NCBI GenBank assembly: GCA_944383875.1
Contig: CALWRD010000120.1
Span: forward strand, 1 to 46,422
Direction of reading: 5' to 3'
Source of the DNA: an uncultured Clostridia bacterium
GTDB lineage: Bacteria > Bacillota > Clostridia > Lachnospirales > CAG-274
DNA length: 46,422 bases
Shown: positions 1-46,422 of the stretch, piece after piece
Layout: every line of letters starts with the position of its first letter
How positions within the stretch are numbered: the first letter of the stretch is position 1
Notes under the pieces: generated by a model
What the model was told of the DNA's origin: nothing
Database searches by the model: none
Seen by the model: the letters and a program-made list of their open reading frames with translations, nothing else
Made by a program: the position numbers and the translations under genes

Positions 1-301
1 AACCGGTATTTCAAAAGGTAAGGGTTACCAGGGTCCTATTAAGAGACATGGTCAGTCAAGAGGACCTATGGCTCACGGTTCCAAGTTCCATAGAGCAGTT
101 GGTTCGCTTAGTTCAGCAACTACTCCAGGTAAGGTTAAGAAGGGTAAGAAGATGGCAGGTCAGATGGGACGTGTAAGAGTTACCATTCAGAACCTTGAGA
201 TAGTAAGGGCTGATGCAGAGAAGAATTTACTTCTCATCAAGGGCGCTGTTCCCGGCAACAAGGGTACTGTAGTCGTAATTAAAGACAGCGTAAAGGCATA
301 A
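1..301 (+). CDS. rplC: 50S ribosomal protein L3, C-terminal part (5' end outside window)
   Basis: Frame 2 is open from the window edge. Translation [35 protein letters not shown]...[10 protein letters not shown] is the L3 C-terminus. It lies directly upstream of rplD, as in S10 operons. Confidence 0.9.
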
Positions 302-329
302 TTAATCTTTACGAAAGGAGGAAAACCCA

Positions 330-950
330 ATGGCAAATGTAAAAGTATTCAACATGAGCGGAAGCGAAGTTGGAAGTATAGATTTAAATGACAGCATTTT
401 TGCTGTAGAGGTAAACGAGCATGTAATGCATCAGGCAGTTGTTCAGTACCTCGCTAATCAAAGACAGGGCACTCAGAGCGCTCTTACTCGTGCAGAGGTT
501 CGCGGAGGCGGTAAGAAGCCTTGGCGTCAGAAGGGTACAGGTCGTGCAAGACAGGGCTCCATCCGTTCACCACAGTGGACAGGCGGCGGTGTTGTATTTG
601 CTCCAAAGCCAAGAGATTACTCTTTCAAGCTTAATAAGAAGGTAAAGAGACTTGCTCTTAAGTCAGCTCTTACCACTAAGGTTAATGAGAACAAGCTTAT
701 CGTGCTTGACGAGCTTGCTCTTCCTGAGATAAAGACAAAGAAGATGGCTGAGGTTCTTAAGAACGTAAACGCAGGCAAGGCACTTGTGGTTCTTGAGGAG
801 GGCAACAATAATGCAGTTCTTTCAGCAAGGAACTTAAGCAATGTTAAGACAGCCGGCGTAAGCACAATTAATGTTTATGACATCCTTAAGTATGACTCAC
901 TTGTAGTTACTAAGGCAGCAGTTAATAAGATTGAGGAGGTGTACGCATAA
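330..950 (+). CDS. rplD: 50S ribosomal protein L4
   Basis: 206 aa with [51 protein letters not shown] sits about 9 nt upstream. Confidence 0.95.
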
Positions 951-1249
951 TGGCAGACCTTAAGTATTATGACATTATTCAGAAGCCTGTTATTACTGAA
1001 AGAAGTATGAATGATATGGCTGAAAAGAAGTACGTTTTCCTTGTACACCCCGACGCAACCAAGATCCAGATCAAGCAGGCTGTTGAGAAGATGTTCGAGG
1101 GCACTAAGGTTGACTATGTAAATACCATCAGCCTTAAGGGTAAGACAAAGAGACGTGGCTATACATTTGGCAAGACAAACGCTAAGAAGAAAGCTATCGT
1201 TCAGCTTACAGAAGACAGCAAAGAGATTGAAATCTTCCAGGGAATGTGA
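950..1249 (+). CDS. rplW: 50S ribosomal protein L23
   Basis: 99 aa; the start overlaps the rplD stop (TAATG). The [13 protein letters not shown]...KKAIV pattern and operon position fit L23. Confidence 0.93.
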
Positions 1250-1279
1250 TAAACAATGAGCGGCGTACAGACGAGCAAA

Positions 1280-1660
1280 ATAATTTACGTCAAGCTTGCT
1301 TGTAAGTAAATTATTTTTGCGAAGTATGAAAGGGGCGAATGCCCCGACAACGAAGCGGAGCTGGCAAAGCAAACGGAGCGAGTTGTCAACGCTGCGAATG
1401 AGGGCAGACCGAGAAAAGCAGTGATACGTCAAGCTTGCTTGTAAGTGAGGCTGGTTTATGAAGGATACAAGGGGCGAATGCCCCGACAACGAAGCGCAGT
1501 GAGCAAAGCGAACGTAGCGAGTTGTCAATGCTGCTAATGGCGATACGTTGAGATAGCGGTATGAACAGTCGGCAGTAAATGATGGAACCGGCGAAGGATA
1601 CAAGGGGCAAATGCCCCGACAACGAAACGCTGCAAATGGCGATAAGCCTGTAGATCACAT
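1280..1660. repeat. Degenerate tandem repeat, three copies (about 139, 119 and 100 nt), each with a GGGGC-NAAT-GCCCC hairpin, inside the rplW-rplB spacer
   Basis: Copies start near 1287, 1426 and 1545. Shared blocks are ACGTCAAGCTTGCTTGTAAGT (copies 1-2), GGGGCGAATGCCCCGACAACGAA (1332, 1471; GGGGCAAATGCCCCGACAACGAA at 1604), and GTTGTCAA(C/T)GCTGC(G/T)AATG. Confidence 0.8.
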
Positions 1661-1722
1661 CAATCAGATATAGTTATTGCACCACGTGTGCAGAGAATTA
1701 AAAGTTTAAAGGAGTGTAAATA

Positions 1723-2553
1723 ATGGGTATAAAGAGATTTAAGCCTTATACACCTTCGAGAAGACAGATGACAGTATCCGACTTCTCCGAAATCACAAAG
1801 TCCACCCCTGAAAAGAGCCTTACAGTACACATCAAGACTACTGCAGGTCGTAACAATCAGGGTAAGATCACTGTTCGTCACATCGGCGGCGGTGCTAAGA
1901 AGAAATACAGAATAATTGACTTTAAGAGAAATAAAGACGGCATCCCTGCAAAGGTTGTTGCTATCGAGTACGATCCAAACAGAACAGCAAACATCGCACT
2001 TTTAAGCTACGCTGACGGTGAAAAGAGATATATCCTTGCACCTAACGGTCTTAAGGTAGGCGATATGCTTTCAAGCGGTCCTGACGCTGAAATTCACGTT
2101 GGTAACGCTCTTCCTATGAGAAACATCCCTGTTGGTTCCGAAATTCATAACATTGAGATGAAGCCGGGCGCAGGCGGACAGCTTGTAAGAAGTGCAGGCA
2201 ACGTTGCTCAGCTTATGGCTAAGGAAGGCAAGTATGCTACAGTAAGGCTCCCATCCGGCGAGATGAGACTTCTTCCTATTGATTGTCGCGCTACTATCGG
2301 TCAGGTTGGTAACATTGATCACGAGCTTATCAACATCGGTAAGGCAGGTAAAAAGCGTCACATGGGTATCAGACCTACAGTTCGTGGTTCCGTTATGAAC
2401 CCTAACGATCACCCACACGGTGGTGGTGAAGGTAGAGCACCTGTTGGTCGTCCTGCACCTTGCACACCTTGGGGCAAGCCTGCACTTGGTTATAAGACCA
2501 GAAAGAAGCATAAGGCAAGCAACAAGTACATTGTACGTACCAGAAAAGGCTGA
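1723..2553 (+). CDS. rplB: 50S ribosomal protein L2
   Basis: 276 aa with [22 protein letters not shown] and [14 protein letters not shown] motifs. AAAGGAG RBS upstream. Confidence 0.96.
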
Positions 2554-2572
2554 TTAAGCAGGAGGGTAAATA

Positions 2573-2857
2573 ATGAGCAGATCACTTAAAAAAGGACCAT
2601 TCTGTGACGACCACCTTATGAAGAAGGTTGTAGCTCAGAATGAAGCAAATACAAAGAACGTTATTAAGACATGGTCACGCCGTTCTACTATCTATCCTGA
2701 GATGATAGGTCATACTATTGCAGTTCATGACGGCAGAAAGCACGTACCTGTTTATATAACAGAGGATATGGTTGGACACAAGCTCGGTGAGTTCGCCCTT
2801 ACAAGAACCTACAGAGGTCACGGTAAGGACGCTGAGAAGAAGTCCGGCGTACGTTAA
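2573..2857 (+). CDS. rpsS: 30S ribosomal protein S19
   Basis: 94 aa; [10 protein letters not shown]...[23 protein letters not shown]. Confidence 0.96.
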
Positions 2858-2891
2858 TTATACGTAATATTTGAAAGGAGGAGCCTTAAAG

Positions 2892-3281
2892 ATGGCAAAA
2901 GGACACAGAAGCCAGATTAAGAAGGAAAGAAATGAGCAGAACAGAGATAAAAGAGCTCAGGCTCATGCTAAGTTCGTCAGAGTTTCCGACAGTAAGGCCA
3001 GAATAGTTTTAAATCAGATTAAGGGCAAGAGTGTTGGCGAGGCGCTTGCTATCCTTGCTTACTCACCACGCTACGCTGCTGAGATAATAGAAAAGGTTTT
3101 AAAGTCTGCTATAGCTAATGCAGAGAACAACCTTGAGTTAGATGTTGAAAAGCTCTATGTTGCAGATGCGGTTGCTAATCAGGGACCTACTCTTAAGAGA
3201 ATTCGCCCAAGGGCACAGGGCAGGGCTTACAGAATTAACAAGAAAACAGCTCACATCTCAATATATCTTGAAGAGAAATAA
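2892..3281 (+). CDS. rplV: 50S ribosomal protein L22 (with basic N-terminal extension)
   Basis: The tracked ORF starts at TTG 2871, inside the GAAAGGAGG RBS. ATG 2892 ([11 protein letters not shown]...) has correct spacing. The core [23 protein letters not shown]...[20 protein letters not shown] is L22. Confidence 0.92.
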
Positions 3282-3292
3282 GGAGGACAACG

Positions 3293-3955
3293 ATGGGTCA
3301 GAAGGTAAATCCACACGGATTAAGAGTCGGCATCATCAAGGACTGGGATTCAACCTGGTATGCCGATAAGAAGGATTATGCTAACTTCCTTGTGGAAGAT
3401 AACAAGCTTAGAACTTACATCAAGGAAAGATTAAATAACTCCGGTGTTTCAAGAATTAACATCGAGAGAACCAATGACAGAGTAAAGATTACTATCCATA
3501 CTTCAAAGCCGGGCGTAATCATCGGAAGAAACGGTGCTGCTATTCAGGAGCTTTCCGCTGTACTTCAGTCTATGTCCGCACAGAAAGTTATGGTAAACAT
3601 TGAGGAAATTAAGCGTCCTGAGCTTGATTCCCAGCTTGTAGCTGAGGATATTGCTAAGCAGCTTGAAAACCGTATCACCTTCCGTCGTGCTATGAAGAAG
3701 GCTATGCAGAACACCATGAGAAGCGGTGCTAAGGGTATCAAGACTTCCTGCTCCGGTCGTTTGGGTGGTGCTGAAATGGCTCGCAGCGAGCACTATCATG
3801 ACGGTACTATTCCTCTTCAGACATTGAGGGCAGATATTGACTATGGTTTTGCTGAGGCTAACACAACTTACGGCAAGATCGGTGTTAAGGTATGGATCTA
3901 CAAAGGTGAGGTTCTTCCTGCTAAGAAGACTACTACGGAAGGCGGTGCTAAGTAA
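3293..3955 (+). CDS. rpsC: 30S ribosomal protein S3
   Basis: 220 aa; [22 protein letters not shown]-like [10 protein letters not shown], and [12 protein letters not shown]. Confidence 0.96.
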
Positions 3956-4386
3956 TGTTAATGCCTAAGAGAGTTAAAAGACGTAAGCAGTTCAGAGGCA
4001 GAATGACCGGTAAGGCTATGAGAGGCAACAAGATCACTTACGGTGAGTTTGGTATCGTTGCTATGGAGCCAAGCTGGATCACCTCAAACCAGATTGAGGC
4101 AGCCAGAATTGCTATGACAAGATATATCAAGCGTGGCGGTAAGGTTTGGATTAAGATTTTCCCAGATAAGCCTGTTACCGAGAAGCCTGCCGGTACTCGT
4201 ATGGGTAGTGGTAAGGGTACTCCTGAGCGTTGGGTAGCTGTTGTTAAGCCCGGACGCGTTATGTTTGAGATTGCCGGTGTAAGCGAGGAGGTAGCAAGAG
4301 AGGCACTTCGTCTTGCTGTTCACAAATTACCTATTAAGTGTAAGATTGTATCTCGCGCTGACCTCGAAATGGAGGGTAATGAGTAA
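3955..4386 (+). CDS. rplP: 50S ribosomal protein L16
   Basis: 143 aa; [17 protein letters not shown]. The start overlaps the rpsC stop (TAATG). Confidence 0.95.
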
Positions 4387-4592
4387 TGAAGAGTAAAAAC
4401 TATGTTGAGGAACTTAAGGCTAAGACAAATGAGGAGCTTAACGCAGCTCTTGTTGACGCTAAGAAGGAACTGTTTAATTTAAGATTTCAGAATGCTACAA
4501 ATCAGCTGAGCAATACAGCAAGGATCACTGAGGTTCGTAAGAACATAGCTCGTATCCAGACTGTTATCACTCAGAAGAACAAGGGTATTTGA
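4386..4592 (+). CDS. rpmC: 50S ribosomal protein L29
   Basis: 68 aa; the start overlaps the rplP stop. [14 protein letters not shown] motif. Confidence 0.93.
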
Positions 4593-4616
4593 TTGACATA
4601 ACGGAAGGAGGAAACC

Positions 4617-4874
4617 TTGGTGGAAAGAAATCTTCGCAAGACCAGAATCGGTAAGGTTGTCAGCAACAAGATAGATAAGACTATCGTAGTTGCTGTTGAG
4701 AATAATGTAAGACACCCATTGTATAAGAAGATCGTTAAGACTACCTATAAGCTTAAGGCTCACGATGAGAACAATGAGTGCCAGATCGGTGACCGTGTAA
4801 AAGTTATGGAAACAAGACCTTTGTCAAAGGATAAGAGATGGAGACTTGTATCTATAGTTGAAAAGGTTAAGTAA
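4617..4874 (+). CDS. rpsQ: 30S ribosomal protein S17
   Basis: 85 aa; [22 protein letters not shown]...HPLYKK. Start is TTG 4617 or GTG 4620, after GGAAGGAGG. Confidence 0.92.
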
Positions 4875-4900
4875 TTCCTAAGAACAGGAGGAAATTGAGA

Positions 4901-5269
4901 ATGATTCAGCAGGAAAGCAGGCTGGTTGTTGCCGACAACTCAGGTGCTAAGGAGCTCCTTTGCATAAGAGTACTCGGAGGCTCAACCAGAAGATATGCTA
5001 ATATAGGCGATGTTATTGTTGCTGCGGTTAAAGACGCAACACCCGGCGGCGTTGTTAAAAAGGGTGAAGTTGTTAAGGCTGTAGTTGTAAGGACTAAGAA
5101 GGGCGCTTCAAGACCTGACGGTTCATACATCAAGTTTGATGAAAACGCAGCAGTTATCATCAGAGATGACAAAAACCCAAGAGGTACACGTATATTCGGA
5201 CCCGTTGCAAGAGAGCTTAGAGAAAAGCAGTATATGAAGATATTATCTCTTGCACCGGAGGTATTATAA
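4901..5269 (+). CDS. rplN: 50S ribosomal protein L14
   Basis: [30 protein letters not shown] 4901 is preferred over the tracked TTG 4895 because of AGGAGG spacing and the canonical MIQ N-terminus. Confidence 0.95.
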
Positions 5270-5282
5270 GGAGGTAAAACCT

Positions 5283-5609
5283 GTGAAGATTAAAAAGGGC
5301 GATAAGGTTCAGATTATTGCAGGCAAGGATAAGGGTAAGTCCGGTAAGGTACTTGTTGCTGACGCTAAGAACAATAAGGTTATTGTTGAGGGCTGCAATA
5401 TGGTTTCTAAGCATGTTAAGCCTAGCGCAATGACTACTCAGAGCGGTATCATCACTAAGGAAGCGCCTCTTGACGCCTCCAACGTAATGTACCTTTACAA
5501 CGGAAAGCCTGCCAGACTTGGTTATAAGGTTGAAGTTGTAAATGAAAACGGCAAGGATAAAAAGGTTAAGCACAGAGTGGTTAAGTCCACAGGCGAAACT
5601 ATTGATTAA
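5283..5609 (+). CDS. rplX: 50S ribosomal protein L24
   Basis: GTG 5283 follows AAGGAGG. It gives the canonical MKIKKGDKVQIIAGKDKGKSGKV (KOW). The tracked ORF start at 5250 overlaps the rplN 3' end. Confidence 0.92.
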   Translation: MKIKKGDKVQIIAGKDKGKSGKVLVADAKNNKVIVEGCNMVSKHVKPSAMTTQSGIITKEAPLDASNVMYLYNGKPARLGYKVEVVNENGKDKKVKHRVVKSTGETID

Positions 5610-5634
5610 TTCCCGAAAGGAGGCAAACTGAACT

Positions 5635-6174
5635 GTGAACACTTTAAGAGAGTATTATGAGAAGGAAATCGTACCTGCAATGGTAAGTAAGTTCTCATAT
5701 AAAAATATAATGGAAGTACCCAAGATCGAAAAGATCGTTATCAATATGGGTCTTGGTGAAGCTAAGGAAAACTCAAAGGCTATGGACGGCGCTGTTAATG
5801 ATATGACTATCATTGCAGGTCAGAAGCCTGTTATCACCAAAGCTAAGAAGTCTATCGCTAACTTCAAGCTCCGTGCAGGTATGCCTATCGGTTGTAAGGT
5901 TACCTTAAGAGGAGAGAAAATGTACAGCTTTGCAAACAGACTTATCAATTTAGCACTCCCTCGTGTACGTGACTTCCGTGGCGTAAGCGCTGAGTCCTTC
6001 GACGGCAGAGGCAACTACACTCTTGGCGTTAAGGAGCAGCTTATGTTCCCTGAAATTCAGTACGATAAGATTGATAAAATCAGAGGTATGGATATCGTAT
6101 TCGTAACTACCGCAAAGACTGATGAAGAGGCTAGAGAATTACTTAGATTATTCGGTATGCCATTTAAGAAGTAA
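5635..6174 (+). CDS. rplE: 50S ribosomal protein L5
   Basis: 179 aa; GTG start after [24 protein letters not shown] and [11 protein letters not shown] motifs. Confidence 0.95.
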
Positions 6175-6191
6175 TAAAGGGAGGACAGAAA

Positions 6192-6377
6192 ATGGCTAAG
6201 ACATCAATGAAGGTTAAGCAGGGTAGAAAGCCTAAGTTTTCAACACAGAGCTACACTCGCTGCAGAATCTGCGGCAGACCCCATGCTTATTTAAGAAAAT
6301 TCGGTATTTGTCGTATTTGTTTCCGTGAATTAGCTTATAAAGGTCAAATTCCCGGCGTTAAGAAGGCAAGCTGGTAA
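6192..6377 (+). CDS. rpsN: 30S ribosomal protein S14, short zinc-binding (type Z) form
   Basis: 61 aa; [23 protein letters not shown] carries two CxxC pairs. spc-operon position. Confidence 0.95.
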
Positions 6378-6400
6378 TAGCCGAAAGGAGGTAAATTAAA

Positions 6401-6802
6401 ATGTCAATGAGCGATCCAATCGCAGATATGCTTACAAGAATAAGAAATGCAAACACTGCTAAGCACAATACTGTAGACGTACCTTCAAGCAAGATGAAAG
6501 AGGCTATTGCAAACATCTTGGTTAACGAGGGATATATACAGGGCTTTGAGATAATCGAGGATGGCGTAAAGAAGACTATGCGCATCACTCTGAAATATGG
6601 TAAGGATAAAAATGAAAAGGTAATCTCCGGCATTAAGAGAATTTCTAAGCCAGGTCTTAGGGTTTATGCCAATAAGGAGGAGATGCCTAGGGTTCTTGGC
6701 GGTTTAGGTACAGCTATCGTATCTACCAACAAGGGCATCATCACAGACAAGGAAGCCAGAAAGCTCGGCGTTGGCGGCGAGATTATTGCTTTCGTTTGGT
6801 AA
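6401..6802 (+). CDS. rpsH: 30S ribosomal protein S8
   Basis: 133 aa; [17 protein letters not shown]. Confidence 0.96.
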
Positions 6803-6819
6803 TAAGGAGGTAAAGGTAA

Positions 6820-7359
6820 ATGTCACGTATAGGAAAGTTACCTGTTGCCATTCCTGCCGGCGTAGAGGTTAAGGTTGAGGATGGCAATGTGATTACTGTA
6901 AAGGGACCTAAGGGTACTCTTACACGTAAGCTCGTAGAGGAAATGGACGTTAAGGTTGAGGGTTCAGAGGTAATCGTAACCCGTCCTAACGACTTAAAGA
7001 GAAATAAGTCCCTTCATGGCCTTACCAGAACACTTATCTTCAATATGGTTGAGGGTGTTACTAACGGCTACAGCAAGGTACTTGAAATAAACGGTGTTGG
7101 TTACAGAGCAGCTAAGTCAGGCAACAAGCTTACTCTTACACTTGGCTACTCACATCCTGTTGAAATGGTTGACCCTGAGGGTATTACAACCACTGTTGAC
7201 GGCAACAAGATTACCGTTGCAGGTATCGACAAGGAAAAGGTAGGTCAGTTTGCTGCTGAAATCAGAACTAAGAGACCACCTGAGCCATACAAGGGCAAGG
7301 GTATCAAGTATGAAACCGAAACTATCAGACGTAAGGTTGGTAAGACAGGTAAGAAATAA
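6820..7359 (+). CDS. rplF: 50S ribosomal protein L6
   Basis: 179 aa; [17 protein letters not shown]...[11 protein letters not shown]. Confidence 0.96.
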
Positions 7360-7378
7360 TATAAAGGAGTGAAACTCT

Positions 7379-7747
7379 ATGATAACTAAGCCATCGAGAG
7401 CTGCTGCAAGAGCTAAGCGTCATTACAGACTTCGTAATCACATCTCAGGCACAGCTGAAAGACCAAGATTGGCGGTATTCAGATCAAATATGCATATCTA
7501 TGCACAGATTATAGATGATACAGTAGGCAATACAATCTGCTCCGCTTCCACCATGGAGGCTGACGTTAAGGCTAAGCTTGAACATACCAACGATGTTGAG
7601 GCTGCTAAGGTTGTAGGCGAAACTGTTGCTAAGAAAGCTCTTGAAAAGGGCATTACTACAGTTGTTTTTGACCGCGGCGGCTATGTATACCACGGCAAGA
7701 TTCAGGCTCTTGCTGATGCTGCCAGAGAAGCCGGTCTGCAGTTCTAA
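7379..7747 (+). CDS. rplR: 50S ribosomal protein L18
   Basis: 122 aa; [20 protein letters not shown]...[27 protein letters not shown]. Confidence 0.96.
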
Positions 7748-7762
7748 TCAGGAGGGAATGTC

Positions 7763-8269
7763 GTGAGAAAAATTATAGATGCAAGCACACTTGATTTGCA
7801 GGATAAGGTTGTTACAATCAAGAGAGTAACAAAGGTTGTTAAGGGCGGTCGTACCTTCCGTTTTGCTGCGCTTGTGGTTGTAGGCGACTACAACGGTCAC
7901 GTAGGCGTAGGTCTTGGCAAGGCAACTGAAATTCCTGACGCTATCCGCAAGGGCAAGGATGATGCTATTAAGAATCTTATCTATGTTGAGAGAGATGAAA
8001 ACAACAGTATTTACCATGAGGTACTCGGTAAGTTCGGCAGCGCAAATGTACTTCTTAAGCCTGCTCCCGAAGGTACCGGTATCATCGCCGGCGGTCCTGC
8101 CCGTGCCGTACTTGAGCTTGCGGGTATCAAGAACATCAGGACAAAGTCCATCGGTTCCAACAACAAGAGGAACGTTGTAAATGCTACTATCGAGGGTCTC
8201 AGCTCCGTTACTTCTCCAGAGAAGATTGCAAGGCTTCGTGGTAAGACAATCGAAGAAATTTTAGGTTAA
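7763..8269 (+). CDS. rpsE: 30S ribosomal protein S5
   Basis: 168 aa; GTG start; [22 protein letters not shown]. Confidence 0.95.
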
Positions 8270-8282
8270 GGGGGATATTGAG

Positions 8283-8456
8283 ATGTTAAAGATTACTTTA
8301 GTTAAATCTACAATAGGTGCAATCCCTAAGCATAAAAAGACTGTGGCTGCTCTTGGACTTCATAAGCCAAACACAAGCGTTGAGCAGCAGGATACACCTG
8401 CTATCAGAGGTATGATCAAGCAGGTAAACCACTTAGTGAAGGTTGAGGAAATATAA
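8283..8456 (+). CDS. rpmD: 50S ribosomal protein L30
   Basis: 57-aa ORF below the ORF-track cutoff: [57 protein letters not shown]. It lies between rpsE and rplO as expected, with a GGGGGA RBS. Confidence 0.9.
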
Positions 8457-8476
8457 TATTAGGAGGTGTAACGGCA

Positions 8477-8920
8477 ATGTATTTACACGAATTAAAACCT
8501 GCCGAGGGTTCCGTAACTAACGGCTTCAGAAGAGGCAGAGGTCACGGCTCCGGTAACGGCAAGACCGCAGGTAAGGGTCACAAGGGTCAGAACGCTCGTT
8601 CAGGCGGCGGTGTAAGACCGGGCTTTGAAGGTGGTCAGATGCCTTTATACAGAAGAATACCAAAGAGAGGCTTTAAGTGCATTAACACTAAGGAAATAGT
8701 AGCAATTAACTTATCTCTCTTGAACAGCGTATTTGAAGACGGCGCCGTAGTTGATATAGATGCCCTTAAGGCTAAGGGTCTTGTGAGCCATGTAAGAGAT
8801 GGCGTTAAGATTTTAGGCAACGGCGAAATTACAAAGAAGCTTACTGTTAAGGTTAATTATTTCAGTGCTTCTGCTAAGGAGAAGATTGAGGCCGCAGGCG
8901 GAAAAGCTGAGGTGATTTGA
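8477..8920 (+). CDS. rplO: 50S ribosomal protein L15
   Basis: 147 aa; [26 protein letters not shown]. Confidence 0.95.
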
Positions 8921-10161
8921 TGCTTACTACACTGAGAAATGCATGGAAGATTAAAGAAATCAGAACCAGATTGTTGTACATGCTTTTGATCCTGTTGATT
9001 GTAAGAATCGGTACCCACCTTCCCGTACCGGGCGTTGACCTTACGCAGCTTGATTCTGCAAGCGGCGGCACACTTTACAGCCTTATTACAGGCGGTAATT
9101 ACGGTACTATTTTTGCCATGGGTATCGGACCATACATCAATGCTTCGATTATTATGCAGCTTTTAACTGTTGCTATCCCAAGATTGGAGCAGATTAATAA
9201 AGAAGGCGAAGAGGGACGTAAGAGAATAGCGCAGTACACAAGAGTTTGTACTGTCGCTCTTGCTCTCCTTCAGGGCTGTGGACAGGTGTTCACTATAAGG
9301 GGCGCTTTTACCAACCCTAACTTCTTTGTTTATGGTGTGGCTCTTTTAGCTATGATCACAGGTACCGTTTTTGTTATGTGGCTCGGTGAGCAGCTTAACG
9401 AAAAGGGCATCGGCAACGGTTCTTCGTTTATCATTGCAGCAAACATCCTTTCCGGTCTGCCAAACGGCATTATGAGTATGTATGTGGAAGGCTCCGGCGC
9501 AGGTATCATGGGCTGGGTAAAGGTAGCAGTTGTACTCCTTATCCTTCTGGTTGATATGATCTTTGTTATTGTTGTACAGGATGGCGAAAGAAGAATTCCT
9601 GTTCAGTATTCAAAGAAAATGGTGGGCAGAAGAATGATGGGCGGACAAACCTCCTTTATTCCTATCAAGGTTAATATAGCAGGCGTTATGTCAATCATCT
9701 TTGCTATTTCCCTGCTTCAGTTCCCACAGACCATATATCAGCTGTGGCAGCCTGAGCTTCTGGGTACTATCGTTGCAGTGCTTGATGTAACCACAAGCCC
9801 TATAGGTGCAGCGCTTTATGTTATACTTATTTTCTGCTTCACCTTCTTCTATACATCATTCTCCTTTAACCCAATTGAGGTTGCGGAGAATATTAAGAAG
9901 AGCGGCGGCTTTATTCCCGGTATCAGACCCGGTAAGCCAACCTCCGATTTTATCCAGACGGTTGTTGACAGGATGTCTTTAATCGGTGCTTGCACATATG
10001 CAATTATTGCTCTTATACCTTCTCTTTTCAGTATGGTATTTGGTGTAAACATTGGTTTCGGCGGCACAACACTCCTTATCGTAACGGGTGTTGCTCTTGA
10101 TATATTCAAGAAGATGGAATCTCAGATGGTAATGCGTCATTACAAGGGATTTCTTGACTGA
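8920..10161 (+). CDS. secY: Preprotein translocase subunit SecY
   Basis: About 413 aa, polytopic. [18 protein letters not shown]...GPYINASIIMQLL. ATG 8920 (GAGGTG 6 nt upstream) is preferred to the tracked TTG 8917. It overlaps the rplO stop. Confidence 0.95.
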   Translation: MLTTLRNAWKIKEIRTRLLYMLLILLIVRIGTHLPVPGVDLTQLDSASGGTLYSLITGGNYGTIFAMGIGPYINASIIMQLLTVAIPRLEQINKEGEEGRKRIAQYTRVCTVALALLQGCGQVFTIRGAFTNPNFFVYGVALLAMITGTVFVMWLGEQLNEKGIGNGSSFIIAANILSGLPNGIMSMYVEGSGAGIMGWVKVAVVLLILLVDMIFVIVVQDGERRIPVQYSKKMVGRRMMGGQTSFIPIKVNIAGVMSIIFAISLLQFPQTIYQLWQPELLGTIVAVLDVTTSPIGAALYVILIFCFTFFYTSFSFNPIEVAENIKKSGGFIPGIRPGKPTSDFIQTVVDRMSLIGACTYAIIALIPSLFSMVFGVNIGFGGTTLLIVTGVALDIFKKMESQMVMRHYKGFLD

Positions 10162-10204
10162 TAATTTTCGGTCGAAATTGCTTTAGATATAATAATAAAT
10201 CAAG

Positions 10205-10240
10205 TCGGGAGGCGCACGGCGTCCCCCGATTTGTTCTTTT
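10205..10240 (+). terminator. GC-rich hairpin plus T-rich tail between secY and adk (intra-cluster terminator or attenuator)
   Basis: TCGGGAGGCG (10205-10214) pairs with CGTCCCCCGA (10220-29) with one mismatch and one G-U, followed by TTTGTTCTTTT. Confidence 0.55.
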
Positions 10241-10345
10241 CTACAACACATATATAAAGGAAGAAACACATCCTGTTATGGGATGGGTTAGGGTTTATGG
10301 GTTTCCATTTAAATAACCCAAATACATTTATAAGGAAGTAATATT

Positions 10346-10978
10346 ATGAAGCTTGTTTTGGTAGGTTGTCCGGGTGCGGGAAAAGGTACTCAGGCAGAAA
10401 AGCTTTCAAAACATTACGGCATTGCACATATTTCAACAGGTGATCTCTTAAGAGACCAGATAGCAAGAGGTACAGAGCTTGGCAAAAAGGTAAGCAAGAT
10501 TATGGAAGAGGGCGGTCTTGTATCGGATGAGATTGTTTCTTCAATGCTTGCGGAAAGAATTAAGGATGAGGACTGCAAAAACGGTTATATTCTTGACGGT
10601 TACCCACGTAACCTTGCACAGGCAGAGGGACTTGAGGCAATCACAGGTCCTCTTGACAAGGTAATCTGTATAGATGTGGACGACAACGTTATTGTTGACC
10701 GTATGACAGGCAGAAGAAGCTGTCCTAACTGCAAGGAAATGTATCACATCAAGTATAATCCTCCAAAGGTAGAGGGTGTATGTGATGACTGCGGTACTAA
10801 GCTTGTTCAGCGTAAGGATGATAACGAGGAAACAGTACTTAACAGACTTAAGGTATATCATGAGACAACAGCTCCTCTTATTGAGTATTACAAGGGCAAG
10901 GGAATACTTGCAACAGTTAAGGGCGTAGGCGATATCAATGAGATCTTCGCTGAGATATGCAGAGTCCTTGAGGGCTGA
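10346..10978 (+). CDS. adk: Adenylate kinase (zinc-lid type)
   Basis: 210 aa; GCPGAGKGTQ P-loop. The lid carries CPNC...CDDC. Confidence 0.95.
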   Translation: MKLVLVGCPGAGKGTQAEKLSKHYGIAHISTGDLLRDQIARGTELGKKVSKIMEEGGLVSDEIVSSMLAERIKDEDCKNGYILDGYPRNLAQAEGLEAITGPLDKVICIDVDDNVIVDRMTGRRSCPNCKEMYHIKYNPPKVEGVCDDCGTKLVQRKDDNEETVLNRLKVYHETTAPLIEYYKGKGILATVKGVGDINEIFAEICRVLEG

Positions 10979-10980
10979 AA

Positions 10981-11736
10981 ATGGCAATAAAAATAAAAAG
11001 AGAACAGCAGATTAAAAAGATGAGGCTTGCCGGAGAAATAACCGGCAGGACCTTAAATCTGCTTAAAGATAAAATTGTTCCCGGAATTACAACATTTGAG
11101 CTTGACAAAATTGCTGAATCGTATATAATGGAATGTGGAGCGTTGCCATCCTTTAAGGGGTACAGCGGTTACCCCGCTTCTATTTGTACATCAATTAATG
11201 ACGAGGTTGTACACGGTATCCCGTCTAAGGACAGGGTGCTTAAGGAGGGCGATATTATCTCGATAGATGTGGGAGCATATATTGATTCCTTCCATGGAGA
11301 TGCCGCCCGTACCTTTGCTGTGGGAACTGTTTCACCCGAAAAGCAAAGGCTTATTGCTGTAACCGAGGAAAGCTTCTTTGCAGGTATTAAGTATGCCGCA
11401 GCAGGGAATAATCTATGTGAAATTTCATCAGCCATACAGGATACGGTGGAGCGTAACGGCTTCAGTGTTATACGTGATTATGTGGGTCACGGTATCGGCA
11501 GGAATTTGCATGAGGATCCCGCAATACCTAACTACCGCAACGGCAGACGAGGACCGGTGCTTAAGCCCGGTATGGTGCTTGCCGTTGAGCCTATGACGGC
11601 TATAGGGACTCATAGGGTGCGCGTGCTTTCAGACGGCTGGACTGCAGTTACCAAAGACGGTCTGCCATCTGCGCACTATGAAAACACGGTGCTTATTACC
11701 GAAGGAGAGCCTGAGCTTCTAACACTGCTTATTTGA
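10981..11736 (+). CDS. map: Type I methionine aminopeptidase
   Basis: 251 aa; VVHGIPS, ISIDVGA, HGIGRNLHEDP and LAVEPM motifs. Follows adk as in the spc cluster. Confidence 0.93.
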   Translation: MAIKIKREQQIKKMRLAGEITGRTLNLLKDKIVPGITTFELDKIAESYIMECGALPSFKGYSGYPASICTSINDEVVHGIPSKDRVLKEGDIISIDVGAYIDSFHGDAARTFAVGTVSPEKQRLIAVTEESFFAGIKYAAAGNNLCEISSAIQDTVERNGFSVIRDYVGHGIGRNLHEDPAIPNYRNGRRGPVLKPGMVLAVEPMTAIGTHRVRVLSDGWTAVTKDGLPSAHYENTVLITEGEPELLTLLI

Positions 11737-11737
11737 G

Positions 11738-12004
11738 GTGAACAGATTGTACAGTACAGGTCAGGTTGTTTATTCCAAAAGCGGACGTGACAAGGCAATG
11801 CCGTTTATTGTTGTCGGTGTTGAGGAGGATTACGTCTATCTTGCGGACGGCAAGCTGAGAAAGCTTGATAAACCCAAGAAAAAGAAAAAAATGCACGTGC
11901 AGCTTTGCAATGATATTATATATGATGTCAAGCAAAAGCTGGATGAAAATCTGTATCTGAATGATGCGGATCTGCGCAAAGCGTTGAAACCCTACAGGCA
12001 TTAA
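11738..12004 (+). CDS. Small KOW-domain RNA-binding protein (conserved between map and infA in Clostridia)
   Basis: STGQVVYSKSGRDKAMPFIVVGVEEDYVYLADG is KOW-like, followed by a Lys-rich segment. The start is ambiguous: GTG 11738 or in-frame TTG 11747, which sits 6 nt after GAGGTG. Confidence 0.7.
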   Translation: MNRLYSTGQVVYSKSGRDKAMPFIVVGVEEDYVYLADGKLRKLDKPKKKKKMHVQLCNDIIYDVKQKLDENLYLNDADLRKALKPYRH

Positions 12005-12034
12005 GTTTCCGATGTATTTTAAGGAGGTATTGCA

Positions 12035-12253
12035 TTGGCTAAAGACAATGTTATCGAAATGGAAGGCACTATTATTGAAAAGCTTCCTAACGCAATGTTC
12101 CAGGTGGAACTCGAAAACGGCCACAGAATCCTGGCTCATATTTCAGGTAAACTGCGCATGAACTTTATCAGGATCATTCCCGGCGACAAGGTAAAGGTGG
12201 AAATGTCCCCTTATGACCTTACAAAGGGCAGGATTACCTGGAGAGACAAATGA
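12035..12253 (+). CDS. infA: Translation initiation factor IF-1
   Basis: 72 aa; TTG start 7 nt after [37 protein letters not shown]... Confidence 0.95.
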
Positions 12254-12268
12254 AAGGAGTAATTTAAA

Positions 12269-12382
12269 ATGAAGGTTAGACCATCAGTTAAACCTATGTG
12301 TGAAAAGTGCAGAGTTATCAAGAGAAAAGGCTCTGTAAGAATTATTTGTGAAAATCCTAAGCATAAGCAAAGACAGGGTTGA
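12269..12382 (+). CDS. rpmJ: 50S ribosomal protein L36 (zinc type)
   Basis: 37-aa ORF not in the track: [47 protein letters not shown]. Confidence 0.92.
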
Positions 12383-12414
12383 TTTTTTAACCATTATTTG
12401 CTATACTTAAAGGG

Positions 12415-12580
12415 TTGTCAGTCAAAATAACAAGCATTTTCATGGTTTTAAGGGGTTATATGCCCCCGCAGGCCTATATTGACGGCAGATTTGGGAAAAT
12501 AGCGGATTTACAACTTACAGTACCGTATTTTCGCTTGCGGCTGTCCCCGTCTGCTCATTTCCGGCTTATTTTGACTGCAA
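12415..12580 (+). promoter_or_regulatory. About 165-nt nested-helix element in the rpmJ-rpsM spacer (candidate structured leader of the alpha operon, or an inserted palindromic element)
   Basis: The outer arms are 12 bp and perfect: CAGTCAAAATAA (12419-12430) / TTATTTTGACTG (12566-12577). Middle helix: GCAGA...TCTGC plus GGGA/TCCC. Inner helix: GAAAATA(G)CGG / CCGTATTTTC. Confidence 0.4.
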
Positions 12581-12627
12581 AAATATAACTATTGATTTTT
12601 AAATTTTGCAGGAGGTGCAATAAGTAA

Positions 12628-12996
12628 ATGGCTCGTATTGCGGGTGTAGACTTACCTAGAGAAAAACGTGTAGAAATCGGTCTTACTTATGTATATGGTA
12701 TTGGCCGTGCAAGCTCTAACAGAATCCTTGCAGAGGCAGGTGTTAATCCTGACACAAGAGTAAGGGATCTGACTGATGATGAGGTTGCTAAGATCCGTGA
12801 CGTAATTGACAGAACTCAGACTGTAGAGGGTGATCTCAGAAGACAAATCGCTCTTAATATCAAGCGTCTTGTGGAAATCGGATGCTACAGAGGTATTCGT
12901 CACAGGAAGGGTCTTCCTGTAAGAGGTCAGAAGACTAAGACCAACGCAAGAACCAGAAAGGGTCCAAGAAGGACTGTAGCTAATAAGAAGAAGTAA
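12628..12996 (+). CDS. rpsM: 30S ribosomal protein S13
   Basis: 122 aa; [26 protein letters not shown]. Confidence 0.96.
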
Positions 12997-13094
12997 TTTT
13001 TTATTCGATTTGCCTTATTGAATAGGCGTGATTACTCATTATAAGCGGTACTACCGCTTTGATCGTTTGATATTGATTAAGGAGGTTCAATTTA

Positions 13095-13496
13095 ATGGCT
13101 AAGAAGACAGTGAAGAAAGCTGCCGGCCGTAGACGTCGTGACAGAAAAGTCGTTGAACGCGGACAGGCTCATATTCAGTCAACATTTAACAATACAATAG
13201 TAACTATTACAGACGGTGCCGGCAACGCTCTTTCATGGGCAAGTGCAGGCGAGCTGGGATTCAGAGGTTCCAGAAAGTCTACTCCATATGCTGCTCAGAT
13301 GGCGGCTGAAAAGGCAGCAGGTGCAGCTAAGGACTACGGTCTTAAGACAGTTGAGGTATTCGTAAAGGGTCCCGGCAGCGGACGTGAGGCTGCTATCAGA
13401 GCTCTTCAGGCAGCAGGTCTTGACGTAACTATGATCAAGGACGTTACTCCTGTTCCTCACAACGGCTGCAGACCACCTAAGAGAAGAAGAGTTTAA
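13095..13496 (+). CDS. rpsK: 30S ribosomal protein S11
   Basis: 133 aa; [22 protein letters not shown]...[10 protein letters not shown]. Confidence 0.96.
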
Positions 13497-13503
13497 TTTT
13501 ATA

Positions 13504-13536
13504 TGCCGCCCGGCGGCAAGTTCGTTTTGTTTATTT
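13504..13536 (+). terminator. Short GC hairpin plus T-rich tract between rpsK and rpsD (weak attenuator or rpsD leader structure)
   Basis: TGCCGC-CCG-GCGGCA (13504-13518), followed by AGTTCGTTTTGTTTATTT. Confidence 0.35.
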
Positions 13537-13573
13537 GATATTTTGTATTATAATACGGAGGTGCTATTAATTA

Positions 13574-14164
13574 ATGGCTAGAGATATGGGTCCTATCCTT
13601 AAAAGATGCAGATATTTAGGCATCGAGCCTGCTGTTCTCGGTTCTTCCAAGAAGGCAAGCAAGCGTAAGAGAAATATGCGTAAGTTAAGCGAGTACGGTA
13701 CACAGTTAAAGGAAAAGCAGAAGGTTAAGTTCATTTACGGCGTACTTGAAAAGCAGTTCAGAAACTACTACAAGAAAGCCGACAGAATGAGTGGTATCAC
13801 AGGTGAAAACCTTCTTCAGCTCCTTGAACTCAGACTTGATAATGTAGTATACAGACTTGGTCTTGGTCGTACAAGGAAAGAAGCAAGACAGATTGTTCGT
13901 CACAATCTTATCACTTTAAACGGTAAAAAGGTAAACATCCCTTCACTTCAGGTTAAGGTAGGCGATGTAATCGAGGTTAAGGAGAGCAAGAAGGATCTTC
14001 AGAGATTCAAGGATGTTCTCGATGTAACAGGTTCAAGGATTGTGCCTGAGTGGCTTACTGCCGATCAGGAGGCACTTAAGGGCACAGTAAACGCTCTTCC
14101 TAAGAGGGAGCAGCTTGACCTGCCTGTAAATGAAACACTCATTGTCGAGTTGTATTCCAAGTAA
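13574..14164 (+). CDS. rpsD: 30S ribosomal protein S4
   Basis: 196 aa; S4 N-terminal region plus S4 RNA-binding domain ([38 protein letters not shown]). Confidence 0.95.
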
Positions 14165-14285
14165 TACAATAAGGACAGTATTGAGATGGCTGTATCCCTT
14201 TGGGTTTGCAGCCGAGGGATGACTCCCTTAAAAATGTATCGTAAACGTTTATTTTGGATAACCGAGCCAAGGGAGGTTGGACTGA

Positions 14286-15239
14286 GTGTTTGAATTTGAG
14301 AAACCTCGTATAGAGATTACTGAAAACGATGGTAGATATGGCTGTTTCGTAGTGGAGCCTCTTGAAAGAGGCTACGGTACTACCTTGGGTAACTCCTTAA
14401 GGAGAATTTTGCTTTCATCCCTGCCCGGCGCAGCAGTAAGCAATGTTAAAATCGACGGTGTAGTACACGAGTTCAGCACTATCCCCGGCGTTAAGGAAGA
14501 TGTAACCGAGATTATTTTAAATCTCAAGAATCTTGCTATTAAGAGCAATACCGAAAGCCGTGAGCCTAAGCTTGCCTATATTGATTTTACAGGCGAAGGT
14601 GAGGTAAAGGCTTCGGATATTAAGGTTGATTCAGATATAGAAATTTTAAATCCCGACCAGCACATAGCAACACTCAGCGGCGGTCCGGACAGTAAGCTCT
14701 TTATGGAGATTACTATTACAAAGGGTCGTGGCTATGTAGAGGCTTCCAAGAATAAAAGACCGGATCAGCCTCTCAGGATGCTGCCTGTTGACTCACTTTA
14801 CACCCCTGTTACAAGGGTAAACTTTAAGGTTGAGGATACACGTGTAGGTCAGATTACAGACTATGACAAGCTTACCTTTGAGGTATGGACAAACGGTACC
14901 ATCACTCCCGATGATGCCGTAAGCCTCGGCGCTAAGATACTTACAGAGCATCTTAATCTCTTTGTGGATCTTTCTGACAGTGCAAAGAATGCCGAGATAC
15001 TTGTTGAAAAAGAAGTTGGTACCAAGGAAAAGGTGCTTGAGCTTTCCATTGAGGAGCTTGATCTTTCAGTAAGAAGTTACAACTGTCTTAAGAGAGCAGG
15101 TATCAATACCGTTGAGGATCTGGCTAACAAGACTGAAGACGATATGATGAAAGTACGTAACTTAGGACGTAAGTCCCTTGAGGAAGTGCTTAATAAGATG
15201 GCTGAGCTTGGCTTAAGCTTAAGCCCCAGTGAAGAATAA
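14286..15239 (+). CDS. rpoA: DNA-directed RNA polymerase subunit alpha
   Basis: 317 aa; GTG start after [19 protein letters not shown]...[19 protein letters not shown]-terminal domain [14 protein letters not shown]. Confidence 0.95.
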
Positions 15240-15255
15240 TTAAGGAGGACTAGTA

Positions 15256-15792
15256 ATGAGCGGATACAGAAAGCTTGGTCGTACATCAAGCCAGCGTAAG
15301 GCTTTATTGCGCAACCAGGTGACTAATTTGTTATATCACGGCAAGATTACCACTACCGAAGCTAAGGCTAAGGAGATCAGGTCTATTGCCGAAAAGCTTA
15401 TCACACTTGCAGTTAAGGAAAAGGATAACTTTACAGAGGTAGAGGTTACCGCTAAGGTTCCTAAGAAGGACGAAAACGGCAAGAGAGTTAAGAAGGATGA
15501 AAACGGTAAGAGAGTTACTGTTTTTGATGAGGTTACCAAGACCATCAAGAAGGATAACCCAAGCAGACTTAACGCAAGAAGAAAGATGCTCAGCGTGCTT
15601 TATCCTGTAGTTGCTGTACCTGCTGACGGCAGAAAGGTAAGAAGCAACACAGTTAATGTGGATATGGCTAAGATGATGTTTGAGGAAATCGCACCTAAGT
15701 ACGCAGGTCGTAACGGTGGTTATACTCGTATGATCAAGTGCGGTGCAAGACGTGGTGACGGTGCTGAAACCGTTATTATCGAGCTTGTATAA
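15256..15792 (+). CDS. rplQ: 50S ribosomal protein L17 (long form with an internal insertion containing a 9-aa tandem duplication)
   Basis: 178 aa. The N-terminus [37 protein letters not shown] and the C-terminus [25 protein letters not shown] are L17. KKDENGKRV appears twice in the middle. Confidence 0.93.
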
Positions 15793-15818
15793 TTTCGGAA
15801 TGTTTTAATAACGTATTT

Positions 15819-15849
15819 AAAGGGCTGTGTGTTATGCATAGCCCTTTTT
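15819..15849 (+). terminator. Rho-independent terminator of the alpha operon
   Basis: AAGGGCT (15819-25) / AGCCCTT (15840-46), followed by TTTG, 27 nt after the rplQ stop. Confidence 0.7.
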
Positions 15850-15949
15850 GCTGTGAAAAGTACTATGCAAAAATGTATAGGTTTTGGCAAAGCCTATGTG
15901 TAACCCCTTTTTTCGCTATCGTAACATAAATTTACTATTTTCTTTTTCC

Positions 15950-16145
15950 CTTAATCCCAAAAAGGGATTCCTACTTTTCTGCGAGAAAAGTAGGCAAAAG
16001 CGCCGCTTTTCCGAGGCGCGGAGCACGGCTTAGGGGCGAGAACGCCGCCCCTAAGAACCCTTACTTTGCCCCTAGAGCATTTGTACCGATTTTCTTAACG
16101 CCGCCTGTTTTATAGGCGGCTAAAAATCATTACAAATGCTTTTGT
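15950..16145. other. Cluster of at least five strong hairpins in a non-coding region
   Basis: Hairpins: AATCCC/GGGATT (15953-69); CCTACTTTTCT-GCG-AGAAAAGTAGG (15970-94, 11 bp perfect); GCGCC/GGCGC (16000-19); CTTAGGGGCG/CGCCCCTAAG (16029-55, 10 bp perfect). GCATTTGTA/TACAAATGC (16077-16139) encloses GCCGCCT/AGGCGGC. Confidence 0.5.
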
Positions 16146-16433
16146 TGAGACTTTAGGAAGATGTTATTGTTAGCTTGTCTTAGTTTATCGGTAGAACAGA
16201 TGAAAATCTTTAAGCAAATGGTTTATGTTAATTTTTATTTGTCAAAACCTATACTTAATTGAAAAGTTCAAAAATAAATTTATCTGCGTTAAGAAGCTTT
16301 AGCAGATACAAAATTTATTTTCATTTGTATCAATTAAGCATAATAAAATAAAATTTAATGTTGTATGCTTATGTTTTTTATGTTAAAATGTTATGGTAAG
16401 CTTTATTTATCAGAAGGAAAGTGAGCCGATATT

Positions 16434-17123
16434 ATGAAAAAATTACCTAAGGAAATATATATACTGGGCGGATTTGCCGTCCTTCTCTGCCTGATTATAG
16501 TTGTTATATCTTTCTCGGGCGGAGGTGATGCACAAAGTAATAATTCAGCTGATGCACAACAGCAGGTCACCAATGCGGTTGAGGTTACTACCGAGCCTAC
16601 AGCCGCCGATGTTGAGGCAATAGCCTTGCCTGATAAATCTGAATTTGCCCAGATACTTGGATTTGAGCCTGCACAGGTTGACAGACTTACGGATCTTTAT
16701 GTGCTCAGATATGTATTTACTACAGATACAGGTGTGGAGTATTACTATCAGCAACATCTGGCAGCTAACGGTCAAAGGCTTATTCTTAAGATTGATAAGA
16801 TGAGCGAAGATGAGTACAATGCTTCTCTGCCTGCCGAGTCTGTTGCTCAGCACGTGGAAATAGACGGAAGAGATGCAGTCTTTGCCGATCGTTGGCTTTA
16901 TAAGGTACCCGAGGGAGAAGACCCGGGAGAAGGGGTACTGGCAATGGAGAAAGAAGGCACAGCTGTAATTTCAGTGGGCGGCATATACAAAGAGGCGTCA
17001 CAGCTTCAGACCCTTGATTGGTACGAAAACGGATGCAGATATGAGTTGTATTGTGATTTTATGAACGTGACAATTGAAGAAATGACAGAGTTTGCTGAAT
17101 ATTATTTTGAAAATGCACAGTAA
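16434..17123 (+). CDS. Membrane-anchored hypothetical protein (single N-terminal TM; C-terminal part resembles DUF4367)
   Basis: 229 aa; the N-terminus MKKLPKEIYILGGFAVLLCLIIVVISF is a signal-anchor. The C-terminal LDWYENGCRYELYCDF...IEEMTEFAEYYF recalls DUF4367 from memory. It has its own terminator. Confidence 0.65.
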   Translation: MKKLPKEIYILGGFAVLLCLIIVVISFSGGGDAQSNNSADAQQQVTNAVEVTTEPTAADVEAIALPDKSEFAQILGFEPAQVDRLTDLYVLRYVFTTDTGVEYYYQQHLAANGQRLILKIDKMSEDEYNASLPAESVAQHVEIDGRDAVFADRWLYKVPEGEDPGEGVLAMEKEGTAVISVGGIYKEASQLQTLDWYENGCRYELYCDFMNVTIEEMTEFAEYYFENAQ

Positions 17124-17204
17124 ACAGTGAAGTTTGAGAGATAAAAATATATTTTATGCAATTATCTGACAATTAAATTTTGCCTTGGATTACGCTTTTA
17201 TCCT

Positions 17205-17256
17205 CCTAATCTATGTTAAAGTTGCCAATATTACCATAGATTAGGGGGTTTTTATT
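17205..17256 (+). terminator. Rho-independent terminator
   Basis: A stem of about 14 bp, CCTCCTAATCTATG / CATAGATTAGGGGG (17202-15 / 17235-48), followed by TTTTTATT. Confidence 0.75.
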
Positions 17257-17295
17257 GTGCTAATTAATAAATCGTGAATTTTAAGAGAGTTTTTC

Positions 17296-17324
17296 TTGCT
17301 TTTTATGCGGTTTAGTGATAATAT
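17296..17324 (+). promoter_or_regulatory. Candidate sigma-A promoter of the 629-aa gene
   Basis: TTGCTT (17296-301), 17-nt spacer, TAATAT (17319-24). This leaves a leader of about 140 nt. Confidence 0.45.
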
Positions 17325-17468
17325 TATAAGTGATATAGCTAAATGCTTATGATAAAGTGCCGCAGAAGGGACTTGTTTAAGTTATGAAATATTCTGCCCC
17401 GTAAGCTGCACTTTGATATATATCGGTTTTATATACGGATATAGATATTAATTTAAGGAGGCTAATTT

Positions 17469-19358
17469 ATGAAGAACCCCATTGTAAGTAAAATGGTTCT
17501 TCCTCAGTGTGTTACCGATATTTTAAATGCGGTGCCTGAGGTTATTGTACCTGAAAGCAGAGAGCACCTTTTTGATCTCTCATACGGCGGAAAGGGCAAT
17601 AAGACCTTTGATGTAAACTTTGACGTAAACGGAAAATCTGTTCGTGAAGCTTATGTAACAAGATGTAAGAACGGTATGGTTATCAATTTTGATGACAAGG
17701 CAATGCGCCGCCGTGACCCTAACTCTATGGTAATTGCGGATCATCTTCCTACAGATAAACCAACCTATGAGGAAAGATTCGGTATACCTTTTGACAGTGT
17801 ACGTGAGGAAACTTTTGAATGGCTTAAGGAGAGAGAATCACTTATAGCATTACCTTTCTATGCAGGTAACGAGGATCTTAAGCTCGGTTATCCATGTATT
17901 GCCATAGTACCTACCAACGCTGCATGCTTTGCGGCCATGCTTGCGGATATGCAGTGCTTTATTCCGGCAGATAAGGTACCTAACTTCTTTAAGCCAAAGG
18001 GAATTATATATGTGGCTCCACCTTTCCGTCACACTCATTTTGAAGGAAAGCAGGTTGTAGTACATAACCGTATGTACGATATGCAGGAAGTATTCAGCTA
18101 CAACCTCTATCCCGGTCCATCAGCCAAGAAGGGTGTTTACAGTATCCTTCTTAATATAGGCGAGCAGGAAAAGTGGGTAACTCTCCATGCATCAACAGTA
18201 AAGATCATTACTCCATATGAGTTGGAGCTTACTATTATGCACGAGGGTGCTTCAGGCGGCGGTAAGTCTGAGATGACTGAGCCTTTCCACAGAGAGCCTG
18301 ACGGTCGTCTGCTTCTTGCCACAAACACAATTACAGGTGAAAAGACTCTTGTAAATATTGCGGATACATCCGAGCTTCATCCTGTAACCGATGATATGGC
18401 ACTTGCTCATCCAAGTCTTCAGAACGACAGCAAGAAGCTTGTTGTTGCTGATGCTGAAAACGGTTGGTTCCTTAGGGTAAACCATATTGAGCATTACGGT
18501 ACAGAGCCTGAAACAGAGGCAGCTACCATCCATCCAAAGCAGCCTCTTATCTTCCTTAATATGCAGGCAGTTCCCGATTCTACCTGCCTCATTTGGGAGC
18601 ATATAGAGGATGAACCGGGTGTACCTTGCCCTAATCCAAGACTTATTATGTCAAGAAGACTTAAGAATAATATCGTAAGCGGTGCTGTTGAGGTTGATGT
18701 AAGAAGTTTCGGTGTTCGTACTCCACCTACAACCAAGGATAACCCTAACTACGGTATTATAGGTCTTTTCCATGTACTTCCACCTGCACTTGCATGGCTT
18801 TGGAGACTGGTTGCACCACGTGGTTTTGCTAATCCTTCTATTATAGACAACTCAGGCAATGCCCTTAAGAGTGAAGGCGTTGGTTCTTACTGGCCATTTG
18901 CTACAGGTAAGAAGGTTGATCAGGCTAATCTGCTCCTTGACCAGATCTTAAGCACACCTTCTACAAGATACATCCTTATACCTAACCAGTACATCGGCTG
19001 CTATAAGGTAGGTTTTGCAGGTCAGTGGGCTACAAGAGAGTACCTTTCAAGAAGGGGCGGCGCTAAGTTCAGACGTGAAATGCTTGATGAGGCAAGATGC
19101 CCAATCCTTGGTTACGCTCTTAAGTCTATGAAGATTGACGGAAACGACGTACCTAAGGGTCTTTTACAGGTAAATGAGCAGGAGAGAGTAGGCAACGAAG
19201 GTTACGATGCAGGCGCTAAAATCCTTACTGATTTCTTTAAGGAGCAGCTTGTTCAGTTCGATACTTCTTCGCTTGAGCCTCTTGGTCATCAGATTATTCA
19301 GGCTTGCCTTGACGATGCTTCTGTTCAGGATTACTACGATCTCATTCCTAAGCTTTGA
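17469..19358 (+). CDS. Large uncharacterized protein with an HprK/PEPCK-style P-loop (probably the DUF4914 family)
   Basis: 629 aa with a strong AAGGAGG RBS and a central MHEGASGGGKSEMTEP P-loop. Monocistronic, between its own promoter and the liv promoter. The family name is from memory only. Confidence 0.8.
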   Translation: MKNPIVSKMVLPQCVTDILNAVPEVIVPESREHLFDLSYGGKGNKTFDVNFDVNGKSVREAYVTRCKNGMVINFDDKAMRRRDPNSMVIADHLPTDKPTYEERFGIPFDSVREETFEWLKERESLIALPFYAGNEDLKLGYPCIAIVPTNAACFAAMLADMQCFIPADKVPNFFKPKGIIYVAPPFRHTHFEGKQVVVHNRMYDMQEVFSYNLYPGPSAKKGVYSILLNIGEQEKWVTLHASTVKIITPYELELTIMHEGASGGGKSEMTEPFHREPDGRLLLATNTITGEKTLVNIADTSELHPVTDDMALAHPSLQNDSKKLVVADAENGWFLRVNHIEHYGTEPETEAATIHPKQPLIFLNMQAVPDSTCLIWEHIEDEPGVPCPNPRLIMSRRLKNNIVSGAVEVDVRSFGVRTPPTTKDNPNYGIIGLFHVLPPALAWLWRLVAPRGFANPSIIDNSGNALKSEGVGSYWPFATGKKVDQANLLLDQILSTPSTRYILIPNQYIGCYKVGFAGQWATREYLSRRGGAKFRREMLDEARCPILGYALKSMKIDGNDVPKGLLQVNEQERVGNEGYDAGAKILTDFFKEQLVQFDTSSLEPLGHQIIQACLDDASVQDYYDLIPKL

Positions 19359-19466
19359 TTTATCTAAGGCTGATTTGTTTTAGGGAATGTAAAAAAGTGC
19401 ATAAGAAAATACTTGCATCTAATGCAAAAAAAATTACACTTTTTTTAATAAAAACTTAAAAATAGT

Positions 19467-19495
19467 TTGACATTCACTAAAATATGCAATATAAT
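19467..19495 (+). promoter_or_regulatory. Consensus sigma-A promoter of the liv operon
   Basis: TTGACA (19467-72), exactly 17 nt, TATAAT (19490-95). Confidence 0.75.
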
Positions 19496-19506
19496 GTAAA
19501 AAGACT

Positions 19507-19552
19507 AAGGCGTTAGGATTAAATGAATATCTTAACGCCTTTAATTATTTAA
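19507..19552 (+). promoter_or_regulatory. Leader hairpin plus 9-codon Ile/Leu-rich mini-ORF upstream of the BCAA transporter
   Basis: AAGGCGTTA (19507-15) / TAACGCCTT (19533-41), followed by TAATTATTT. ATG 19523 to TAA 19552 encodes MNILTPLII, and its stop overlaps a second ATG (TAATG). Confidence 0.4.
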
Positions 19553-19578
19553 TGAATATCTTAAGGAGGGGTTTCTTG

Positions 19579-20748
19579 ATGAAAAAGAAATTGATGGCGT
19601 TGACCTTAGTATCCGCAATGGCGTTTTCGGCTGTACTTTCCGGCTGTGGCGGTTCGGGGGAAGAGTCGGCAGATGCGGGCAATACGATTAAAATAGGTGT
19701 ATTTGAGCCTATAACAGGCAGTATGGCTGCCGGCGGAGCTATACAGATTGAGGGTATTGAGCTTGCTCATTCCGAAAGACCTACCGTTACAATAGGCGGA
19801 GAGGAATATAATGTAGAACTTGTGCAGGCTGATAACAAGTCAGATAAGGTTGAGGCTGCTAATGCCGTTACTAAGCTGATTGAGGAAGATGAGGTAGCAA
19901 TTATCCTTGGTTCTTATTCTTCAACTCCTTCTCTCGGTGCATATGACGTTGTAAAAAACGGTGATGTTGCGGCTATCGGTCTCAGTTGTACAAATCCTGC
20001 CGTAACAGCGGGCAATGACAACTATTTCAGAATTTGCTTTACAGACCCTTATCAGGGACAGGTAATGGCTAACTATGCTTACAATACTCTTGGTGCAAGA
20101 ACCGCTGCTGTTACAACAGAGCAGGGCAATGACTATTCCGTAGGTCTTGCACAGTACTTTAAGGAGTCATTTGAAGAGCTTGGCGGTACAGTATACGAGG
20201 CGGCTTATCAGACAGGCGATCAGGACTTTAACGCACAGATAACAAGTCTTAATGCAAACAATCCCGATGTGTTCTTTGTACCCGGTAACTTCACTGAGGC
20301 AGCTATGTTTATCAAGCAGGCAAGACAGGCTGGCGTAACAGCTACCATGCTTGGCGGTGATACATATGAGGTTCAGGAATTTATTGACGTGTGCGGTGCA
20401 CAGGAGGCAGAGGGCGTTCAGTTCTCAGCTCTCTTTGACCCAGAAGCTGATCTTACTCCTCTTACACAGGAGTTCGTTCAGAACTACAGGGATAACAATG
20501 ACGGACAGGATCCTGCAAGTGAAACGGCACTTGGTTACGATGGTTATAATATAGCTTGTGATGCTATTGAGGCAGCTAACTCAACAGATCCCGTAGCTAT
20601 CAGGGATGCACTTGCTGCTATCGACTTTGTAGGTGTTACAGGTGAGGTTCAGTTCGATGAAAACGGTGATCCTACAAAGGAGGCTGTTATCAAGGAAGTA
20701 CAGGACGGAAAATTTGTACTGAAGGATCAGGCAGGTATTGCTGAGTGA
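19579..20748 (+). CDS. Branched-chain amino acid ABC transporter substrate-binding lipoprotein (LivJ/LivK family)
   Basis: ATG 19579 lies 9 nt after AGGAGG. MKKKLMALTLVSAMAFSAVLSGCGG is a signal peptide with a lipobox. The body has a type I periplasmic-binding fold. The tracked ORF start at 19552 is a likely over-extension. Confidence 0.88.
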   Translation: MKKKLMALTLVSAMAFSAVLSGCGGSGEESADAGNTIKIGVFEPITGSMAAGGAIQIEGIELAHSERPTVTIGGEEYNVELVQADNKSDKVEAANAVTKLIEEDEVAIILGSYSSTPSLGAYDVVKNGDVAAIGLSCTNPAVTAGNDNYFRICFTDPYQGQVMANYAYNTLGARTAAVTTEQGNDYSVGLAQYFKESFEELGGTVYEAAYQTGDQDFNAQITSLNANNPDVFFVPGNFTEAAMFIKQARQAGVTATMLGGDTYEVQEFIDVCGAQEAEGVQFSALFDPEADLTPLTQEFVQNYRDNNDGQDPASETALGYDGYNIACDAIEAANSTDPVAIRDALAAIDFVGVTGEVQFDENGDPTKEAVIKEVQDGKFVLKDQAGIAE

Positions 20749-20784
20749 TCCTTAAAGTGAATTATTAAGGCTAACAGCGGCCGC

Positions 20785-20813
20785 AAGGGGGATGTTTTTT
20801 ACATTCCCCCTTT
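20785..20813 (+). promoter_or_regulatory. Intercistronic hairpin after the binding-protein gene
   Basis: AAGGGGGATGT-TTTT-ACATTCCCCCTT (one bulge), 37 nt after the stop. This placement is typical for setting an excess of binding protein over permease. Confidence 0.45.
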
Positions 20814-20910
20814 GTGCCGTTTGACATATGCCTGTATCTCAAAGCATTGACGGCAGCCTGCTTTGAAATACATACATCTGTATGTTAAATTATTTGAAAG
20901 GGTGATAAAA

Positions 20911-21828
20911 ATGAGTTGGTTTGTATTGCCTACGGGTGATGTGCTGGCGCAGCAGCTTTGCAACGGTCTGCTGCTGGGCAGTCTGTTTGCTCTTGTGGCG
21001 GTGGGCTATACCATGGTTTACGGTATATTAAGGCTCATCAACTTTGCTCATTGCGATATATTTATGATGGCTATGTACATAGCGTTTTTTACCGTTGCCG
21101 ACGATTACAGAATGTGGGGCTTGAGCTTTATATTGGTTATTGTTGCTACAGCAGCTTTGGGTGTTTTACTTGAAAAGTCGGCTTATGCTCCTCTCAGGCG
21201 GCAGAATGCTCCTAAGCTTTCAATGCTTATTTCGGCCATAGGTGCCTCCTATTTTCTGGAAAACCTTGCAACGGTTCTATTTACGGGAAGACCTAAGACT
21301 TTCCCACAGATTCCTTTTTTTGTGGATATGATGCAGATAGGTCCGGTAAGACTTCAAAGACTTGCCATTATTGTACCTATTGTAACCATAGTACTTATGG
21401 TGGTATTGGTTTTGCTTATCAATAAGACTAAGAGCGGTATGGCTATGAGGGCAGTATCCAAGGATCTGGAAACAGCCAAGCTTATGGGTATCAATGTTAA
21501 TGCTACCATATCCTTTACCTTTGCAATAGGTTCCGCTATTGCGGCTGTGGGTGCTATCCTTTGGGGACTTAAGTATCCTCAGATTTCCCCTCTTGTAGGT
21601 GTTATGCCGGGACTTAAGTGCTTTATTGCAGCTGTTATCGGTGGTATAGGCAATGTCAAGGGTGCTGTTATCGGCGGTGTGCTGCTTGGTTTTATTGAGG
21701 TTATGGCAGTTACCTTCTGCCCATCCATATCGGCATACAAGGATATATTCTCATTTGTATTGCTTATAGTTATACTTCTGTTCAGACCTAACGGTATTAT
21801 CGGCGAAAAGCTTGCCGAGAAAGTCTAA
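20911..21828 (+). CDS. livH: Branched-chain amino acid ABC transporter permease (LivH family)
   Basis: About 305 aa, polytopic. MSWFVLPTGDVLAQQLCNGLLLGSLFALVAVGYTMVYG matches the LivH N-terminus. ATG 20911 is preferred to the tracked TTG 20863. Confidence 0.88.
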   Translation: MSWFVLPTGDVLAQQLCNGLLLGSLFALVAVGYTMVYGILRLINFAHCDIFMMAMYIAFFTVADDYRMWGLSFILVIVATAALGVLLEKSAYAPLRRQNAPKLSMLISAIGASYFLENLATVLFTGRPKTFPQIPFFVDMMQIGPVRLQRLAIIVPIVTIVLMVVLVLLINKTKSGMAMRAVSKDLETAKLMGINVNATISFTFAIGSAIAAVGAILWGLKYPQISPLVGVMPGLKCFIAAVIGGIGNVKGAVIGGVLLGFIEVMAVTFCPSISAYKDIFSFVLLIVILLFRPNGIIGEKLAEKV

Positions 21829-21842
21829 GGAGGTGCGGTAGT

Positions 21843-22928
21843 ATGACTAAGAGTGAACATAGAAAAAGAAATACAATACTTAATCTTATTATGCTTGCGG
21901 CGCTTATCGGTTTCCTTGTCTGGGGACAGGAGGGTGACGGCTTTGGTACATACAACAGACGTATATTTATGACATGCTGTACCTATGCTATCTGCGCACT
22001 TTCCATGAATATGGTAAACGGCTTTACGGGACTTTTCTCACTGGGTCAGCCGGGTTTTATGGCTATCGGTGCCTATGTTGTTGCTATCCTTACGGTAAGT
22101 CCTGAGGATAAAAGGGCAATCTATATGATAGAGCCTATTTCTGATTTTATGGCAAACCTTCAGGCTCCGTTTTTCCTTGCACTTATTATAGGCGGTCTGA
22201 TTGCAGCCTTGTTTGCCTTTTTGATAGGATTCCCTGTGCTCAGGCTTAAGGGAGATTATCTTGCCATAGCTACACTTGGATTTTCCGAGATAATAAGAAT
22301 ATGTATTACCAATATGCAGGGAATTACAAACGGTCCTACAGGTATTAACCGCATCCCAAATGATTATATGAATATGTATGTAGTCTGTGGAATACTTGCC
22401 CTTATTGTGGCGTTTATGATTGCTTTTATGAAGACCAGCTACGGCAGGGCTATGCTTGCTATCCGTGAGGACGAAGTGGCTGCCCAGGCTATGGGTATCA
22501 ATCTGTTTAAGAATAAAATGCTTGCATTTGTGCTGAGCGGCTTTTTTGCAGGTGTAGGCGGCGGTTTGCTTGCTTCCCTTGTAGGCGCTATAGGTCCCGA
22601 CCAGTTTAAGTTTACCGTAGCTTATGATATTTTGCTGATGGTGGTACTGGGTGGTCAGGGTTCCGTAACGGGTACCGTTGTGGGTGCTTTCATAGTCAGG
22701 ATCGCCCTTGAAAAGCTCCGTTTCCTTGATGAGCCTATTGACTTCGGCTTCTGGGAATATCCCGGTATCGGCGGTATGCGTATGGTTGTATTCTCAGCCT
22801 TGCTTATGCTTGTTATCATTCTTTGGCGTCGTGGTATTTTCGGCAACAAGGAATTCAGCTGGGACAGCTTTTTCGCCTTTTTCCAAAGGCTCTTTGCCAG
22901 ATTTAAGAAAAAGGGGGTTGCTGAATAA
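21843..22928 (+). CDS. livM: Branched-chain amino acid ABC transporter permease (LivM family)
   Basis: 361 aa, polytopic. NGFTGLFSLGQPGFMAIGAY and LRLKGDYLAIATLGFSEI motifs. AAGGAGG RBS. Confidence 0.88.
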   Translation: MTKSEHRKRNTILNLIMLAALIGFLVWGQEGDGFGTYNRRIFMTCCTYAICALSMNMVNGFTGLFSLGQPGFMAIGAYVVAILTVSPEDKRAIYMIEPISDFMANLQAPFFLALIIGGLIAALFAFLIGFPVLRLKGDYLAIATLGFSEIIRICITNMQGITNGPTGINRIPNDYMNMYVVCGILALIVAFMIAFMKTSYGRAMLAIREDEVAAQAMGINLFKNKMLAFVLSGFFAGVGGGLLASLVGAIGPDQFKFTVAYDILLMVVLGGQGSVTGTVVGAFIVRIALEKLRFLDEPIDFGFWEYPGIGGMRMVVFSALLMLVIILWRRGIFGNKEFSWDSFFAFFQRLFARFKKKGVAE

Positions 22929-23692
22929 TGGCTTTGCTTGAAACTAAAGACGCTACGATACGTTTCGGCGGACTTGTAGCTGTCAATCTTCTTAATATAG
23001 AGGTAAACGAGGGTGAAATAGTAGCTATTATCGGACCTAACGGTGCAGGTAAAACTACAGCGTTTAACCTTATTACAGGTGTGTATGAGCCAACCGAGGG
23101 CGAGATTCTGCTGAACGGTAAACGTATCAACGGCAAGCGCCCGGATGAAATAGCTAAGCTGGGTATTGCACGTACCTTCCAGAATATAAGGCTTTTTAAG
23201 GACTTGACCGTACTTGAAAATGTGCTTATAGCAACTCATCTGAATATAAAGACAGGTCTTTTCTCCTCCGTGCTTAAGCTGCCGAATGCACGTAAAGAGG
23301 AAAAGGAAATGATAGACTTTGCCCTTTCTCTGTTAAGGGAAACGGGTCTTGAACAGTATAAGGATGACATTGCTTCAAGCCTGCCTTACGGTCTGCAAAG
23401 GCGCCTTGAAATAGCCCGTGCACTGGCTACCAAGCCACATATCCTCCTGCTTGATGAGCCTGCTGCCGGTATGAATCCTAAGGAAAGTGAGGATCTTACT
23501 TCTTTTATTAAGGAAATAAGGGATAAGTTTAACCTTACTATACTGCTGATTGAGCATCATATGCAGCTTGTTATGGATATTTCCGACAGAATATATGTGC
23601 TGGAATACGGCATTACAATCGCTAAGGGTGTACCCGCCGAGATCCAGTCCAACCCTGTAGTTATCAAAGCATATCTTGGAGAGGGGGATTAA
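22928..23692 (+). CDS. livG: Branched-chain amino acid ABC transporter ATP-binding protein (LivG family)
   Basis: 254 aa; Walker A GPNGAGKTT, LPYGLQRRLEIARAL, LLLDEPAAGM. The start overlaps the livM stop. Confidence 0.9.
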   Translation: MALLETKDATIRFGGLVAVNLLNIEVNEGEIVAIIGPNGAGKTTAFNLITGVYEPTEGEILLNGKRINGKRPDEIAKLGIARTFQNIRLFKDLTVLENVLIATHLNIKTGLFSSVLKLPNARKEEKEMIDFALSLLRETGLEQYKDDIASSLPYGLQRRLEIARALATKPHILLLDEPAAGMNPKESEDLTSFIKEIRDKFNLTILLIEHHMQLVMDISDRIYVLEYGITIAKGVPAEIQSNPVVIKAYLGEGD

Positions 23693-24409
23693 TTGGTGCT
23701 TGAAATAAAAAACTTAAAGGTTAAGTACGGCGGTATAGTTGCACTTAACGGCATAAATATGACTATCCCCGATGGCAAAATCGTTACCCTTGTAGGTGCA
23801 AACGGTGCAGGCAAATCAACTACCCTGCGCTCAATTACCAAGCTGGTTACTCCTGCAGAGGGAAGTATCACCTATGACGGCAAGGAACTTACCACAATGT
23901 CCACACAGGATATAGTTAAGCTGGGCATTACCCTTGTTCCCGAAGGTCGTCACGTATTTGCGGATATGACGGTTGAAGAAAATCTTAAAATCGGTGCTTA
24001 CCTGCGTAAAGATAAGCAGAATTTAAGGCAGGAAATAGAGTTTATCCATGAAATGTTCCCTATACTTAAAAAGAGGTCGGGACAGCTCAGCGGTACACTC
24101 TCCGGTGGTGAGCAGCAGATGCTTGCTGTAGGTCGTGCCCTTATGAGCAAGCCTAAGCTGCTTATGATGGATGAGCCTAGTCTTGGTCTTGCACCCCTTG
24201 TTATTAAGGATATTTTTGAAATAATTAAAAAGGTTAATAAGGAACAGGGCATGACTATCCTCCTTATTGAGCAGAACGCTAATGCGGCTCTTAAGATTGC
24301 CGATTACGGTTATGTTATGGAAACAGGTACTATTGGACTTGAGGGCACCGGCGAGGAGCTGCTTGCCAATGAAAGGGTCAAGGAGCTTTATCTGGGTAAA
24401 AGTAAATAA
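23693..24409 (+). CDS. livF: Branched-chain amino acid ABC transporter ATP-binding protein (LivF family)
   Basis: 238 aa; GANGAGKST, LSGGEQQMLAVGRAL, LMMDEPSLGLAP. Start is TTG 23693 or GTG 23696. Confidence 0.9.
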   Translation: MVLEIKNLKVKYGGIVALNGINMTIPDGKIVTLVGANGAGKSTTLRSITKLVTPAEGSITYDGKELTTMSTQDIVKLGITLVPEGRHVFADMTVEENLKIGAYLRKDKQNLRQEIEFIHEMFPILKKRSGQLSGTLSGGEQQMLAVGRALMSKPKLLMMDEPSLGLAPLVIKDIFEIIKKVNKEQGMTILLIEQNANAALKIADYGYVMETGTIGLEGTGEELLANERVKELYLGKSK

Positions 24410-24421
24410 AGGTTACGTAAA

Positions 24422-24463
24422 AAGCGGCATTGCCTTCAAAGTAAAATGAAAGTAATGCCGCTT
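24422..24463. terminator. Bidirectional terminator hairpin between convergent livF and the kinase gene
   Basis: AAGCGGCATT (24422-31) / AATGCCGCTT (24454-63); a 10-bp perfect stem with a 22-nt loop. Confidence 0.65.
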
Positions 24464-24465
24464 AA

Positions 24466-25038
24466 TTATTTATCTGTTTCAAAGGTATATTCACAGTGAT
24501 TTTGTATATCAAAGGTTGTGAAATATTTTTCTTCCATGGGGATCCATTTCGTTTGAAAAGCATTTAACGCTGTCTTGCCGTTACGCTTTTCTATACGCCT
24601 TAGTTGTTCTTCGGGACTAACTGACAGAAAAATATGTATGTCATAATATTTCCACAGCTCGGGATGACAACTGTATGAGCCTTCAACAACAGTAATATTT
24701 TTAGGGTTAATGTAAATCGGCTCTGCAAAGCTAAGGGTATGGCAGTCATAGGGACGGTAGGAGAAGGATTTGCCTTCCTTTAAAGGTATCAGTACTTCTT
24801 CCTTAAACCGTTCATAGTCAACATTTCCCCCTGCTTCCTTTAATCGTTCTTCTGTACGCTGTTCTTTTCTCAGAAAAAAATGATCCATATGTATTATATT
24901 GCAGTTAAGTTCCTTTTGCAGCATTGCAGCGATGGTGGTTTTTCCCGAGGCGGCTCTGCCATCTATTGCAATGAGCAGGGGATAATCTGTTATTTTATTT
25001 ATTGCAGGCAGCAGTGTACTGAGAATATCTTCCGTCAT
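24466..25038 (-). CDS. P-loop kinase of the uridine kinase / nicotinamide riboside kinase-like family
   Basis: 190 aa; LIAIDGRAASGKTTIAAMLQKELNCNIIHMDHFF (Walker A followed by a DxFF-type motif). The start overlaps the stop of the upstream S-component gene (ATGA). Confidence 0.8.
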   Translation of the reverse strand: MTEDILSTLLPAINKITDYPLLIAIDGRAASGKTTIAAMLQKELNCNIIHMDHFFLRKEQRTEERLKEAGGNVDYERFKEEVLIPLKEGKSFSYRPYDCHTLSFAEPIYINPKNITVVEGSYSCHPELWKYYDIHIFLSVSPEEQLRRIEKRNGKTALNAFQTKWIPMEEKYFTTFDIQNHCEYTFETDK

Positions 25039-25607
25039 TGTTTTTTCTCCGTATTAATTACGGCAGTATGCTGTTTTTTGAACTTTACAAGACCGGTTCT
25101 GTTAAGTTCAAGCATAATCACCGGGATAAGTATGAGCTGAAGTATTATACCGGGAACAGCATTTAAAAATGCCCCTGCCATAAACATCTGCCAAGTAAAT
25201 CCGCTTCCGCTTAAACCAAGTAATATTATTTGTACTATGCCCCAAACCGCACGTCCTGCCGCCATAGCGGCAATCATAGAACGATAGAGGGAAATAATAC
25301 ACTGCCAGCGTGAGCGGTTGTATAAAAAACCGATAATAAATCCATAGGTCATCAGTTCAAATGACATTGATATACCTGTAGGAAAAATTATTGGCATACC
25401 GAAGATGGAATATCTCAAAAGGGGTAGTATAAAGCCTACGATTGCACCGTACTGCCAGCCGCATATTAAGCCGCAAAGGAATACGGGTATATGCATTGGC
25501 AGCAGCATATTGCCTATCTGTGGTATTTGCCCCGTAAACAATGGCAGTACCAGACCGATGGCAAGGAACATAGCTGCCAAAGTCATATTTTTAACGTTTT
25601 TACTCAT
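25035..25607 (-). CDS. ECF transporter S component (substrate-specific membrane protein, substrate unknown)
   Basis: 190 aa with about six hydrophobic helices. MTLAAMFLAIGLVLPLFTG...LLPMHIPVFLCGLICGWQYGAIVGFILPLL is typical of the ECF_trnsprt-type S component. No ecfA/ecfT genes are adjacent. Confidence 0.75.
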   Translation of the reverse strand: MSKNVKNMTLAAMFLAIGLVLPLFTGQIPQIGNMLLPMHIPVFLCGLICGWQYGAIVGFILPLLRYSIFGMPIIFPTGISMSFELMTYGFIIGFLYNRSRWQCIISLYRSMIAAMAAGRAVWGIVQIILLGLSGSGFTWQMFMAGAFLNAVPGIILQLILIPVIMLELNRTGLVKFKKQHTAVINTEKKQ

Positions 25608-25619
25608 ATTATCCTCTCC

Positions 25620-26678
25620 TTATTCATCAACACTGACAAGGTTATAGGTACGGCTTCCGAGTCCGATTTGTTCGGCGTGTTCCAAAGTGTGAAGACCGTT
25701 GCGGGATTCGATTCTTTCAACAAGGGAAGCCCCATCCCCATCCTGTTGTTCATATACAAGGTCGATACAAGCCTGATCCAATGCAACAGGGTCCGTTGAA
25801 GCCAGTATACCTATGTCGTGCATATCAGGTTCGGCAGGATTGCCGTCACAGTCACAGTCCACCGACAGACGGTTCATTACATTGACATATGCTATGTTTT
25901 CACCGTTATTTAAGTAATCGGATACGGACTTGCCTGCCTCAGCCATGGACTCAAGAAATGGATCCTGCTCGCCGCCCCATGGGTCGGTGCTGCTCTCCCC
26001 TGCGCTGTGGATAAGGCACTTACCCTCTGTTGAGCCGAGTCCGATGGAAATATTCTTTATAGCGCCGCCGAAGCCTGCCATTGCATGACCTTTAAAGTGG
26101 GAAAGCACTAAGTAGGAGTCATAATCGGCAAAGTGAGCACCCACAAGGTTTTCTTTAAGCTGAGTGCCGCCTTCAACGGGCAGGCTCATTGAACCATCTT
26201 CATCTAAGATTCGGAAGTCGGCTATTGCCGTAAATCCGTGGTCTTCCGCTACCTGATAGTGCATGGCTGTTTCCGCACGGGAACCGCCGTAGGCTGTGTT
26301 GCACTCCACTATGGTGCCGTCAACGGACTGTACCAGATCTTTAATAAGGTCGGGATCAAGGTAATTGCTGGCAGGAGGTTCTCCCGTGGAGAGCTTAACC
26401 GCAACATTTCCCTCGGGTGTCCAGTTGAGTGCACCATATACTGCCATTAATCCTTCGGGACTTATGTCGGTGGTCATATATACAACGGGAGAAGCGGTAT
26501 CTGCCGCATCTTTATTTTCCGTACTCTCTTGTGAAGAGGTGGTGTTTTCGGTTGTTTCCGTTGTACTTTCGGTAGTTGTGGTGGTTTCGGGAATCAGAAT
26601 ATCCCCTCCACAGCCCGATAAAAGCGTGGATGTAACTGCAAGTGATGTAACAAGTGAAATGATCCTGTTATTAATCAT
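25620..26678 (-). CDS. DUF362-like lipoprotein with Thr/Ser/Glu-rich linker
   Basis: 352 aa; signal peptide plus lipobox (LLSGCGG), then the linker TTTTTESTTETTENTTSSQEST. SHFKGHAMAGFGGAIKNISIG and GILASTDPVALDQACIDLV resemble DUF362 motifs (from memory). AAAGGAGG RBS. Confidence 0.75.
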   Translation of the reverse strand: MINNRIISLVTSLAVTSTLLSGCGGDILIPETTTTTESTTETTENTTSSQESTENKDAADTASPVVYMTTDISPEGLMAVYGALNWTPEGNVAVKLSTGEPPASNYLDPDLIKDLVQSVDGTIVECNTAYGGSRAETAMHYQVAEDHGFTAIADFRILDEDGSMSLPVEGGTQLKENLVGAHFADYDSYLVLSHFKGHAMAGFGGAIKNISIGLGSTEGKCLIHSAGESSTDPWGGEQDPFLESMAEAGKSVSDYLNNGENIAYVNVMNRLSVDCDCDGNPAEPDMHDIGILASTDPVALDQACIDLVYEQQDGDGASLVERIESRNGLHTLEHAEQIGLGSRTYNLVSVDE

Positions 26679-26751
26679 AGCAAAGCCTCCTTTAAATTGC
26701 GGATTTCCCCTCCCATATATTGTTCACTGAAAAATATATTCCCTTATTACT

Positions 26752-26780
26752 ATTATAAAGCCTTGTTTATAAGATTGCAA
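26752..26780 (-). promoter_or_regulatory. Candidate sigma-A promoter of the DUF362 / ECF-S / kinase operon
   Basis: Read on the minus strand: TTGCAA (26780-75), 17 nt, TATAAT (26757-52). The leader is about 70 nt, too short for a typical riboswitch. Confidence 0.55.
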
Positions 26781-26827
26781 TTATAATAAAATGTTTACTC
26801 ATTAATTAGAGCTAATTCTCTTTATTG

Positions 26828-26856
26828 TTGACTTAAAAAAATGTTTTTGTTATCAT
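26828..26856 (+). promoter_or_regulatory. Candidate sigma-A promoter of the PNPOx-family gene
   Basis: TTGACT (26828-33), 17 nt, TATCAT (26851-56). Confidence 0.5.
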
Positions 26857-26934
26857 AGTGAAAAACGTGTCTTAGGTCAAGGCTTTATTTATTAATGTAA
26901 AGCAACTTTATTTTAGCTTGAAAGGATGATGCAT

Positions 26935-27423
26935 ATGTTCAGAAAAATGCGAAGGCATAAACAGGAGCTTTCAAAGGAAATGTGTGAGAAAATTTTGCTT
27001 AAGGGGACATCAGGGGTTCTGGCGGTTTTGGGTGATGATGATTATCCCTATGCGGTTCCTCTCAGCTATGTATATGAAGATGGTAAAATATTTTTCCACA
27101 GTGCAAGGTCGGGACATAAGATTGACGCCGTAAGGCGAAATGAAAAGGCTTCATTTTGTGTTATAGATCAGGATGAAATCGTACCGGAGGAGTATACCAC
27201 CTATTTCAGAAGTGTGATAGCTTTCGGTAAAATACGCATTATGGATGATGAAGATGAAAAGAGAAGTGCAATAGAAAGGCTTGCTCTTAAATATGCTCCC
27301 ATGGATAGTGCCGAAGGGCGTAAAAGGGCTGTTGATAAGGACTATAATGCCCTTTGTATGCTCTGCCTTGATGTAGAATATATGAGTGGGAAAGAGGCTA
27401 TTGAGCTGGTCAGGAAAAGATAA
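26935..27423 (+). CDS. Pyridoxamine 5'-phosphate oxidase family (NimA-like, FMN-binding split-barrel) protein
   Basis: MFRKMRRHKQELSKEMCEKILLKGTSGVLAVLGDDDYPYAVPLSYVYEDGKIFFHSARSGHK is the typical N-terminus of this family. ATG 26935 is preferred because the tracked ATG 26926 overlaps the AAAGGA RBS. Confidence 0.8.
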   Translation: MFRKMRRHKQELSKEMCEKILLKGTSGVLAVLGDDDYPYAVPLSYVYEDGKIFFHSARSGHKIDAVRRNEKASFCVIDQDEIVPEEYTTYFRSVIAFGKIRIMDDEDEKRSAIERLALKYAPMDSAEGRKRAVDKDYNALCMLCLDVEYMSGKEAIELVRKR

Positions 27424-27457
27424 GAAATTAAATTTAACAAAATTACAGAATATAACA

Positions 27458-27484
27458 AAAGCGGCAAATTGATTTTGCCGCTTT
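27458..27484. terminator. Bidirectional terminator between convergent genes
   Basis: AAAGCGGCAAA (27458-68) / TTTGCCGCTTT (27474-84); 11 bp perfect with a 5-nt loop. Confidence 0.75.
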
Positions 27485-27486
27485 AA

Positions 27487-28281
27487 CTATATACGTATTA
27501 TTCTTTTTACTCCGTAGCGTGGAGCTACATACATATTTACATCTCCGCCTACAACTACGCCTTCTGCCTCGAGTTTGCCCTTTACGGTTTCAAAGGCGAG
27601 CATAGGGGTATTATTTTCGTTGCTTAAGTGACCTAAGAATATATACTTAAGGGTATCGGTGATGATATCTCCAAGAATCTTTCCGCAGTTGTCGTTGCTC
27701 AGGTGTCCGAAGTCACTCAGCACCCTTTGTTTAAGAGGATATGGATAAGGTCCGCTTTTAACCATATTAACATCGTGATTACTTTCAATAAGCAGTATAT
27801 TACTGTCTTTTATATTTTCCTTAACTTCGTCTGTAATGTGTCCTATGTCTGTGGCAACGGTTATTTTTGCACTGCCGTCGGTAATGCTGTAACCCACAGG
27901 CTGGGCGGCATCATGTGGTATGGCAAAGGGCTGTATCATAAGGTCATTTATCATCAATGTTTCGCCGCTGTAAAGGGCGTTTTTGTTGGAGGGCTTAATA
28001 CGTCCCACCTTTTCGGGCATATTTTCCCAGGTGCCCTCTGTTGCATACACGGGTATGTCATACCTGCGGGACATAATGCCTACGCCGTCTACATGGTCGT
28101 TATGCTCATGGGTTACCAGCAGAGCGTCAATGTCATAGCCTGTAAGCGACAGCTCGTTAAGCCCTGCTTCAATGCGTTTGCCGCTTAAGCCCGCATCTAT
28201 GAGCAGCCTTGTATGTGACGAGGCAACATATATACAGTTTCCGCTGCTGCCGCTTGCTATACTTGCAAATTCCAGTTTCAT
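27487..28281 (-). CDS. MBL-fold metallo-hydrolase (YycJ/WalJ-like)
   Basis: 264 aa; LLIDAGLSG...ALLVTHEHNDHVDG (HxHxDH motif). The start overlaps the murA stop by 4 nt. Confidence 0.85.
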   Translation of the reverse strand: MKLEFASIASGSSGNCIYVASSHTRLLIDAGLSGKRIEAGLNELSLTGYDIDALLVTHEHNDHVDGVGIMSRRYDIPVYATEGTWENMPEKVGRIKPSNKNALYSGETLMINDLMIQPFAIPHDAAQPVGYSITDGSAKITVATDIGHITDEVKENIKDSNILLIESNHDVNMVKSGPYPYPLKQRVLSDFGHLSNDNCGKILGDIITDTLKYIFLGHLSNENNTPMLAFETVKGKLEAEGVVVGGDVNMYVAPRYGVKRIIRI

Positions 28282-29546
28282 CTTTGTACCCTTACTCTTT
28301 CAATATCTGCGCCTATGGCACGGAGCTTATATTCAATCTTTTCATAGCCCCTGTCAATATACTTTACATTACCGATACGAGTTTCACCCTTAGCGGCAAG
28401 TCCTGCAATTACAAGTGCCGCTCCTGCCCTAAGGTCTGTTGCGTTTACCTCGTTGCCCACAAGACAGTCAACGCCTTTGATGGTTGCAACCCTGCCGTCT
28501 ATACTTATGTCACAGCCCAGTCTGCGGAGCTGATTAACATATTGGAAACGGTTTTCCCATACATTTTCCGTTAATGTGCTTGTGCCGTGTGCCTTGGAAA
28601 GCAGAGCTGACATCTGAGGCTGAAGGTCGGTTGGAAAGCCCGGATATGTCATTGTTTTAACATTTACAGCTTTTAAATTGCCGTCGGATATAACCTCGAT
28701 ATAGTCATCTCCCTCTATTATTTTACAGCCCATTTCCTCCAGCTTGGCTGAGAGGGAGTCCATATGCTTCGGAATAACATTGCGTACCGTTACATCGCCG
28801 CCGCAGATGGCAGCCGCTATCATATAGGTGCCTGCCTCAATCTGGTCGGGTATTATCATATATTCGGCACTGCTAAGCTCTTCTACGCCCTGTATCCTTA
28901 TTACATCGGTACCTGCGCCCCTTATCTTCGCTCCCAGCATATTAAGGAAGTTAGCCGTATCCACTATATGGGGTTCCTTTGCCGCATTTTCAATGACGGT
29001 TGTACCCTCTGCGGTGGAAGCTGCAATCATAAGGTTAATTGTTGCGCCGACAGAGGCGGTATCCAGAAATATATTTGCACCGTGAAGTTTATCTGCTTTA
29101 AGACGTATAATATCTCCGCCGTTTTCTTCTATAACTTCCGCTCCCATAGCACTGAAACCTTTTAAGTGCAGATTAATGGGACGTGAACCGAAGTTGCAGC
29201 CTCCGGGGGTTGCAACCACTGCCTGTCTGAAACGTCCCAGCAGTGCACCCATAAGGTAGTATGAGGCTCTCATTCGTCTCACGGCATCTCCAGTTGCCTC
29301 CCATCGGTCTACCTTGGTGGAATCAATCCTGAGTGTTCTTTCATCAAGGAAATCGCATACCGCACCAAGTGAATTAAGGGTGCTGACAAGACCGGCAACG
29401 TCTTCTATACAGGGTAAATTTTCTATTATGGAAACCCCTTTTGCCGTAATGGCAGCGGGTATGATTGCAACTACTGCGTTTTTGGCGCCGCTGACGGCTA
29501 CCTCTCCCTTAAGCCGCCGTTGACCACGTATTACTAACTGCTCCAT
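28278..29546 (-). CDS. murA: UDP-N-acetylglucosamine 1-carboxyvinyltransferase
   Basis: 422 aa; LVIRGQRRLKGEVAVSGAKNAVVAI, PGGCNFGSRPINLHLKG (active-site Cys loop), and a C-terminal YIDRGYEKIEYKLRAIGADI. Confidence 0.93.
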   Translation of the reverse strand: MEQLVIRGQRRLKGEVAVSGAKNAVVAIIPAAITAKGVSIIENLPCIEDVAGLVSTLNSLGAVCDFLDERTLRIDSTKVDRWEATGDAVRRMRASYYLMGALLGRFRQAVVATPGGCNFGSRPINLHLKGFSAMGAEVIEENGGDIIRLKADKLHGANIFLDTASVGATINLMIAASTAEGTTVIENAAKEPHIVDTANFLNMLGAKIRGAGTDVIRIQGVEELSSAEYMIIPDQIEAGTYMIAAAICGGDVTVRNVIPKHMDSLSAKLEEMGCKIIEGDDYIEVISDGNLKAVNVKTMTYPGFPTDLQPQMSALLSKAHGTSTLTENVWENRFQYVNQLRRLGCDISIDGRVATIKGVDCLVGNEVNATDLRAGAALVIAGLAAKGETRIGNVKYIDRGYEKIEYKLRAIGADIERVRVQR

Positions 29547-29711
29547 TAAACTTTAGCACCTCTCAAGCTTTACATTTACTCTCTATCAATTGATTATACC
29601 ACTAAAATACCAATATTTAAAGCCCTTTTTGTGGGTTTTCGTAAAAATATGCCGTTACCTATGTAAGGGAAACGAAATGCCTACATGCAAACAGATTTTA
29701 TGAAAATGCAT

Positions 29712-29742
29712 TAAAAACGGCTGTCGTACTTGCGGCAGCCGT
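29712..29742 (-). terminator. Rho-independent terminator of the B12-regulated operon
   Basis: Minus strand: ACGGCTG-CCGCAAGTACGA-CAGCCGT followed by TTTTTAA, about 34 nt after the stop at 29776. Confidence 0.65.
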
Positions 29743-29775
29743 ATATCATCGAATTATAAACTGACTATTGTGTAA

Positions 29776-31392
29776 TTATTTCTTTTTCGTTCCCTGCGCA
29801 TAGGTAATAATAACAGCTAGCCTCTTTCTTGTCAAGTCTGTAAAGGCTGTTACAGGGTCAAATTTTTTCTGCATTGATGTGATTTGATCGTTATAACTGC
29901 TGTCGGAACTTTCTTTTGTATAGTCGGTAACATAATACAGCTGTATAATATCGCCATCGGAAAGCTTAATACTGCCCATACTTGCTTCTGGCTCCCTGCC
30001 GTTTATGCTGTATTTCCAGCCGCTGTTTACACCCATATCAAACTCGTACAGAAGATGGGAACTGTCCTCGCCGATAGCGGAAATATATATGCTTTCTTCA
30101 TCACCTGTGGCGGCATATGTCAGTCCTTGATTGTCAAGGGCAGCTTTCACTGCCGTCCATACGCTTGAGCCTGCGTATACGCTTACCGTGTCAGTAAAAT
30201 CAAAGGCGTAACAGGGTTCTTCCAGTGTTGATACGGTTACGCTTATGCTGATGCGCTTGGTGCTGCTTCCGCCTCCTCCGCCCGGACGATTTGAGACGGC
30301 TTCGGTGGTTGTTTCGGTTGAAGCGGCGGTTTCGGCGGTTGGCTTGGCAGAAGTTGTTTCGGTAATTGTTATTTGTGCCGAGGTACTGATTTCTGTTGTA
30401 CTTTCGGCAGTGCTTTCTTCGGCAGCGAAAGAGGTACTTTCGGTGGTACTTTCTATGGCAGCGGTTGTGCTTTCGGTAGAGGGAAGGTCAATGCTGCCTC
30501 CACCGAAACGGAATATATAAACTTTGTTTTCTCCGTTAAGCTGCCTTTTTACGGACACCATGGCTCTGAATGCCTGTTCCGTTGAAAGTGAATTGTGCCG
30601 TGTGTTTGTAAAGCCGAAGGTATAGTCCTCATTCATAAAGGTAAGCAAACCTTCAAGAGAATTTCCGGATTTGATAAAACGGCTGTCGGTGAATATGTCC
30701 ACACCTGCCCCACACAGGGCATTTATAGCAACCGATGTGGAATTGGAATTTTCGACTCCGTAGCGATTGCAGAATGCGCCGCTTTCTCCCTGCATTTGTG
30801 CAAGTGCCTCAATGCCTTTTTCCACGGCTTCGGTGCATTGCTCATATGGGGAAAGAGCCAATATTGCAAGGGAGGTGTTGTCCGTGTCGATTACCGCAGC
30901 TGCTCCAAAGCCTCCAAGTTCATTTTGAGAGGCGAGAATACCGTCAATGAGCTGCTGCCTTGCCAACGGACGGTCATAGCCGTAGGAATCCAGTGCAAGC
31001 AGACCGAATATAAGCTGATTAATTGACATACCATGTATATTTTCACAGATGTAGTCGACAAGCTCCTCATCCCTTATACCTACAGCACTTTTCATTATCA
31101 GTATACGCTCGGCATCGGTTACAAGGCGTATTTCATCATCAATGTTTTCAACATAGCTGCGCATTTCTTCACTTATACAGCCGTCTGCTGCCATATCCGG
31201 CACATACCAGTCACTTATTACTCCTTTTGCATATACTTCGCTTACAACTGCCTCAACTGCCGAAGCGGTTGTAGAAATATCGTGGGATGCTGCATATAAC
31301 ACGTCAGTACCTATACTTGCAAAGGAAAGACTGTTGCCGGAAATTAGTATTGCTGCCGCAAGCAGCAGGGAAATCCATCGCTTAAGCTGCAT
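29776..31392 (-). CDS. Secreted two-domain protein: prenyltransferase-like alpha/alpha-toroid repeats, Thr/Ser/Glu linker, C-terminal DUF4430 (transcobalamin-like) domain
   Basis: 538 aa. Signal peptide MQLKRWISLLLAAAILISGNSLSFA. QNELGGFG and QGESGAFC repeats. Linker STESTTAAIESTTESTS...GGGGGS. C-terminal SGWKYSINGREPEASMGSIKLSDGDIIQLYY. Overlaps the upstream gene by 11 nt. Confidence 0.8.
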   Translation of the reverse strand: MQLKRWISLLLAAAILISGNSLSFASIGTDVLYAASHDISTTASAVEAVVSEVYAKGVISDWYVPDMAADGCISEEMRSYVENIDDEIRLVTDAERILIMKSAVGIRDEELVDYICENIHGMSINQLIFGLLALDSYGYDRPLARQQLIDGILASQNELGGFGAAAVIDTDNTSLAILALSPYEQCTEAVEKGIEALAQMQGESGAFCNRYGVENSNSTSVAINALCGAGVDIFTDSRFIKSGNSLEGLLTFMNEDYTFGFTNTRHNSLSTEQAFRAMVSVKRQLNGENKVYIFRFGGGSIDLPSTESTTAAIESTTESTSFAAEESTAESTTEISTSAQITITETTSAKPTAETAASTETTTEAVSNRPGGGGGSSTKRISISVTVSTLEEPCYAFDFTDTVSVYAGSSVWTAVKAALDNQGLTYAATGDEESIYISAIGEDSSHLLYEFDMGVNSGWKYSINGREPEASMGSIKLSDGDIIQLYYVTDYTKESSDSSYNDQITSMQKKFDPVTAFTDLTRKRLAVIITYAQGTKKK

Positions 31393-32080
31393 TGTTAAGG
31401 GTCCTGTTCAATATCCATGCGGCATCATTGGCAGTGAGGATACCGCTTCTGTCGTAGTCAGACACATCAAGGTCAATGGTGATTGAGTCGGCAAAACGAG
31501 TGTACTGCAATACAGCTGCGGCATCGTCTGCGGTAACTTTCCCGTCACTGTTGCTGTCTCCTCTTAATACATCGGATGTCATATCACAGCTTATACGGCT
31601 GTCAGCCAAAGCACGCATAGCCTCGAAATCCACAGGATCATATATAACTGCGTCCCAGTTTTCATCAAAATCACTTACATATTCCCACAGTATAAACATA
31701 CCGTCATATACCGTATATTCATTTGCGGCGGTTATGAGGGTGTTATAGCTGTCTACATAGTACAACCAACCGCTGGATGGACCGGTAAGTCCGCTGCCCT
31801 GACCGAAAAGAGTTTCATAATAGCTCAGTCCGCTGCCGGATACTACACTGTCAGTATTGTTTTCTATGGCATAGGTCACGTCGGATACGGTTGTACCTGC
31901 CGGTACGGTCAGCCTGCTGCAATTATAGCTTGTTATGGGCTGTGTCTTGTCGGCGGTGTTCCCCCCTCTTGCCATAAAGTAGACGGTTACGGTATCACCT
32001 TCTGCCGCAAATATGCTTAAGGGGCTTATTGCAGCCAGCATAAATACACAAAGCAGAAGGGATAAAATTTTGTTCTTCAT
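31382..32080 (-). CDS. Secreted DUF4430 (transcobalamin-like) domain protein with C-terminal type I dockerin
   Basis: 232 aa. Signal peptide MKNKILSLLLCVFMLAAISPLSIFA. DUF4430-like SSGWLYYVDSYNTLITAANEYTVYDGMFILWEY. Dockerin duplicated Ca-binding loops GDSNSDGKVTADDAAAVL and DYDRSGILTANDAAWIL. AAAGGAG RBS. Confidence 0.8.
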   Translation of the reverse strand: MKNKILSLLLCVFMLAAISPLSIFAAEGDTVTVYFMARGGNTADKTQPITSYNCSRLTVPAGTTVSDVTYAIENNTDSVVSGSGLSYYETLFGQGSGLTGPSSGWLYYVDSYNTLITAANEYTVYDGMFILWEYVSDFDENWDAVIYDPVDFEAMRALADSRISCDMTSDVLRGDSNSDGKVTADDAAAVLQYTRFADSITIDLDVSDYDRSGILTANDAAWILNRTLNNAA

Positions 32081-32112
32081 TTTTCTTTTCTCCTTTCATG
32101 CTGCCCAAGAGG

Positions 32113-32143
32113 CAAAAAAAATAGGCTATGCAAAGCAAAGCCC
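32113..32143 (-). terminator. Expression-platform terminator of the cobalamin riboswitch
   Basis: Minus strand: GGGCTTTGC-TTT-GCATAGCCT followed by ATTTTTTTT, 33 nt before the ATG at 32080. Confidence 0.6.
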
Positions 32144-32189
32144 ACTGCACCTACGGTGCCCTTGCCTTACTTCGGAAAACAAGTATTAA

Positions 32190-32300
32190 AAATACAACCT
32201 TAGGGTGCGTATCTGACTATTTATCACAGTGACCGGTTCGTACAGGATTTTCACCTGTTTCCGCTTATCGCACCATTACAGTGCTGACCTTAAGGCACGT
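32190..32300 (-). promoter_or_regulatory. Cobalamin (B12) riboswitch aptamer
   Basis: Minus-strand read: GTGCCTTAAGGTCAGCACTGTAATGGTGCGATAAGCGGAAACAGGTGAAAATCCTGTACGAACCGGTCACTGTGATAAATAGTCAGATACGCACCCTAAGGT. It contains GGAAAC-GGTGAAAATCC, CCGGTCACTGT and the B12-box-like AGTCAGATAC..GCACC, in the canonical order. The CCTTAAGG/CCCTAAGG P1 helix closes it. Confidence 0.8.
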
Positions 32301-32316
32301 ATTAAGTTATTCTATA

Positions 32317-32345
32317 ATGATAGCCTAAAACATTCCATCTGTCAA
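32317..32345 (-). promoter_or_regulatory. Sigma-A promoter driving the riboswitch operon
   Basis: Minus strand: TTGACA (32345-40), 17 nt, TATCAT (32322-17). Confidence 0.6.
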
Positions 32346-32371
32346 CCGGAATATTGCCTGTATTAATGTCA

Positions 32372-32396
32372 ATCTGCGGGTGCAGATATTTTTTTT
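32372..32396 (+). terminator. Orphan plus-strand terminator-like hairpin upstream of the relA promoter
   Basis: ATCTGC-GGGT-GCAGAT (32372-87) followed by ATTTTTTTTG. No plus-strand gene lies upstream for about 5 kb. Confidence 0.4.
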
Positions 32397-32448
32397 GCTC
32401 TGTTTATTCATTTGTCAGCTAATGTCTAACTTTTACTTGAAAATAGGG

Positions 32449-32477
32449 TTGCAATGCTTTATAATTATCAATATAAT
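32449..32477 (+). promoter_or_regulatory. Candidate sigma-A promoter of relA
   Basis: TTGCAA (32449-54), 17 nt, TATAAT (32472-77). Confidence 0.55.
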
Positions 32478-32547
32478 TCAATCTGTTTTATTGGTAAAAA
32501 CGAAGTTGTGGGAAAAGAGATTGAGCAATATAAAAGGAATGATTTTT

Positions 32548-34782
32548 ATGGAGCAATATGAGCAATTATATAACGAGCTTATTGAAAAAATTAATAAATA
32601 CCATCCTTCCAATGACCTGTCAATGGTAAGGCGTGCCTATGATCTGGCGAGAAAGGCACACGGCGATCAGGTGCGCAAGTCCGGGGAGCCATACATAATT
32701 CATCCCCTTTGTGTTGCCATTATCCTTGCTGAGCTGGAGCTGGATATTGAAAGTATAGTTGCGGGTATCCTGCACGATGTGGTTGAGGATACCGCCTACA
32801 GCCTTGAGGATATAGAGGAGATGTTTAATGCGGATGTTGCTCTGTTGGTTGACGGTGTTACCAAGTTGGAAAAAATCGAGTACGTTTCCAAAGAAGAACT
32901 CCAGGCGGAAAATTACCGCAAAATGTTCCTTTCCATGGCAAAGGATATAAGGGTTATACTTATTAAAATAGCTGACAGGCTGCACAATATGCGTACCCTT
33001 AAATATATGAAGCCGGAAAAGCAAAAGGAGAAGGCTCAGGAAACCTTGGACATTTATGCGCCCCTTGCTGACAGGCTTGGTATCTCTAAGATTAAGGTGG
33101 AACTTGAGGATCTTTCCCTGCGATATCTTGATCCGGAGGCTTACTATGATCTTGCGGATAAAATCAAACGCAAACAGTCAGAACGTGAGGAGTTTGTAGA
33201 AAAGATCGTATCGGAGATTAAGGCTAAGTGTACCGAGGCAGGAATCAAGTGCGAAGTTTACGGCAGACCAAAGCACTTTTTCAGTATATACAAAAAGATG
33301 CACAACAAAAATAAGACTATCGACCAGATATTTGACCTTTTTGCCGTGAGGATACTTGTTGATACGGTTACCGACTGTTATGCGGCGCTGGGCGTTGTAC
33401 ATGAAATATATAAGCCTATACCAAACCGTTTTAAGGACTATATTTCAATGCCCAAGGCTAATATGTATCAGTCTTTGCACAACACCCTTATAGGTCCCGA
33501 AGGTACTCCTTTTGAGGTACAGATAAGGACATGGGAGATGCACAGGACGGCTGAGTACGGTATTGCCGCACACTGGAAGTATAAAGAGGGCAGGACCGAT
33601 GCGGGACAGGATGCCGAGGAGGTCAAGCTTTCATGGCTCAGGCAGATCCTTGAGTGGCAGAGAGATATGTCCGATAACAAGGAATTTATGGATACAATCA
33701 AGACCGACCTTGATGTATTTAACGACAATGTTTATTGTTTCAGTCCAAACGGAAAGGTTATCAGCCTGCTTGACGGTTCAACCCCGGTTGACTTTGCCTA
33801 TGCCATTCATTCAGCTATAGGAAATACTATGATCGGTGCCCGTGTAAACGGCAGAATTGTCAACTTTGACTATAAGCTGCAAAACGGTGACCGTGTTGAA
33901 ATAATTACTTCGCAAAACTCCAGAGGACCAAGCATGGACTGGCTTAAGTTTGTTAAGACAAGCCAGGCAAGGAGTAAAATCAACCAGTGGTATAAAAAGG
34001 TCAATAAGGAAGAAAATATCGTAAAGGGCAGGGATTTGCTGGAAAAAGAGGCTAAAAAGAAGGGCTACGAAATAGGTGTCCTTACCACTCAGAATGGTAT
34101 AGCCTCGGTGCTTAACCGTTACAGTTTCAGGGACTGGGATTCCGTATGTGCTGCCGTGGGACACGGTGGACTTAAGGAAGGTCAGGTTATCAACCGCCTT
34201 ATTGAAATCTATCTTTTTGAACAAAAACGCAGTAAGACTGCCGACGAGCTTATCAAGGAACAGGAGGATAAGCTCAGGGCACAGATGGATGTTTCCTCTG
34301 TTCAGGGTAAGAGCCATAAAGGTAAGCAAGGTGTGTATGTACACGGCGTAGGAGATATTGACGTAAGGCTTTCCCGCTGCTGTTCGCCTGTACCCGGTGA
34401 TGAAATAGTAGGCTTTGTCACAAGAGGCAGGGGTGTATCTATCCATCGCACGGATTGCATCAACATCATTAACCTCAGTGAGGATGAGCGTGCAAGGCTC
34501 CTTGAGGCGGAGTGGATAACGGGAGATAATAAAAATACAGGTACCTATGAGGCGGAAATCCGTGTCTTTGCGCCTAACAGGAACGGTCTTACCATGGATA
34601 TACTTAAGGTGCTTATGGATGAGGGTGTACCTGTACAGAATGTCAGCGCAAGAGCTACCAAACACGATGATGCGGTGGTTGACCTTGCTATGATGATTAC
34701 CGGCAGGGAACAGCTCGAGATAGTATGTAAAAAAATACTTGCCGTTAAAGGTGTGGAGAATATAGAGAGAGTGACGACTTAA
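32548..34782 (+). CDS. relA: Bifunctional (p)ppGpp synthetase/hydrolase (RelA/SpoT homolog)
   Basis: 744 aa from ATG 32548 (MEQYEQLYNELIEKINKYHP). HD domain (HPLCVAIILAEL...HDVVEDT), synthetase domain (YKPIPNRFKDYISMPKANMYQSLHNT), TGS and ACT regions. The tracked ORF start at 32380 is a hydrophobic, AT-rich over-extension. Confidence 0.93.
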   Translation: MEQYEQLYNELIEKINKYHPSNDLSMVRRAYDLARKAHGDQVRKSGEPYIIHPLCVAIILAELELDIESIVAGILHDVVEDTAYSLEDIEEMFNADVALLVDGVTKLEKIEYVSKEELQAENYRKMFLSMAKDIRVILIKIADRLHNMRTLKYMKPEKQKEKAQETLDIYAPLADRLGISKIKVELEDLSLRYLDPEAYYDLADKIKRKQSEREEFVEKIVSEIKAKCTEAGIKCEVYGRPKHFFSIYKKMHNKNKTIDQIFDLFAVRILVDTVTDCYAALGVVHEIYKPIPNRFKDYISMPKANMYQSLHNTLIGPEGTPFEVQIRTWEMHRTAEYGIAAHWKYKEGRTDAGQDAEEVKLSWLRQILEWQRDMSDNKEFMDTIKTDLDVFNDNVYCFSPNGKVISLLDGSTPVDFAYAIHSAIGNTMIGARVNGRIVNFDYKLQNGDRVEIITSQNSRGPSMDWLKFVKTSQARSKINQWYKKVNKEENIVKGRDLLEKEAKKKGYEIGVLTTQNGIASVLNRYSFRDWDSVCAAVGHGGLKEGQVINRLIEIYLFEQKRSKTADELIKEQEDKLRAQMDVSSVQGKSHKGKQGVYVHGVGDIDVRLSRCCSPVPGDEIVGFVTRGRGVSIHRTDCINIINLSEDERARLLEAEWITGDNKNTGTYEAEIRVFAPNRNGLTMDILKVLMDEGVPVQNVSARATKHDDAVVDLAMMITGREQLEIVCKKILAVKGVENIERVTT

Positions 34783-34811
34783 AATGTCGCCTAGAAAGGA
34801 AATGCAGTCAG

Positions 34812-35261
34812 ATGAGAGCTGTTTTGCAGAGAGTATCAAGGGCAAGCGTTACAGCTGACGGTGTCCTTACCGGGAAGATAGGCAGAGGTATCGTTCTGCT
34901 TGTGGGTATGGATACGGGTGACAATGCTGCCGATTACAAATATATATTGGACAAGTCTGTTAGGCTAAGGATATTTGAAGATGAAGCAGGAAAGATGAAT
35001 CTTTCTGCTGAAGATTTGGATTTGGAGCTGCTTGTTGTGCCAAACTTTACCATATATGCGGATGCAAGGCATGGCAGACGTCCAAGCTTTGCCATGGGTG
35101 CGGCGCCGGAGGAGGCGGAGAGAACCTTTTCCGAGTTTGTGGAATATGCCCGTTCGGACTTTGGCAAAGTTGAGTGCGGTGTATTTAAGGCTTATATGAA
35201 GGTGGAGCTTGTCAATGACGGTCCTATAACCATATTGCTTGACAGTGATAAGATATTATAA
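34812..35261 (+). CDS. dtd: D-aminoacyl-tRNA deacylase
   Basis: 149 aa; MRAVLQRVSRASVTADG...GRGIVLLVGM...NDGPITILLDS. Confidence 0.93.
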   Translation: MRAVLQRVSRASVTADGVLTGKIGRGIVLLVGMDTGDNAADYKYILDKSVRLRIFEDEAGKMNLSAEDLDLELLVVPNFTIYADARHGRRPSFAMGAAPEEAERTFSEFVEYARSDFGKVECGVFKAYMKVELVNDGPITILLDSDKIL

Positions 35262-35273
35262 TGAGGTAATTAG

Positions 35274-35894
35274 ATGAGAGTAAAGAGTTTTACCTCCGCA
35301 GATATGGGCGAAAACTGTTATATCGTAAGCGGAGATGATAAGGAGGCAGTGGTTATCGACCCCGGTAACTCTGCGGAGAAGATTTTGGATTACATTAAAA
35401 AGGAAAAGTTGGATGTAAAGGCAGTGCTGCAAACCCATGCCCATTTTGACCATATGTGTTCTGCCGCAGCCGTTAAGGCGGCTACCGGAGCTGCTGTATA
35501 TATAGCGGAGCCTGAGGCTGAGGTTGCCTCCGATACGGGACGCAATCTTTCGGCTATGTTCGGGACTCCAGAGGCATATGCCTATGATGAGGTGCTTTCT
35601 GACGGGGATACCTTTGAATTTGGCGGCACGGAGTGCAGGCTTATTTTAACGCCGGGACATACCGTGGGCAGCTGCTGTTATTACTTTGAGCAGGAGGGTG
35701 CCCTTTTTTCCGGAGATACCCTCTTTCAGGGCAGTGTAGGCAGAACGGATTTTCCTACAGGTGATGATGAAAGCCTTCGCAAAAGTATTATAGCAAAGCT
35801 TTTCATACTGCCTGAGGGCGTCAGGGTGTTCAGCGGACACGGACCTTCAACAACCATAGGTTATGAGAAAGAAAATAATATGTATGTGTTTTGA
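35274..35894 (+). CDS. MBL-fold metallo-hydrolase (hydroxyacylglutathione hydrolase-like)
   Basis: 206 aa; NCYIVSGDDKEAVVIDPG...VLQTHAHFDH...TPGHTVGS...GDTLFQGSVGRTDFPTGD. Confidence 0.88.
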   Translation: MRVKSFTSADMGENCYIVSGDDKEAVVIDPGNSAEKILDYIKKEKLDVKAVLQTHAHFDHMCSAAAVKAATGAAVYIAEPEAEVASDTGRNLSAMFGTPEAYAYDEVLSDGDTFEFGGTECRLILTPGHTVGSCCYYFEQEGALFSGDTLFQGSVGRTDFPTGDDESLRKSIIAKLFILPEGVRVFSGHGPSTTIGYEKENNMYVF

Positions 35895-35922
35895 TATAAA
35901 ATTATAACAGAGTGATAAAGAT

Positions 35923-37359
35923 ATGAACTATATTCTTAAAGGGCATAGCTACGCCGATGATGTGGTAGCTATGCTTATGTTGTTTTTTCCCAATTTAAAA
36001 TATACACGGGTAGAGGAGATAGCTGACGATGGAATTACCTGTTTAAGTGAACGCACCGATAAGGGCTTTGCTGCGGTTATCTTTGAGGAGGGCAGGCAAA
36101 GGGCTCAGTCCTTTGTCCCCATACGGTTTGAGGGCAAAAAGGAAGAAAAACGTGCTCTTGGCATGAGTATCAAGCAGGCTGTCGAAAGCATCGTAAGTGC
36201 GCATATCCCATGGGGCATACTTACGGGTGTGCGCCCTGCCAAGTTTGTTTCTGTAATGCAGGGGGAGGGGATGAGTGACGAGGAGATATTGAAGGTACTT
36301 AAGGAGGACTATGCCGTATCGGAGGATAAGGCAAGGCTTGCCATTCGTGTGGCGCACAGCGAAAGGGCTGTTGTGGAGGGCGCCGAGCCAAATTCCGTAG
36401 GTTTGTACATAGGCATACCCTTCTGTCCCACACGCTGCCTTTACTGTTCCTTTACCTCCTATCCCCTTAAGCAGTATTCCGACAGGGTGGACAAGTATCT
36501 GGACGCCCTTGAAAGGGAAATGGAGTATGTCAGCGGAGCAATAGCGGACAAAACAATTGAAAGCCTTTACATAGGGGGCGGCACGCCCACTTCCCTTAAT
36601 GAGCAGCAGCTTGACAGGCTTTTGGAGATGACGGCAAGGTATTTTAAGCCAGCTAAGGAGTATACAGTGGAGGCAGGCAGACCAGATACCATTACAAGGC
36701 AAAAACTTCGTAGTCTTAAACAGTATGGAGTGGACAGGATATCCATTAACCCACAGACCCTTAACGACAGCACCCTGCGCCTTATAGGCAGGGAGCATGA
36801 TACGGCAATGTTCCTGAAAGCCTTTGAAATGGCAAGGGAGGAAGGGCATAACCATATTAATACGGATATAATACTTGGCTTGCCTTCGGAGGGTAAGACA
36901 GAAGTTACCTATACAATGGAGGGGCTTAAAAAGCTTTTCCCGGAAAGTATTACAGTCCATACCCTTGCGGTCAAGCGTGCCTCAAGGCTTAAGGAAACCC
37001 TTGAAAACTATGCCATGACCTCGGCACAGACTATGGATGAACTTATTAAAATCTCCGCCGATTATACCGCTGATATGGGTATGGAGCCATATTATATGTA
37101 TCGGCAGAAGAATATGGTAGGCAATTTTGAAAACGTAGGCTACTGTAAGCCCCATTGCGAATGTATATACAATATACAGATTATGGAGGAAAAACAGAGC
37201 ATATGGGCACTGGGAGCAGGAGGCTCCACCAAGCTTGTGGATCCGGAAAGCGACAGGATAGAACGTATATTTAATGTAAAGAGTGTTGACGACTATATCG
37301 GCAGGATTGATGAAATGATTGACAGAAAGTGTGCTGCCCGGGATATTTTCAAAAAGTAA
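35923..37359 (+). CDS. hemZ: Radical SAM coproporphyrinogen dehydrogenase-family protein (HemZ-like)
   Basis: 478 aa; GIPFCPTRCLYCSF (CxxxCxxC), GGGTPTSL, and a HemN-like C-terminal part. The N-terminal extension of about 150 aa is typical of HemZ. Confidence 0.8.
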   Translation: MNYILKGHSYADDVVAMLMLFFPNLKYTRVEEIADDGITCLSERTDKGFAAVIFEEGRQRAQSFVPIRFEGKKEEKRALGMSIKQAVESIVSAHIPWGILTGVRPAKFVSVMQGEGMSDEEILKVLKEDYAVSEDKARLAIRVAHSERAVVEGAEPNSVGLYIGIPFCPTRCLYCSFTSYPLKQYSDRVDKYLDALEREMEYVSGAIADKTIESLYIGGGTPTSLNEQQLDRLLEMTARYFKPAKEYTVEAGRPDTITRQKLRSLKQYGVDRISINPQTLNDSTLRLIGREHDTAMFLKAFEMAREEGHNHINTDIILGLPSEGKTEVTYTMEGLKKLFPESITVHTLAVKRASRLKETLENYAMTSAQTMDELIKISADYTADMGMEPYYMYRQKNMVGNFENVGYCKPHCECIYNIQIMEEKQSIWALGAGGSTKLVDPESDRIERIFNVKSVDDYIGRIDEMIDRKCAARDIFKK

Positions 37360-37388
37360 TTGAAAAATACAGTATATGGATATATAAT
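37360..37388 (+). promoter_or_regulatory. Candidate internal promoter for hisS-aspS
   Basis: TTGAAA (37360-65), 17 nt, TATAAT (37383-88). The leader to ATG 37424 is only about 30 nt. Confidence 0.45.
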
Positions 37389-37423
37389 TTCAATGGATAT
37401 AATTTAATCGAAGGAGCGTTATT

Positions 37424-38746
37424 ATGGCACAAAAGGTTAAGCCAAGGACAATGCCCGGTTTTATGGAGCTTTTGCCCTCGGAGCAGATTTTGTTTAATAA
37501 GATGTATGATACAATAAGGGAGGTGTATGAAAGCTTCGGTTTTCTTCCTCTTGATACTCCTGTGCTGGAGCTTGCGGATGTACTGCTTGCAAAGGCAGGG
37601 GGCGAAACGGAAAAGCAGATTTACCGTTTTACCAAGGGCGATACGGATATGGCTATGCGCTTTGACCTTACCGTACCCCTTGCAAGGTATGTGGCACAGC
37701 ACAGCGGTGAGCTGACATTCCCCTTCAAGCGTTACCAGATGAGCAAGGTCTATAGGGGCGAGCGTCCTCAGAAGGGACGTTTCAGAGAGTTTTATCAGTG
37801 CGATATAGATATTATAGGCAGTGATGAGCTGCCTCTTATATATGATGCGGAGATACCTGCGGTTATTTACAACGTGTTTAAGCGTCTTGACTTTGGTAAG
37901 TTTACCGTAAGGCTTAATAACCGAAAGGTGCTTAACGGCTTTTTCGATTCCCTTGGACTTGGGGAAAATGTAACTGATATTCTGCGTATTATAGACAAGA
38001 TAGACAAGATAGGTTCCGAAAAGGTTCTTGCGGAGCTTGGAGAACTGGGTGTGACCTCGGAGGCGGCAGAAAAAATACTGAGCTTTATTACCGCAGAGGG
38101 AAGCACCGATGACAAGCTTGCCTATCTTAAGGGACTTGATATTGACAATCCTGCCTTTAAGGAAGGAGTTTCGGAGCTTGAACAGACCGCTGAAAATATG
38201 CGTATGTTCGGCATAGAGGAAGATTATTTCACCATTGATCTGACCATTGCGAGGGGTCTTGATTATTATACGGGTACGGTGTATGAAACCGTACTTGACG
38301 ATTACAGATCCCTTGGCAGTATCTGCTCGGGAGGTCGCTATGATGACCTGACAGGATATTATACAAATCGTAAAATGCCGGGTATAGGTATTTCAATAGG
38401 TCTGACAAGGCTGTTTTCACAGCTTAAGGAGGCAGGCATTATCAAGGCGGAGTGCGGCAGTATCGCTAGGGTGCTTGTTGCACCTATGGACTGTAATATG
38501 TCCTACACCCTTAAAGTTGCAAGTATGCTCAGGAATGCGGGTATACCCACAGAGGTATATTATGCGGACAAGGGCTTTAAGCACAAGATGAAGTTTGCGG
38601 ACAAACTGGGTATCCCCTATGTTGCGGTTATCGGCAGCAGCGAGGAGGAAAGCGGCAGCGTGTCTGTTAAAAATATGGCTACGGGCGAACAGGTGACCGT
38701 TCCCCTTGAAAATATGGCTGAAGAAATAAAAAAAGGAGATAAATAA
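37424..38746 (+). CDS. hisS: Histidine--tRNA ligase
   Basis: 440 aa; class II motifs (FRYEMPQKGRYREFYQ-type: VYRGERPQKGRFREFYQCD), GGRYDDL, and a C-terminal anticodon-binding domain. Confidence 0.93.
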   Translation: MAQKVKPRTMPGFMELLPSEQILFNKMYDTIREVYESFGFLPLDTPVLELADVLLAKAGGETEKQIYRFTKGDTDMAMRFDLTVPLARYVAQHSGELTFPFKRYQMSKVYRGERPQKGRFREFYQCDIDIIGSDELPLIYDAEIPAVIYNVFKRLDFGKFTVRLNNRKVLNGFFDSLGLGENVTDILRIIDKIDKIGSEKVLAELGELGVTSEAAEKILSFITAEGSTDDKLAYLKGLDIDNPAFKEGVSELEQTAENMRMFGIEEDYFTIDLTIARGLDYYTGTVYETVLDDYRSLGSICSGGRYDDLTGYYTNRKMPGIGISIGLTRLFSQLKEAGIIKAECGSIARVLVAPMDCNMSYTLKVASMLRNAGIPTEVYYADKGFKHKMKFADKLGIPYVAVIGSSEEESGSVSVKNMATGEQVTVPLENMAEEIKKGDK

Positions 38747-38747
38747 G

Positions 38748-40541
38748 ATGAGCGAGTTTATGACAGGGCTTAAGCGCAGCTGCTACTGCGGCGAGGTAAG
38801 CGAGGCTATGATCGGCAAGGAAGTTACACTTATGGGCTGGGTAAGCAGAAGAAGGGTGTTCAGTCACTTTTCATTCATACTTTTGCGTGACCGCAGCGGA
38901 ATTGTGCAGATAGTTGTTGACGGGGACAATTCCCCCGAGGAAATCGTTAATAAGGATAAGGAAATCAGGAGCGAATATGTCCTTGCGGTTAAGGGTATCG
39001 TACAGGCGCGTACCGAAGAAAACATCAATGAAAAGATGGCTACCGGCAGGGTAGAGGTTGCCGTAACGGAGCTCAGGATACTTTCCGAGTCCGAGACCCC
39101 TCCTTTTCAGGTTGAGGAAAGGGTGGATGTATCCACTGAGCTGAGGCTTAAGTACCGTTATCTTGACTTAAGACGTCCCAATGTGGCTAAAAATATCATT
39201 TTAAGGCACAAGGCGGCACAGCTGGTAAGGAAGTTCCTTACAGATGAGGGCTTTATTGAAATTGAAACCCCTATGCTGGGCAAGTCAACTCCCGAGGGCG
39301 CAAGGGATTATCTTGTACCAAGCCGTGTACATCCCGGTTCTTTCTACGGTCTGCCTCAAAGCCCACAGCTTTATAAGCAGCTCCTTATGGTATCGGGCTT
39401 TGACCGTTATTTCCAGATAGCAAAGTGTTTCCGTGACGAGGACTTAAGGGCTGACAGACAGCCTGAGTTTACCCAGATAGATATGGAGCTTTCCTTTGTT
39501 GACGAGGAAGATATTATGGACATCAACGAAAGGCTCATCAAGTACGTATTTAAGGAGCTTAAGGGCATTGATGTACCTACTCCTTTTCAACGTATGCCAT
39601 GGATAGAGGCAATGGAGCGTTTCGGCTCCGATAAGCCTGATGTGCGCTTCGGTATGGAGCTTAAAAATATTACGGATATTGTAAATGGCAGTGACTTCGG
39701 CGTATTCCAGAACGCCATTGACGCAGACGGCTCCGTAAGAGGCATCAATGCGGAGGGACTTGGATCTCTCCCTCGCAAGCAGCTTGACAAGCTTGTGGAT
39801 CTTGCCAAAACCTACGGTGCAAAGGGTCTTGCGTGGATAATTGTCAATGAGGACGGCTATAAGAGTACTATCTCAAAGTTCTTTGATGACAGCAAGCTTG
39901 CTGAAATTGCAGCCTGCTTTGAGGCTAAGCCCGGGGATCTTATCCTTATCTGTGCCGATAAAAACAAGGTGGTATTTGATGCCCTCGGTGCATTAAGGCT
40001 TGACTGTGCAAAGAGGCTTGACCTCCTTAAGGATGACGAGTACCGCTTCCTTTGGGTAACGGAGTTCCCTATGCTTGAATACAGCGAGGAGGAGCAGCGT
40101 TATGTGGCTGTACATCATCCATTCACCGCTCCTATGGACGAGGATCTGCAGTACCTTGACTCCGACCCGGGAAGGGTAAGGGCTAAGGCGTACGATATGG
40201 TCCTTAACGGCTGTGAGCTGGGAGGCGGCAGTATAAGGATACATCAGCAGGATATTCAGAATGAAATGTTCAAACTCCTTGGCTTTACCAAGGAGGATGC
40301 GCAGGATCGTTTCGGTTTCCTTCTGGATGCCTTTAAGTACGGTGCGCCACCTCACGGTGGACTTGCCTTCGGCTTTGACAGGCTTATTATGCTTATGACA
40401 GGGGCTGAAAGCATCAGGGATGTAATTGCCTTCCCTAAGGTAAAGGACGCAAGCTGTCTCCTTACCAATGCCCCCGATGTTGTGGATCAAAAACAGCTTG
40501 ATGAGCTGGGCATAGCTGTTGTTGAGAATAAAGAAGAATAA
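38748..40541 (+). CDS. aspS: Aspartate--tRNA ligase
   Basis: 597 aa; N-terminal OB fold, FYGLPQSPQLYKQLLM, FRDEDLRADRQPEFTQID, GGGSIRIH, and GLAFGFDRLIMLM. Confidence 0.95.
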   Translation: MSEFMTGLKRSCYCGEVSEAMIGKEVTLMGWVSRRRVFSHFSFILLRDRSGIVQIVVDGDNSPEEIVNKDKEIRSEYVLAVKGIVQARTEENINEKMATGRVEVAVTELRILSESETPPFQVEERVDVSTELRLKYRYLDLRRPNVAKNIILRHKAAQLVRKFLTDEGFIEIETPMLGKSTPEGARDYLVPSRVHPGSFYGLPQSPQLYKQLLMVSGFDRYFQIAKCFRDEDLRADRQPEFTQIDMELSFVDEEDIMDINERLIKYVFKELKGIDVPTPFQRMPWIEAMERFGSDKPDVRFGMELKNITDIVNGSDFGVFQNAIDADGSVRGINAEGLGSLPRKQLDKLVDLAKTYGAKGLAWIIVNEDGYKSTISKFFDDSKLAEIAACFEAKPGDLILICADKNKVVFDALGALRLDCAKRLDLLKDDEYRFLWVTEFPMLEYSEEEQRYVAVHHPFTAPMDEDLQYLDSDPGRVRAKAYDMVLNGCELGGGSIRIHQQDIQNEMFKLLGFTKEDAQDRFGFLLDAFKYGAPPHGGLAFGFDRLIMLMTGAESIRDVIAFPKVKDASCLLTNAPDVVDQKQLDELGIAVVENKEE

Positions 40542-40549
40542 TTTTTTAG

Positions 40550-40591
40550 CCGAGAAGTGTTGTTGAAAGTAATAACCTTCTCGGTTTTTTA
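40550..40591 (+). terminator. Rho-independent terminator after aspS
   Basis: CCGAGAAG (40550-57) / CTTCTCGG (40577-84), followed by TTTTTTAT. Confidence 0.8.
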
Positions 40592-40669
40592 TACTAAAAT
40601 AGGTGAGGATATTAATCTTTTATAAGTTATTTGACTGCAGGAACTTGACAAAATTATTTATTTCACATA

Positions 40670-40696
40670 ATCCGTAACTACAGTTTAGTTACGGAT
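40670..40696. promoter_or_regulatory. Perfect 11-bp inverted repeat overlapping the putative hicAB promoter (candidate HicB operator)
   Basis: ATCCGTAACTA-CAGTT-TAGTTACGGAT. TTGACA lies at 40645-50 and CATAAT at 40666-71, but the spacer is only 15 nt, so the promoter call is weak. Confidence 0.4.
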
Positions 40697-40716
40697 GCAT
40701 GGTGACTCTGAATTAA

Positions 40717-40973
40717 ATGAGCAAATTTGAAAAGATCAAGAAAGAGTAAGAAACTATCCAAGAGATTATACTTATACAGAAGCCAGAAGTTTACTAATTC
40801 AAATGGGATTTGAAGAATATAATAAGGGTAAAACTTCGGGGTCTAGGGTTAAGTTTTATAGGAGTAGGGACAAAAAAGTAATATTACTCCATAAACCACA
40901 TCCGGGAGATATAATGAAAATAGGAACAGTGAGAGATTTAGTTGATTGTTTGAAGGAAATAGGTGAACTTTAA
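40717..40973 (+). pseudogene. hicA: hicA-family toxin gene disrupted by a frameshift
   Basis: ATG 40717 gives MSKFEKIKKE, then TAA at 40747. The rest of the HicA/YcfA domain continues in the -1 frame to TAA 40971-73: ...RNYPRDYTYTEARSLLIQMGFEEYNKGKTSGSRVKFYRSRDKKVILLHKPHPGDIMKIGTVRDLVDCLKEIGEL. The shift must lie within 40731-40746, an A-rich run. Confidence 0.7.
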
Positions 40974-41297
40974 ATGAAAAACAATGTATTGGAATATAAA
41001 GGTTATCATACAAAAATTGAATATAGTGCAGAAGAAATGTTGTTAAGGGGAAAAATAGATGGTATCGATGATTTAGTAAATTTTGAAAGTGATAGTGCAG
41101 AGAAAATAGTAGAAGAGTTTCATTTGGCTGTTGATGATTATTTGGAATTTTGTAAAGAGGTAGGAAAAGAACCGGATAAGGAGTATAGCGGAACATTTAA
41201 TGTACGAATTAAACCTGAGTTGCACAGAAAACTCTCACTACTTGCTTCAAAAAACGGAGATACATTAAATGCAACTGTTGCGAAGGTAATTAAATGA
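40974..41297 (+). CDS. hicB: HicB-family antitoxin
   Basis: 107 aa; MKNNVLEYKGYHTKIEYSAEEMLLRGKIDGIDDLVNFESDS...GTFNVRIKPELHRKLSLLASKNGDTLNATV (C-terminal RHH-like). The start abuts the hicA stop (TAAATG). Confidence 0.85.
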   Translation: MKNNVLEYKGYHTKIEYSAEEMLLRGKIDGIDDLVNFESDSAEKIVEEFHLAVDDYLEFCKEVGKEPDKEYSGTFNVRIKPELHRKLSLLASKNGDTLNATVAKVIK

Positions 41298-41346
41298 TGG
41301 AGTTCGAGTAACAATAACAAGACACGTTAGTTTTGAACCAAAGGAT

Positions 41347-41577
41347 GTGTATGAATTGACAGTATCATTTGGGGCTTTGCTTAGATTTAACAGTGAAAAA
41401 ACAATGGATTGGACTCAGGTGAATTTAAAGGAAGAATTTAGAAACAATGGAGTTTTTGTTACAGCTAATCTAATTCACCGTATTTCTTTGCTCATTGCTG
41501 AGATAACTTCCTCATATGGTCAAATGCCGCTTATATTAGCGCCTGATTTTATTGACAGAAATAATGAACAAAGGTGA
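41347..41577 (+). CDS. Hypothetical small protein (possibly a gene remnant)
   Basis: 76-aa ORF with a GTG start, no clear RBS and no recognisable motif. It lies in the AT-rich islet. Confidence 0.25.
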   Translation: MYELTVSFGALLRFNSEKTMDWTQVNLKEEFRNNGVFVTANLIHRISLLIAEITSSYGQMPLILAPDFIDRNNEQR

Positions 41578-41600
41578 CCAATATCTTAGGTCACCTTTGT
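41568..41600. terminator. Bidirectional terminator hairpin
   Basis: ACAAAGGTGACC (41568-79) / GGTCACCTTTGT (41589-600); 12 bp perfect. It lies 28 nt downstream of the dut stop on the minus strand. Confidence 0.75.
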
Positions 41601-41627
41601 TTAAAGGGGGAAAATGAAAAAGACATA

Positions 41628-42140
41628 TTACTTGCCGCTGCTGCCCAGCTTGCCGTCGCCTCTGACCGAAGGATAGTCGGCAAGGGCGGCAGGGTCTATT
41701 ACTTCTATACTAAGTTCATTGTGTACATTGTGTACTATGCCTTGAAAAAGTGCCTTTGTATAGGGGTATACTGTCATGGTATCCTCTATAAGGGACTTAA
41801 AGGCGGGAGGCAGAGTGTTTATGTCTGCCTTGAGGATAACAAGGGGCTTATTTGTACTGTTGGTAGTGGCAAGGAACCACTCGCCGCGATAGCTTGAGTC
41901 AATTACTCCGGCGCTGTACTTAATTCCCTTGCTGCCGCTTGAACCCCTTTCCTGTATCTGGACATAGTAGTTAAGAGGAATTACACTTGCTATGCCTGTG
42001 GGTACAAGTCTTGTTTCGTGAGGAGGTATCAGGAAGTAATCCTCGTCAAAGCAGGGATATATGTCAAATCCTGCATTCCAAGCTTCCCTTTGGGGAATTA
42101 CCGCACCTTCTTTCAATTTTGCAAATCTGATTTTATCCAT
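41628..42140 (-). CDS. dut: dUTP diphosphatase (trimeric dUTPase family)
   Basis: 170 aa from ATG 42140 (AAGGAG 6 nt upstream): MDKIRFAKL...NAGFDIY, ERGSSGSKG, GVIDSSYRGEW, VRGDGKLGSSG. These match dUTPase motifs I, II, III and V. The tracked start at 42203 overlaps nrdG. Confidence 0.85.
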   Translation of the reverse strand: MDKIRFAKLKEGAVIPQREAWNAGFDIYPCFDEDYFLIPPHETRLVPTGIASVIPLNYYVQIQERGSSGSKGIKYSAGVIDSSYRGEWFLATTNSTNKPLVILKADINTLPPAFKSLIEDTMTVYPYTKALFQGIVHNVHNELSIEVIDPAALADYPSVRGDGKLGSSGK

Positions 42141-42150
42141 ATTGTGCTCC

Positions 42151-42645
42151 TTATTCAGCGTCATAGAGTACCGCTTCCCCTCGTTGGAGGGTGGCAGGTA
42201 CATTTATAATACGCTGATTGCTGCTTCCTCGCCAATGCAGCTGTGTATTTTTCAGTTCTTCCACAAACCTGCCGTCAACCAGTACATCAATGTATTTCAT
42301 AACAGGAAGATTGCTTATCTCTTCCCAAAGATAGCCGGTATAGAGCCAAATGGTTTTTGTCGGATACTCCGACTTGTATCTTTTGGCAAGTTCGGTAACC
42401 TTATCTCTGTTAAGGGGGTGAAGAGGGTCTCCGCCGCTGAAGGTAAGACCGGATACATAGGGCTTACCTGCGGACTTGAACAATTCTTCCTCGGCATCAT
42501 CATCAAAGGGTATGCCGCCGTTTATATCCCAAGTGATAGGATTTTGGCAATTTTCACAGTGGTGTGTGCAGCCTGCCACCCACAGCACCGTCCTGAGTCC
42601 TTCACCGTTTAACATATCGTCGTGTGTTATATTATGGTATCTCAT
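42151..42645 (-). CDS. nrdG: Anaerobic ribonucleoside-triphosphate reductase activating protein (radical SAM)
   Basis: 164 aa from ATG 42645: MRYHNITHDDMLNGEGLRTVLWVAGCTHHCENCQNP (CxxxCxxC). The tracked start at 42699 overlaps the nrdD 3' end. Confidence 0.92.
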   Translation of the reverse strand: MRYHNITHDDMLNGEGLRTVLWVAGCTHHCENCQNPITWDINGGIPFDDDAEEELFKSAGKPYVSGLTFSGGDPLHPLNRDKVTELAKRYKSEYPTKTIWLYTGYLWEEISNLPVMKYIDVLVDGRFVEELKNTQLHWRGSSNQRIINVPATLQRGEAVLYDAE

Positions 42646-42655
42646 TTTTTGCACC

Positions 42656-44824
42656 TTACATACTCTTTCTGTCGGCGATTTCTGCCATCTTGGCATCATT
42701 GAGCCTTGTGTCGCCGTTTACTCTGGAATAGCTAAGATAGCCGTTCATACGCTCAATTTTGGTCAGATTTTTGCTTCCGCATTTAGGACATACGTCCATA
42801 TCAAGCTCCTGATGTCCGCAGTCGTCGCAGAAGGAAAGGGACAGGTTTACACCTTCATAAAATCCCATATCCATAGCCCTGTATATCAATGTTTTGATAG
42901 CCTCGGTGTTATAGTCTATAGGATATTTTACGTACTGTATTTTACCGCCGTTCATCAGGTTCCAGAATCTCTTTTCCAGATCCTGCTTCTGAATAGGTGT
43001 TATGTCCTCCGTAACGTGGCAGTGGAAGCTGTTGGAAACATATTCCCTGTCGGATACGTGTTCAATTATGCCGTATTTCTTCCTGAACTGCTTAACCTGC
43101 AAGCCGCAGAGGTTTTCGGCAGGTGTACCGTAGAGAGCGTACAGGATGCCGTCCTCTTTCTTGTATTGGTTTACCTTGTCATTGATATATTCCATTACCT
43201 CAAGTGCAAATTGACCGTCCTCAACAAGACTCTTGCCGTTGTACAGCTCCTGAAGCTCATTAAGTGCGGTTATGCCGAAGCTGACAGTACATGGCTTAAG
43301 CAGAGGCTTGATCTTGTCATGGGGCTTAAGATGTCCGCCGTAAAAACCGCCCTCACAGTAGGCAACAGGGTTAGTGGAGGCTCTCATTTCTCCGAGATAA
43401 TCAATGGTTTTTTTGTGTATATTTCTGATCATTTCAAGGTAGTAATCAAGTACTTCGTAGAAGTCACGGCTTTCAGCCCTTGCCTTAGCCAGTATCATAG
43501 GAAGGTGGAGACTGATTGCGCCCAAGTTGAAACGACCTACCACTACAGGCTTGTCATTTTCGTCCGCAGGCTCCATACCGCCTCTTTCAAACCACAGTGA
43601 AAGGAAGGCACGGCAGCCCATAGGACTGATTACTACGCCGTACTTTTTGTAAGCTTCTGCAACATAGCTGTCGCCGGTAAGGCTGAGCCAGTCGGGATAC
43701 ATCGTCTTTGCGGAGCAGCGAAGTCCCGCCTCAAATACGTCATGAAGCTCTCCGCCTTCACCGTGAAGATTTTCATCGTAAAGGAATACCAGTTTTGGAA
43801 AAAGTGTAGGCTTTTTGTTGCCTTCCTTACCTTGACCGTTACGGTGCACATCAAGGGCGGTGATGGACGCCATTTTGCCGAAACGATCCTTTGCAAGTCC
43901 CAGAGTCATTGTGATAAATGGATAATCGCCTCTGGAGGAACCTACGGAATTAAGCTTATATTCAAGTCCCTGGAAACCCTGCTCAAACTCACGTTTTACT
44001 TTCTTAACCGCACATTTGTCAATATACTTTTCATCCTCAGGGGTAAGGTTGTCTTTACCGCCTATGGTAAGGACATAATCCTTTATCTCGTTGTAGTATT
44101 TGTCATAGCTCTTCTGTGCATAAGGAGAGAGTATCTTATCTATTTCCGGTACGGTGAAACCACCGTACTGCTGACTGGCGGTTGAAAGCACCACATCACC
44201 TATGACATCAAAGGCAACACAGAGGGTCTTAGGTTCATTATACCAGAGATTACCCATTTCAAAGCCGCCCTTAAGCACCGACGCCATATCAAAAAGACAG
44301 CAGTTCATGGTATCACGCCTTGCGGACATATCGTGTATATAAATGTAACCGTCACGACAGGCCTGTTTTTCATCGGTAGTTAAGAAAAACTTTTGATAAA
44401 GCTCCTTGTTAAGCTGATTGTATATAAGGCTGCGTTTGGTTGCCACCAGTGCCGAGTCGGTATTGGAGTTTTCTTTGTCGCCTATGTACATAATAGACTG
44501 TGCTTTCTGATATACATCGTCAAGCATATGGACGAAGTCTTTTTTGTAGTTGCGATAGTCCTTATAGCTTTTTGCAACTTTAGGCTCGATATCTTCCAAA
44601 GCGCTTTCAACCAAGTTGTGCATGGTCTGAATAGGTATCTTTTCCATATTTTCGCTTTCAATTCTACTTGTAATATGGTTTATTATCGCATCATATTCCT
44701 CTTTTGAAAAGGTATACATAACCCTGCTTGCGGATTTGGTTATTGCCTTTATGATTTTGCTTGCGTCAAATGCCTCAAGCGTACCGTCCTTTTTAATAAT
44801 AAATGATTTTTTTGCTTCTGTCAT
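42656..44824 (-). CDS. nrdD: Anaerobic ribonucleoside-triphosphate reductase (class III, glycyl radical)
   Basis: 722 aa. N-terminal ATP-cone (IKKDGTLEAFDASKIIKAI). C-terminal zinc ribbon CDDCGHQ...CPKCGS, followed by the glycyl-radical motif RMNGYLS. Confidence 0.95.
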   Translation of the reverse strand: MTEAKKSFIIKKDGTLEAFDASKIIKAITKSASRVMYTFSKEEYDAIINHITSRIESENMEKIPIQTMHNLVESALEDIEPKVAKSYKDYRNYKKDFVHMLDDVYQKAQSIMYIGDKENSNTDSALVATKRSLIYNQLNKELYQKFFLTTDEKQACRDGYIYIHDMSARRDTMNCCLFDMASVLKGGFEMGNLWYNEPKTLCVAFDVIGDVVLSTASQQYGGFTVPEIDKILSPYAQKSYDKYYNEIKDYVLTIGGKDNLTPEDEKYIDKCAVKKVKREFEQGFQGLEYKLNSVGSSRGDYPFITMTLGLAKDRFGKMASITALDVHRNGQGKEGNKKPTLFPKLVFLYDENLHGEGGELHDVFEAGLRCSAKTMYPDWLSLTGDSYVAEAYKKYGVVISPMGCRAFLSLWFERGGMEPADENDKPVVVGRFNLGAISLHLPMILAKARAESRDFYEVLDYYLEMIRNIHKKTIDYLGEMRASTNPVAYCEGGFYGGHLKPHDKIKPLLKPCTVSFGITALNELQELYNGKSLVEDGQFALEVMEYINDKVNQYKKEDGILYALYGTPAENLCGLQVKQFRKKYGIIEHVSDREYVSNSFHCHVTEDITPIQKQDLEKRFWNLMNGGKIQYVKYPIDYNTEAIKTLIYRAMDMGFYEGVNLSLSFCDDCGHQELDMDVCPKCGSKNLTKIERMNGYLSYSRVNGDTRLNDAKMAEIADRKSM

Positions 44825-44939
44825 TGGTCTGACCCCCTTTTACATTCTCTTCCGGGAACTGTCTTGTTATATATGAAGAAACAGCTCTTTTGCTTGATAT
44901 TAAAAACAAATAAATACAGAATTATGGGTGGTTTAATCA

Positions 44940-44988
44940 CCACTACATTTCGTGTAAGATATATTTTAGCACCACAATATATAGTGTG
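44940..44988. promoter_or_regulatory. Two NrdR boxes
   Basis: CCACTACATTTCGTGT (44940-55) and CCACAATATATAGTGT (44973-88) match the palindromic acaCwAtATaTwGtgt-type NrdR operator. They are 33 bp apart and overlap the nrdD promoter. Confidence 0.7.
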
Positions 44989-44992
44989 TCAA
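44963..44992 (-). promoter_or_regulatory. Candidate nrdD promoter
   Basis: Minus strand: TTGACA (44992-87), 18 nt, TAAAAT (44968-63). Confidence 0.5.
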
Positions 44993-44998
44993 TGCCTT

Positions 44999-45099
44999 TT
45001 ATCCACAAAATTATCCACAGTGCCGCAACAATGCTTATTTACTGATAAAAAAATTTTTTACCTGCTTTTATCCACATATTAACACACATTTTATCCACA
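44999..45099 (+). promoter_or_regulatory. Cluster of four perfect DnaA boxes (TTATCCACA), all in the same orientation
   Basis: Exact 9-mers at 44999-45007, 45011-45019, 45068-45076 and 45091-45099, in the nrdD / DUF3794 divergent intergenic region. Confidence 0.6.
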
Positions 45100-45201
45100 C
45101 ATTACAAAAATTATATAGGCATTTTTTTGTGCATATTCCCATTGCCTATCCAATATAATCTATTGTAGAGGATTGTATTCGGTTTAAAGGAGGATATTAA
45201 T

Positions 45202-46422
45202 ATGGCAGTTAATAAGGATAATATTATTTTTGACAGGAGGGTTGGCAGTGCAGCATCTCAAGTTGTGTCGGAAGGTGAAATAACGGCCTTTGAGGGTAAG
45301 CCTGAGGTGGAAAATCTGCTCAGGACAGACGGAAGCTTTACTATGGAAGATATTCAGTGTTCAAATAACAGAGTAAGCTTTAGCGGCGTACTGTATATTA
45401 ACGGTATGTATCTTTCCGGAGGAGAAATTAAGGGAGTTCACTGCTTTTCAACCGAGCTGCCCATTAGCGATTACATAAATGTTGACGGAGCGGCTGAGGG
45501 AATGTATACATATTTTACATCTAATGTAAGCAGTCTTACCTGCCGGGTTATAAACGGACACAAGCTTACTTACAGGGCAGTTATAGATGTTGAGGTAACT
45601 GTATATGAAACGGCTCAGTGCCGATATGTGTGTTCGGTTGATGATATACCTGTAAATCAGCAGCGTTTTAACCGGATAAGCGTGGAGTGTGTGCCTGTAC
45701 GTGTACATGACAGCATCACCTTAAGGGAAAGCCTTAATTTGCCTATGGGTAAGCCTAATGTTGAAGAGATAATCTGTCGTGATGTCAGGTTGAGCTCAAT
45801 GGATAGCAAGACCGGTGAAAACAGTGTAAGGCTTTCGGGGGATTTAAATGTATCAATACTGTATAAAGGCGAGGGTGAGAGTAACCCAATGGAACTTTTT
45901 GAGGAGAGTATTCCTTTTAAAGGTGAGTTGGAGGCGAAGGGGCTGACGCCGGATATGCTCTGCGACGTAAAGGAACAGCTTAAGGCGGTCAGCGTCAATG
46001 TGCAGCCTGATGAAGACGGAGAAATGCGAATGCTTGATGTGGATGCGGTGATAGAGGCGGACATAATCGGGAGGCAGACAAGGGAAATAGATGTGCTGGA
46101 GGATATGTATGTGCTCAATAAGTCTGTTAAGTTTGACTTTGAGGAAATGTGCGGATGCGTGTGTGCGGCGAGAAACACGGGGCAGTGCTCGGTAAAAAAT
46201 GTGGTCACCCTTGATGAGAAGGCACCGAATATGCTCCAAATATATAAGGCTGACGGAAAGACTTACGTGGATTATGTGCAGATTAATGACGGGAGCATTG
46301 ATATTGAAGGTGCGGTCGGAGTTAATATCATATATGTAACGGGCAACGATGAGATACCGGTATATTGTTTCAGCAGTATGCTGCCATTTAAGCACAGTGC
46401 ACAGGCGGCAGGTGCCGGAGAG
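45202..46422 (+). CDS. DUF3794-domain protein (SipL/SafA-like sporulation protein candidate), 3' end outside window
   Basis: Absent from the ORF track because no stop is reached. ATG 45202 follows AAAGGAGG. I translated all 407 codons to the window end without a stop (MAVNKDNIIFDRRVGSAASQVVSEGEITAFEGKPEVENLLRTDGSF...). The repetitive beta-rich pattern resembles DUF3794 (from memory). Confidence 0.75.
   Translation, partial: MAVNKDNIIFDRRVGSAASQVVSEGEITAFEGKPEVENLLRTDGSFTMEDIQCSNNRVSFSGVLYINGMYLSGGEIKGVHCFSTELPISDYINVDGAAEGMYTYFTSNVSSLTCRVINGHKLTYRAVIDVEVTVYETAQCRYVCSVDDIPVNQQRFNRISVECVPVRVHDSITLRESLNLPMGKPNVEEIICRDVRLSSMDSKTGENSVRLSGDLNVSILYKGEGESNPMELFEESIPFKGELEAKGLTPDMLCDVKEQLKAVSVNVQPDEDGEMRMLDVDAVIEADIIGRQTREIDVLEDMYVLNKSVKFDFEEMCGCVCAARNTGQCSVKNVVTLDEKAPNMLQIYKADGKTYVDYVQINDGSIDIEGAVGVNIIYVTGNDEIPVYCFSSMLPFKHSAQAAGAGE

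Follow-up and report, generated by a model that had tools for sequence, protein, structure and literature searches.

A riboswitch-headed operon of an uncultured Clostridia bacterium and its predicted extracellular corrinoid-capture protein

A 46,422-nucleotide stretch of DNA from an uncultured Clostridia bacterium (the window) holds a two-gene operon headed by a cobalamin riboswitch, and its second gene (gene 2) encodes an exported protein that, as modelled, is assembled from the same two parts as the B12 carriers of humans. We consider it likely that this product is an extracellular corrinoid-capture protein made under B12 scarcity, a prediction that draws on the folds of its domains, the homology of its beta domain, a riboswitch that is conserved, the structure of the operon and the genomic associations of relatives. 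The features of the locus are collected in Table 1.

Table 1. Features of the gene 1-gene 2 operon, in window coordinates
Feature	Position	Strand	Details
Promoter-like site TTGACA-17-TATCAT, sigma-70-type	32317..32345	-	10 nt upstream of riboswitch; 11/12 consensus; pattern match
Cobalamin riboswitch aptamer RF00174	32187..32307	-	37.7 bits vs gathering score 31.5
Hairpin and U8 run between aptamer and gene 1	32114..32146	-	minimum-free-energy fold
Gene 1, 232 aa	31382..32080	-	signal peptide aa 1-~25; putative DUF4430/beta-grasp-like module aa ~28-140; type I dockerin aa 174-226
Gene 2, 538 aa	29776..31392	-	ATG start
Gene 2 signal peptide	31318..31392	-	aa 1-25; Sec-type; predicted cleavage between SFA and S
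Gene 2 alpha/alpha toroid	30505..31275	-	aa 40-296; 12 helices; QxxxGGF-type repeats
Gene 2 low-complexity linker	30262..30504	-	aa 297-377; Thr/Ser/Glu/Ala/Gly-rich; ends GGGGGSS
Gene 2 DUF4430 / transcobalamin-like SLBB beta-grasp domain	29917..30261	-	aa 378-492
Gene 2 C-terminal tail and stop codon	29776..29916	-	aa 493-538
Terminator-like hairpin GGCTG-N11-CAGCC then GTTTTT	29713..29740	-	after gene 2; closes operon

The riboswitch-headed operon and its relatives

Gene 2 had been singled out in an earlier reading made from the sequence alone (the sequence-only reading), and the 538-aa ORF, its signal peptide and all quoted motifs were confirmed, with QNELGGFG at aa 156-163, QGESGAFC at aa 201-208 and SGWKYSINGREPEASMGSIKLSDGDIIQLYY at aa 457-487. 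The N-terminus, MQLKRWISLLLAAAILISGNSLSFA followed by the Ser after the cleavage point, is a Sec-type signal peptide in which the lipobox Cys is absent, and aa 6-28 represent the sole strongly hydrophobic stretch of the protein. The B12 riboswitch claimed upstream of the gene is real, matching RF00174 over the full model span 1-189 with a modest score (E=4e-6 over the whole window), and is a short form carrying 3 nt in place of the 68-nt peripheral extension of the model. However, it does not lie directly upstream of gene 2. Because gene 1 intervenes, its end overlapping the start codon of gene 2 by 11 nt, the riboswitch heads a two-gene operon. Between the aptamer and gene 1, AGUGGGCU pairs with AGCCUAUU in the minimum-free-energy fold and is followed by UUUUUUU; this hairpin was not called by a simple terminator scan and likely serves as a terminator-type expression platform. 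A separate promoter-like site (29621-29593) serves as a candidate start for murA, the gene downstream of the operon. Promoter-like sites were found here by pattern match only, and the region holds about as many of them as shuffled sequence.

The dockerin of gene 1 was recognised by Pfam (Dockerin_1, E=1.7e-5, 25.3 bits vs a cut-off of 22.9) and by comparison of the gene 1 family profile with solved dockerins (E=7e-6), with two calcium-binding repeat segments, DSNSDGKVTADDAA and DYDRSGILTANDAA, visible in it, while no cohesin partner was found within the window. When the module preceding the dockerin was aligned by hhalign with the gene 2 DUF4430 region, E was 2.3e-4 and the probability 44%, and PF14478 matches in the gene 1 orthologs were weak or faint. 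The gene 1 model is poor (10 sequences, pLDDT 54), and Foldseek still ranks haptocorrin/transcobalamin first (E 6e-3). These matches hint at a divergent DUF4430-like module.

Riboswitch, dockerin-beta gene and alpha-beta gene are all retained in two orthologous loci, one with 66% identity and the same neighbours (L001) and one with different neighbours (L013). Among distant relatives, L002, L003, L006 and L010 also possess an upstream B12 riboswitch. In L003 and L004 the gene order runs from a giant toroid+DUF4430 protein through a DUF4430 protein, CbiQ/EcfT and EcfA-A' to an ECF S-component, and in L002 CobT and CobS come next after the giant protein. With the riboswitch kept in two genomic settings, and with ECF or cobT/cobS neighbours, a B12 link of the gene pair is supported in the relatives. 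At E<=1e-3 the bacterial transcobalamin-like family comprises 10,781 cluster representatives, and its members are for the most part giant surface proteins with multiple copies, the gene 2 product being a compact single-copy form.

No transporter gene is present in the two-gene operon, nor was one identifiable in the 46-kb window. An ECF S-component at 25035-25607 was considered as the importer and rejected, as it lies in a separate operon without a riboswitch and shows no relationship with the L003 S-component.

The two domains of the gene 2 product

Comparison of structures had been set beforehand as a test of the proposed likeness to animal B12 carriers. The AlphaFold2 model of the gene 2 product has a pLDDT of 75.6 overall, with both domains mostly >85, and its 15 best PDB matches in Foldseek, which extend across both domains over about 500 columns (E 1e-10 to 4e-8, probability 1.00), were without exception transcobalamin, haptocorrin or intrinsic factor. 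The proposed likeness thus withstood the test. Superposition of the whole chain on these carriers gave TM 0.47-0.57 and rmsd 9-14 Å, with the 81-aa linker disordered.

The C-terminal domain had been taken in the sequence-only reading for a transcobalamin-like DUF4430 domain. Pfam DUF4430 (PF14478), a domain found at the C-terminus of vertebrate transcobalamins (PMC4350170), matches aa 408-488 with E=1.1e-10 (42.3 bits vs a cut-off of 23.8), in agreement with that assignment. At high pLDDT, the model shows strands at 380-388 and 399-406, a helix at 411-421, a hairpin at 425-431/434-441 and strands at 447-449, 458-463 and 482-488. A beta-hairpin is thus inserted right after the helix of a five-strand beta-grasp core, and these are the features (five-strand core, one helix, post-helix beta-hairpin insert) that define the transcobalamin-like SLBB clade (PMC1796856). 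Searched alone with Foldseek, the domain matched the human transcobalamin beta domain 5no0 with E=9e-6 and, for 5no0 and 5np4 together, E 9e-6 to 2e-5, TM 0.74 and rmsd 3.3 Å over 112 columns; it also matched 3u7z, with E 4.5e-4 and TM 0.71. The best PDB match of the beta-domain profile was likewise a transcobalamin beta domain (E=0.023).

The Thr/Ser/Glu/Gly linker described earlier as about 90 aa is present but is 81 aa long, and Ala is also abundant in it (T 25%, S 19%, E 14%, A 14%, G 10%). It is predicted to be disordered, with pLDDT <50 over aa 304-376, and its length and sequence differ between orthologs.

By contrast with the beta domain, the toroid resembles the alpha domain of the carriers in build only. 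AlphaFold2 places 12 helices across aa 39-285 (pLDDT about 90-98), which together with the family profile bears out the alpha/alpha-toroid region with QxxxGGF/GAF repeats of the sequence-only reading. Searches with the single sequence gave only a Pfam SQHop_cyclase_C match below the cut-off (E=0.003), no match to PF01122 (Cobalamin_bind) at E<=0.01 and, among PDB sequences, insignificant matches (geranylgeranyl transferase beta at E 0.14 and low-complexity mTOR matches), so that detection of gene 2 homology in the PDB needed domain profiles and structure search. The family toroid profile matched squalene-hopene cyclase (E=6e-23) and drimenyl diphosphate synthase (7e-18), whereas chains of transcobalamin, intrinsic factor and haptocorrin were all missing from its matches at E<=1, and Pfam assigned SQHop_cyclase_C to 18 and Prenyltrans to 16 of 20 family members. 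As judged by sequence, the toroid is therefore of the squalene-hopene-cyclase/prenyltransferase type and falls outside the eukaryotic Cobalamin_bind family. The parallel with eukaryotic carriers drawn at the outset thus holds for the two-domain layout and for the homology of the beta domain, but not for membership of the toroid in Cobalamin_bind.

These profile matches raise the possibility that the toroid is an enzyme or a glycan-binding module, like a terpene cyclase/prenyltransferase or a six-hairpin glycosidase, with DUF4430 as an accessory, and that the likeness to B12 carriers reflects a shared fold only. For the toroid alone, Foldseek places terpene cyclases (E 2e-4) nearer than the intrinsic factor alpha chain (E 4e-3), putative glycosyl hydrolases sharing the fold also appear in the Foldseek list of the model, and the partner protein bears a dockerin like those of cellulosomal enzymes. 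However, the class II cyclase DxDD motif is not intact in the gene 2 product (D169-T-D171-N). Family-wide the motif is D-x-D-[LVN], and D-x-D-x-T-A aligns with the cyclase D-V-D-D-T-A with the third Asp replaced; the motif can be aligned just as well with cyclase repeats that are non-catalytic. In addition, export takes the protein away from isoprenoid diphosphates, 145 of the 150 top-ranking representative proteins combine the toroid with the beta domain, and neither control by a riboswitch nor the ECF and cobTS neighbours are explained by such a role. We hold such an enzyme or glycan-binding role to be extremely improbable, and reject a terpene cyclase in view of the broken DxDD, the export and the genomic context.

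No membrane helix (maximum Kyte-Doolittle 0.67), LPXTG or intact SLH was found in the C-terminus of the 538-aa protein. In the alignment with relatives, FTDL and TRKRLAVIITYAQ of the tail fall opposite the motifs that open and close their SLH domains, and aa 513-537 are modelled as a helix at pLDDT about 60; the tail may thus be what is left of a collapsed SLH domain. Anchoring of the protein in the membrane or wall was considered and rejected, a hydrophobic C-terminal helix, LPXTG, a lipobox, an intact SLH and a dockerin all being absent.

Corrinoid capture and its alternatives

The likely corrinoid-capture role suggests the following course of events. At low intracellular cobalamin, both products would be made and exported by the Sec pathway, while B12 would switch the operon off through the riboswitch. 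Outside the cell, the toroid and the beta-grasp domain of the gene 2 product, joined by the long flexible linker, would close around one corrinoid. The gene 1 product, whose divergent beta-type module is joined to a type I dockerin, would probably be plugged into a cohesin scaffold at the cell surface. Both proteins could then capture corrinoids of the gut and deliver them to a membrane importer whose gene would lie elsewhere in the genome; its counterpart in relatives is a dedicated ECF-type transporter. Counted against corrinoid capture were the operon without a transporter, the modest riboswitch score and the Lactobacillus sakei study pointing to heme, and also the toroid without a sequence match to the carriers and structurally nearer to terpene cyclases, the long linker, a domain closure not visible in the model and the weakness of the DUF4430 matches of the gene 1 module. 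Our literature search found no binding experiment for any bacterial transcobalamin-like member.

The ligand might instead be another tetrapyrrole, heme or tetrapyrroles generally, with a role in heme/iron acquisition like that proposed for Lsa1840/Lsa1839 of L. sakei. There, deletion of lsa1836-1840 lowered heme uptake and complementation restored it (bioRxiv 10.1101/864751), and the contacts between carrier and ligand are largely made by the backbone (PMC1796856), which makes specificity unreadable from sequence. However, the L. sakei work showed that the whole locus was needed, and heme binding by its alpha and beta proteins comes from docking only. Moreover, a cobalamin riboswitch is present here, in the orthologs and in distant relatives, and control by such a riboswitch is sensible only if the product affects corrinoid supply, which argues against heme; in the L002 relative, the genes that follow, cobT and cobS, are lower-ligand attachment genes. 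A heme-type ligand is thus quite improbable in our estimate.

Alternatively, a corrinoid could be bound but not imported, the protein sequestering B12 from competitors or providing storage or shielding at the surface. The missing transporter gene in the operon and the 46-kb window would fit this, as would a 538-aa protein without a recognisable anchor that may diffuse away, and Bacteroides BtuG with its extremely high affinity has been discussed as a competitive tool. By contrast, an operon shut off by B12 inside the cell is in keeping with a role in supply, relatives share their operon with complete ECF importers, and the family occurs mainly in hosts without B12 synthesis (PMC1796856). We regard capture without import as improbable.

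Within the preferred reading, in which the captured corrinoid would be imported, the two products could form a two-part extracellular B12 relay on cellulosome hardware. The unanchored 538-aa protein would act as a diffusible 'corrinophore' and the gene 1 product as a dockerin-displayed surface receiver, its beta-type modules on the cohesin scaffold receiving the loaded carrier or its ligand. We put this relay forward tentatively, as a rather unlikely elaboration. If true, it would be the first cohesin-dockerin assembly to serve vitamin capture rather than polysaccharide breakdown; secondarily, among bacterial architectures the compact ~500-aa alpha-linker-beta form would then come nearest to the proposed ancestor of animal carriers.

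Relation to known systems

The gene 2 protein is not new in kind; what is fresh is limited to its compact ~500-aa form and to a partner that bears a dockerin. Burroughs, Balaji, Iyer and Aravind predicted in 2007 that bacterial toroid+SLBB fusions of low-GC Gram-positives are B12 scavengers, pointing to operons in which a second paralogous SLBB protein is encoded and to hosts lacking B12 synthesis (PMC1796856). The gene 2 product is like these proteins in its signal peptide, its low-GC Gram-positive host and its predicted role in B12 scavenging, and the Desulfotomaculum example of the same authors also has an N-terminal toroid fused to SLBB. However, their operons usually include CbiO/CbiQ-type transporter genes and the gene 1-gene 2 operon has none, and neither riboswitch control nor dockerin-bearing members were reported (the word 'riboswitch' is absent from PMC1796856).

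In another Firmicute, L. sakei, the exported Lsa1840/Lsa1839, with toroid and transcobalamin-beta-like modules, and the ECF-like Lsa1836-1838 have been proposed to capture tetrapyrroles and deliver them to the ECF transporter (bioRxiv 10.1101/864751). The lsa1836-1840 gene arrangement matches that of the relatives L003 and L004. By contrast with gene 2, in which alpha and beta are fused and to which gene 1 adds a further beta-type protein, alpha and beta are separate proteins in L. sakei; that system is linked to heme uptake and has a transporter, whereas the gene 1-gene 2 operon has a B12 riboswitch and no transporter. A literature search on dockerin plus cobalamin and on experiments with bacterial transcobalamin-like proteins returned only the 2007 paper and the L. 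sakei study. For this type, of which the sequence-only reading was aware of no functional description in Firmicutes, no B12-binding study was found; the family was, however, predicted in 2007, and its L. sakei homologs were studied for heme. From gut Clostridia, RUMGNA_00854 of Ruminococcus gnavus (3u7z) is a stand-alone DUF4430 protein deposited as a 'putative metal binding protein'; it differs from the gene 2 product in being a single domain without a toroid.

Predicted for B12 scavenging in 2007, the family is yet still labelled a 'domain of unknown function', and the present locus represents a practical test case of that prediction, being small, soluble, single-copy and riboswitch-controlled, with a dockerin-tagged partner. 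Its relevance lies in B12 capture by Gram-positive gut anaerobes ahead of membrane transporters. Bacteroides BtuG and BtuH have an analogous role, as B12-regulated surface lipoproteins that capture corrinoids ahead of a membrane transporter, and surface B12 binders in Bacteroides are decisive for gut competition. However, BtuG is a beta-propeller of unrelated fold, and BtuG/BtuH are lipid-anchored in a Gram-negative outer membrane with the TonB-dependent BtuB.

The locus also bears on the proposal of a Firmicutes origin for the animal B12 carriers, which Burroughs et al. suggested were acquired from a bacterial ancestor (PMC1796856), and nothing is overturned by it. Animal transcobalamin, intrinsic factor and haptocorrin (PDB 2bb5, 2pmv, 4kki) are likewise secreted and consist of a 12-helix toroid followed by a DUF4430/SLBB beta-grasp domain. 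Unlike them, the gene 2 product has a low-complexity linker of 81 aa where theirs is short, an extra 46-aa C-terminal tail, a bacterial host and riboswitch control. Its toroid has no detectable sequence similarity to their alpha domain, whereas its beta domain is homologous to theirs (Pfam DUF4430).

Operon and riboswitch control

The 538-aa ORF (gene 2), which the sequence-only reading had proposed to encode a secreted corrinoid binder, was found at the position claimed with all of its quoted motifs. A cobalamin riboswitch was the single Rfam family matched in the whole window and lies on the same strand as gene 2, confirming the upstream B12 riboswitch of that reading. It does not immediately precede gene 2, as a 232-aa ORF (gene 1) intervenes. 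At 121 nt the riboswitch is a short form, with 3 nt in place of the Rfam model's 68-nt peripheral extension, and that of the ortholog locus L001 is also 121 nt in length. The hairpin and U8 run that follow the aptamer look like a terminator-type expression platform. The 3' end of gene 1 overlaps the start of gene 2 by 11 nt, and murA, located 3' of gene 2, has its own promoter-like site. Given this riboswitch-to-terminator layout and the separate promoter-like site of murA, gene 1 and gene 2 make up a two-gene operon.

Features of the riboswitch-controlled operon
Feature	Position	Strand	Evidence or remark
Promoter-like TTGACA-17-TATCAT	32345-32317	-	pattern match
Cobalamin riboswitch aptamer (RF00174)	32187..32307	-	37.7 bits vs gathering score 31.5 (Rfam)
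Hairpin and U8 run, between aptamer and gene 1	32146-32114	-	present in minimum-energy fold
Ribosome-binding site, ahead of gene 1		-	
Gene 1, 232 aa	31382..32080	-	between riboswitch and gene 2
Gene 2, 538 aa	29776..31392	-	ORF
Terminator-like hairpin after gene 2	29740-29713	-	

Outside the operon the window consists of core chromosome (genes for ribosomal proteins and SecY, a liv-type ABC transporter, murA, relA, hisS, aspS and nrdD), and no further B12-related genes were found there. A separate three-gene cluster at 24466-26678 (-), at which the Rfam scan of the window detected no riboswitch, encodes a 352-aa DUF362 protein that has a Thr/Ser/Glu-rich linker of its own and a lipoprotein-type signal (LSGC), a 190-aa ECF S-component with only weak folate- and thiamine-type matches, and a 190-aa uridine/deoxynucleoside kinase-type P-loop kinase. 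A 629-aa protein (17469-19358, +) that is DUF4914 throughout (1,040 bits) sits between the ribosomal/SecY region and the branched-chain amino-acid-type ABC transporter.

Domain architecture and ancestry of the gene 2 product

The gene 2 product starts with the predicted Sec-type signal peptide (MQLKRWISLLLAAAILISGNSLSFA|S), which lacks a lipobox and is the sole strongly hydrophobic stretch in the protein. Pfam recovered the expected C-terminal DUF4430 domain at aa 408-488 (E=1.1e-10, over the cut-off), and a sub-threshold SQHop_cyclase_C match at aa 168-260 (E=0.003). The linker (aa 297-377) has the Thr/Ser/Glu/Gly-rich composition described earlier (T 25%, S 19%, E 14%, A 14%, G 10%), but its length is 81 aa rather than about 90. 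The C-terminal tail (aa 493-538; 29779-29916, -) is kept in close orthologs and modelled as a helix with pLDDT of ~60; its motifs FTDL and TRKRLAVIITYAQ align with those that open (FxDV) and close (TRxExAxxL) the SLH domains of distant relatives, and it may be a collapsed SLH anchor remnant.

An AlphaFold2 model built with 40 homologs (mean pLDDT 75.6) was confident at aa 40-296 (~90-98) and aa 378-492 (~80-95), with a disordered linker joining an N-domain of 12 helices to a C-domain of strand-strand-helix, beta-hairpin and then three strands. Given that a post-helix beta-hairpin insert in the beta-grasp defines the transcobalamin-like SLBB clade (Burroughs et al., PMC1796856), the modelled C-domain is a beta-grasp with the insert typifying this clade. 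The two-domain B12-carrier layout that had been claimed held up in a Foldseek search of the PDB, where ranks 1-15 were all transcobalamin, haptocorrin or intrinsic factor (E 1e-10 to 4e-8, probability 1.00) over ~500 aligned columns including both domains. Whole-chain similarity to the carriers was low (TM 0.47-0.57, rmsd 9-14 A), as expected when domains joined by a disordered linker have no fixed placement relative to each other. The human transcobalamin beta domain alone matched with a TM of 0.74 and rmsd of 3.3 A. The model likewise matched 3u7z, a stand-alone DUF4430 protein of Ruminococcus gnavus. The beta-domain profile found the transcobalamin beta domain as its best, though weak, match among PDB sequences (E=0.023), and vertebrate transcobalamins carry a C-terminal DUF4430 (PMC4350170). 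The beta domain and its counterpart in the animal carriers are homologous.

A profile built from 20 toroids of the family matched squalene-hopene cyclase (6e-23), drimenyl diphosphate synthase (7e-18), other class II cyclases, prenyltransferase beta subunits and thioester-domain toroids, with no transcobalamin, intrinsic factor or haptocorrin chains among its matches, and Pfam detected SQHop_cyclase_C in 18/20 and Prenyltrans in 16/20 of these toroids. Terpene cyclases were also structurally nearer to the toroid alone (E 2e-4) than the intrinsic factor alpha chain (E 4e-3). An enzymatic toroid would be one explanation, and the family D-x-D-x-T-A motif does align with the catalytic D-V-D-D-T-A of the cyclase. 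However, the third Asp is missing (DTDN in gene 2) and the motif aligns equally well with non-catalytic cyclase repeats; we read it as a structural repeat in a putatively exported, non-catalytic toroid.

The dockerin-bearing partner and genomic context

The gene 1 product consists of a signal peptide, a single ~110-aa module and a type I dockerin (Pfam 25.3 bits vs cut-off 22.9; profile matches to solved dockerins at 7e-6). Its module aligned with the DUF4430 region of gene 2 in profile-profile comparison (E=2.3e-4, probability 44%), and PF14478 (DUF4430) matches in gene 1 orthologs were weak or faint. The gene 1 model was poor (pLDDT 54), with a beta-beta-alpha...beta-beta-beta strand pattern, and its structure search placed haptocorrin and transcobalamin on top (E 6e-3 to 5e-2), followed by ubiquitin-like folds. 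These several weak lines agree in suggesting a divergent DUF4430-type domain.

Most orthologs (355-383 aa) carry two modules in tandem ahead of the dockerin. In a comparison with P0053-P0059, the single-module gene 1 product aligns through residues 1-124 with module 1 and through residues 125-232 with the end of module 2, which looks like an in-frame deletion between repeats or a repeat collapse in assembly. P0056 is a 99%-identical 232-aa form with 10 member sequences, and the short form thus recurs.

Close homologs (45-99% identity) came from metagenomes only; among genome records, an uncultured Eubacteriales MAG is the nearest, with rumen/gut Oscillospiraceae or Clostridia further away. The riboswitch, the dockerin-beta gene and the alpha-beta gene recur as a cassette at L001 (66% identity, same divergent relA neighbour) and at the second ortholog locus, L013, in a quite different setting, flanked by a LarC-type gene and a sodium:solute symporter, indicating that the three parts travel together. 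At L013 (6279-6872), ~590 nt separate the aptamer from the called dockerin-beta start, vs ~105 nt in the window.

An exhaustive profile search returned 10,781 cluster representatives at E<=1e-3, of which 1,078 reached E<=1e-30. Both domains, often multi-copy and in either order, occur in 145/150 best representatives, whose median length is 1,487 aa and among which only the window protein's own clade falls below 700 aa, a ranking that favours multi-copy proteins and is no measure of the compact form's rarity. Distant relatives are giant surface proteins rich in Ig domains that combine DUF4430 with toroid domains. In L002, L003 and L006 they are preceded by a B12 riboswitch, and in L010 an AdoCbl riboswitch lies upstream of a DUF4430 gene. 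The next genes in L003 and L004 encode a DUF4430 protein, then CbiQ/EcfT, a double ABC ATPase and an ECF S-component. In L005 an EcfAA'-S fusion is encoded close by, and CobT and CobS follow the giant protein in L002. Within 2 kb upstream of that 2,382-aa toroid and DUF4430 protein are three cobalamin riboswitch matches (736-2658), two on the gene's strand and one opposite, a possible tandem arrangement.

Heme, or tetrapyrroles generally, could be the ligand, for which there is precedent in a Lactobacillus sakei locus that includes split alpha and beta homologs and is required for heme uptake (Verplaetse et al., bioRxiv 10.1101/864751); alternatively, corrinoid could be sequestered rather than imported. 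The conserved riboswitch and the neighbouring ECF and cobTS genes are the main reasons why both explanations, and that of an enzymatic toroid, fit the observations less well. The claim of extracellular corrinoid binding is supported within the reach of computation, and the gene 2 product is quite probably such a binder.

Proposed corrinoid capture and known systems

Under low intracellular B12, the riboswitch would let the operon through and both products would be exported. The alpha-beta protein would clamp corrinoid between toroid and beta domain, as the animal carriers do, and the captured ligand would then reach an importer encoded elsewhere, while the dockerin suggests display of the gene 1 product on a cohesin scaffold. 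What the analysis shows directly is the folds, the homology, the riboswitch, the operon structure and the genomic associations; ligand binding, domain closure, tethering and hand-over are inferred.

Burroughs, Balaji, Iyer and Aravind (2007) described bacterial proteins in which a toroid is fused to a transcobalamin-like SLBB domain, with signal peptides and wall anchors; they also noted hosts without B12 synthesis and operons that include CbiO/CbiQ genes and another SLBB paralog, and inferred a role in B12 scavenging (PMC1796856). The gene 2 product belongs to this computationally predicted kind, and the novelty first attached to it was set too high; what is new is that a compact alpha-linker-beta form is explicitly under riboswitch control and that its beta partner is dockerin-tagged. 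We found no report of corrinoid binding by a bacterial family member or of dockerins tied to B12 capture, in literature coverage that was incomplete and leaves absence unproven. The locus would not surprise a specialist, and represents a good, tractable experimental lead on an under-studied question.

Gene 1 fits the 'second paralogous extracellular SLBB protein' of the operons of Burroughs et al. The gene 2 product, while by sequence not a member of the eukaryotic Cobalamin_bind family, is like the animal carriers in its layout and its beta domain.

Follow-up and report, generated by a model that had tools for sequence, protein, structure and literature searches.

Gut microbes compete for vitamin B12, and its capture at the cell surface of Bacteroides by BtuG (a beta-propeller), BtuH and BtuJ is now well studied. 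To our knowledge, almost nothing is known about B12 capture in Gram-positive Clostridia beyond a prediction made in 2007. That prediction concerned secreted or surface proteins with transcobalamin-like SLBB domains, often encoded as two paralogues per operon, for which a role in B12 scavenging was proposed (Burroughs, Balaji, Iyer and Aravind, 2007; PMC1796856). These proteins combine a signal peptide with a transcobalamin-type beta-grasp domain, are encoded in the same operon as a paralogous SLBB protein (one of the two having an alpha/alpha-toroid), use LPXTG, Ig, FIVAR, fasciclin or beta-propeller modules as anchors, and come from ECF-linked loci. In L. sakei (Lsa1839/Lsa1840), a secreted beta-only protein is likewise encoded beside an alpha-containing one, in an ECF transporter operon, and capture upstream of the membrane importer has been proposed, with haem as the ligand (bioRxiv 10.1101/864751).

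We analyzed a two-gene operon in a 46,422-nt stretch of DNA from an uncultured Clostridia bacterium, hereafter the window. The GC content of the window is 43.6%. Like the SLBB proteins described in 2007, the product of gene 1 has a beta-grasp domain of transcobalamin type behind a signal peptide, and the paralogous gene 2 adds an alpha/alpha-toroid. In contrast to those systems, the operon contains no CbiO, CbiQ or ECF genes, the domain of gene 1 belongs to a very divergent subtype with an extra C-terminal helix, and the anchor is a dockerin. Gene 1 is thus a protein of the kind described in 2007 with a dockerin as a new anchor; only the anchoring is new, since B12-scavenging transcobalamin-like surface proteins with other anchors were described then. 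A dockerin anchor on an SLBB/DUF4430 protein is not reported by Burroughs et al. (PMC1796856), nor did full-text literature searches retrieve one. We also found no publication that joins a dockerin with DUF4430, transcobalamin or a cobalamin riboswitch; papers naming both dockerin and vitamin B12 do not link the two by title or abstract, and one of them treats the two separately (PMC6231298). The locus is a compact, riboswitch-backed example of a predicted capture domain joined to a dockerin.

A two-gene operon behind a cobalamin riboswitch

The operon lies on the minus strand behind a sigma-70-like promoter (32317..32345; TTGACA, 17 nt, TATCAT), which is a pattern match only, with 11 of 12 consensus positions matched. 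A cobalamin riboswitch aptamer starts 10 nt downstream (32187..32307, minus strand) and covers the full Rfam model RF00174 (1-189), scoring 37.7 bits where the gathering score is 31.5. The aptamer is correctly oriented in the 5' leader and ends 107 nt before the ATG of gene 1. In eight related loci, the orthologue of gene 1 is preceded by a cobalamin aptamer in the equivalent place; these are all the loci with enough upstream sequence, and they reach down to about 50% protein identity. The original prediction of a B12-regulated operon is thus supported, in that control by a cobalamin riboswitch is predicted here and across its relatives. Between aptamer and gene, the minimum-free-energy fold and our reading of the leader place a hairpin (GGGCUUUGC/GCAUAGCCU) followed by U8 (32114..32143, minus strand), which is probably a terminator-type expression platform that is off with B12 bound. 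A simple terminator scan missed this hairpin, whose stem contains a mismatch that kept it from being called, and the z-score of the leader fold is only -1.9.

Gene 1 (31382..32080, minus strand) starts with ATG, is preceded by a GGAG ribosome-binding site 9 nt upstream and encodes 232 amino acids, comprising a signal peptide, an SLBB/DUF4430 domain and a dockerin. The signal peptide (32006..32080, minus strand; residues 1-25) reads as MKNK, a hydrophobic core and IFA/AE, for which cleavage of type I would be expected; it contains no conserved lipobox. The LLLC motif at residues 8-11 was considered as a lipoprotein anchor and ruled out, because the cysteine is too early and Cys11 is missing in the four homologues compared.

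Gene 2 (29776..31392, minus strand), with AGGA 9 nt upstream of its start, encodes a secreted protein of 538 amino acids with a signal peptide, an alpha/alpha-toroid, a linker, a DUF4430 domain and a conserved C-terminal tail. The toroid repeats (30523..31035, minus strand; residues about 120-290) match Pfam SQHop_cyclase_C and Prenyltrans weakly, and a profile of gene 2 orthologues matches squalene-cyclase C domains and GGTase-beta (E 1.4e-3 to 8e-3). The DUF4430 domain (29929..30171, minus strand; residues 408-488) is clear, with 42.3 bits for PF14478 against a cut-off of 23.8 (E 1.1e-10), and is separated from the toroid by a Thr/Glu/Ser-rich linker of about 90 residues with a G5 run. The protein has no recognisable anchor. 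Its predicted architecture of toroid plus DUF4430 is transcobalamin-like, without demonstrable orthology to transcobalamin. The 11-nt overlap with a second binder gene that had been pointed out earlier is real: the stop of gene 1 and the start of gene 2 share ATGCAGCTTAA (31382..31392). The overlap is kept at 11 nt in 11 related loci and measures 8 nt in one other.

The transcobalamin-type domain of gene 1

The SLBB (DUF4430) domain of gene 1 (31586..32002, minus strand; residues 27-165) was examined using Pfam, profile search, alignment, AlphaFold2 and Foldseek. Taken alone, the window protein reaches 15.9 bits with Pfam DUF4430 (PF14478; E 0.018), short of the cut-off of 23.8, and eight of 11 family members match the model at E<=0.1, the best of them (E 1.3e-6) being among the two-copy homologues. 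When the domain profile was compared with 1.84 billion proteins, only 14 matches were found at E<=1e-3. From outside the family came 11 matches, and a Pfam scan of 10 of these identified nine as bona fide DUF4430 proteins; in the three for which coordinates were compared, the profile aligns on the DUF4430 region. By its profile, the domain is a very divergent DUF4430 subtype. In the family alignment (A4), S77, G78, W79, Y81 and Y108 are invariant and I104, L105 and W106 nearly so, giving the motifs SGW-Y-V and D-G-x-x-I-L-W-x-Y.

AlphaFold2 modelled the isolated domain with a pLDDT of 90 from an alignment that included canonical DUF4430 sequences. The predicted order is strand-strand-helix-insert-strand-strand, a beta-grasp with an insert after the helix, to which the family-specific C-terminal helix is an addition. 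With this model, the best 17 Foldseek matches in the PDB are all transcobalamin, intrinsic factor or haptocorrin at a probability of 1.00, with modest E-values of 4e-4 to 3e-3, and the next in rank is 3u7z, a solved DUF4430 protein of R. gnavus. The isolated transcobalamin beta domain 5no0 gave a target TM-score of 0.65 against the model and E 0.026 against the domain profile; the human transcobalamin beta domain is also available in isolated form with cyanocobalamin bound (5np4). An earlier model of the full-length protein, built from 11 sequences, reached a pLDDT of 50, and its Foldseek ranking leaned toward transcobalamin with no significant match. A comparison of the domain profile with the gene 2 DUF4430 as a single sequence (hhalign, probability 5.7%) was uninformative. 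Because profile homology and the pLDDT-90 model, with its 17 best PDB matches, agree, we regard the predicted identity as settled: the domain is of the transcobalamin-beta-like DUF4430/SLBB type, its sub-threshold Pfam score notwithstanding. Together with Pfam, these data uphold the fusion of signal peptide, transcobalamin-beta-like domain and dockerin that had been noticed at this locus, and the fusion is conserved across the family.

The beta domain of mammalian transcobalamin, intrinsic factor and haptocorrin is therefore the best structural match to gene 1, and the FW hairpin of transcobalamin aligns with the SGW hairpin. Gene 1 is nonetheless not a transcobalamin proper: it lacks the alpha6/alpha6 barrel in the same chain, has one or two beta domains and a terminal dockerin, and shares about 17-21% identity with the mammalian protein. 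It is gene 2 that reproduces the combination of toroid and beta domain, although its linker of about 90 residues contrasts with the short one of mammalian transcobalamin. Neither gene shows an equivalent of the receptor recognition (CD320, cubilin) of the mammalian proteins. From the riboswitch and the fold, we infer that the gene 1 domain would bind a corrinoid such as B12; in the literature, we found no bacterial DUF4430 protein with measured B12 binding. Distant relatives carry the gene 1 domain on other surface anchors, including a lipobox, SLH repeats and giant Ig-repeat proteins.

The dockerin module

The dockerin (31403..31561, minus strand; residues 174-226) consists of two EF-hand-like calcium loops with a helix (TAxDAA) behind each. 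Pfam Dockerin_1 (PF00404) scores 25.3 bits on gene 1 over the same residues, against a cut-off of 22.9, and matches 10 of 11 family members (best E 1.5e-9). Both loops comprise 12 residues, D175-S-N-S-D-G-K-V-T-A-D-D186 and D208-Y-D-R-S-G-I-L-T-A-N-D219, and the low-confidence model of the full protein places helices at residues 184-195 and 217-230. In the alignment of the family dockerins (A3), 19 of 67 columns are invariant, and both loops and both helices are strictly kept. All 17 PDB chains matched by the profile of this alignment are dockerins, the best being that of CelS (E 5e-7).

The original prediction had found the presence of a dockerin on a B12-type domain surprising, on the premise that dockerins normally attach glycoside hydrolases. 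This overstates the case, because non-carbohydrate dockerin proteins are well documented; in the rumen they account for 23.6% of the dockerin proteins with a functional annotation (PMC6487960). Those of rumen and gut Clostridia resemble gene 1 in carrying a C-terminal type-I-like dockerin on a secreted protein; the cargo of gene 1 differs in being a putative vitamin-binding domain under riboswitch control, whereas the survey mentions no vitamin or cobalamin cargo (PMC6487960).

We found no cohesin encoded in the window. In those related loci for which the genes were listed, the stretch of about 10 kb on each side of the operon likewise lacks one, and neither the window nor these loci encode a second dockerin protein. 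One membrane-anchored product with no Pfam family (16434..17123) was considered as a cohesin candidate and discarded, its only match being a faint one to DUF4367. A dockerin-profile search for other cargo returned seven short dockerin-only proteins and no enzyme with a similar dockerin.

A one-domain deletion allele

The family of gene 1 comprises 10 clusters among 5.8 billion proteins; our scan of a genome contig collection returned a single locus and that of a metagenome contig collection no match. The family is very rare and stems from uncultured organisms. Two B12-type domains in tandem are its usual arrangement, whereas gene 1 of the window has one hybrid domain. The single DUF4430-like domain noted earlier is therefore correct for the window protein; what had been missed is its origin by deletion from a two-domain protein. 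Specifically, an in-frame deletion of 426 nt left the first 99 residues of repeat 1 fused to the end of repeat 2, at a junction (31704..31713, minus strand) with 9 nt of microhomology (GGTATATGA). DNA alignment to a 374-aa orthologue shows about 96% identity on either side of the deletion. Collapse of the two repeats during assembly was considered and rejected, because the repeats are only 70% identical at the DNA level (longest exact match 26-30 nt), the microhomology is limited to 9 nt, and the exact 232-aa protein occurs in three independent samples; several near-identical 232-aa variants exist besides. By these sequence comparisons, the one-domain gene 1 is a real deletion allele derived from a two-domain protein. 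The natural one-domain and two-domain alleles permit a direct comparison of capacity.

Proposed function and alternatives

We consider it reasonably probable that the two genes form a B12-repressed operon for extracellular corrinoid capture, in which the dockerin of gene 1 tethers its B12-binding domain or domains to a cohesin protein at the cell surface. At low intracellular cobalamin, the riboswitch would permit transcriptional read-through, which would yield two translationally coupled secreted proteins. The product of gene 1 would present one beta-grasp domain, or two in most strains, of the type that transcobalamin, intrinsic factor and haptocorrin use as the lower half of their B12 pocket, followed by the dockerin, and gene 2 would supply a full transcobalamin-like binder whose alpha-toroid and beta domain are joined by a long flexible linker. 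The dockerin would most likely fasten the gene 1 domains, in a calcium-dependent manner, to a cohesin-bearing cell-surface protein. Corrinoid captured outside would thereby stay next to the envelope and could be handed on to an importer in the membrane, whose gene would lie elsewhere. This arrangement suggests, rather than proves, that B12 scavenging is clipped to the cell surface by the connector usual for fibre-degrading enzymes. If the dockerin does bind a cohesin, cohesin-dockerin assemblies would reach from polymer degradation to micronutrient scavenging, and a short predicted B12-binding module would come with a ready-made, engineerable attachment tag. BtuG, BtuH and BtuJ of Bacteroides offer a functional analogy, being riboswitch-controlled, high-affinity surface binders of corrinoids that feed a transporter, with several binders in relay; their folds are unrelated, however, and they differ in being held by a lipid anchor in the outer membrane of a Gram-negative cell and in their physical coupling to BtuB.

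The cohesin scaffold, which the original prediction took to be that of a cellulosome or amylosome, is a plausible hypothesis, and it has to be weighed against a B12-regulated corrinoid binder whose dockerin has no such scaffold and acts as a calcium-stabilised module for a cell-wall polymer, another protein or itself, or is part of a soluble 'corrinophore'. The lack of a cohesin or a second dockerin protein in the 46-kb window and about 10 related loci would fit this reading, as would the search result of seven small dockerin-only proteins and no enzymes, and dockerin-like modules are reportedly also found in organisms without cohesins, as Peer et al. are said to have described in 2009. However, scaffoldin genes are normally unlinked to enzyme genes, and therefore the absence of a nearby cohesin says little. 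Moreover, the strict conservation of calcium loops and helices (19 of 67 columns invariant) is expected under selection for a specific partner, and all PDB matches are cohesin-binding dockerins. We regard a dockerin without a cohesin partner as rather unlikely. A ligand other than a complete cobamide, for example haem or another tetrapyrrole, or a non-ligand role such as adhesion, is very improbable. The transcobalamin-like pair of L. sakei, proposed for haem uptake (bioRxiv 10.1101/864751), the deposition of 3u7z as a 'putative metal binding protein' and the diverse soluble ligands bound by SLBB domains (PMC1796856) speak for it, but every family member examined has a cobalamin riboswitch ahead of it, which ties expression specifically to the level of intracellular adenosyl- or methyl-cobalamin.

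The two proteins might instead act on each other, with the anchored beta domains of gene 1 pairing B12-dependently with the alpha-toroid of gene 2 and thus recruiting the loaded gene 2 protein to the surface. Intrinsic-factor fragments reportedly assemble only on cobalamin, according to Fedosov et al., which is a point in favour. The gene 2 protein has no recognisable anchor and holds its toroid and beta domain about 90 linker residues apart, and the genes always overlap and are therefore probably produced in fixed proportion. The separate secreted alpha-like and beta-like proteins of L. sakei, proposed to form a heterodimer, would be a parallel (bioRxiv 10.1101/864751). That pair has no dockerin and no reported riboswitch. 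Gene 2, however, already has its own beta domain, and we hold such recruitment to be improbable. We give equally little credence to a 'corrinosome', a complex dedicated to vitamin capture and built with the cohesin-dockerin system of this lineage, in which one or two dockerin-anchored beta domains on a surface cohesin protein would complete the pocket of the gene 2 toroid in trans only when B12 is present. Once loaded, the freely diffusing gene 2 binder would in this way be drawn back to the cell, and capacity would depend on how many beta domains an anchor carries, which is two, or one in the deletion allele.

A point against the preferred reading of surface capture through a cohesin is that the two-gene operon encodes no B12 transporter, unlike the ECF-linked loci of Burroughs et al. 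An ECF S-component elsewhere in the window (25035..25607, accompanied by a kinase) is unsupported as the cognate importer, because it has no riboswitch and only a weak folT-family match, and its cluster is missing in one related locus though the operon is present there. Downstream of gene 2, a hairpin (GGCTG...CAGCC) followed by T5 (29713..29740, minus strand) was read from the sequence; it is weak and was not called by the scan, and it may mark the end of the operon.

A cobalamin-sensing leader controls two overlapping genes

Our analysis shows two overlapping genes under the control of a cobalamin-sensing leader; both encode secreted proteins with transcobalamin-type domains, and one of these proteins ends in a dockerin. 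The position of gene 1 (31382..32080, minus strand, 232 aa) agrees with the original prediction. Upstream of it on the same strand we found a sigma-70-like promoter (32345..32317) and a cobalamin riboswitch aptamer (32307..32187; Rfam RF00174, 37.7 bits against a gathering score of 31.5), which bears out the claim of a B12-regulated operon. Between the aptamer and gene 1 lies a hairpin followed by a run of eight U (about 32143..32114), and a GGAG ribosome-binding site stands 9 nt 5' of the ATG. The N-terminus (MKNK, a hydrophobic core and IFA/AE) looks like a type I signal peptide. The proposed 11-nt overlap is also present: the gene 1 stop lies over the gene 2 start (ATGCAGCTTAA, 31392..31382), with AGGA 9 nt 5' of the latter. 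On the divergent side, the mechanical relA/spoT ORF (32380..34782, plus strand) has a GTG start and 800 aa; since orthologues have 744 aa (related locus L008), translation probably begins at the ATG at 32548 (MEQYEQ...), leaving a divergent intergenic region of ~200 bp that is common to the riboswitch promoter.

Gene 2 (29776..31392, minus strand, 538 aa) encodes a signal peptide, an alpha/alpha-toroid, a linker, a DUF4430 domain and a tail, which is the toroid-plus-beta architecture of transcobalamin already noted in bacteria by Burroughs et al. (PMC1796856). The DUF4430 domain is clear (Pfam, 42.3 bits); the toroid gives weak Pfam matches to Prenyltrans and SQHop_cyclase_C, and a profile of gene 2 orthologues matches squalene-cyclase C domains and GGTase-beta at about 1e-3. 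Between toroid and beta domain sits a Thr/Glu/Ser-rich low-complexity linker of ~90 residues with a GGGGG end (residues about 297-385; 30238..30504, minus strand), which differs in length among orthologues and far exceeds the one joining the domains of transcobalamin. We saw no anchor in the gene 2 protein. The conserved C-terminal tail that follows DUF4430 (residues about 508-538; 29779..29870, minus strand; KFDP...DLTRKRLAVIITYAQ..K) is too short to span a membrane and does not form an LPXTG signal; it may be a motif for sorting or interaction.

Gene 1 joins a divergent transcobalamin-like domain to a dockerin

Gene 1 alone falls below the Pfam DUF4430 threshold (15.9 against 23.8 bits, E 0.018), and we therefore tested its middle domain in four other ways. 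A Pfam scan matched DUF4430 in 8 of 11 members of the dockerin-bearing family (best E 1.3e-6). A profile of 13 repeat units, searched against 1.84 billion clusters by one representative apiece, matched no more than 14 proteins at E<=1e-3, three of them from the family itself; 10 of the other 11 were scanned with Pfam, and nine of these are unambiguous DUF4430 proteins (E 1e-15 to 1e-24), the matched stretch being their DUF4430 region where coordinates were compared. The joint alignment carries a shared signature (...SGW-Y-V... and ...DG-x-x-ILW-Y...), and its HMM matches the transcobalamin beta domain by sequence over the full domain (E 0.026). Finally, an AlphaFold2 model of residues 27-165, built from a 21-sequence joint alignment that includes canonical DUF4430 sequences, reached a mean pLDDT of 90 and a pTM of 0.85. 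A Foldseek search of the PDB with this model placed only transcobalamin, intrinsic factor and haptocorrin structures in the first 17 ranks (probability 1.00, E 4e-4 to 3e-3). Among them are 5no0, in which the human transcobalamin beta domain stands alone (target TM-score 0.65), and 5np4, in which that domain has cyanocobalamin bound; the next match is 3u7z, a solved R. gnavus DUF4430 protein. Together, the family scan, profile search, shared motifs and modelled structure identify the domain as a divergent member of the transcobalamin-like SLBB clade, so that profile homology and predicted fold sustain the original DUF4430-like assignment despite the sub-threshold score. In the alignment and the model, the domain carries an additional helix at its C-terminal end (DPVDFEAMRALADS), which canonical members do not have. 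The nearest canonical relatives (P0014, P0015, P0016 and P0019) are ~135-aa lipoproteins in which a lipobox signal peptide is joined to just one beta domain, a minimal membrane-tethered counterpart of the gene 1 layout.

The C-terminus of gene 1 proved to be a dockerin, as predicted. Residues 174-226 match Pfam Dockerin_1 (25.3 bits against a curated cut-off of 22.9) and contain two EF-hand-like, Ca-type loops (D175-x-N-x-D-G-x-x-x-x-x-D186 and D208-x-D-x-S-G-x-x-x-x-x-D219), with a TAxDAA helix after each. A dockerin profile from eight family members matched 17 PDB chains, all of them cohesin-binding dockerins, with the C. thermocellum CelS dockerin as the best (E 5e-7).

A one-domain allele in a small, conserved family

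The usual family protein has 355-383 aa, with two tandem beta domains before the dockerin. Gene 1 in the window corresponds to the 374-aa gene of related locus L007 (3388..4512; ~96% DNA identity) minus an in-frame deletion of 426 nt, whose junction (31704..31713, minus strand, from the DNA alignment with L007) fuses the opening 99 residues of repeat 1 to the closing ~40 of repeat 2. The resulting single hybrid beta domain is predicted by modelling to fold well. We rejected an assembly artefact because the junction microhomology is only 9 nt, exact matches between the two repeats reach at most 26-30 nt, and the exact 232-aa protein recurs in at least three independent samples, alongside several near-identical variants. 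Most conspecific strains keep two domains (374 aa), making the one-domain form a minority allele, and these natural alleles permit a direct comparison.

The family is very small, with 10 clusters among 5.8 billion proteins by either single-sequence or profile query, and one locus, in an uncultured Eubacteriales MAG, among 185,579 species-representative genomes. The order riboswitch, dockerin gene, overlapping toroid-DUF4430 gene was found in every locus retrieved (L001, L005-L012 and L014-L016), even where identity falls to about 50%, usually with murA next. The riboswitch was present in all eight related loci scanned that had enough upstream sequence. In most relatives, three genes lie between relA and the riboswitch (L005, 6272..9773; L008, 3342..6825), encoding a PBP_like_2 binding protein, a member of the type I phosphodiesterase family and a LysR regulator; relA directly adjoins the riboswitch in the window (32308..32548) and in L001. 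This presence or absence beside the B12 operon is a strain-level gain or loss.

A model of tethered corrinoid capture and its alternatives

We propose that low B12 would switch on the operon and that the beta domain or domains of gene 1 would bind corrinoid, as the isolated human beta domain does (PDB 5np4). The dockerin would fasten them to a cohesin-bearing surface protein, and the corrinoid would be handed on, perhaps by way of or jointly with the full gene 2 binder, to an importer whose gene lies elsewhere. As precedent, in distant relatives the transcobalamin-like domain is attached to the surface by other means (lipoprotein signal peptides, SLH repeats and giant Ig-repeat proteins), and a 2007 analysis predicted that paralogous SLBB proteins form B12-scavenging complexes at the surface (PMC1796856). 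Taken as a whole, we consider this model somewhat probable, the extracellular B12-related binder being much more secure than the cohesin part. The original picture of a B12 binder plugged into a cohesin scaffold is partly supported: domain fusion, riboswitch control and gene overlap stand, and the scaffold step is one we infer.

The main competitor is a B12-regulated binder whose dockerin engages no cohesin scaffold. We saw no cohesin and no second dockerin protein in the 46-kb window or the related loci examined, and the dockerin-profile search returned no enzymes with similar dockerins; however, the module is conserved very strictly across the family and scaffoldin genes are not as a rule linked to those of their cargo, so we regard this reading as unlikely, though worth keeping in mind. 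Fragments of intrinsic factor assemble in a B12-dependent manner, which would suit an adaptor in which anchored gene 1 beta domains pair in trans with the gene 2 toroid. A similar proposal for L. sakei Lsa1839/1840 (bioRxiv 10.1101/864751) also favors such an adaptor, to which we give a smaller chance still. A different ligand for the gene 1 domain, such as haem, is highly improbable given the cobalamin riboswitch.

As a predicted B12 binder, gene 1 belongs to the known bacterial transcobalamin-like SLBB group. It is predicted to be functionally like the Bacteroides surface B12 binders BtuG, BtuH and BtuJ but is not known to be related to them. It also joins an already large set of non-carbohydrate dockerin cargo, which makes up 23.6% of annotated rumen dockerin proteins (PMC6487960). 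In the literature searched we found no combination of a dockerin with a B12-binding domain or cobalamin riboswitch, and Burroughs et al. do not list dockerins among the anchors (PMC1796856). What is new is therefore the dockerin as anchor, the kind of protein itself being already known. The pairing is neat and testable, with the riboswitch certifying the ligand of the predicted binding; its reach is bounded by a rare family from uncultured organisms, predicted ligand binding and a putative cohesin partner.

Other genes in the window

The rest of the window is housekeeping (a ribosomal protein cluster, secY, adk, rpoA, murA, relA, dtd, hisS, aspS and nrdD), together with a Liv-type branched-chain amino-acid ABC transporter operon (19552..24409) adjoined by a 629-aa full-length DUF4914 member (17469..19358, plus strand; 1040 bits). 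About 5 kb downstream of the B12 operon, a cluster (24466..26678, minus strand) encodes a DUF362 protein (352 aa), an ECF-transporter S-component (190 aa, weak folT-family match) and a nucleoside-kinase-like protein (190 aa). This cluster lacks a riboswitch and is missing from L005, and is therefore probably unrelated to the B12 operon. In a 229-aa protein (16434..17123, plus strand), the extracellular domain that follows an N-terminal membrane anchor matched no Pfam family except, faintly, DUF4367 (E 0.1). A PNPOx-fold protein (26926..27423, plus strand) is close to NimA-F 5-nitroimidazole reductases (E 2e-60), and its 203 bits, below the NCBIfam equivalog cut-off of 260, leave it a candidate for a resistance function.

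Follow-up and report, generated by a model that had tools for sequence, protein, structure and literature searches.

A cobalamin riboswitch that likely controls a two-gene operon for probable extracellular corrinoid-capture proteins in a Gram-positive gut anaerobe

One of the questions raised by the locus described here is why a cobalamin riboswitch should stand directly in front of genes for two secreted proteins. The window, by which is meant the whole 46,422-nucleotide stretch of DNA that was analysed, comes from an uncultured Clostridia bacterium, and a preliminary description had presented the element as surprising in that it controls secreted proteins instead of a transporter. What are these proteins, how might the RNA control them, and is the arrangement as unexpected as it first appears? 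The answer that we consider likely is that the cobalamin (corrinoid) riboswitch switches off, at the level of transcription, a two-gene operon for extracellular corrinoid-capture proteins in a Gram-positive gut anaerobe (Clostridia). The two products, ORF1 and ORF2, probably form the outer portion of an uptake system, the portion that catches B12. The features of the locus are collected in Table 1.

Table 1 Features of the riboswitch-controlled operon and their positions in the window.
Feature	Position	Strand	Basis or detail
Sigma-70-type promoter, TTGACA (32345-32340), 17 nt spacer, TATCAT (32322-32317)	32317..32345	(-)	11/12 consensus positions
Cobalamin riboswitch aptamer, short-P6 (class II-like)	32187..32307	(-)	RF00174 and covariation
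B12 box	32218-32204	(-)	AGTCAGATACGCACC
Invariant box ACUUGUUUUCCGAAGUA (32184-32168) with hairpin H1 CUUGUUUU-CCGAAGU-AAGGCAAG (32183-32161)	32161..32184	(-)	Proposed anti-antiterminator, P13-like element
Predicted antiterminator, GAAGUAAGGC (32173-32164) with GCUUUGCUUU (32141-32132)	32132..32173	(-)	Minimum-energy fold of a leader that stops short of the 3' half of the terminator
Leader intrinsic terminator, GGGCUUUGC-UUU-GCAUAGCCU + A + U8	32114..32143	(-)	-12.1 kcal/mol, z = -3.1
Shine-Dalgarno AAAGGAG (32096-32090) and ORF1 start ATG (32080-32078)	32078..32096	(-)	Read in the sequence
ORF1 (232 aa), with a signal peptide, a single divergent DUF4430/SLBB domain (transcobalamin beta-like) and a type I dockerin	31382..32080	(-)	Family profiles
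Dockerin (type I) at aa 174-226 of ORF1, in which DSNSDGKVTADD and DYDRSGILTAND are the two Ca-binding repeats	31403..31561	(-)	Dockerin_1
ORF2, 538 aa	29776..31392	(-)	Signal peptide, toroid, linker, DUF4430, C-terminal helix
ORF2 alpha/alpha toroid (aa 40-300)	31275-30493	(-)	AlphaFold2 model
ORF2 DUF4430 beta-domain (aa 378-500)	30261-29893	(-)	AlphaFold2 model and Pfam
Operon-end intrinsic terminator, ACGGCUG...CAGCCGU + U5	29713..29742	(-)	-13.1 kcal/mol

The leader RNA is a genuine cobalamin-type riboswitch aptamer, as judged by score and by covariation. When the entire window was compared by cmscan with 4227 Rfam families the single match was RF00174. Its 37.7 bits (E = 4e-6) exceed the gathering score of 31.5 and so bear out the earlier riboswitch call. 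The core motifs GCGGAAACAGGTGAAAATCCTGTAC (32264-32240), CCGGTCACTGTGA (32236-32224) and the B12 box all lie on the minus strand where the preliminary description had placed them, and the P1 helix that it proposed, between CCTTAAGGT (32295-32287) and ACCCTAAGG (32206-32198), can be read in the letters. At 121 nt the aptamer is short: its alignment spans the full model, positions 1-189, with 68 model positions of the P6 extension replaced by 3 nt, and P6 itself is a 5-bp hairpin (ACUGU-GAUAA-AUAGU). The score is low because the entire P6 peripheral extension is missing. This extension (P7-P11), by which class I (AdoCbl-type) elements are recognised, is absent from the RF00174 alignment of the window, and the aptamer is thus filed as class II-like. 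With the short-P6 'class II' forms of RF00174 it shares the P1-P6 core, the B12 box and the four-way junction, as well as placement in a 5' leader and a predicted OFF logic exerted through the expression platform. Such 'class II' riboswitches with a short P6 are represented by the env8 hydroxocobalamin type, reportedly the subject of work by Johnson and colleagues in 2012 and by Polaski and colleagues in 2016/2017.

The short aptamer is also found 5' of the orthologous gene pair in four other contigs (L001, L002, L014 and L016), where it scores 36.3-45.6 bits with RF00174, and these leaders together with that of the window make up the five-sequence alignment in which covariation was assessed. 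Standard pairs account for 96.6% of the pair cells over the five leaders and for 33-48% when the partners are slid. There are seven compensatory pairs with both sides changed, three in P1, two in P2 and one each in P3 and P5, a number reached by none of 500 shuffles, and the B12 box AGUCAGAUAC is identical in all five leaders. In known elements the aptamer is coupled to the platform by an L5-L13 kissing loop (PMC9600662). Within the window, L5 and the U-rich loop of a box downstream of the aptamer form a duplex of -2.9 kcal/mol, equalled by 2% of shuffles, but in the four orthologous leaders the complementarity is no better than in shuffles (57-71% equal), such that a canonical kissing loop between L5 and this U-rich loop finds no support outside the window. 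The L5-L13 complementarity usual in RF00174 forms is not evident in the relatives. Sensing and termination appear to be connected by the box, an invariant 17-nt sequence for which the aptamer core and the antiterminator strand are alternative partners.

Promoter, aptamer, terminator, Shine-Dalgarno sequence and ATG follow one another in that order, all on the sense strand. The promoter is present as previously described; its -35 hexamer is invariant and its -10 hexamer reads TATCAT or TATGAT in L001 and L002, with the Rfam match beginning about 10 nt downstream of the -10. Equally present are the hairpin (32143-32123) and U8 run (32121-32114) of the leader terminator, the U-run ending 33 nt 5' of the ATG; none of 200 shuffles folds as well, and it is on account of an internal mismatch that a consensus scanner did not call it. 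Terminators of other sequence occupy the same place in L016 and L014 (-13.9 and -9.7 kcal/mol, respectively), and thus three lineages retain a leader terminator in differing sequence, with an antiterminator predicted in each. The 17-nt box is identical in all five leaders and the letters that flank it vary. Hairpin H1 belongs to the platform's minimum-energy fold, and across the five leaders 100% of its cells are paired, the only changes being from U-A to U-G. The 5' half of the box has an alternative partner in the aptamer strand GCGGAAACAGG (-12.7 kcal/mol), and this anti-aptamer pairing is retained in L014 through G-U changes (-10.3 kcal/mol). If the leader is truncated before the 3' half of the terminator its minimum-energy fold is the antiterminator (-18.8 kcal/mol), which encloses a small hairpin, GCACC-GUA-GGUGC (32159-32147), and L016 and L014 are predicted to form corresponding pairings despite their different terminator sequences. 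The full-length leader, on the other hand, folds at minimum energy into the terminator without ligand, with or without aptamer constraints, which means that the switch must be kinetic.

Folding suggests how such a switch might operate. At low intracellular corrinoid the aptamer would be unoccupied and the 5' half of the box, CUUGUUUUCC, would pair with the aptamer core strand GCGGAAACAGG, so that GAAGUAAGGC would be available for pairing with the terminator's 5' half; the resulting antiterminator would allow RNA polymerase to read through. With corrinoid bound the aptamer would be locked, the box would pair back on AAGGCAAG to give H1, the antiterminator strand would be sequestered, and the terminator with its U8 run would form, ending transcription 33 nt before ORF1. 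Promoter, U8 terminator and competing antiterminator are, in these folding predictions, consistent with the transcriptional OFF switch that had been proposed. Could a real aptamer nevertheless act in another way, through translation, through Rho-dependent termination, or with the hairpin and U8 as a constitutive attenuator? The presence of the terminator in the minimum-energy fold irrespective of aptamer constraints and the missing call by the consensus scanner would suit such control, and the cobalamin riboswitches of Bacteroides act on translation (PMC13616437). However, the Shine-Dalgarno sequence and ATG lie 18-33 nt past the U-run, unpaired with the aptamer and not obviously sequestered, the three lineages keep a hairpin and U-run of differing sequence, each with its matching antiterminator, and a terminator-type platform is the usual Bacillota design. 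Control other than by the proposed termination is hence very unlikely.

The genes behind the leader encode, as the preliminary description had it, two signal-peptide proteins, with N-terminal signal peptides readable in both. Their transcobalamin-like nature is also upheld, in ORF2 by a fold that matches B12 carriers in both domains and in ORF1 by membership of a DUF4430 plus dockerin family. For ORF2, whose gene overlaps that of ORF1 by 11 nt, the AlphaFold2 model has a pLDDT of about 85-98 across most of both domains, which are joined by a Thr/Ser-rich disordered segment of about 75 residues. When the PDB was searched with Foldseek, each of the 15 top matches was a full-length transcobalamin, haptocorrin or intrinsic factor (E = 2.6e-11 to 3e-7), aligned with both domains over about 500 columns, and the model represents an open apo form at an rmsd of 13-17 Å to the holo structures. 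The DUF4430 domain (PF14478) scores 42.3 bits against a cutoff of 23.8; an isolated transcobalamin beta-domain has been deposited with bound cyanocobalamin (5np4). The modelled protein thus resembles mammalian transcobalamin, haptocorrin and intrinsic factor (2bb5, 4kki and 2pmv) in its two-domain architecture and fold, and differs from them in an identity of only 10-14%, in the long linker and in the terpene-cyclase-like sequence repeats of its toroid. By sequence the toroid is nearer to terpene cyclases than to the transcobalamin alpha-domain, the ORF2 profile reaches the transcobalamin beta-domain among PDB sequences only at E = 0.017-0.06, and the eukaryotic cobalamin-binder Pfam families give no match to ORF1 or ORF2 at E < 0.1. 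As the likeness to the eukaryotic B12 carriers is one of fold and architecture, ORF2 is a structural analogue or distant homologue rather than a family member.

The sequence of the toroid also allows ORF2 to be seen as a surface terpene-cyclase- or prenyltransferase-like enzyme, or as a cell-wall protein unrelated to B12, that lies next to a riboswitch fortuitously. Its best sequence matches are indeed squalene-hopene and drimenyl-diphosphate cyclases (E = 5e-13), accompanied by weak Pfam matches to SQHop_cyclase_C and Prenyltrans. Yet structural matches to cyclases cover the toroid only (about 280 columns, E > 1e-4), whereas the B12 carriers match both domains; the protein is predicted to be secreted, and the linkage to a riboswitch is seen again in independent lineages whose riboswitches are of different subtypes. 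This view of ORF2 is therefore extremely improbable.

ORF1 is more divergent. Taken alone it scores 15.9 bits with DUF4430, below the Pfam cutoff of 23.8, and its relation to the beta-domain becomes apparent through its family, in which DUF4430 is found in seven of ten members (best E = 1.3e-6) and Dockerin_1 in nine of ten (best E = 1.5e-9), and through an hhalign comparison with the beta-domain of ORF2 (E = 2.3e-4). The AlphaFold2 model is poor (pLDDT 54), and the first Foldseek matches of this low-confidence model, the beta-domains of transcobalamin and haptocorrin at E = 0.006-0.05, are supportive only. In the dockerin, Dockerin_1 (PF00404) scores 25.3 bits against a cutoff of 22.9, the family profile matches the PDB dockerins 1daq and 2mte at E = 7e-6, and two D-x-D/N-x-D-G loops are readable. 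Such a dockerin implies, as a prediction, retention at the cell surface. ORF1 corresponds to a two-domain protein, the form seen in its homologue P0053, that has here collapsed to a single domain; both this collapse and the type I dockerin are locally unusual and had been missed by the preliminary description. The combination of DUF4430 with a dockerin is rare, amounting to some 3-5 clusters among 1.84 billion representative proteins.

Is it, then, odd for B12 to control such proteins? Genome contigs were searched for related loci with the eight closest sequences, an alignment of 15 sequences being too diverse. In L004 (Eubacterium sp. UBA3782) a riboswitch of 97.7 bits precedes a 1398-aa toroid plus DUF4430 protein and a 384-aa DUF4430 protein, after which the operon continues with CbiQ, with a double ATPase and with an S component matching PDB 6FNP at E = 3.5e-14, an entry labelled only 'Membrane protein' that we take to be ECF-CbrT. 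In L020, from an isolate (Paenibacillus sp. GCA_028765165.1), a riboswitch of 110.7 bits is followed by DUF4430 plus SLH, toroid plus SLH and DUF4430 proteins and then by CbiQ and an ATPase/S-component fusion, and in L003 a riboswitch is followed by a 2382-aa surface protein and by CobT, CobU and CobS. ECF-type transport genes accompany ORF2 relatives in L004, L005, L006, L008 and L020. A permissive Rfam search gave no cobalamin element in L005, L006, L008, L012 and L013; as the operon start falls outside the locus in several of these, riboswitch linkage stands at 9/14 loci that have a relative and usable upstream sequence, and is not universal. Metagenome scans returned nothing for the ORF1 family and only three distant loci for the ORF2 family, with no riboswitch within 2 kb. 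The statement that secreted proteins are controlled instead of a transporter holds for the operon of the window, which has no transporter, but the surprise attached to it is misleading. Since the operons of distant relatives run on into an ECF-CbrT-type transporter or into cobT/cobU/cobS, the regulon logic is an ordinary one in which B12 represses B12 acquisition.

These operons also bear on the nature of the ligand. An ECF operon of Lactobacillus sakei (lsa1836-1840), in which one secreted protein is transcobalamin alpha-like and another beta-like, has been reported to contribute to heme uptake (bioRxiv 10.1101/864751), and on this precedent ORF1 and ORF2 might capture heme or another tetrapyrrole, with the riboswitch tying their expression to B12 status indirectly. 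Against this, every orthologous module examined and several distant relatives stand directly behind a cobalamin riboswitch, of which the L. sakei text makes no mention (0 occurrences; 10.1101/864751). Moreover, the relatives' operons also carry a CbrT-like S component or cobT/U/S, and both domains find their best structural matches among B12 carriers. Little probability is thus left to capture of heme or another tetrapyrrole, and a corrinoid is the favoured ligand.

The operon ends, as had been noted, at its own terminator before murA, with a hairpin that is matched in folding by one of 200 shuffles, and murA (29546-28278) has a promoter-like site of its own at 29621-29593. The two-gene operon includes no CbiO/CbiQ-type (ECF) transport genes, and no importer, cohesin or B12-dependent enzyme was found among the scanned ORFs of the 46-kb window. 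As a candidate for the missing B12 importer, the ECF S component encoded 4 kb downstream (25035-25607) was rejected: it resembles neither the CbrT-like S component of L004 (E = 0.12) nor any PDB chain, and there is no riboswitch at the gene. With no transporter in the operon or nearby in the window, and with ORF2 devoid of the SLH or transmembrane anchors seen in relatives, the proteins could bind corrinoids without feeding an importer, either sequestering or hoarding B12 from competitors or acting as a released 'cobalaminophore' or a storage pool, in the manner of the BtuJ-decorated vesicles that Bacteroides releases as extracellular cobamide reservoirs (PMC13616437). Repression by B12, however, is the logic of an acquisition system, the relatives sit in importer operons and the dockerin of ORF1 implies cell-surface retention, which makes binding of this kind unlikely, although sequestration and delivery are not mutually exclusive.

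How does this module compare with known systems? Burroughs et al. 2007 (PMC1796856) predicted that bacterial toroid plus SLBB surface proteins are B12 scavengers, and that CbiO/CbiQ genes and another SLBB paralogue often accompany them. Such genes are described there as 'generally' in CbiO/CbiQ operons, and Gram-positive anchor motif, Ig, FIVAR or fasciclin domains are listed; dockerins have 0 occurrences in the text and riboswitches are likewise unmentioned. ORF2 shares with these proteins an above-cutoff DUF4430, secretion and a toroid fused to an SLBB domain, whereas the operon of the window has no transporter and the partner, ORF1, bears a dockerin. As in L004 and L020, a cobalamin riboswitch lies directly 5' of a toroid/DUF4430 surface protein with a second DUF4430 protein. 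In those operons the aptamers are full-length and class I (98-111 bits) and the proteins giant and SLH-anchored (1400-1600 aa), followed by ECF T, A-A' and a CbrT-like S component, in contrast to the compact 232 + 538 aa pair, short aptamer, dockerin and own terminator of the window. BtuG, BtuH and BtuJ of Bacteroides thetaiotaomicron (PMC13616437) offer a functional analogy as riboswitch-repressed surface corrinoid-capture proteins that feed an importer, but they have unrelated folds (BtuJ is DUF4465), are outer-membrane lipoproteins and deliver to the TonB-dependent BtuB, and neither ORF1 nor ORF2 has a Pfam match to Btu-type families such as DUF4465. The amylosome of Ruminococcus bromii (Ze et al. 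2015, PMC4611034) also includes signal-peptide, type I dockerin proteins without a glycoside hydrolase. One of them has a 'putative terpene cyclase' module that may be the same kind of toroid; in the window it is the beta-domain protein rather than the toroid protein that carries the dockerin, and the R. bromii paper makes no link to B12 or riboswitches. Our literature search found no paper describing a riboswitch plus transcobalamin-like/dockerin arrangement experimentally. The kind of system is therefore one already predicted and little studied, and what is unusual is the detachment of the module from a transporter, the dockerin in place of the SLH anchors of relatives, and the rare DUF4430 plus dockerin architecture.

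From these comparisons we infer a route that would involve ligand binding, surface display and hand-off. Both proteins would be exported by way of their Sec signal peptides, ORF2 would hold a corrinoid clamped by the toroid on one side and the beta-domain on the other, and ORF1 would be tethered through its dockerin to a cohesin-bearing scaffoldin on the cell surface. ORF1 would bind corrinoid directly or take it over from ORF2, and would pass it to a membrane importer of the ECF-CbrT or BtuFCD type whose genes lie in another part of the genome. The more specific proposal, that capture is displayed by cohesin-dockerin pairing under riboswitch control, with a beta-domain protein in an amylosome- or cellulosome-type scaffoldin and a free or loosely attached bacterial 'transcobalamin' feeding an importer elsewhere, is tentative, with a chance that we put somewhat short of even.

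Nothing here overturns current understanding, and the regulatory logic is as expected. The interest of the locus lies elsewhere. Gram-positive gut bacteria compete with Bacteroides and with the host for one pool of B12, and a 2026 review describes extracellular corrinoid capture in Gram-positive Firmicutes as 'entirely uncharacterized' (PMC13616437). The locus provides a compact, testable example, with a 121-nt aptamer, a clean terminator platform and two small soluble proteins where relatives have surface proteins of 1400-2400 aa. Proteins of the ORF2 type are, furthermore, the bacterial relatives from which animal transcobalamin has been proposed to derive (PMC1796856), so that work on their binding and structure would also inform this proposal about evolution. 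The presence of the dockerin suggests that modules for nutrient capture are carried on scaffolds of the cellulosome or amylosome type. If dockerin-displayed capture is borne out, the BtuG/H/J relay of Bacteroides would have a Gram-positive counterpart, and dockerin scaffolds would here serve the capture of a vitamin rather than the breakdown of polysaccharide.

The cobalamin riboswitch and the two secreted-protein genes behind it are real and were correctly read at the sequence level in the preliminary description, whose minus-strand quotation (32345-32078) agrees with direct reading. The search proposed there, cmscan with RF00174, returns a match of 37.7 bits (gathering score 31.5, E = 4e-6) that covers model positions 1-189 and is the sole Rfam match in the 46-kb window among 4227 families scanned. 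The score is modest because 3 nt stand in place of the P6 peripheral extension (68 model positions), and P6 is reduced to a 5-bp hairpin; judged on sequence, the aptamer is a short, class II-like form. The proposed promoter matches at 11 of 12 positions, and the proposed leader terminator, GGGCUUUGC-UUU-GCAUAGCCU followed by U8, folds at -12.1 kcal/mol, with none of 200 shuffles as stable. As described, 33 nt separate the U-run from the ATG at 32080. A good Shine-Dalgarno sequence (AAAGGAG) lies 9 nt 5' of this ATG. An out-of-frame AUG overlaps this Shine-Dalgarno and starts a 34-codon ORF; on L002, a contig with an orthologous module, its counterpart shares the frame of the ORF1 homologue (MKGEIKMKNK...). 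Between the riboswitch and relA promoters lies a plus-strand terminator-like hairpin, ATCTGCGGGTGCAGAT with T8, at which no plus-strand gene terminates; it may serve to stop antisense or divergent transcription, or belong to an A-rich upstream promoter element.

Features of the riboswitch module, its surroundings and related loci
Feature	Position	Strand	Remarks
Second TTGACA	32371-32366	-	
Terminator-like hairpin	32372-32396	+	
Promoter TTGACA-17-TATCAT	32345-32317	-	
RF00174 match	32307-32187	-	
17-nt box	32184-32168	-	
Hairpin H1	32183-32161	-	
Antiterminator strands	32173-32164; 32141-32132	-	
Leader terminator; U8	32143-32123; 32121-32114	-	
Out-of-frame AUG	32099-32097	-	
ORF1	32080-31382	-	232 aa
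ORF2	31392-29776	-	538 aa; 11-nt overlap with ORF1
ORF2 C-terminal segment	29776-29880	-	residues ~505-538
Operon terminator	29742-29713		
ECF S component operon	24466-26678	-	with DUF362 protein and P-loop kinase
DUF4914 protein	17469-19358	+	629 aa
L001, extra genes	1425-4455		LysR regulator, phosphodiesterase, PBP-like binding protein
L014, palindrome-rich	5350-5870		~520 nt
L003	8003-11110 (downstream genes)		RF00174, 51.8 bits; 2382-aa toroid/DUF4430 surface protein, then AP-endonuclease-2 / xylose-isomerase-like TIM barrel, CobT, CobU, CobS
L004			RF00174, 97.7 bits; 1398-aa toroid+DUF4430, 384-aa DUF4430, CbiQ (ECF T), double ATPase, S component
L007			RF00174, 58.4 bits; 1615-aa surface protein
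L011			RF01482, 57.8 bits; 285-aa and 1625-aa secreted proteins
L020 (Paenibacillus isolate)			RF00174, 110.7 bits; DUF4430+SLH, toroid+SLH, DUF4430 protein, CbiQ, ATPase/S-component fusion

The operon ends before murA, as claimed, at a terminator of -13.1 kcal/mol, and murA has a promoter-like site of its own. The window is otherwise ordinary core chromosome (ribosomal protein operon, secY, rpoA, LIV-type ABC system, relA, hisS, aspS, nrdD), and no B12 importer was found among its genes. A nearby ECF S component was rejected as part of such an importer, being not CbrT-like and unrelated to CbrT or any PDB chain. The trio of DUF362 protein, ECF S component and P-loop kinase, in whose operon no riboswitch was detected, is also conserved in L001, and the 629-aa protein, entirely DUF4914 (1040 bits), is highly conserved in many assemblies.

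Orthologues of the two-gene module were found in other assemblies, on contigs L001, L002, L014 and L016. The neighbourhood is that of the window in L001 and L002, murA follows the module in L016, and L014 is wholly different; in all four a short RF00174 aptamer (36-46 bits) lies 5' of the module on the same strand. When the five leaders were aligned with the Rfam helices imposed, 96.6% of pairs were standard, against 33-48% in a control with the 3' partners slid by 1-3 columns. Both sides change in seven pairs (three in P1, two in P2, one each in P3 and P5), a number reached in 0 of 500 column shuffles; such covariation among five related sequences is supportive instead of statistically rigorous, and agrees with the covariance-model score. 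L001 differs from the window in carrying three extra genes between relA and the promoter of the riboswitch; its module and murA side are otherwise syntenic with the window. The palindrome-rich stretch of L014, between riboswitch terminator and ORF1 homologue, has no Rfam match and may be a repeat element inserted within the leader.

How might ligand binding reach the terminator? Immediately relevant is a 17-nt box, ACUUGUUUUCCGAAGUA, 3' of P1, which is identical in all five leaders between variable flanks. Folding yields four mutually exclusive pairings: box with aptamer core, H1, antiterminator and terminator. The 5' half of the box can pair with the aptamer core strand GCGGAAACAGG (-12.7 kcal/mol in the window; -10.3 kcal/mol in L014, two A-to-G changes being retained as G-U pairs) or with AAGGCAAG, as hairpin H1, and H1 is 100% paired across the leaders with changes only from U-A to U-G. 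The antiterminator, GAAGUAAGGC with GCUUUGCUUU, is the minimum-energy structure while the terminator 3' half is unmade, and the terminators of L016 and L014, which differ in sequence (-13.9 and -9.7 kcal/mol), are each predicted to have a complementary antiterminator of their own. The simplest reading that we infer from these folds is a classical relay, in which bound ligand would lock the aptamer and let the box fold as H1, and H1 would withhold the antiterminator strand so that the terminator forms and the operon is switched off. The minimum-energy fold of the full-length leader contains the terminator regardless of ligand, and the switch decision would therefore have to be kinetic. In studied cobalamin riboswitches (PMC9600662) an L5-L13 kissing loop links sensing with the platform; such a loop was sought in the leaders, and none was identifiable with confidence.

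Both proteins begin with typical Sec signal peptides, as had been proposed. ORF2 matches DUF4430, an SLBB or transcobalamin beta-like domain, at 42.3 bits (cutoff 23.8), and its toroid weakly matches prenyltransferases and squalene cyclases. An AlphaFold2 model with 39 homologues in the input shows a helical toroid (residues 40-300) and a beta-rich domain (residues 378-500), each with pLDDT of ~85-98 for the greater part of its length, and a disordered Thr/Ser-rich linker between them. In Foldseek against the PDB, all 15 best matches of this model are full-length transcobalamin, haptocorrin or intrinsic factor (E = 2.6e-11 to 3e-7, ~500 aligned columns), followed by the isolated transcobalamin beta-domain and then by terpene cyclases, over the toroid only. 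By sequence the toroid is nearer to terpene cyclases. The transcobalamin-like label thus holds for the modelled architecture and fold, but at sequence level ORF2 does not belong to the eukaryotic family. Its C-terminal segment (AFTDL...TRKRLAVIITY), a predicted single helix, aligns with the first (F-x-D) and last (TR-x-x-A-x-x-L) SLH motifs of distant relatives and may be a vestigial SLH anchor.

ORF1 carries at residues 174-226 what its sequence identifies as a bona fide type I dockerin (25.3 bits, cutoff 22.9; PDB dockerins at E = 7e-6). The N-terminal part of ORF1 is a diverged DUF4430 domain whose own score, 15.9 bits, is below cutoff, but DUF4430 is matched by 7 of the 10 members of the family (best E = 1.3e-6), and profile-profile alignment with the ORF2 beta-domain gives E = 2.3e-4, SGWxYxV and DGxxI being common to both. 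Relatives of 355-383 aa (P0053-55, P0057-59) carry a tandem pair of these domains, and in the alignment the two repeats have collapsed, cleanly and in frame, to the single domain of ORF1; at least six independent assemblies contain the 232-aa form, which is therefore a natural variant, not an assembly error. An exhaustive HMMER search with ORF1 over 1.84 billion representative proteins gave only three clusters at E <= 1e-30 and two further matches (P0132, P0235) that cover almost all of ORF1, both its DUF4430 region and its dockerin, the remainder being dockerin-only or SLBB-only; the combined architecture is therefore rare.

Is a B12 riboswitch before secreted proteins, instead of a transporter, as odd as the preliminary description held? 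The sequence reading stands, but the surprise largely dissolves, because a B12 riboswitch would be expected to repress B12-capture proteins, and the two are widely linked in Bacillota. Distant ORF2 relatives (25-32% identity; Oscillospiraceae, other Clostridia, Paenibacillus) are large SLH- or membrane-anchored surface proteins, many behind a cobalamin riboswitch of another subtype, and the operon can continue into an importer. The cobamide-remodelling enzyme CbiR has the TIM-barrel fold encoded in L003, one such locus, and the L003 genes would on that ground form a capture-remodel-rebuild operon. At another, L004, the S component matches PDB 6FNP at 3.5e-14, an entry labelled just 'Membrane protein' in the search output, which we take to be ECF-CbrT (Santos et al. 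2018). This linkage of the protein kind to riboswitch, CbrT and cob genes makes heme an improbable ligand for the window proteins, although the one related operon studied experimentally, that of L. sakei (10.1101/864751), was linked to heme.

The general kind was already known by prediction, since Burroughs et al. 2007 (PMC1796856), in defining the SLBB superfamily, predicted that its bacterial toroid-bearing members scavenge B12. They described the bacterial members as secreted or located at the cell surface and often joined to an alpha/alpha toroid; the operon often encodes another, paralogous SLBB protein, and the genes generally adjoin CbiO/CbiQ genes. That account mentions neither riboswitches nor dockerins, whereas the window module has both, and the literature search returned no paper joining cobalamin, riboswitch and dockerin. 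The 'putative terpene cyclase' module of an R. bromii dockerin protein (Ze et al. 2015, PMC4611034) is possibly the same kind of toroid as that of ORF2. What is distinctive here is a minimal two-gene module without a transporter, together with a short, class II-like aptamer with a conserved predicted relay box and a predicted dockerin-tethered transcobalamin beta-domain protein. Extracellular cobamide capture in Gram-positive Firmicutes is described as entirely uncharacterized in a 2026 review of the Bacteroides Btu relay (PMC13616437), and the main use of the module is as a compact experimental entry to Gram-positive extracellular corrinoid capture and to bacterial transcobalamin homologues.

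Follow-up and report, generated by a model that had tools for sequence, protein, structure and literature searches.

The nrdD-nrdG-dut operon and its promoter

The 46,422-bp stretch of DNA analysed here (the window) carries, on its minus strand, an nrdD-nrdG-dut operon (41628-44824) encoding a class III ribonucleotide reductase (RNR), its activase and a dUTPase. Pfam hits identify nrdD (42656-44824; ATP-cone and NRDD), nrdG (ORF limits 42151-42699; Fer4_12/radical SAM) and dut (ORF limits 41628-42203; dUTPase), a shorter start being preferred by gene callers for the last two. Divergent from the operon, on the plus strand, lies a SipL/SPOCS gene (45202-46422; formerly DUF3794; Pfam SipL, 1.9e-41) that runs off the window; full-length copies of it in loci L081-L091 encode 520 amino acids with a LysM domain. 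The identities given to these genes in the first-pass annotation, an nrdD-nrdG-dut operon facing a DUF3794 gene, are confirmed by these hits. Those relatives whose contigs extend that far share the order nrdD-nrdG-(optional extra gene)-dut. The species occurs in chicken-gut metagenomes, and in one metatranscriptome, at a depth of about 4 and with DNA carry-over possible, contigs were found over nrdD and SipL and none over the region between them. Elsewhere the window holds a large ribosomal-protein operon, relA, dtd, hisS, aspS, an amino-acid ABC transporter and other housekeeping genes. Its sole Rfam match is a cobalamin riboswitch at 32187-32307, and the same search returned no RNA family in the nrdD leader or in the intergenic region.

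A promoter scan placed the nrdD promoter at 44963-44992 on the minus strand, with the -35 hexamer TTGACA at 44992-44987, an 18-nt spacer and the -10 hexamer TAAAAT at 44968-44963, preceded by a TG extension. It matches 11 of 12 consensus positions in addition to the TG, hardly any variation is seen in its columns when upstream regions from related lineages are aligned (alignment A1), and transcription is predicted to start near 44956. Two NrdR boxes had been proposed at this promoter, and both are there on the minus strand. NrdR box 1 (ACACTATATATTGTGG, 44972-44987) lies between the -35 and -10 hexamers and is nearly invariant in the 10 sequences of alignment A1; NrdR box 2 (ACACGAAATGTAGTGG, 44940-44955) lies over the predicted start site, at about +1 to +16, and is conserved in the same alignment. 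Both were recognised by reading the sequence as 16-bp palindromes with a 16-bp spacer at an RNR promoter. This is the layout of an NrdR operator, for which two 16-bp palindromic boxes 14-17 bp (or 24-27 bp) apart are required, a 16-bp spacer being the commonest (PMC12051234).

A cluster of DnaA boxes upstream of the nrdD promoter

An exact-match scan found the DnaA box TTATCCACA four times immediately upstream of this promoter, always on the plus strand, at 44999-45007, 45011-45019, 45068-45076 and 45091-45099. The window contains only one other perfect copy, at 26006 on the minus strand, within a DUF362 ORF. The claim that four perfect, co-oriented boxes starting at 44999, 45011, 45068 and 45091 exceed chance is borne out, given that dinucleotide-preserving shuffles predict 0.56 perfect boxes per window, that none of 100 shuffles had five or more, and that a Poisson estimate for at least four perfect boxes in some 101-bp window is about 4e-9.

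The two boxes nearest to the promoter are P1 (44999-45007; TTATCCACA on the plus strand and TGTGGATAA in the direction of nrdD), which starts 15 nt before the first T of the -35 hexamer and covers about -51 to -43 relative to the predicted start site, and P2 (45011-45019), at about -63 to -55. Together they form a co-oriented double box with a 3-bp spacer, TTATCCACAaaaTTATCCACA (44999-45019), of the kind defined for DnaA as two co-oriented boxes 2-3 bp apart (PMC11317965). The double box ends 6 nt upstream of the -35 hexamer (gap 44993-44998); the nearest box had been correctly placed upstream of the hexamer, and only the gap, given as 7 nt, needs amendment. A cluster of consensus boxes 6 nt from a sigma-70-type promoter with 11 of 12 consensus positions is what is seen at DnaA-regulated promoters, where consensus boxes stand at or next to the promoter.

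The distal boxes are D1 (45068-45076), which starts at -84 relative to the -35 hexamer and covers about -120 to -112 relative to the predicted start site, and D3 (45091-45099), for which the corresponding positions are -107 and about -143 to -135. They had been described as a pair, and both are indeed perfect. A repeat finder, however, recognised in 45065-45088 a 79% copy of the proximal double box (direct-repeat family D2), and the apparent pair is therefore a triple with a decayed middle box, TAACACACA (45080-45088, plus strand; 3 mismatches; about -132 to -124 from the predicted start site). The distal group thus is made up of three boxes in tandem, spaced 11-12 bp, and lies about 57 bp farther from the promoter than the proximal pair, and all five box positions read TGTGGATAA in the direction of nrdD transcription. 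Between the groups lies a spacer element (45033-45060) composed of a partly conserved motif, GCTTATTTACTGAT on the plus strand, followed by an A-run/T-run tract, ATAAAAAAATTTTTTA (45045-45060), the latter being the A/T-rich stretch noted earlier between the pairs. The spacer element could be intrinsically bent DNA, or an accessory factor might bind there. A CodY-like site within it was considered by eye and rejected, the matches being poor and inconsistent between lineages.

Several perfect DnaA boxes beside an A/T-rich stretch are also what part, or a remnant, of a chromosomal replication origin might look like, and an origin-related element was among the roles first suggested for the cluster. 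The 46-kb window, however, contains no dnaA, dnaN or rpmH. Its GC skew is positive except over stretches whose larger ORFs are minus-strand, and the cumulative skew has no turning point; the proposed check on the distance of the boxes from dnaA and from a GC-skew switch thus found neither within the 46,422 bp. A search of both strands from 44900 to 45201 detected no DnaA-trio (TA[G/A]) repeat of at least three units, A/T-only runs reach 16 nt at most, and the genomic context differs between lineages, the array being always at the nrdD promoter. Because there is no dnaA gene, GC-skew switch or DnaA-trio motif nearby, an origin is not supported, and we regard it as exceedingly improbable.

Conservation of the array in related lineages

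Scanning GTDB with NrdD gave 80 loci whose identity to it is 73-90%, and further contigs were fetched for NrdD clusters picked by identity. The comparison below covers nine lineages in which NrdD is at least 89% identical and the upstream neighbours are almost all different. Within the species itself (13 contigs, NrdD 100%, SipL upstream), the intergenic region is invariant but for a single SNP and a change of 1 nt within the A/T tract. L091 (NrdD 98%), which also has SipL upstream and hence the same gene order, keeps all four perfect boxes. The array is likewise kept in L092/L093 (90%; an Fe-ADH gene upstream), L095/L097 (90%; a small gene after purB-purA), L098 (89%) and L102/L103 (90%), both with DctP upstream, L099 (89%; a DUF2225 protein), L100 (89%; a chorismate-binding enzyme), where four boxes match the full 9-mer consensus, and L002 (89%; a histidine kinase with a terminator), which is the loosest case. 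Conservation in relatives had been named as a check on the boxes, and in these nine lineages the array has passed it. In L001 and L002, the closest GTDB loci, the region upstream of nrdD is homologous and contains DnaA-like boxes; the upstream neighbour of L001 is probably DctP, since its upstream region matches that of L102. The array, being kept through changes of upstream neighbour, travels with nrdD. The pattern formed by the proximal box, N6 and TTGACAYACTATAT is present in the JGI-derived loci L095 and L099 and gave no match in a metagenome contig collection, which evidently excludes these two loci.

These changes of neighbour bear on whether the boxes instead serve the divergent SipL gene, linking spore-coat morphogenesis to replication status, as the first-pass annotation had hinted. 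DnaA links sporulation to replication in Bacillus subtilis through sda, so a coupling of this kind has a known counterpart. Moreover, 31 nt separate the end of D3 from a candidate sporulation-sigma promoter, GCATATT-N14-AATATAAT (45131-45159), which is conserved in L091 and matches what we take to be the sigma-E consensus. SipL nevertheless adjoins the array only in this species and L091, and was found beside nrdD in none of the 80 GTDB loci. The seven other lineages keep the array with unrelated upstream genes and have no SipL in the fetched 3-5 kb flanks, and the geometry of the array is locked to the nrdD -35 hexamer. A scan of metagenome contigs with the full-length SipL protein yielded no confirmed relatives. 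Control of SipL by these boxes is accordingly very unlikely.

The conservation of the boxes goes beyond that of neutral positions. At 158 four-fold degenerate nrdD sites with an invariant amino acid, pairwise identity is only 0.41-0.59 (0.56 between the window and L091), which indicates that the lineages are old and these sites near saturation; majority identity there is 0.66. In alignment A1, the box columns have a majority identity of 0.89 (0.84-0.96 per box; means of 0.96 for P1 and 0.90 for P2), as against 0.73 for the non-box columns from the first box up to the -35 hexamer (Mann-Whitney p = 2e-6, box versus non-box columns). The promoter and NrdR boxes reach 0.83, and the sequence upstream of the array 0.46. 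Across nine lineages, therefore, the boxes stand at 0.89 versus 0.66 for four-fold sites, and their positions are fixed within 1 bp or displaced by about 21 bp. The A-run/T-run tract between the box groups is found in every lineage, and several columns of the spacer element (T, C, G, AGC) are at least 85% conserved.

The way in which the boxes vary is informative about the protein that may bind them. Tandem direct repeats at 11-12 bp upstream of a -35 hexamer are the classic layout of OmpR-family activators, and the head-to-tail repeats seen here, at just this spacing and directly upstream of the hexamer, might be bound by an OmpR/PhoB-family response regulator instead of DnaA, for instance a ResD/SrrA-like oxygen or redox regulator. 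Oxygen or redox control is common for class III reductases, that of Escherichia coli being under oxygen control through FNR. In addition, the ResD half-site, presumably TTTGTGAAT, resembles tttTGTGGAT, and L092 carries a ResD-like tttTGTGAATAA. The pattern in 41 aligned boxes nevertheless points to DnaA: conservation reaches 98-100% at positions 1, 7, 8 and 9 of TTATCCACA and is lowest at positions 3-5, so that the invariant T1 and CACA core, with a variable centre, are as DnaA predicts. The relaxed DnaA consensus is TTWTNCACA, and the variation observed fits it. Position 5 of TGTGGATAA is G in 36 of 41 boxes, whereas a ResD-like site would want A, and four boxes in the window and four in L100 match the full 9-mer DnaA consensus. 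A response regulator as the main ligand thus seems distinctly unlikely.

Geometry of the array

Box positions were counted from the T that opens the -35 hexamer. All nine lineages have a box with 0-2 mismatches at the P1 position, shifted by 1 nt in L100, and the P2 position at -27 is kept in eight of nine (including -28 in L100), the exception being L002, where the box is displaced to -30. The proximal starts are -15/-27 in seven of the nine lineages, -16/-28 in L100 and -15/-30 in L002, and the 3-bp proximal spacer is kept in eight. Further upstream, seven of nine lineages have a box with 0-1 mismatch at -83 to -85 (the D1 position), relatives carry a box with 0-2 mismatches at -95/-96, where the middle distal box of the window has decayed, and the D3 position is occupied at -106/-107 in five of nine. 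The distance between the two groups, start to start, is 56-58 bp and constant except in L100 (78 bp).

Two lineages depart from this arrangement in a regular manner. L099 has its distal triple at -104, -116 and -127, a 21-bp shift that also affects D3, and carries one more box at -83. The triple of L100 stands at -106, -118 and -129, so that the box at -106 is the proximal member of a shifted triple. The shifts of 21-22 bp equal two helical turns, and the rotational phase between the box groups is therefore kept. Indels are otherwise common in these regions, since among the lineages compared the -35 hexamer and the start codon are anywhere from 117 to 168 nt apart. L002, with an inverted distal pair and a degenerate proximal one, shows that the architecture is not strictly required.

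This register is the evidence against which a function in DnaA titration has to be weighed. With 4-6 boxes of 0-1 mismatch in 100-130 bp, the loci of this clade qualify as intergenic clusters of the DBC/datA type, and the array could be mainly a site that titrates or inactivates DnaA and so restrains initiation, any effect on nrdD being incidental. Such a number of good boxes in so short a region resembles the six DBCs of B. subtilis, and datA and DARS of E. coli likewise pair DnaA boxes with a bend site. In Firmicutes the large ribosomal-protein operon is usually fairly near oriC, and the presence of this operon in the window would fit an oriC-proximal location, where DBCs work best. A titration site, however, has no need for a fixed distance from a promoter, yet the register to the -35 hexamer holds within 1 bp in nine lineages, and indels in the array come in steps of 21-22 bp. 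The neighbourhood is reshuffled in almost every lineage, so that an oriC-proximal position is not obviously conserved, and the box number is modest. Titration as the main function therefore appears unlikely to us; it may be a side effect of an nrdD operator.

Limits of distribution

The array has a sharp boundary. In the next clade out (NrdD 84-86%: L003-L008, L104-L107 and L110), the NrdR-box promoter is present and there is no DnaA-box cluster, the loci having one perfect box or none. A TGTGCAAAA about 26 nt before the -35 hexamer in this clade was considered as a weak box and left uncounted, its 2-3 mismatches being within chance. Loci with 73-79% NrdD identity also have no cluster: no 400-bp upstream window in them holds more than two boxes at no more than one mismatch, and only 1.8% of background 400-bp windows in these loci have at least two. 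Being absent at both the 84-86% and the 73-79% loci, the array is clade-specific and dispensable for nrdD regulation in general.

A model for DnaA control of nrdD-nrdG-dut

The comparison across lineages assigns the boxes to nrdD, neither to the divergent SipL gene nor to an origin. We consider it reasonably likely, from the sequence and its conservation, that the cluster is a DnaA operator array of the sigma-A-type nrdD-nrdG-dut promoter, modulating transcription on top of NrdR repression. DnaA-dependent control of this operon had been put forward in the first-pass annotation, and the comparative evidence strongly favours it: the array follows nrdD, and its distance from the -35 hexamer varies within 1 bp while the four-fold sites are near saturation. 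There is also a direct precedent in E. coli (PMC11317965).

In the mechanism that we envisage, DnaA would bind the proximal double box cooperatively, and the distal group, together with the bendable A/T tract, would stabilise the DnaA complex, with the helical phase kept across lineages. Standing just upstream of the -35 hexamer, this complex could modulate the recruitment of RNA polymerase. The sign of its effect is only weakly indicated: activation or anti-repression seems somewhat more likely than repression, because the boxes leave the core promoter free for polymerase and NrdR. NrdR, with dATP and ATP, would repress through its two boxes overlapping the core promoter, so that transcription of nrdD-nrdG-dut would integrate initiator status, through DnaA, and dNTP status, through NrdR. 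The array probably ties the synthesis of DNA precursors to replication, as in E. coli.

A more elaborate version of this operator can be conceived, in which the array is a phase-locked, two-part DnaA assembly site, with the triple and the double box about 5.4 or 7.4 helical turns apart around a bent A-run/T-run tract and looped by DnaA. The loop would do two jobs at once. It would switch on the only anaerobic operon for dNTP supply and dUTP clearance together with initiation potential, and it would serve as a sink for DnaA or as a DnaA-remodelling site, with feedback on initiation. We know of no Hda, SeqA or datA in Clostridia. This combined role is a doubtful one in our estimation.

DnaA control of RNR has been studied almost only at E. 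coli nrdAB, and a DnaA peak at nrdD in that species was reported only in 2024. The literature searched yielded no account of DnaA boxes at the RNR genes of Clostridia. An operator of the kind proposed here would mean that a strictly anaerobic clade of Firmicutes has independently placed a DnaA double box by the -35 hexamer of its class III reductase/dUTPase operon, in addition to NrdR. This supports the view that the wiring of the initiator to dNTP supply would be a recurrent solution and not an enterobacterial peculiarity. Moreover, the clean comparative footprint, with fixed positions and indels of about 21 bp, offers a testable design for DnaA as a transcription factor. For genome annotation, clusters of DnaA boxes away from dnaA should not be labelled as origins.

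Comparison with known systems

In E. coli, datA and DARS combine a cluster of DnaA boxes with a DNA-bending site, as the nrdD array appears to do, and modulate the DnaA pool. They depend on IHF or Fis and on the hydrolysis or exchange chemistry of DnaA-ATP, and we know of no description of such chemistry in Firmicutes. Unlike the nrdD array, datA and DARS have no fixed relation to a promoter.

To our knowledge, B. subtilis has no nrdD, and none of its four DBCs other than yydA-yycS and ywcI-vpr lies at an RNR gene. Its six DBCs regulate neighbouring genes, and deletion of all six leads to early initiation (PMC3245932). These DBCs resemble the present array in belonging to Firmicutes and in being intergenic clusters of consensus boxes, several of which regulate the adjacent gene; together they restrain initiation (PMC3245932, PMC4447404). 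They differ in that yydA-yycS and ywcI-vpr (PMC3245932) are not at an RNR gene.

Closer parallels are found at the RNR genes of E. coli. In a DnaA ChIP-seq study of this species (2024), peaks were seen upstream of both nrdA and nrdD, and co-oriented double boxes with 2-3 bp between them were preferred (PMC11317965). The nrdDG locus of E. coli shares with the present one the nrdD-nrdG target, a double box oriented TGTGGATAA toward nrdD and NrdR boxes in the same intergenic region. The E. coli double box, TGTGGATAAccTGTTCTTAA, nonetheless belongs to the leader, 15-34 nt ahead of the start codon and downstream of the NrdR boxes, whereas in our array it is upstream of the -35 hexamer; of the two E. 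coli boxes, only one matches well. Because its double box is in the leader, the E. coli nrdD architecture is different and independent in origin.

At nrdAB of E. coli, DnaA activates or represses from boxes next to the -35 hexamer (PMC8203912), and the title of Sun et al. (1994), as cited there, refers to an upstream AT-rich element needed for cell-cycle regulation. Inspection of the MG1655 sequence showed a double box, TTATCCACAaagTTATGCACT, that abuts the -35 hexamer TTGCAA. Both loci are RNR operons in which two co-oriented boxes, 3 bp apart, stand right before the -35 hexamer, NrdR boxes overlap the core promoter and continue beyond it, and an AT-rich element lies upstream. They differ in that nrdAB is class Ia and proteobacterial, whereas the operon described here is class III (nrdDG) plus dut. 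The nrdAB boxes are oriented opposite to transcription and abut the -35 hexamer, while here they end 6 nt before it, and nrdAB has no distal triple-box group. The E. coli nrdAB and Clostridia arrays are certainly independent in origin. As a putative DnaA operator, the nrdD array adds to the known control of RNR promoters by DnaA boxes, and its architecture is unusually clear.

Upstream regions of nrdD in related genomes

In the next clade outside the array-bearing lineages (L003-L008, L104-L107 and L110, with NrdD proteins 84-86% identical to that of the window), the NrdR-box promoter is present and the DnaA array is absent from the nrdD upstream regions. In most of these loci, though not in L005, a different AT-rich region lies upstream of nrdD; it contains the motif ...GTCAAG(T/A)AAAAA... 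and, some 26 nt upstream of the -35 hexamer, TTTGTGCAAAAA. The element TGTGCAAAA found in this clade differs from the DnaA box at two positions and could be either a weak DnaA box or the site of another factor.

A different arrangement was found in L002, a relative whose NrdD is 89% identical. Its distal pair of DnaA boxes (around 4772-4792) has the orientation opposite to that in all other lineages, reading TTATCCACAaaaATATCCACA in the nrdD direction, and the A/T tract and promoter are retained. The pattern looks like the outcome of either a small inversion or the independent re-creation of the boxes.

Organisation of the operon and its surroundings

The end of nrdD and the longest nrdG ORF overlap by 44 nt (42656-42699, minus strand). 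Given that the start called on other contigs alternates between proteins of 181 and 164 aa, the downstream ATG is probably the true nrdG start. For dut, the longest ORF encodes 191 aa and gene callers give 170 aa. In several of the relatives L092-L100, nrdG and dut are separated by an additional gene encoding 158-190 aa, which is YcxB-like in L095 and L099 and gives no Pfam match in L092 and L100; this gene is missing from the window species (41628-42699). The nrdD-nrdG gap is 300-600 bp in L092, L093 and the 85% clade.

Directly downstream of dut, strains of the same species differ (window 40849-41300; L083, L084, L086). The window and L081 have a HicB-family antitoxin gene with a small ORF, L084 and L089 a longer HicB variant, and L083 and L086 a gene for a very large beta-helix protein of 1243-1716 aa.

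Elsewhere in the window, a cobalamin riboswitch (32187-32307, minus strand; Rfam RF00174, 37.7 bits) sits upstream of two minus-strand genes; the one at 31382-32080 encodes a protein containing a dockerin, and the one at 29776-31392 a protein of 538 aa that has a DUF4430 domain. For an organism that bears cohesin/dockerin, B12 control of such a gene pair is unusual. A 629-aa protein matching DUF4914 over its entire length (17469-19358, plus strand; 1040 bits) is encoded by a gene standing alone, with the ribosomal-protein/rpoA region on one side and an operon for a branched-chain amino-acid ABC transporter on the other.

A candidate promoter of the SipL gene

The SipL gene, the divergent neighbour of nrdD, is preceded by a candidate sporulation-sigma promoter, GCATATT-N14-AATATAAT (45131-45159, plus strand), followed by a ribosome-binding site. 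Four-fold sites are just 56% identical between the window and L091, yet L091 retains the two hexamer-like elements as well as the 14-nt spacer separating them. We take this candidate promoter to resemble the sigma-E-type consensus.
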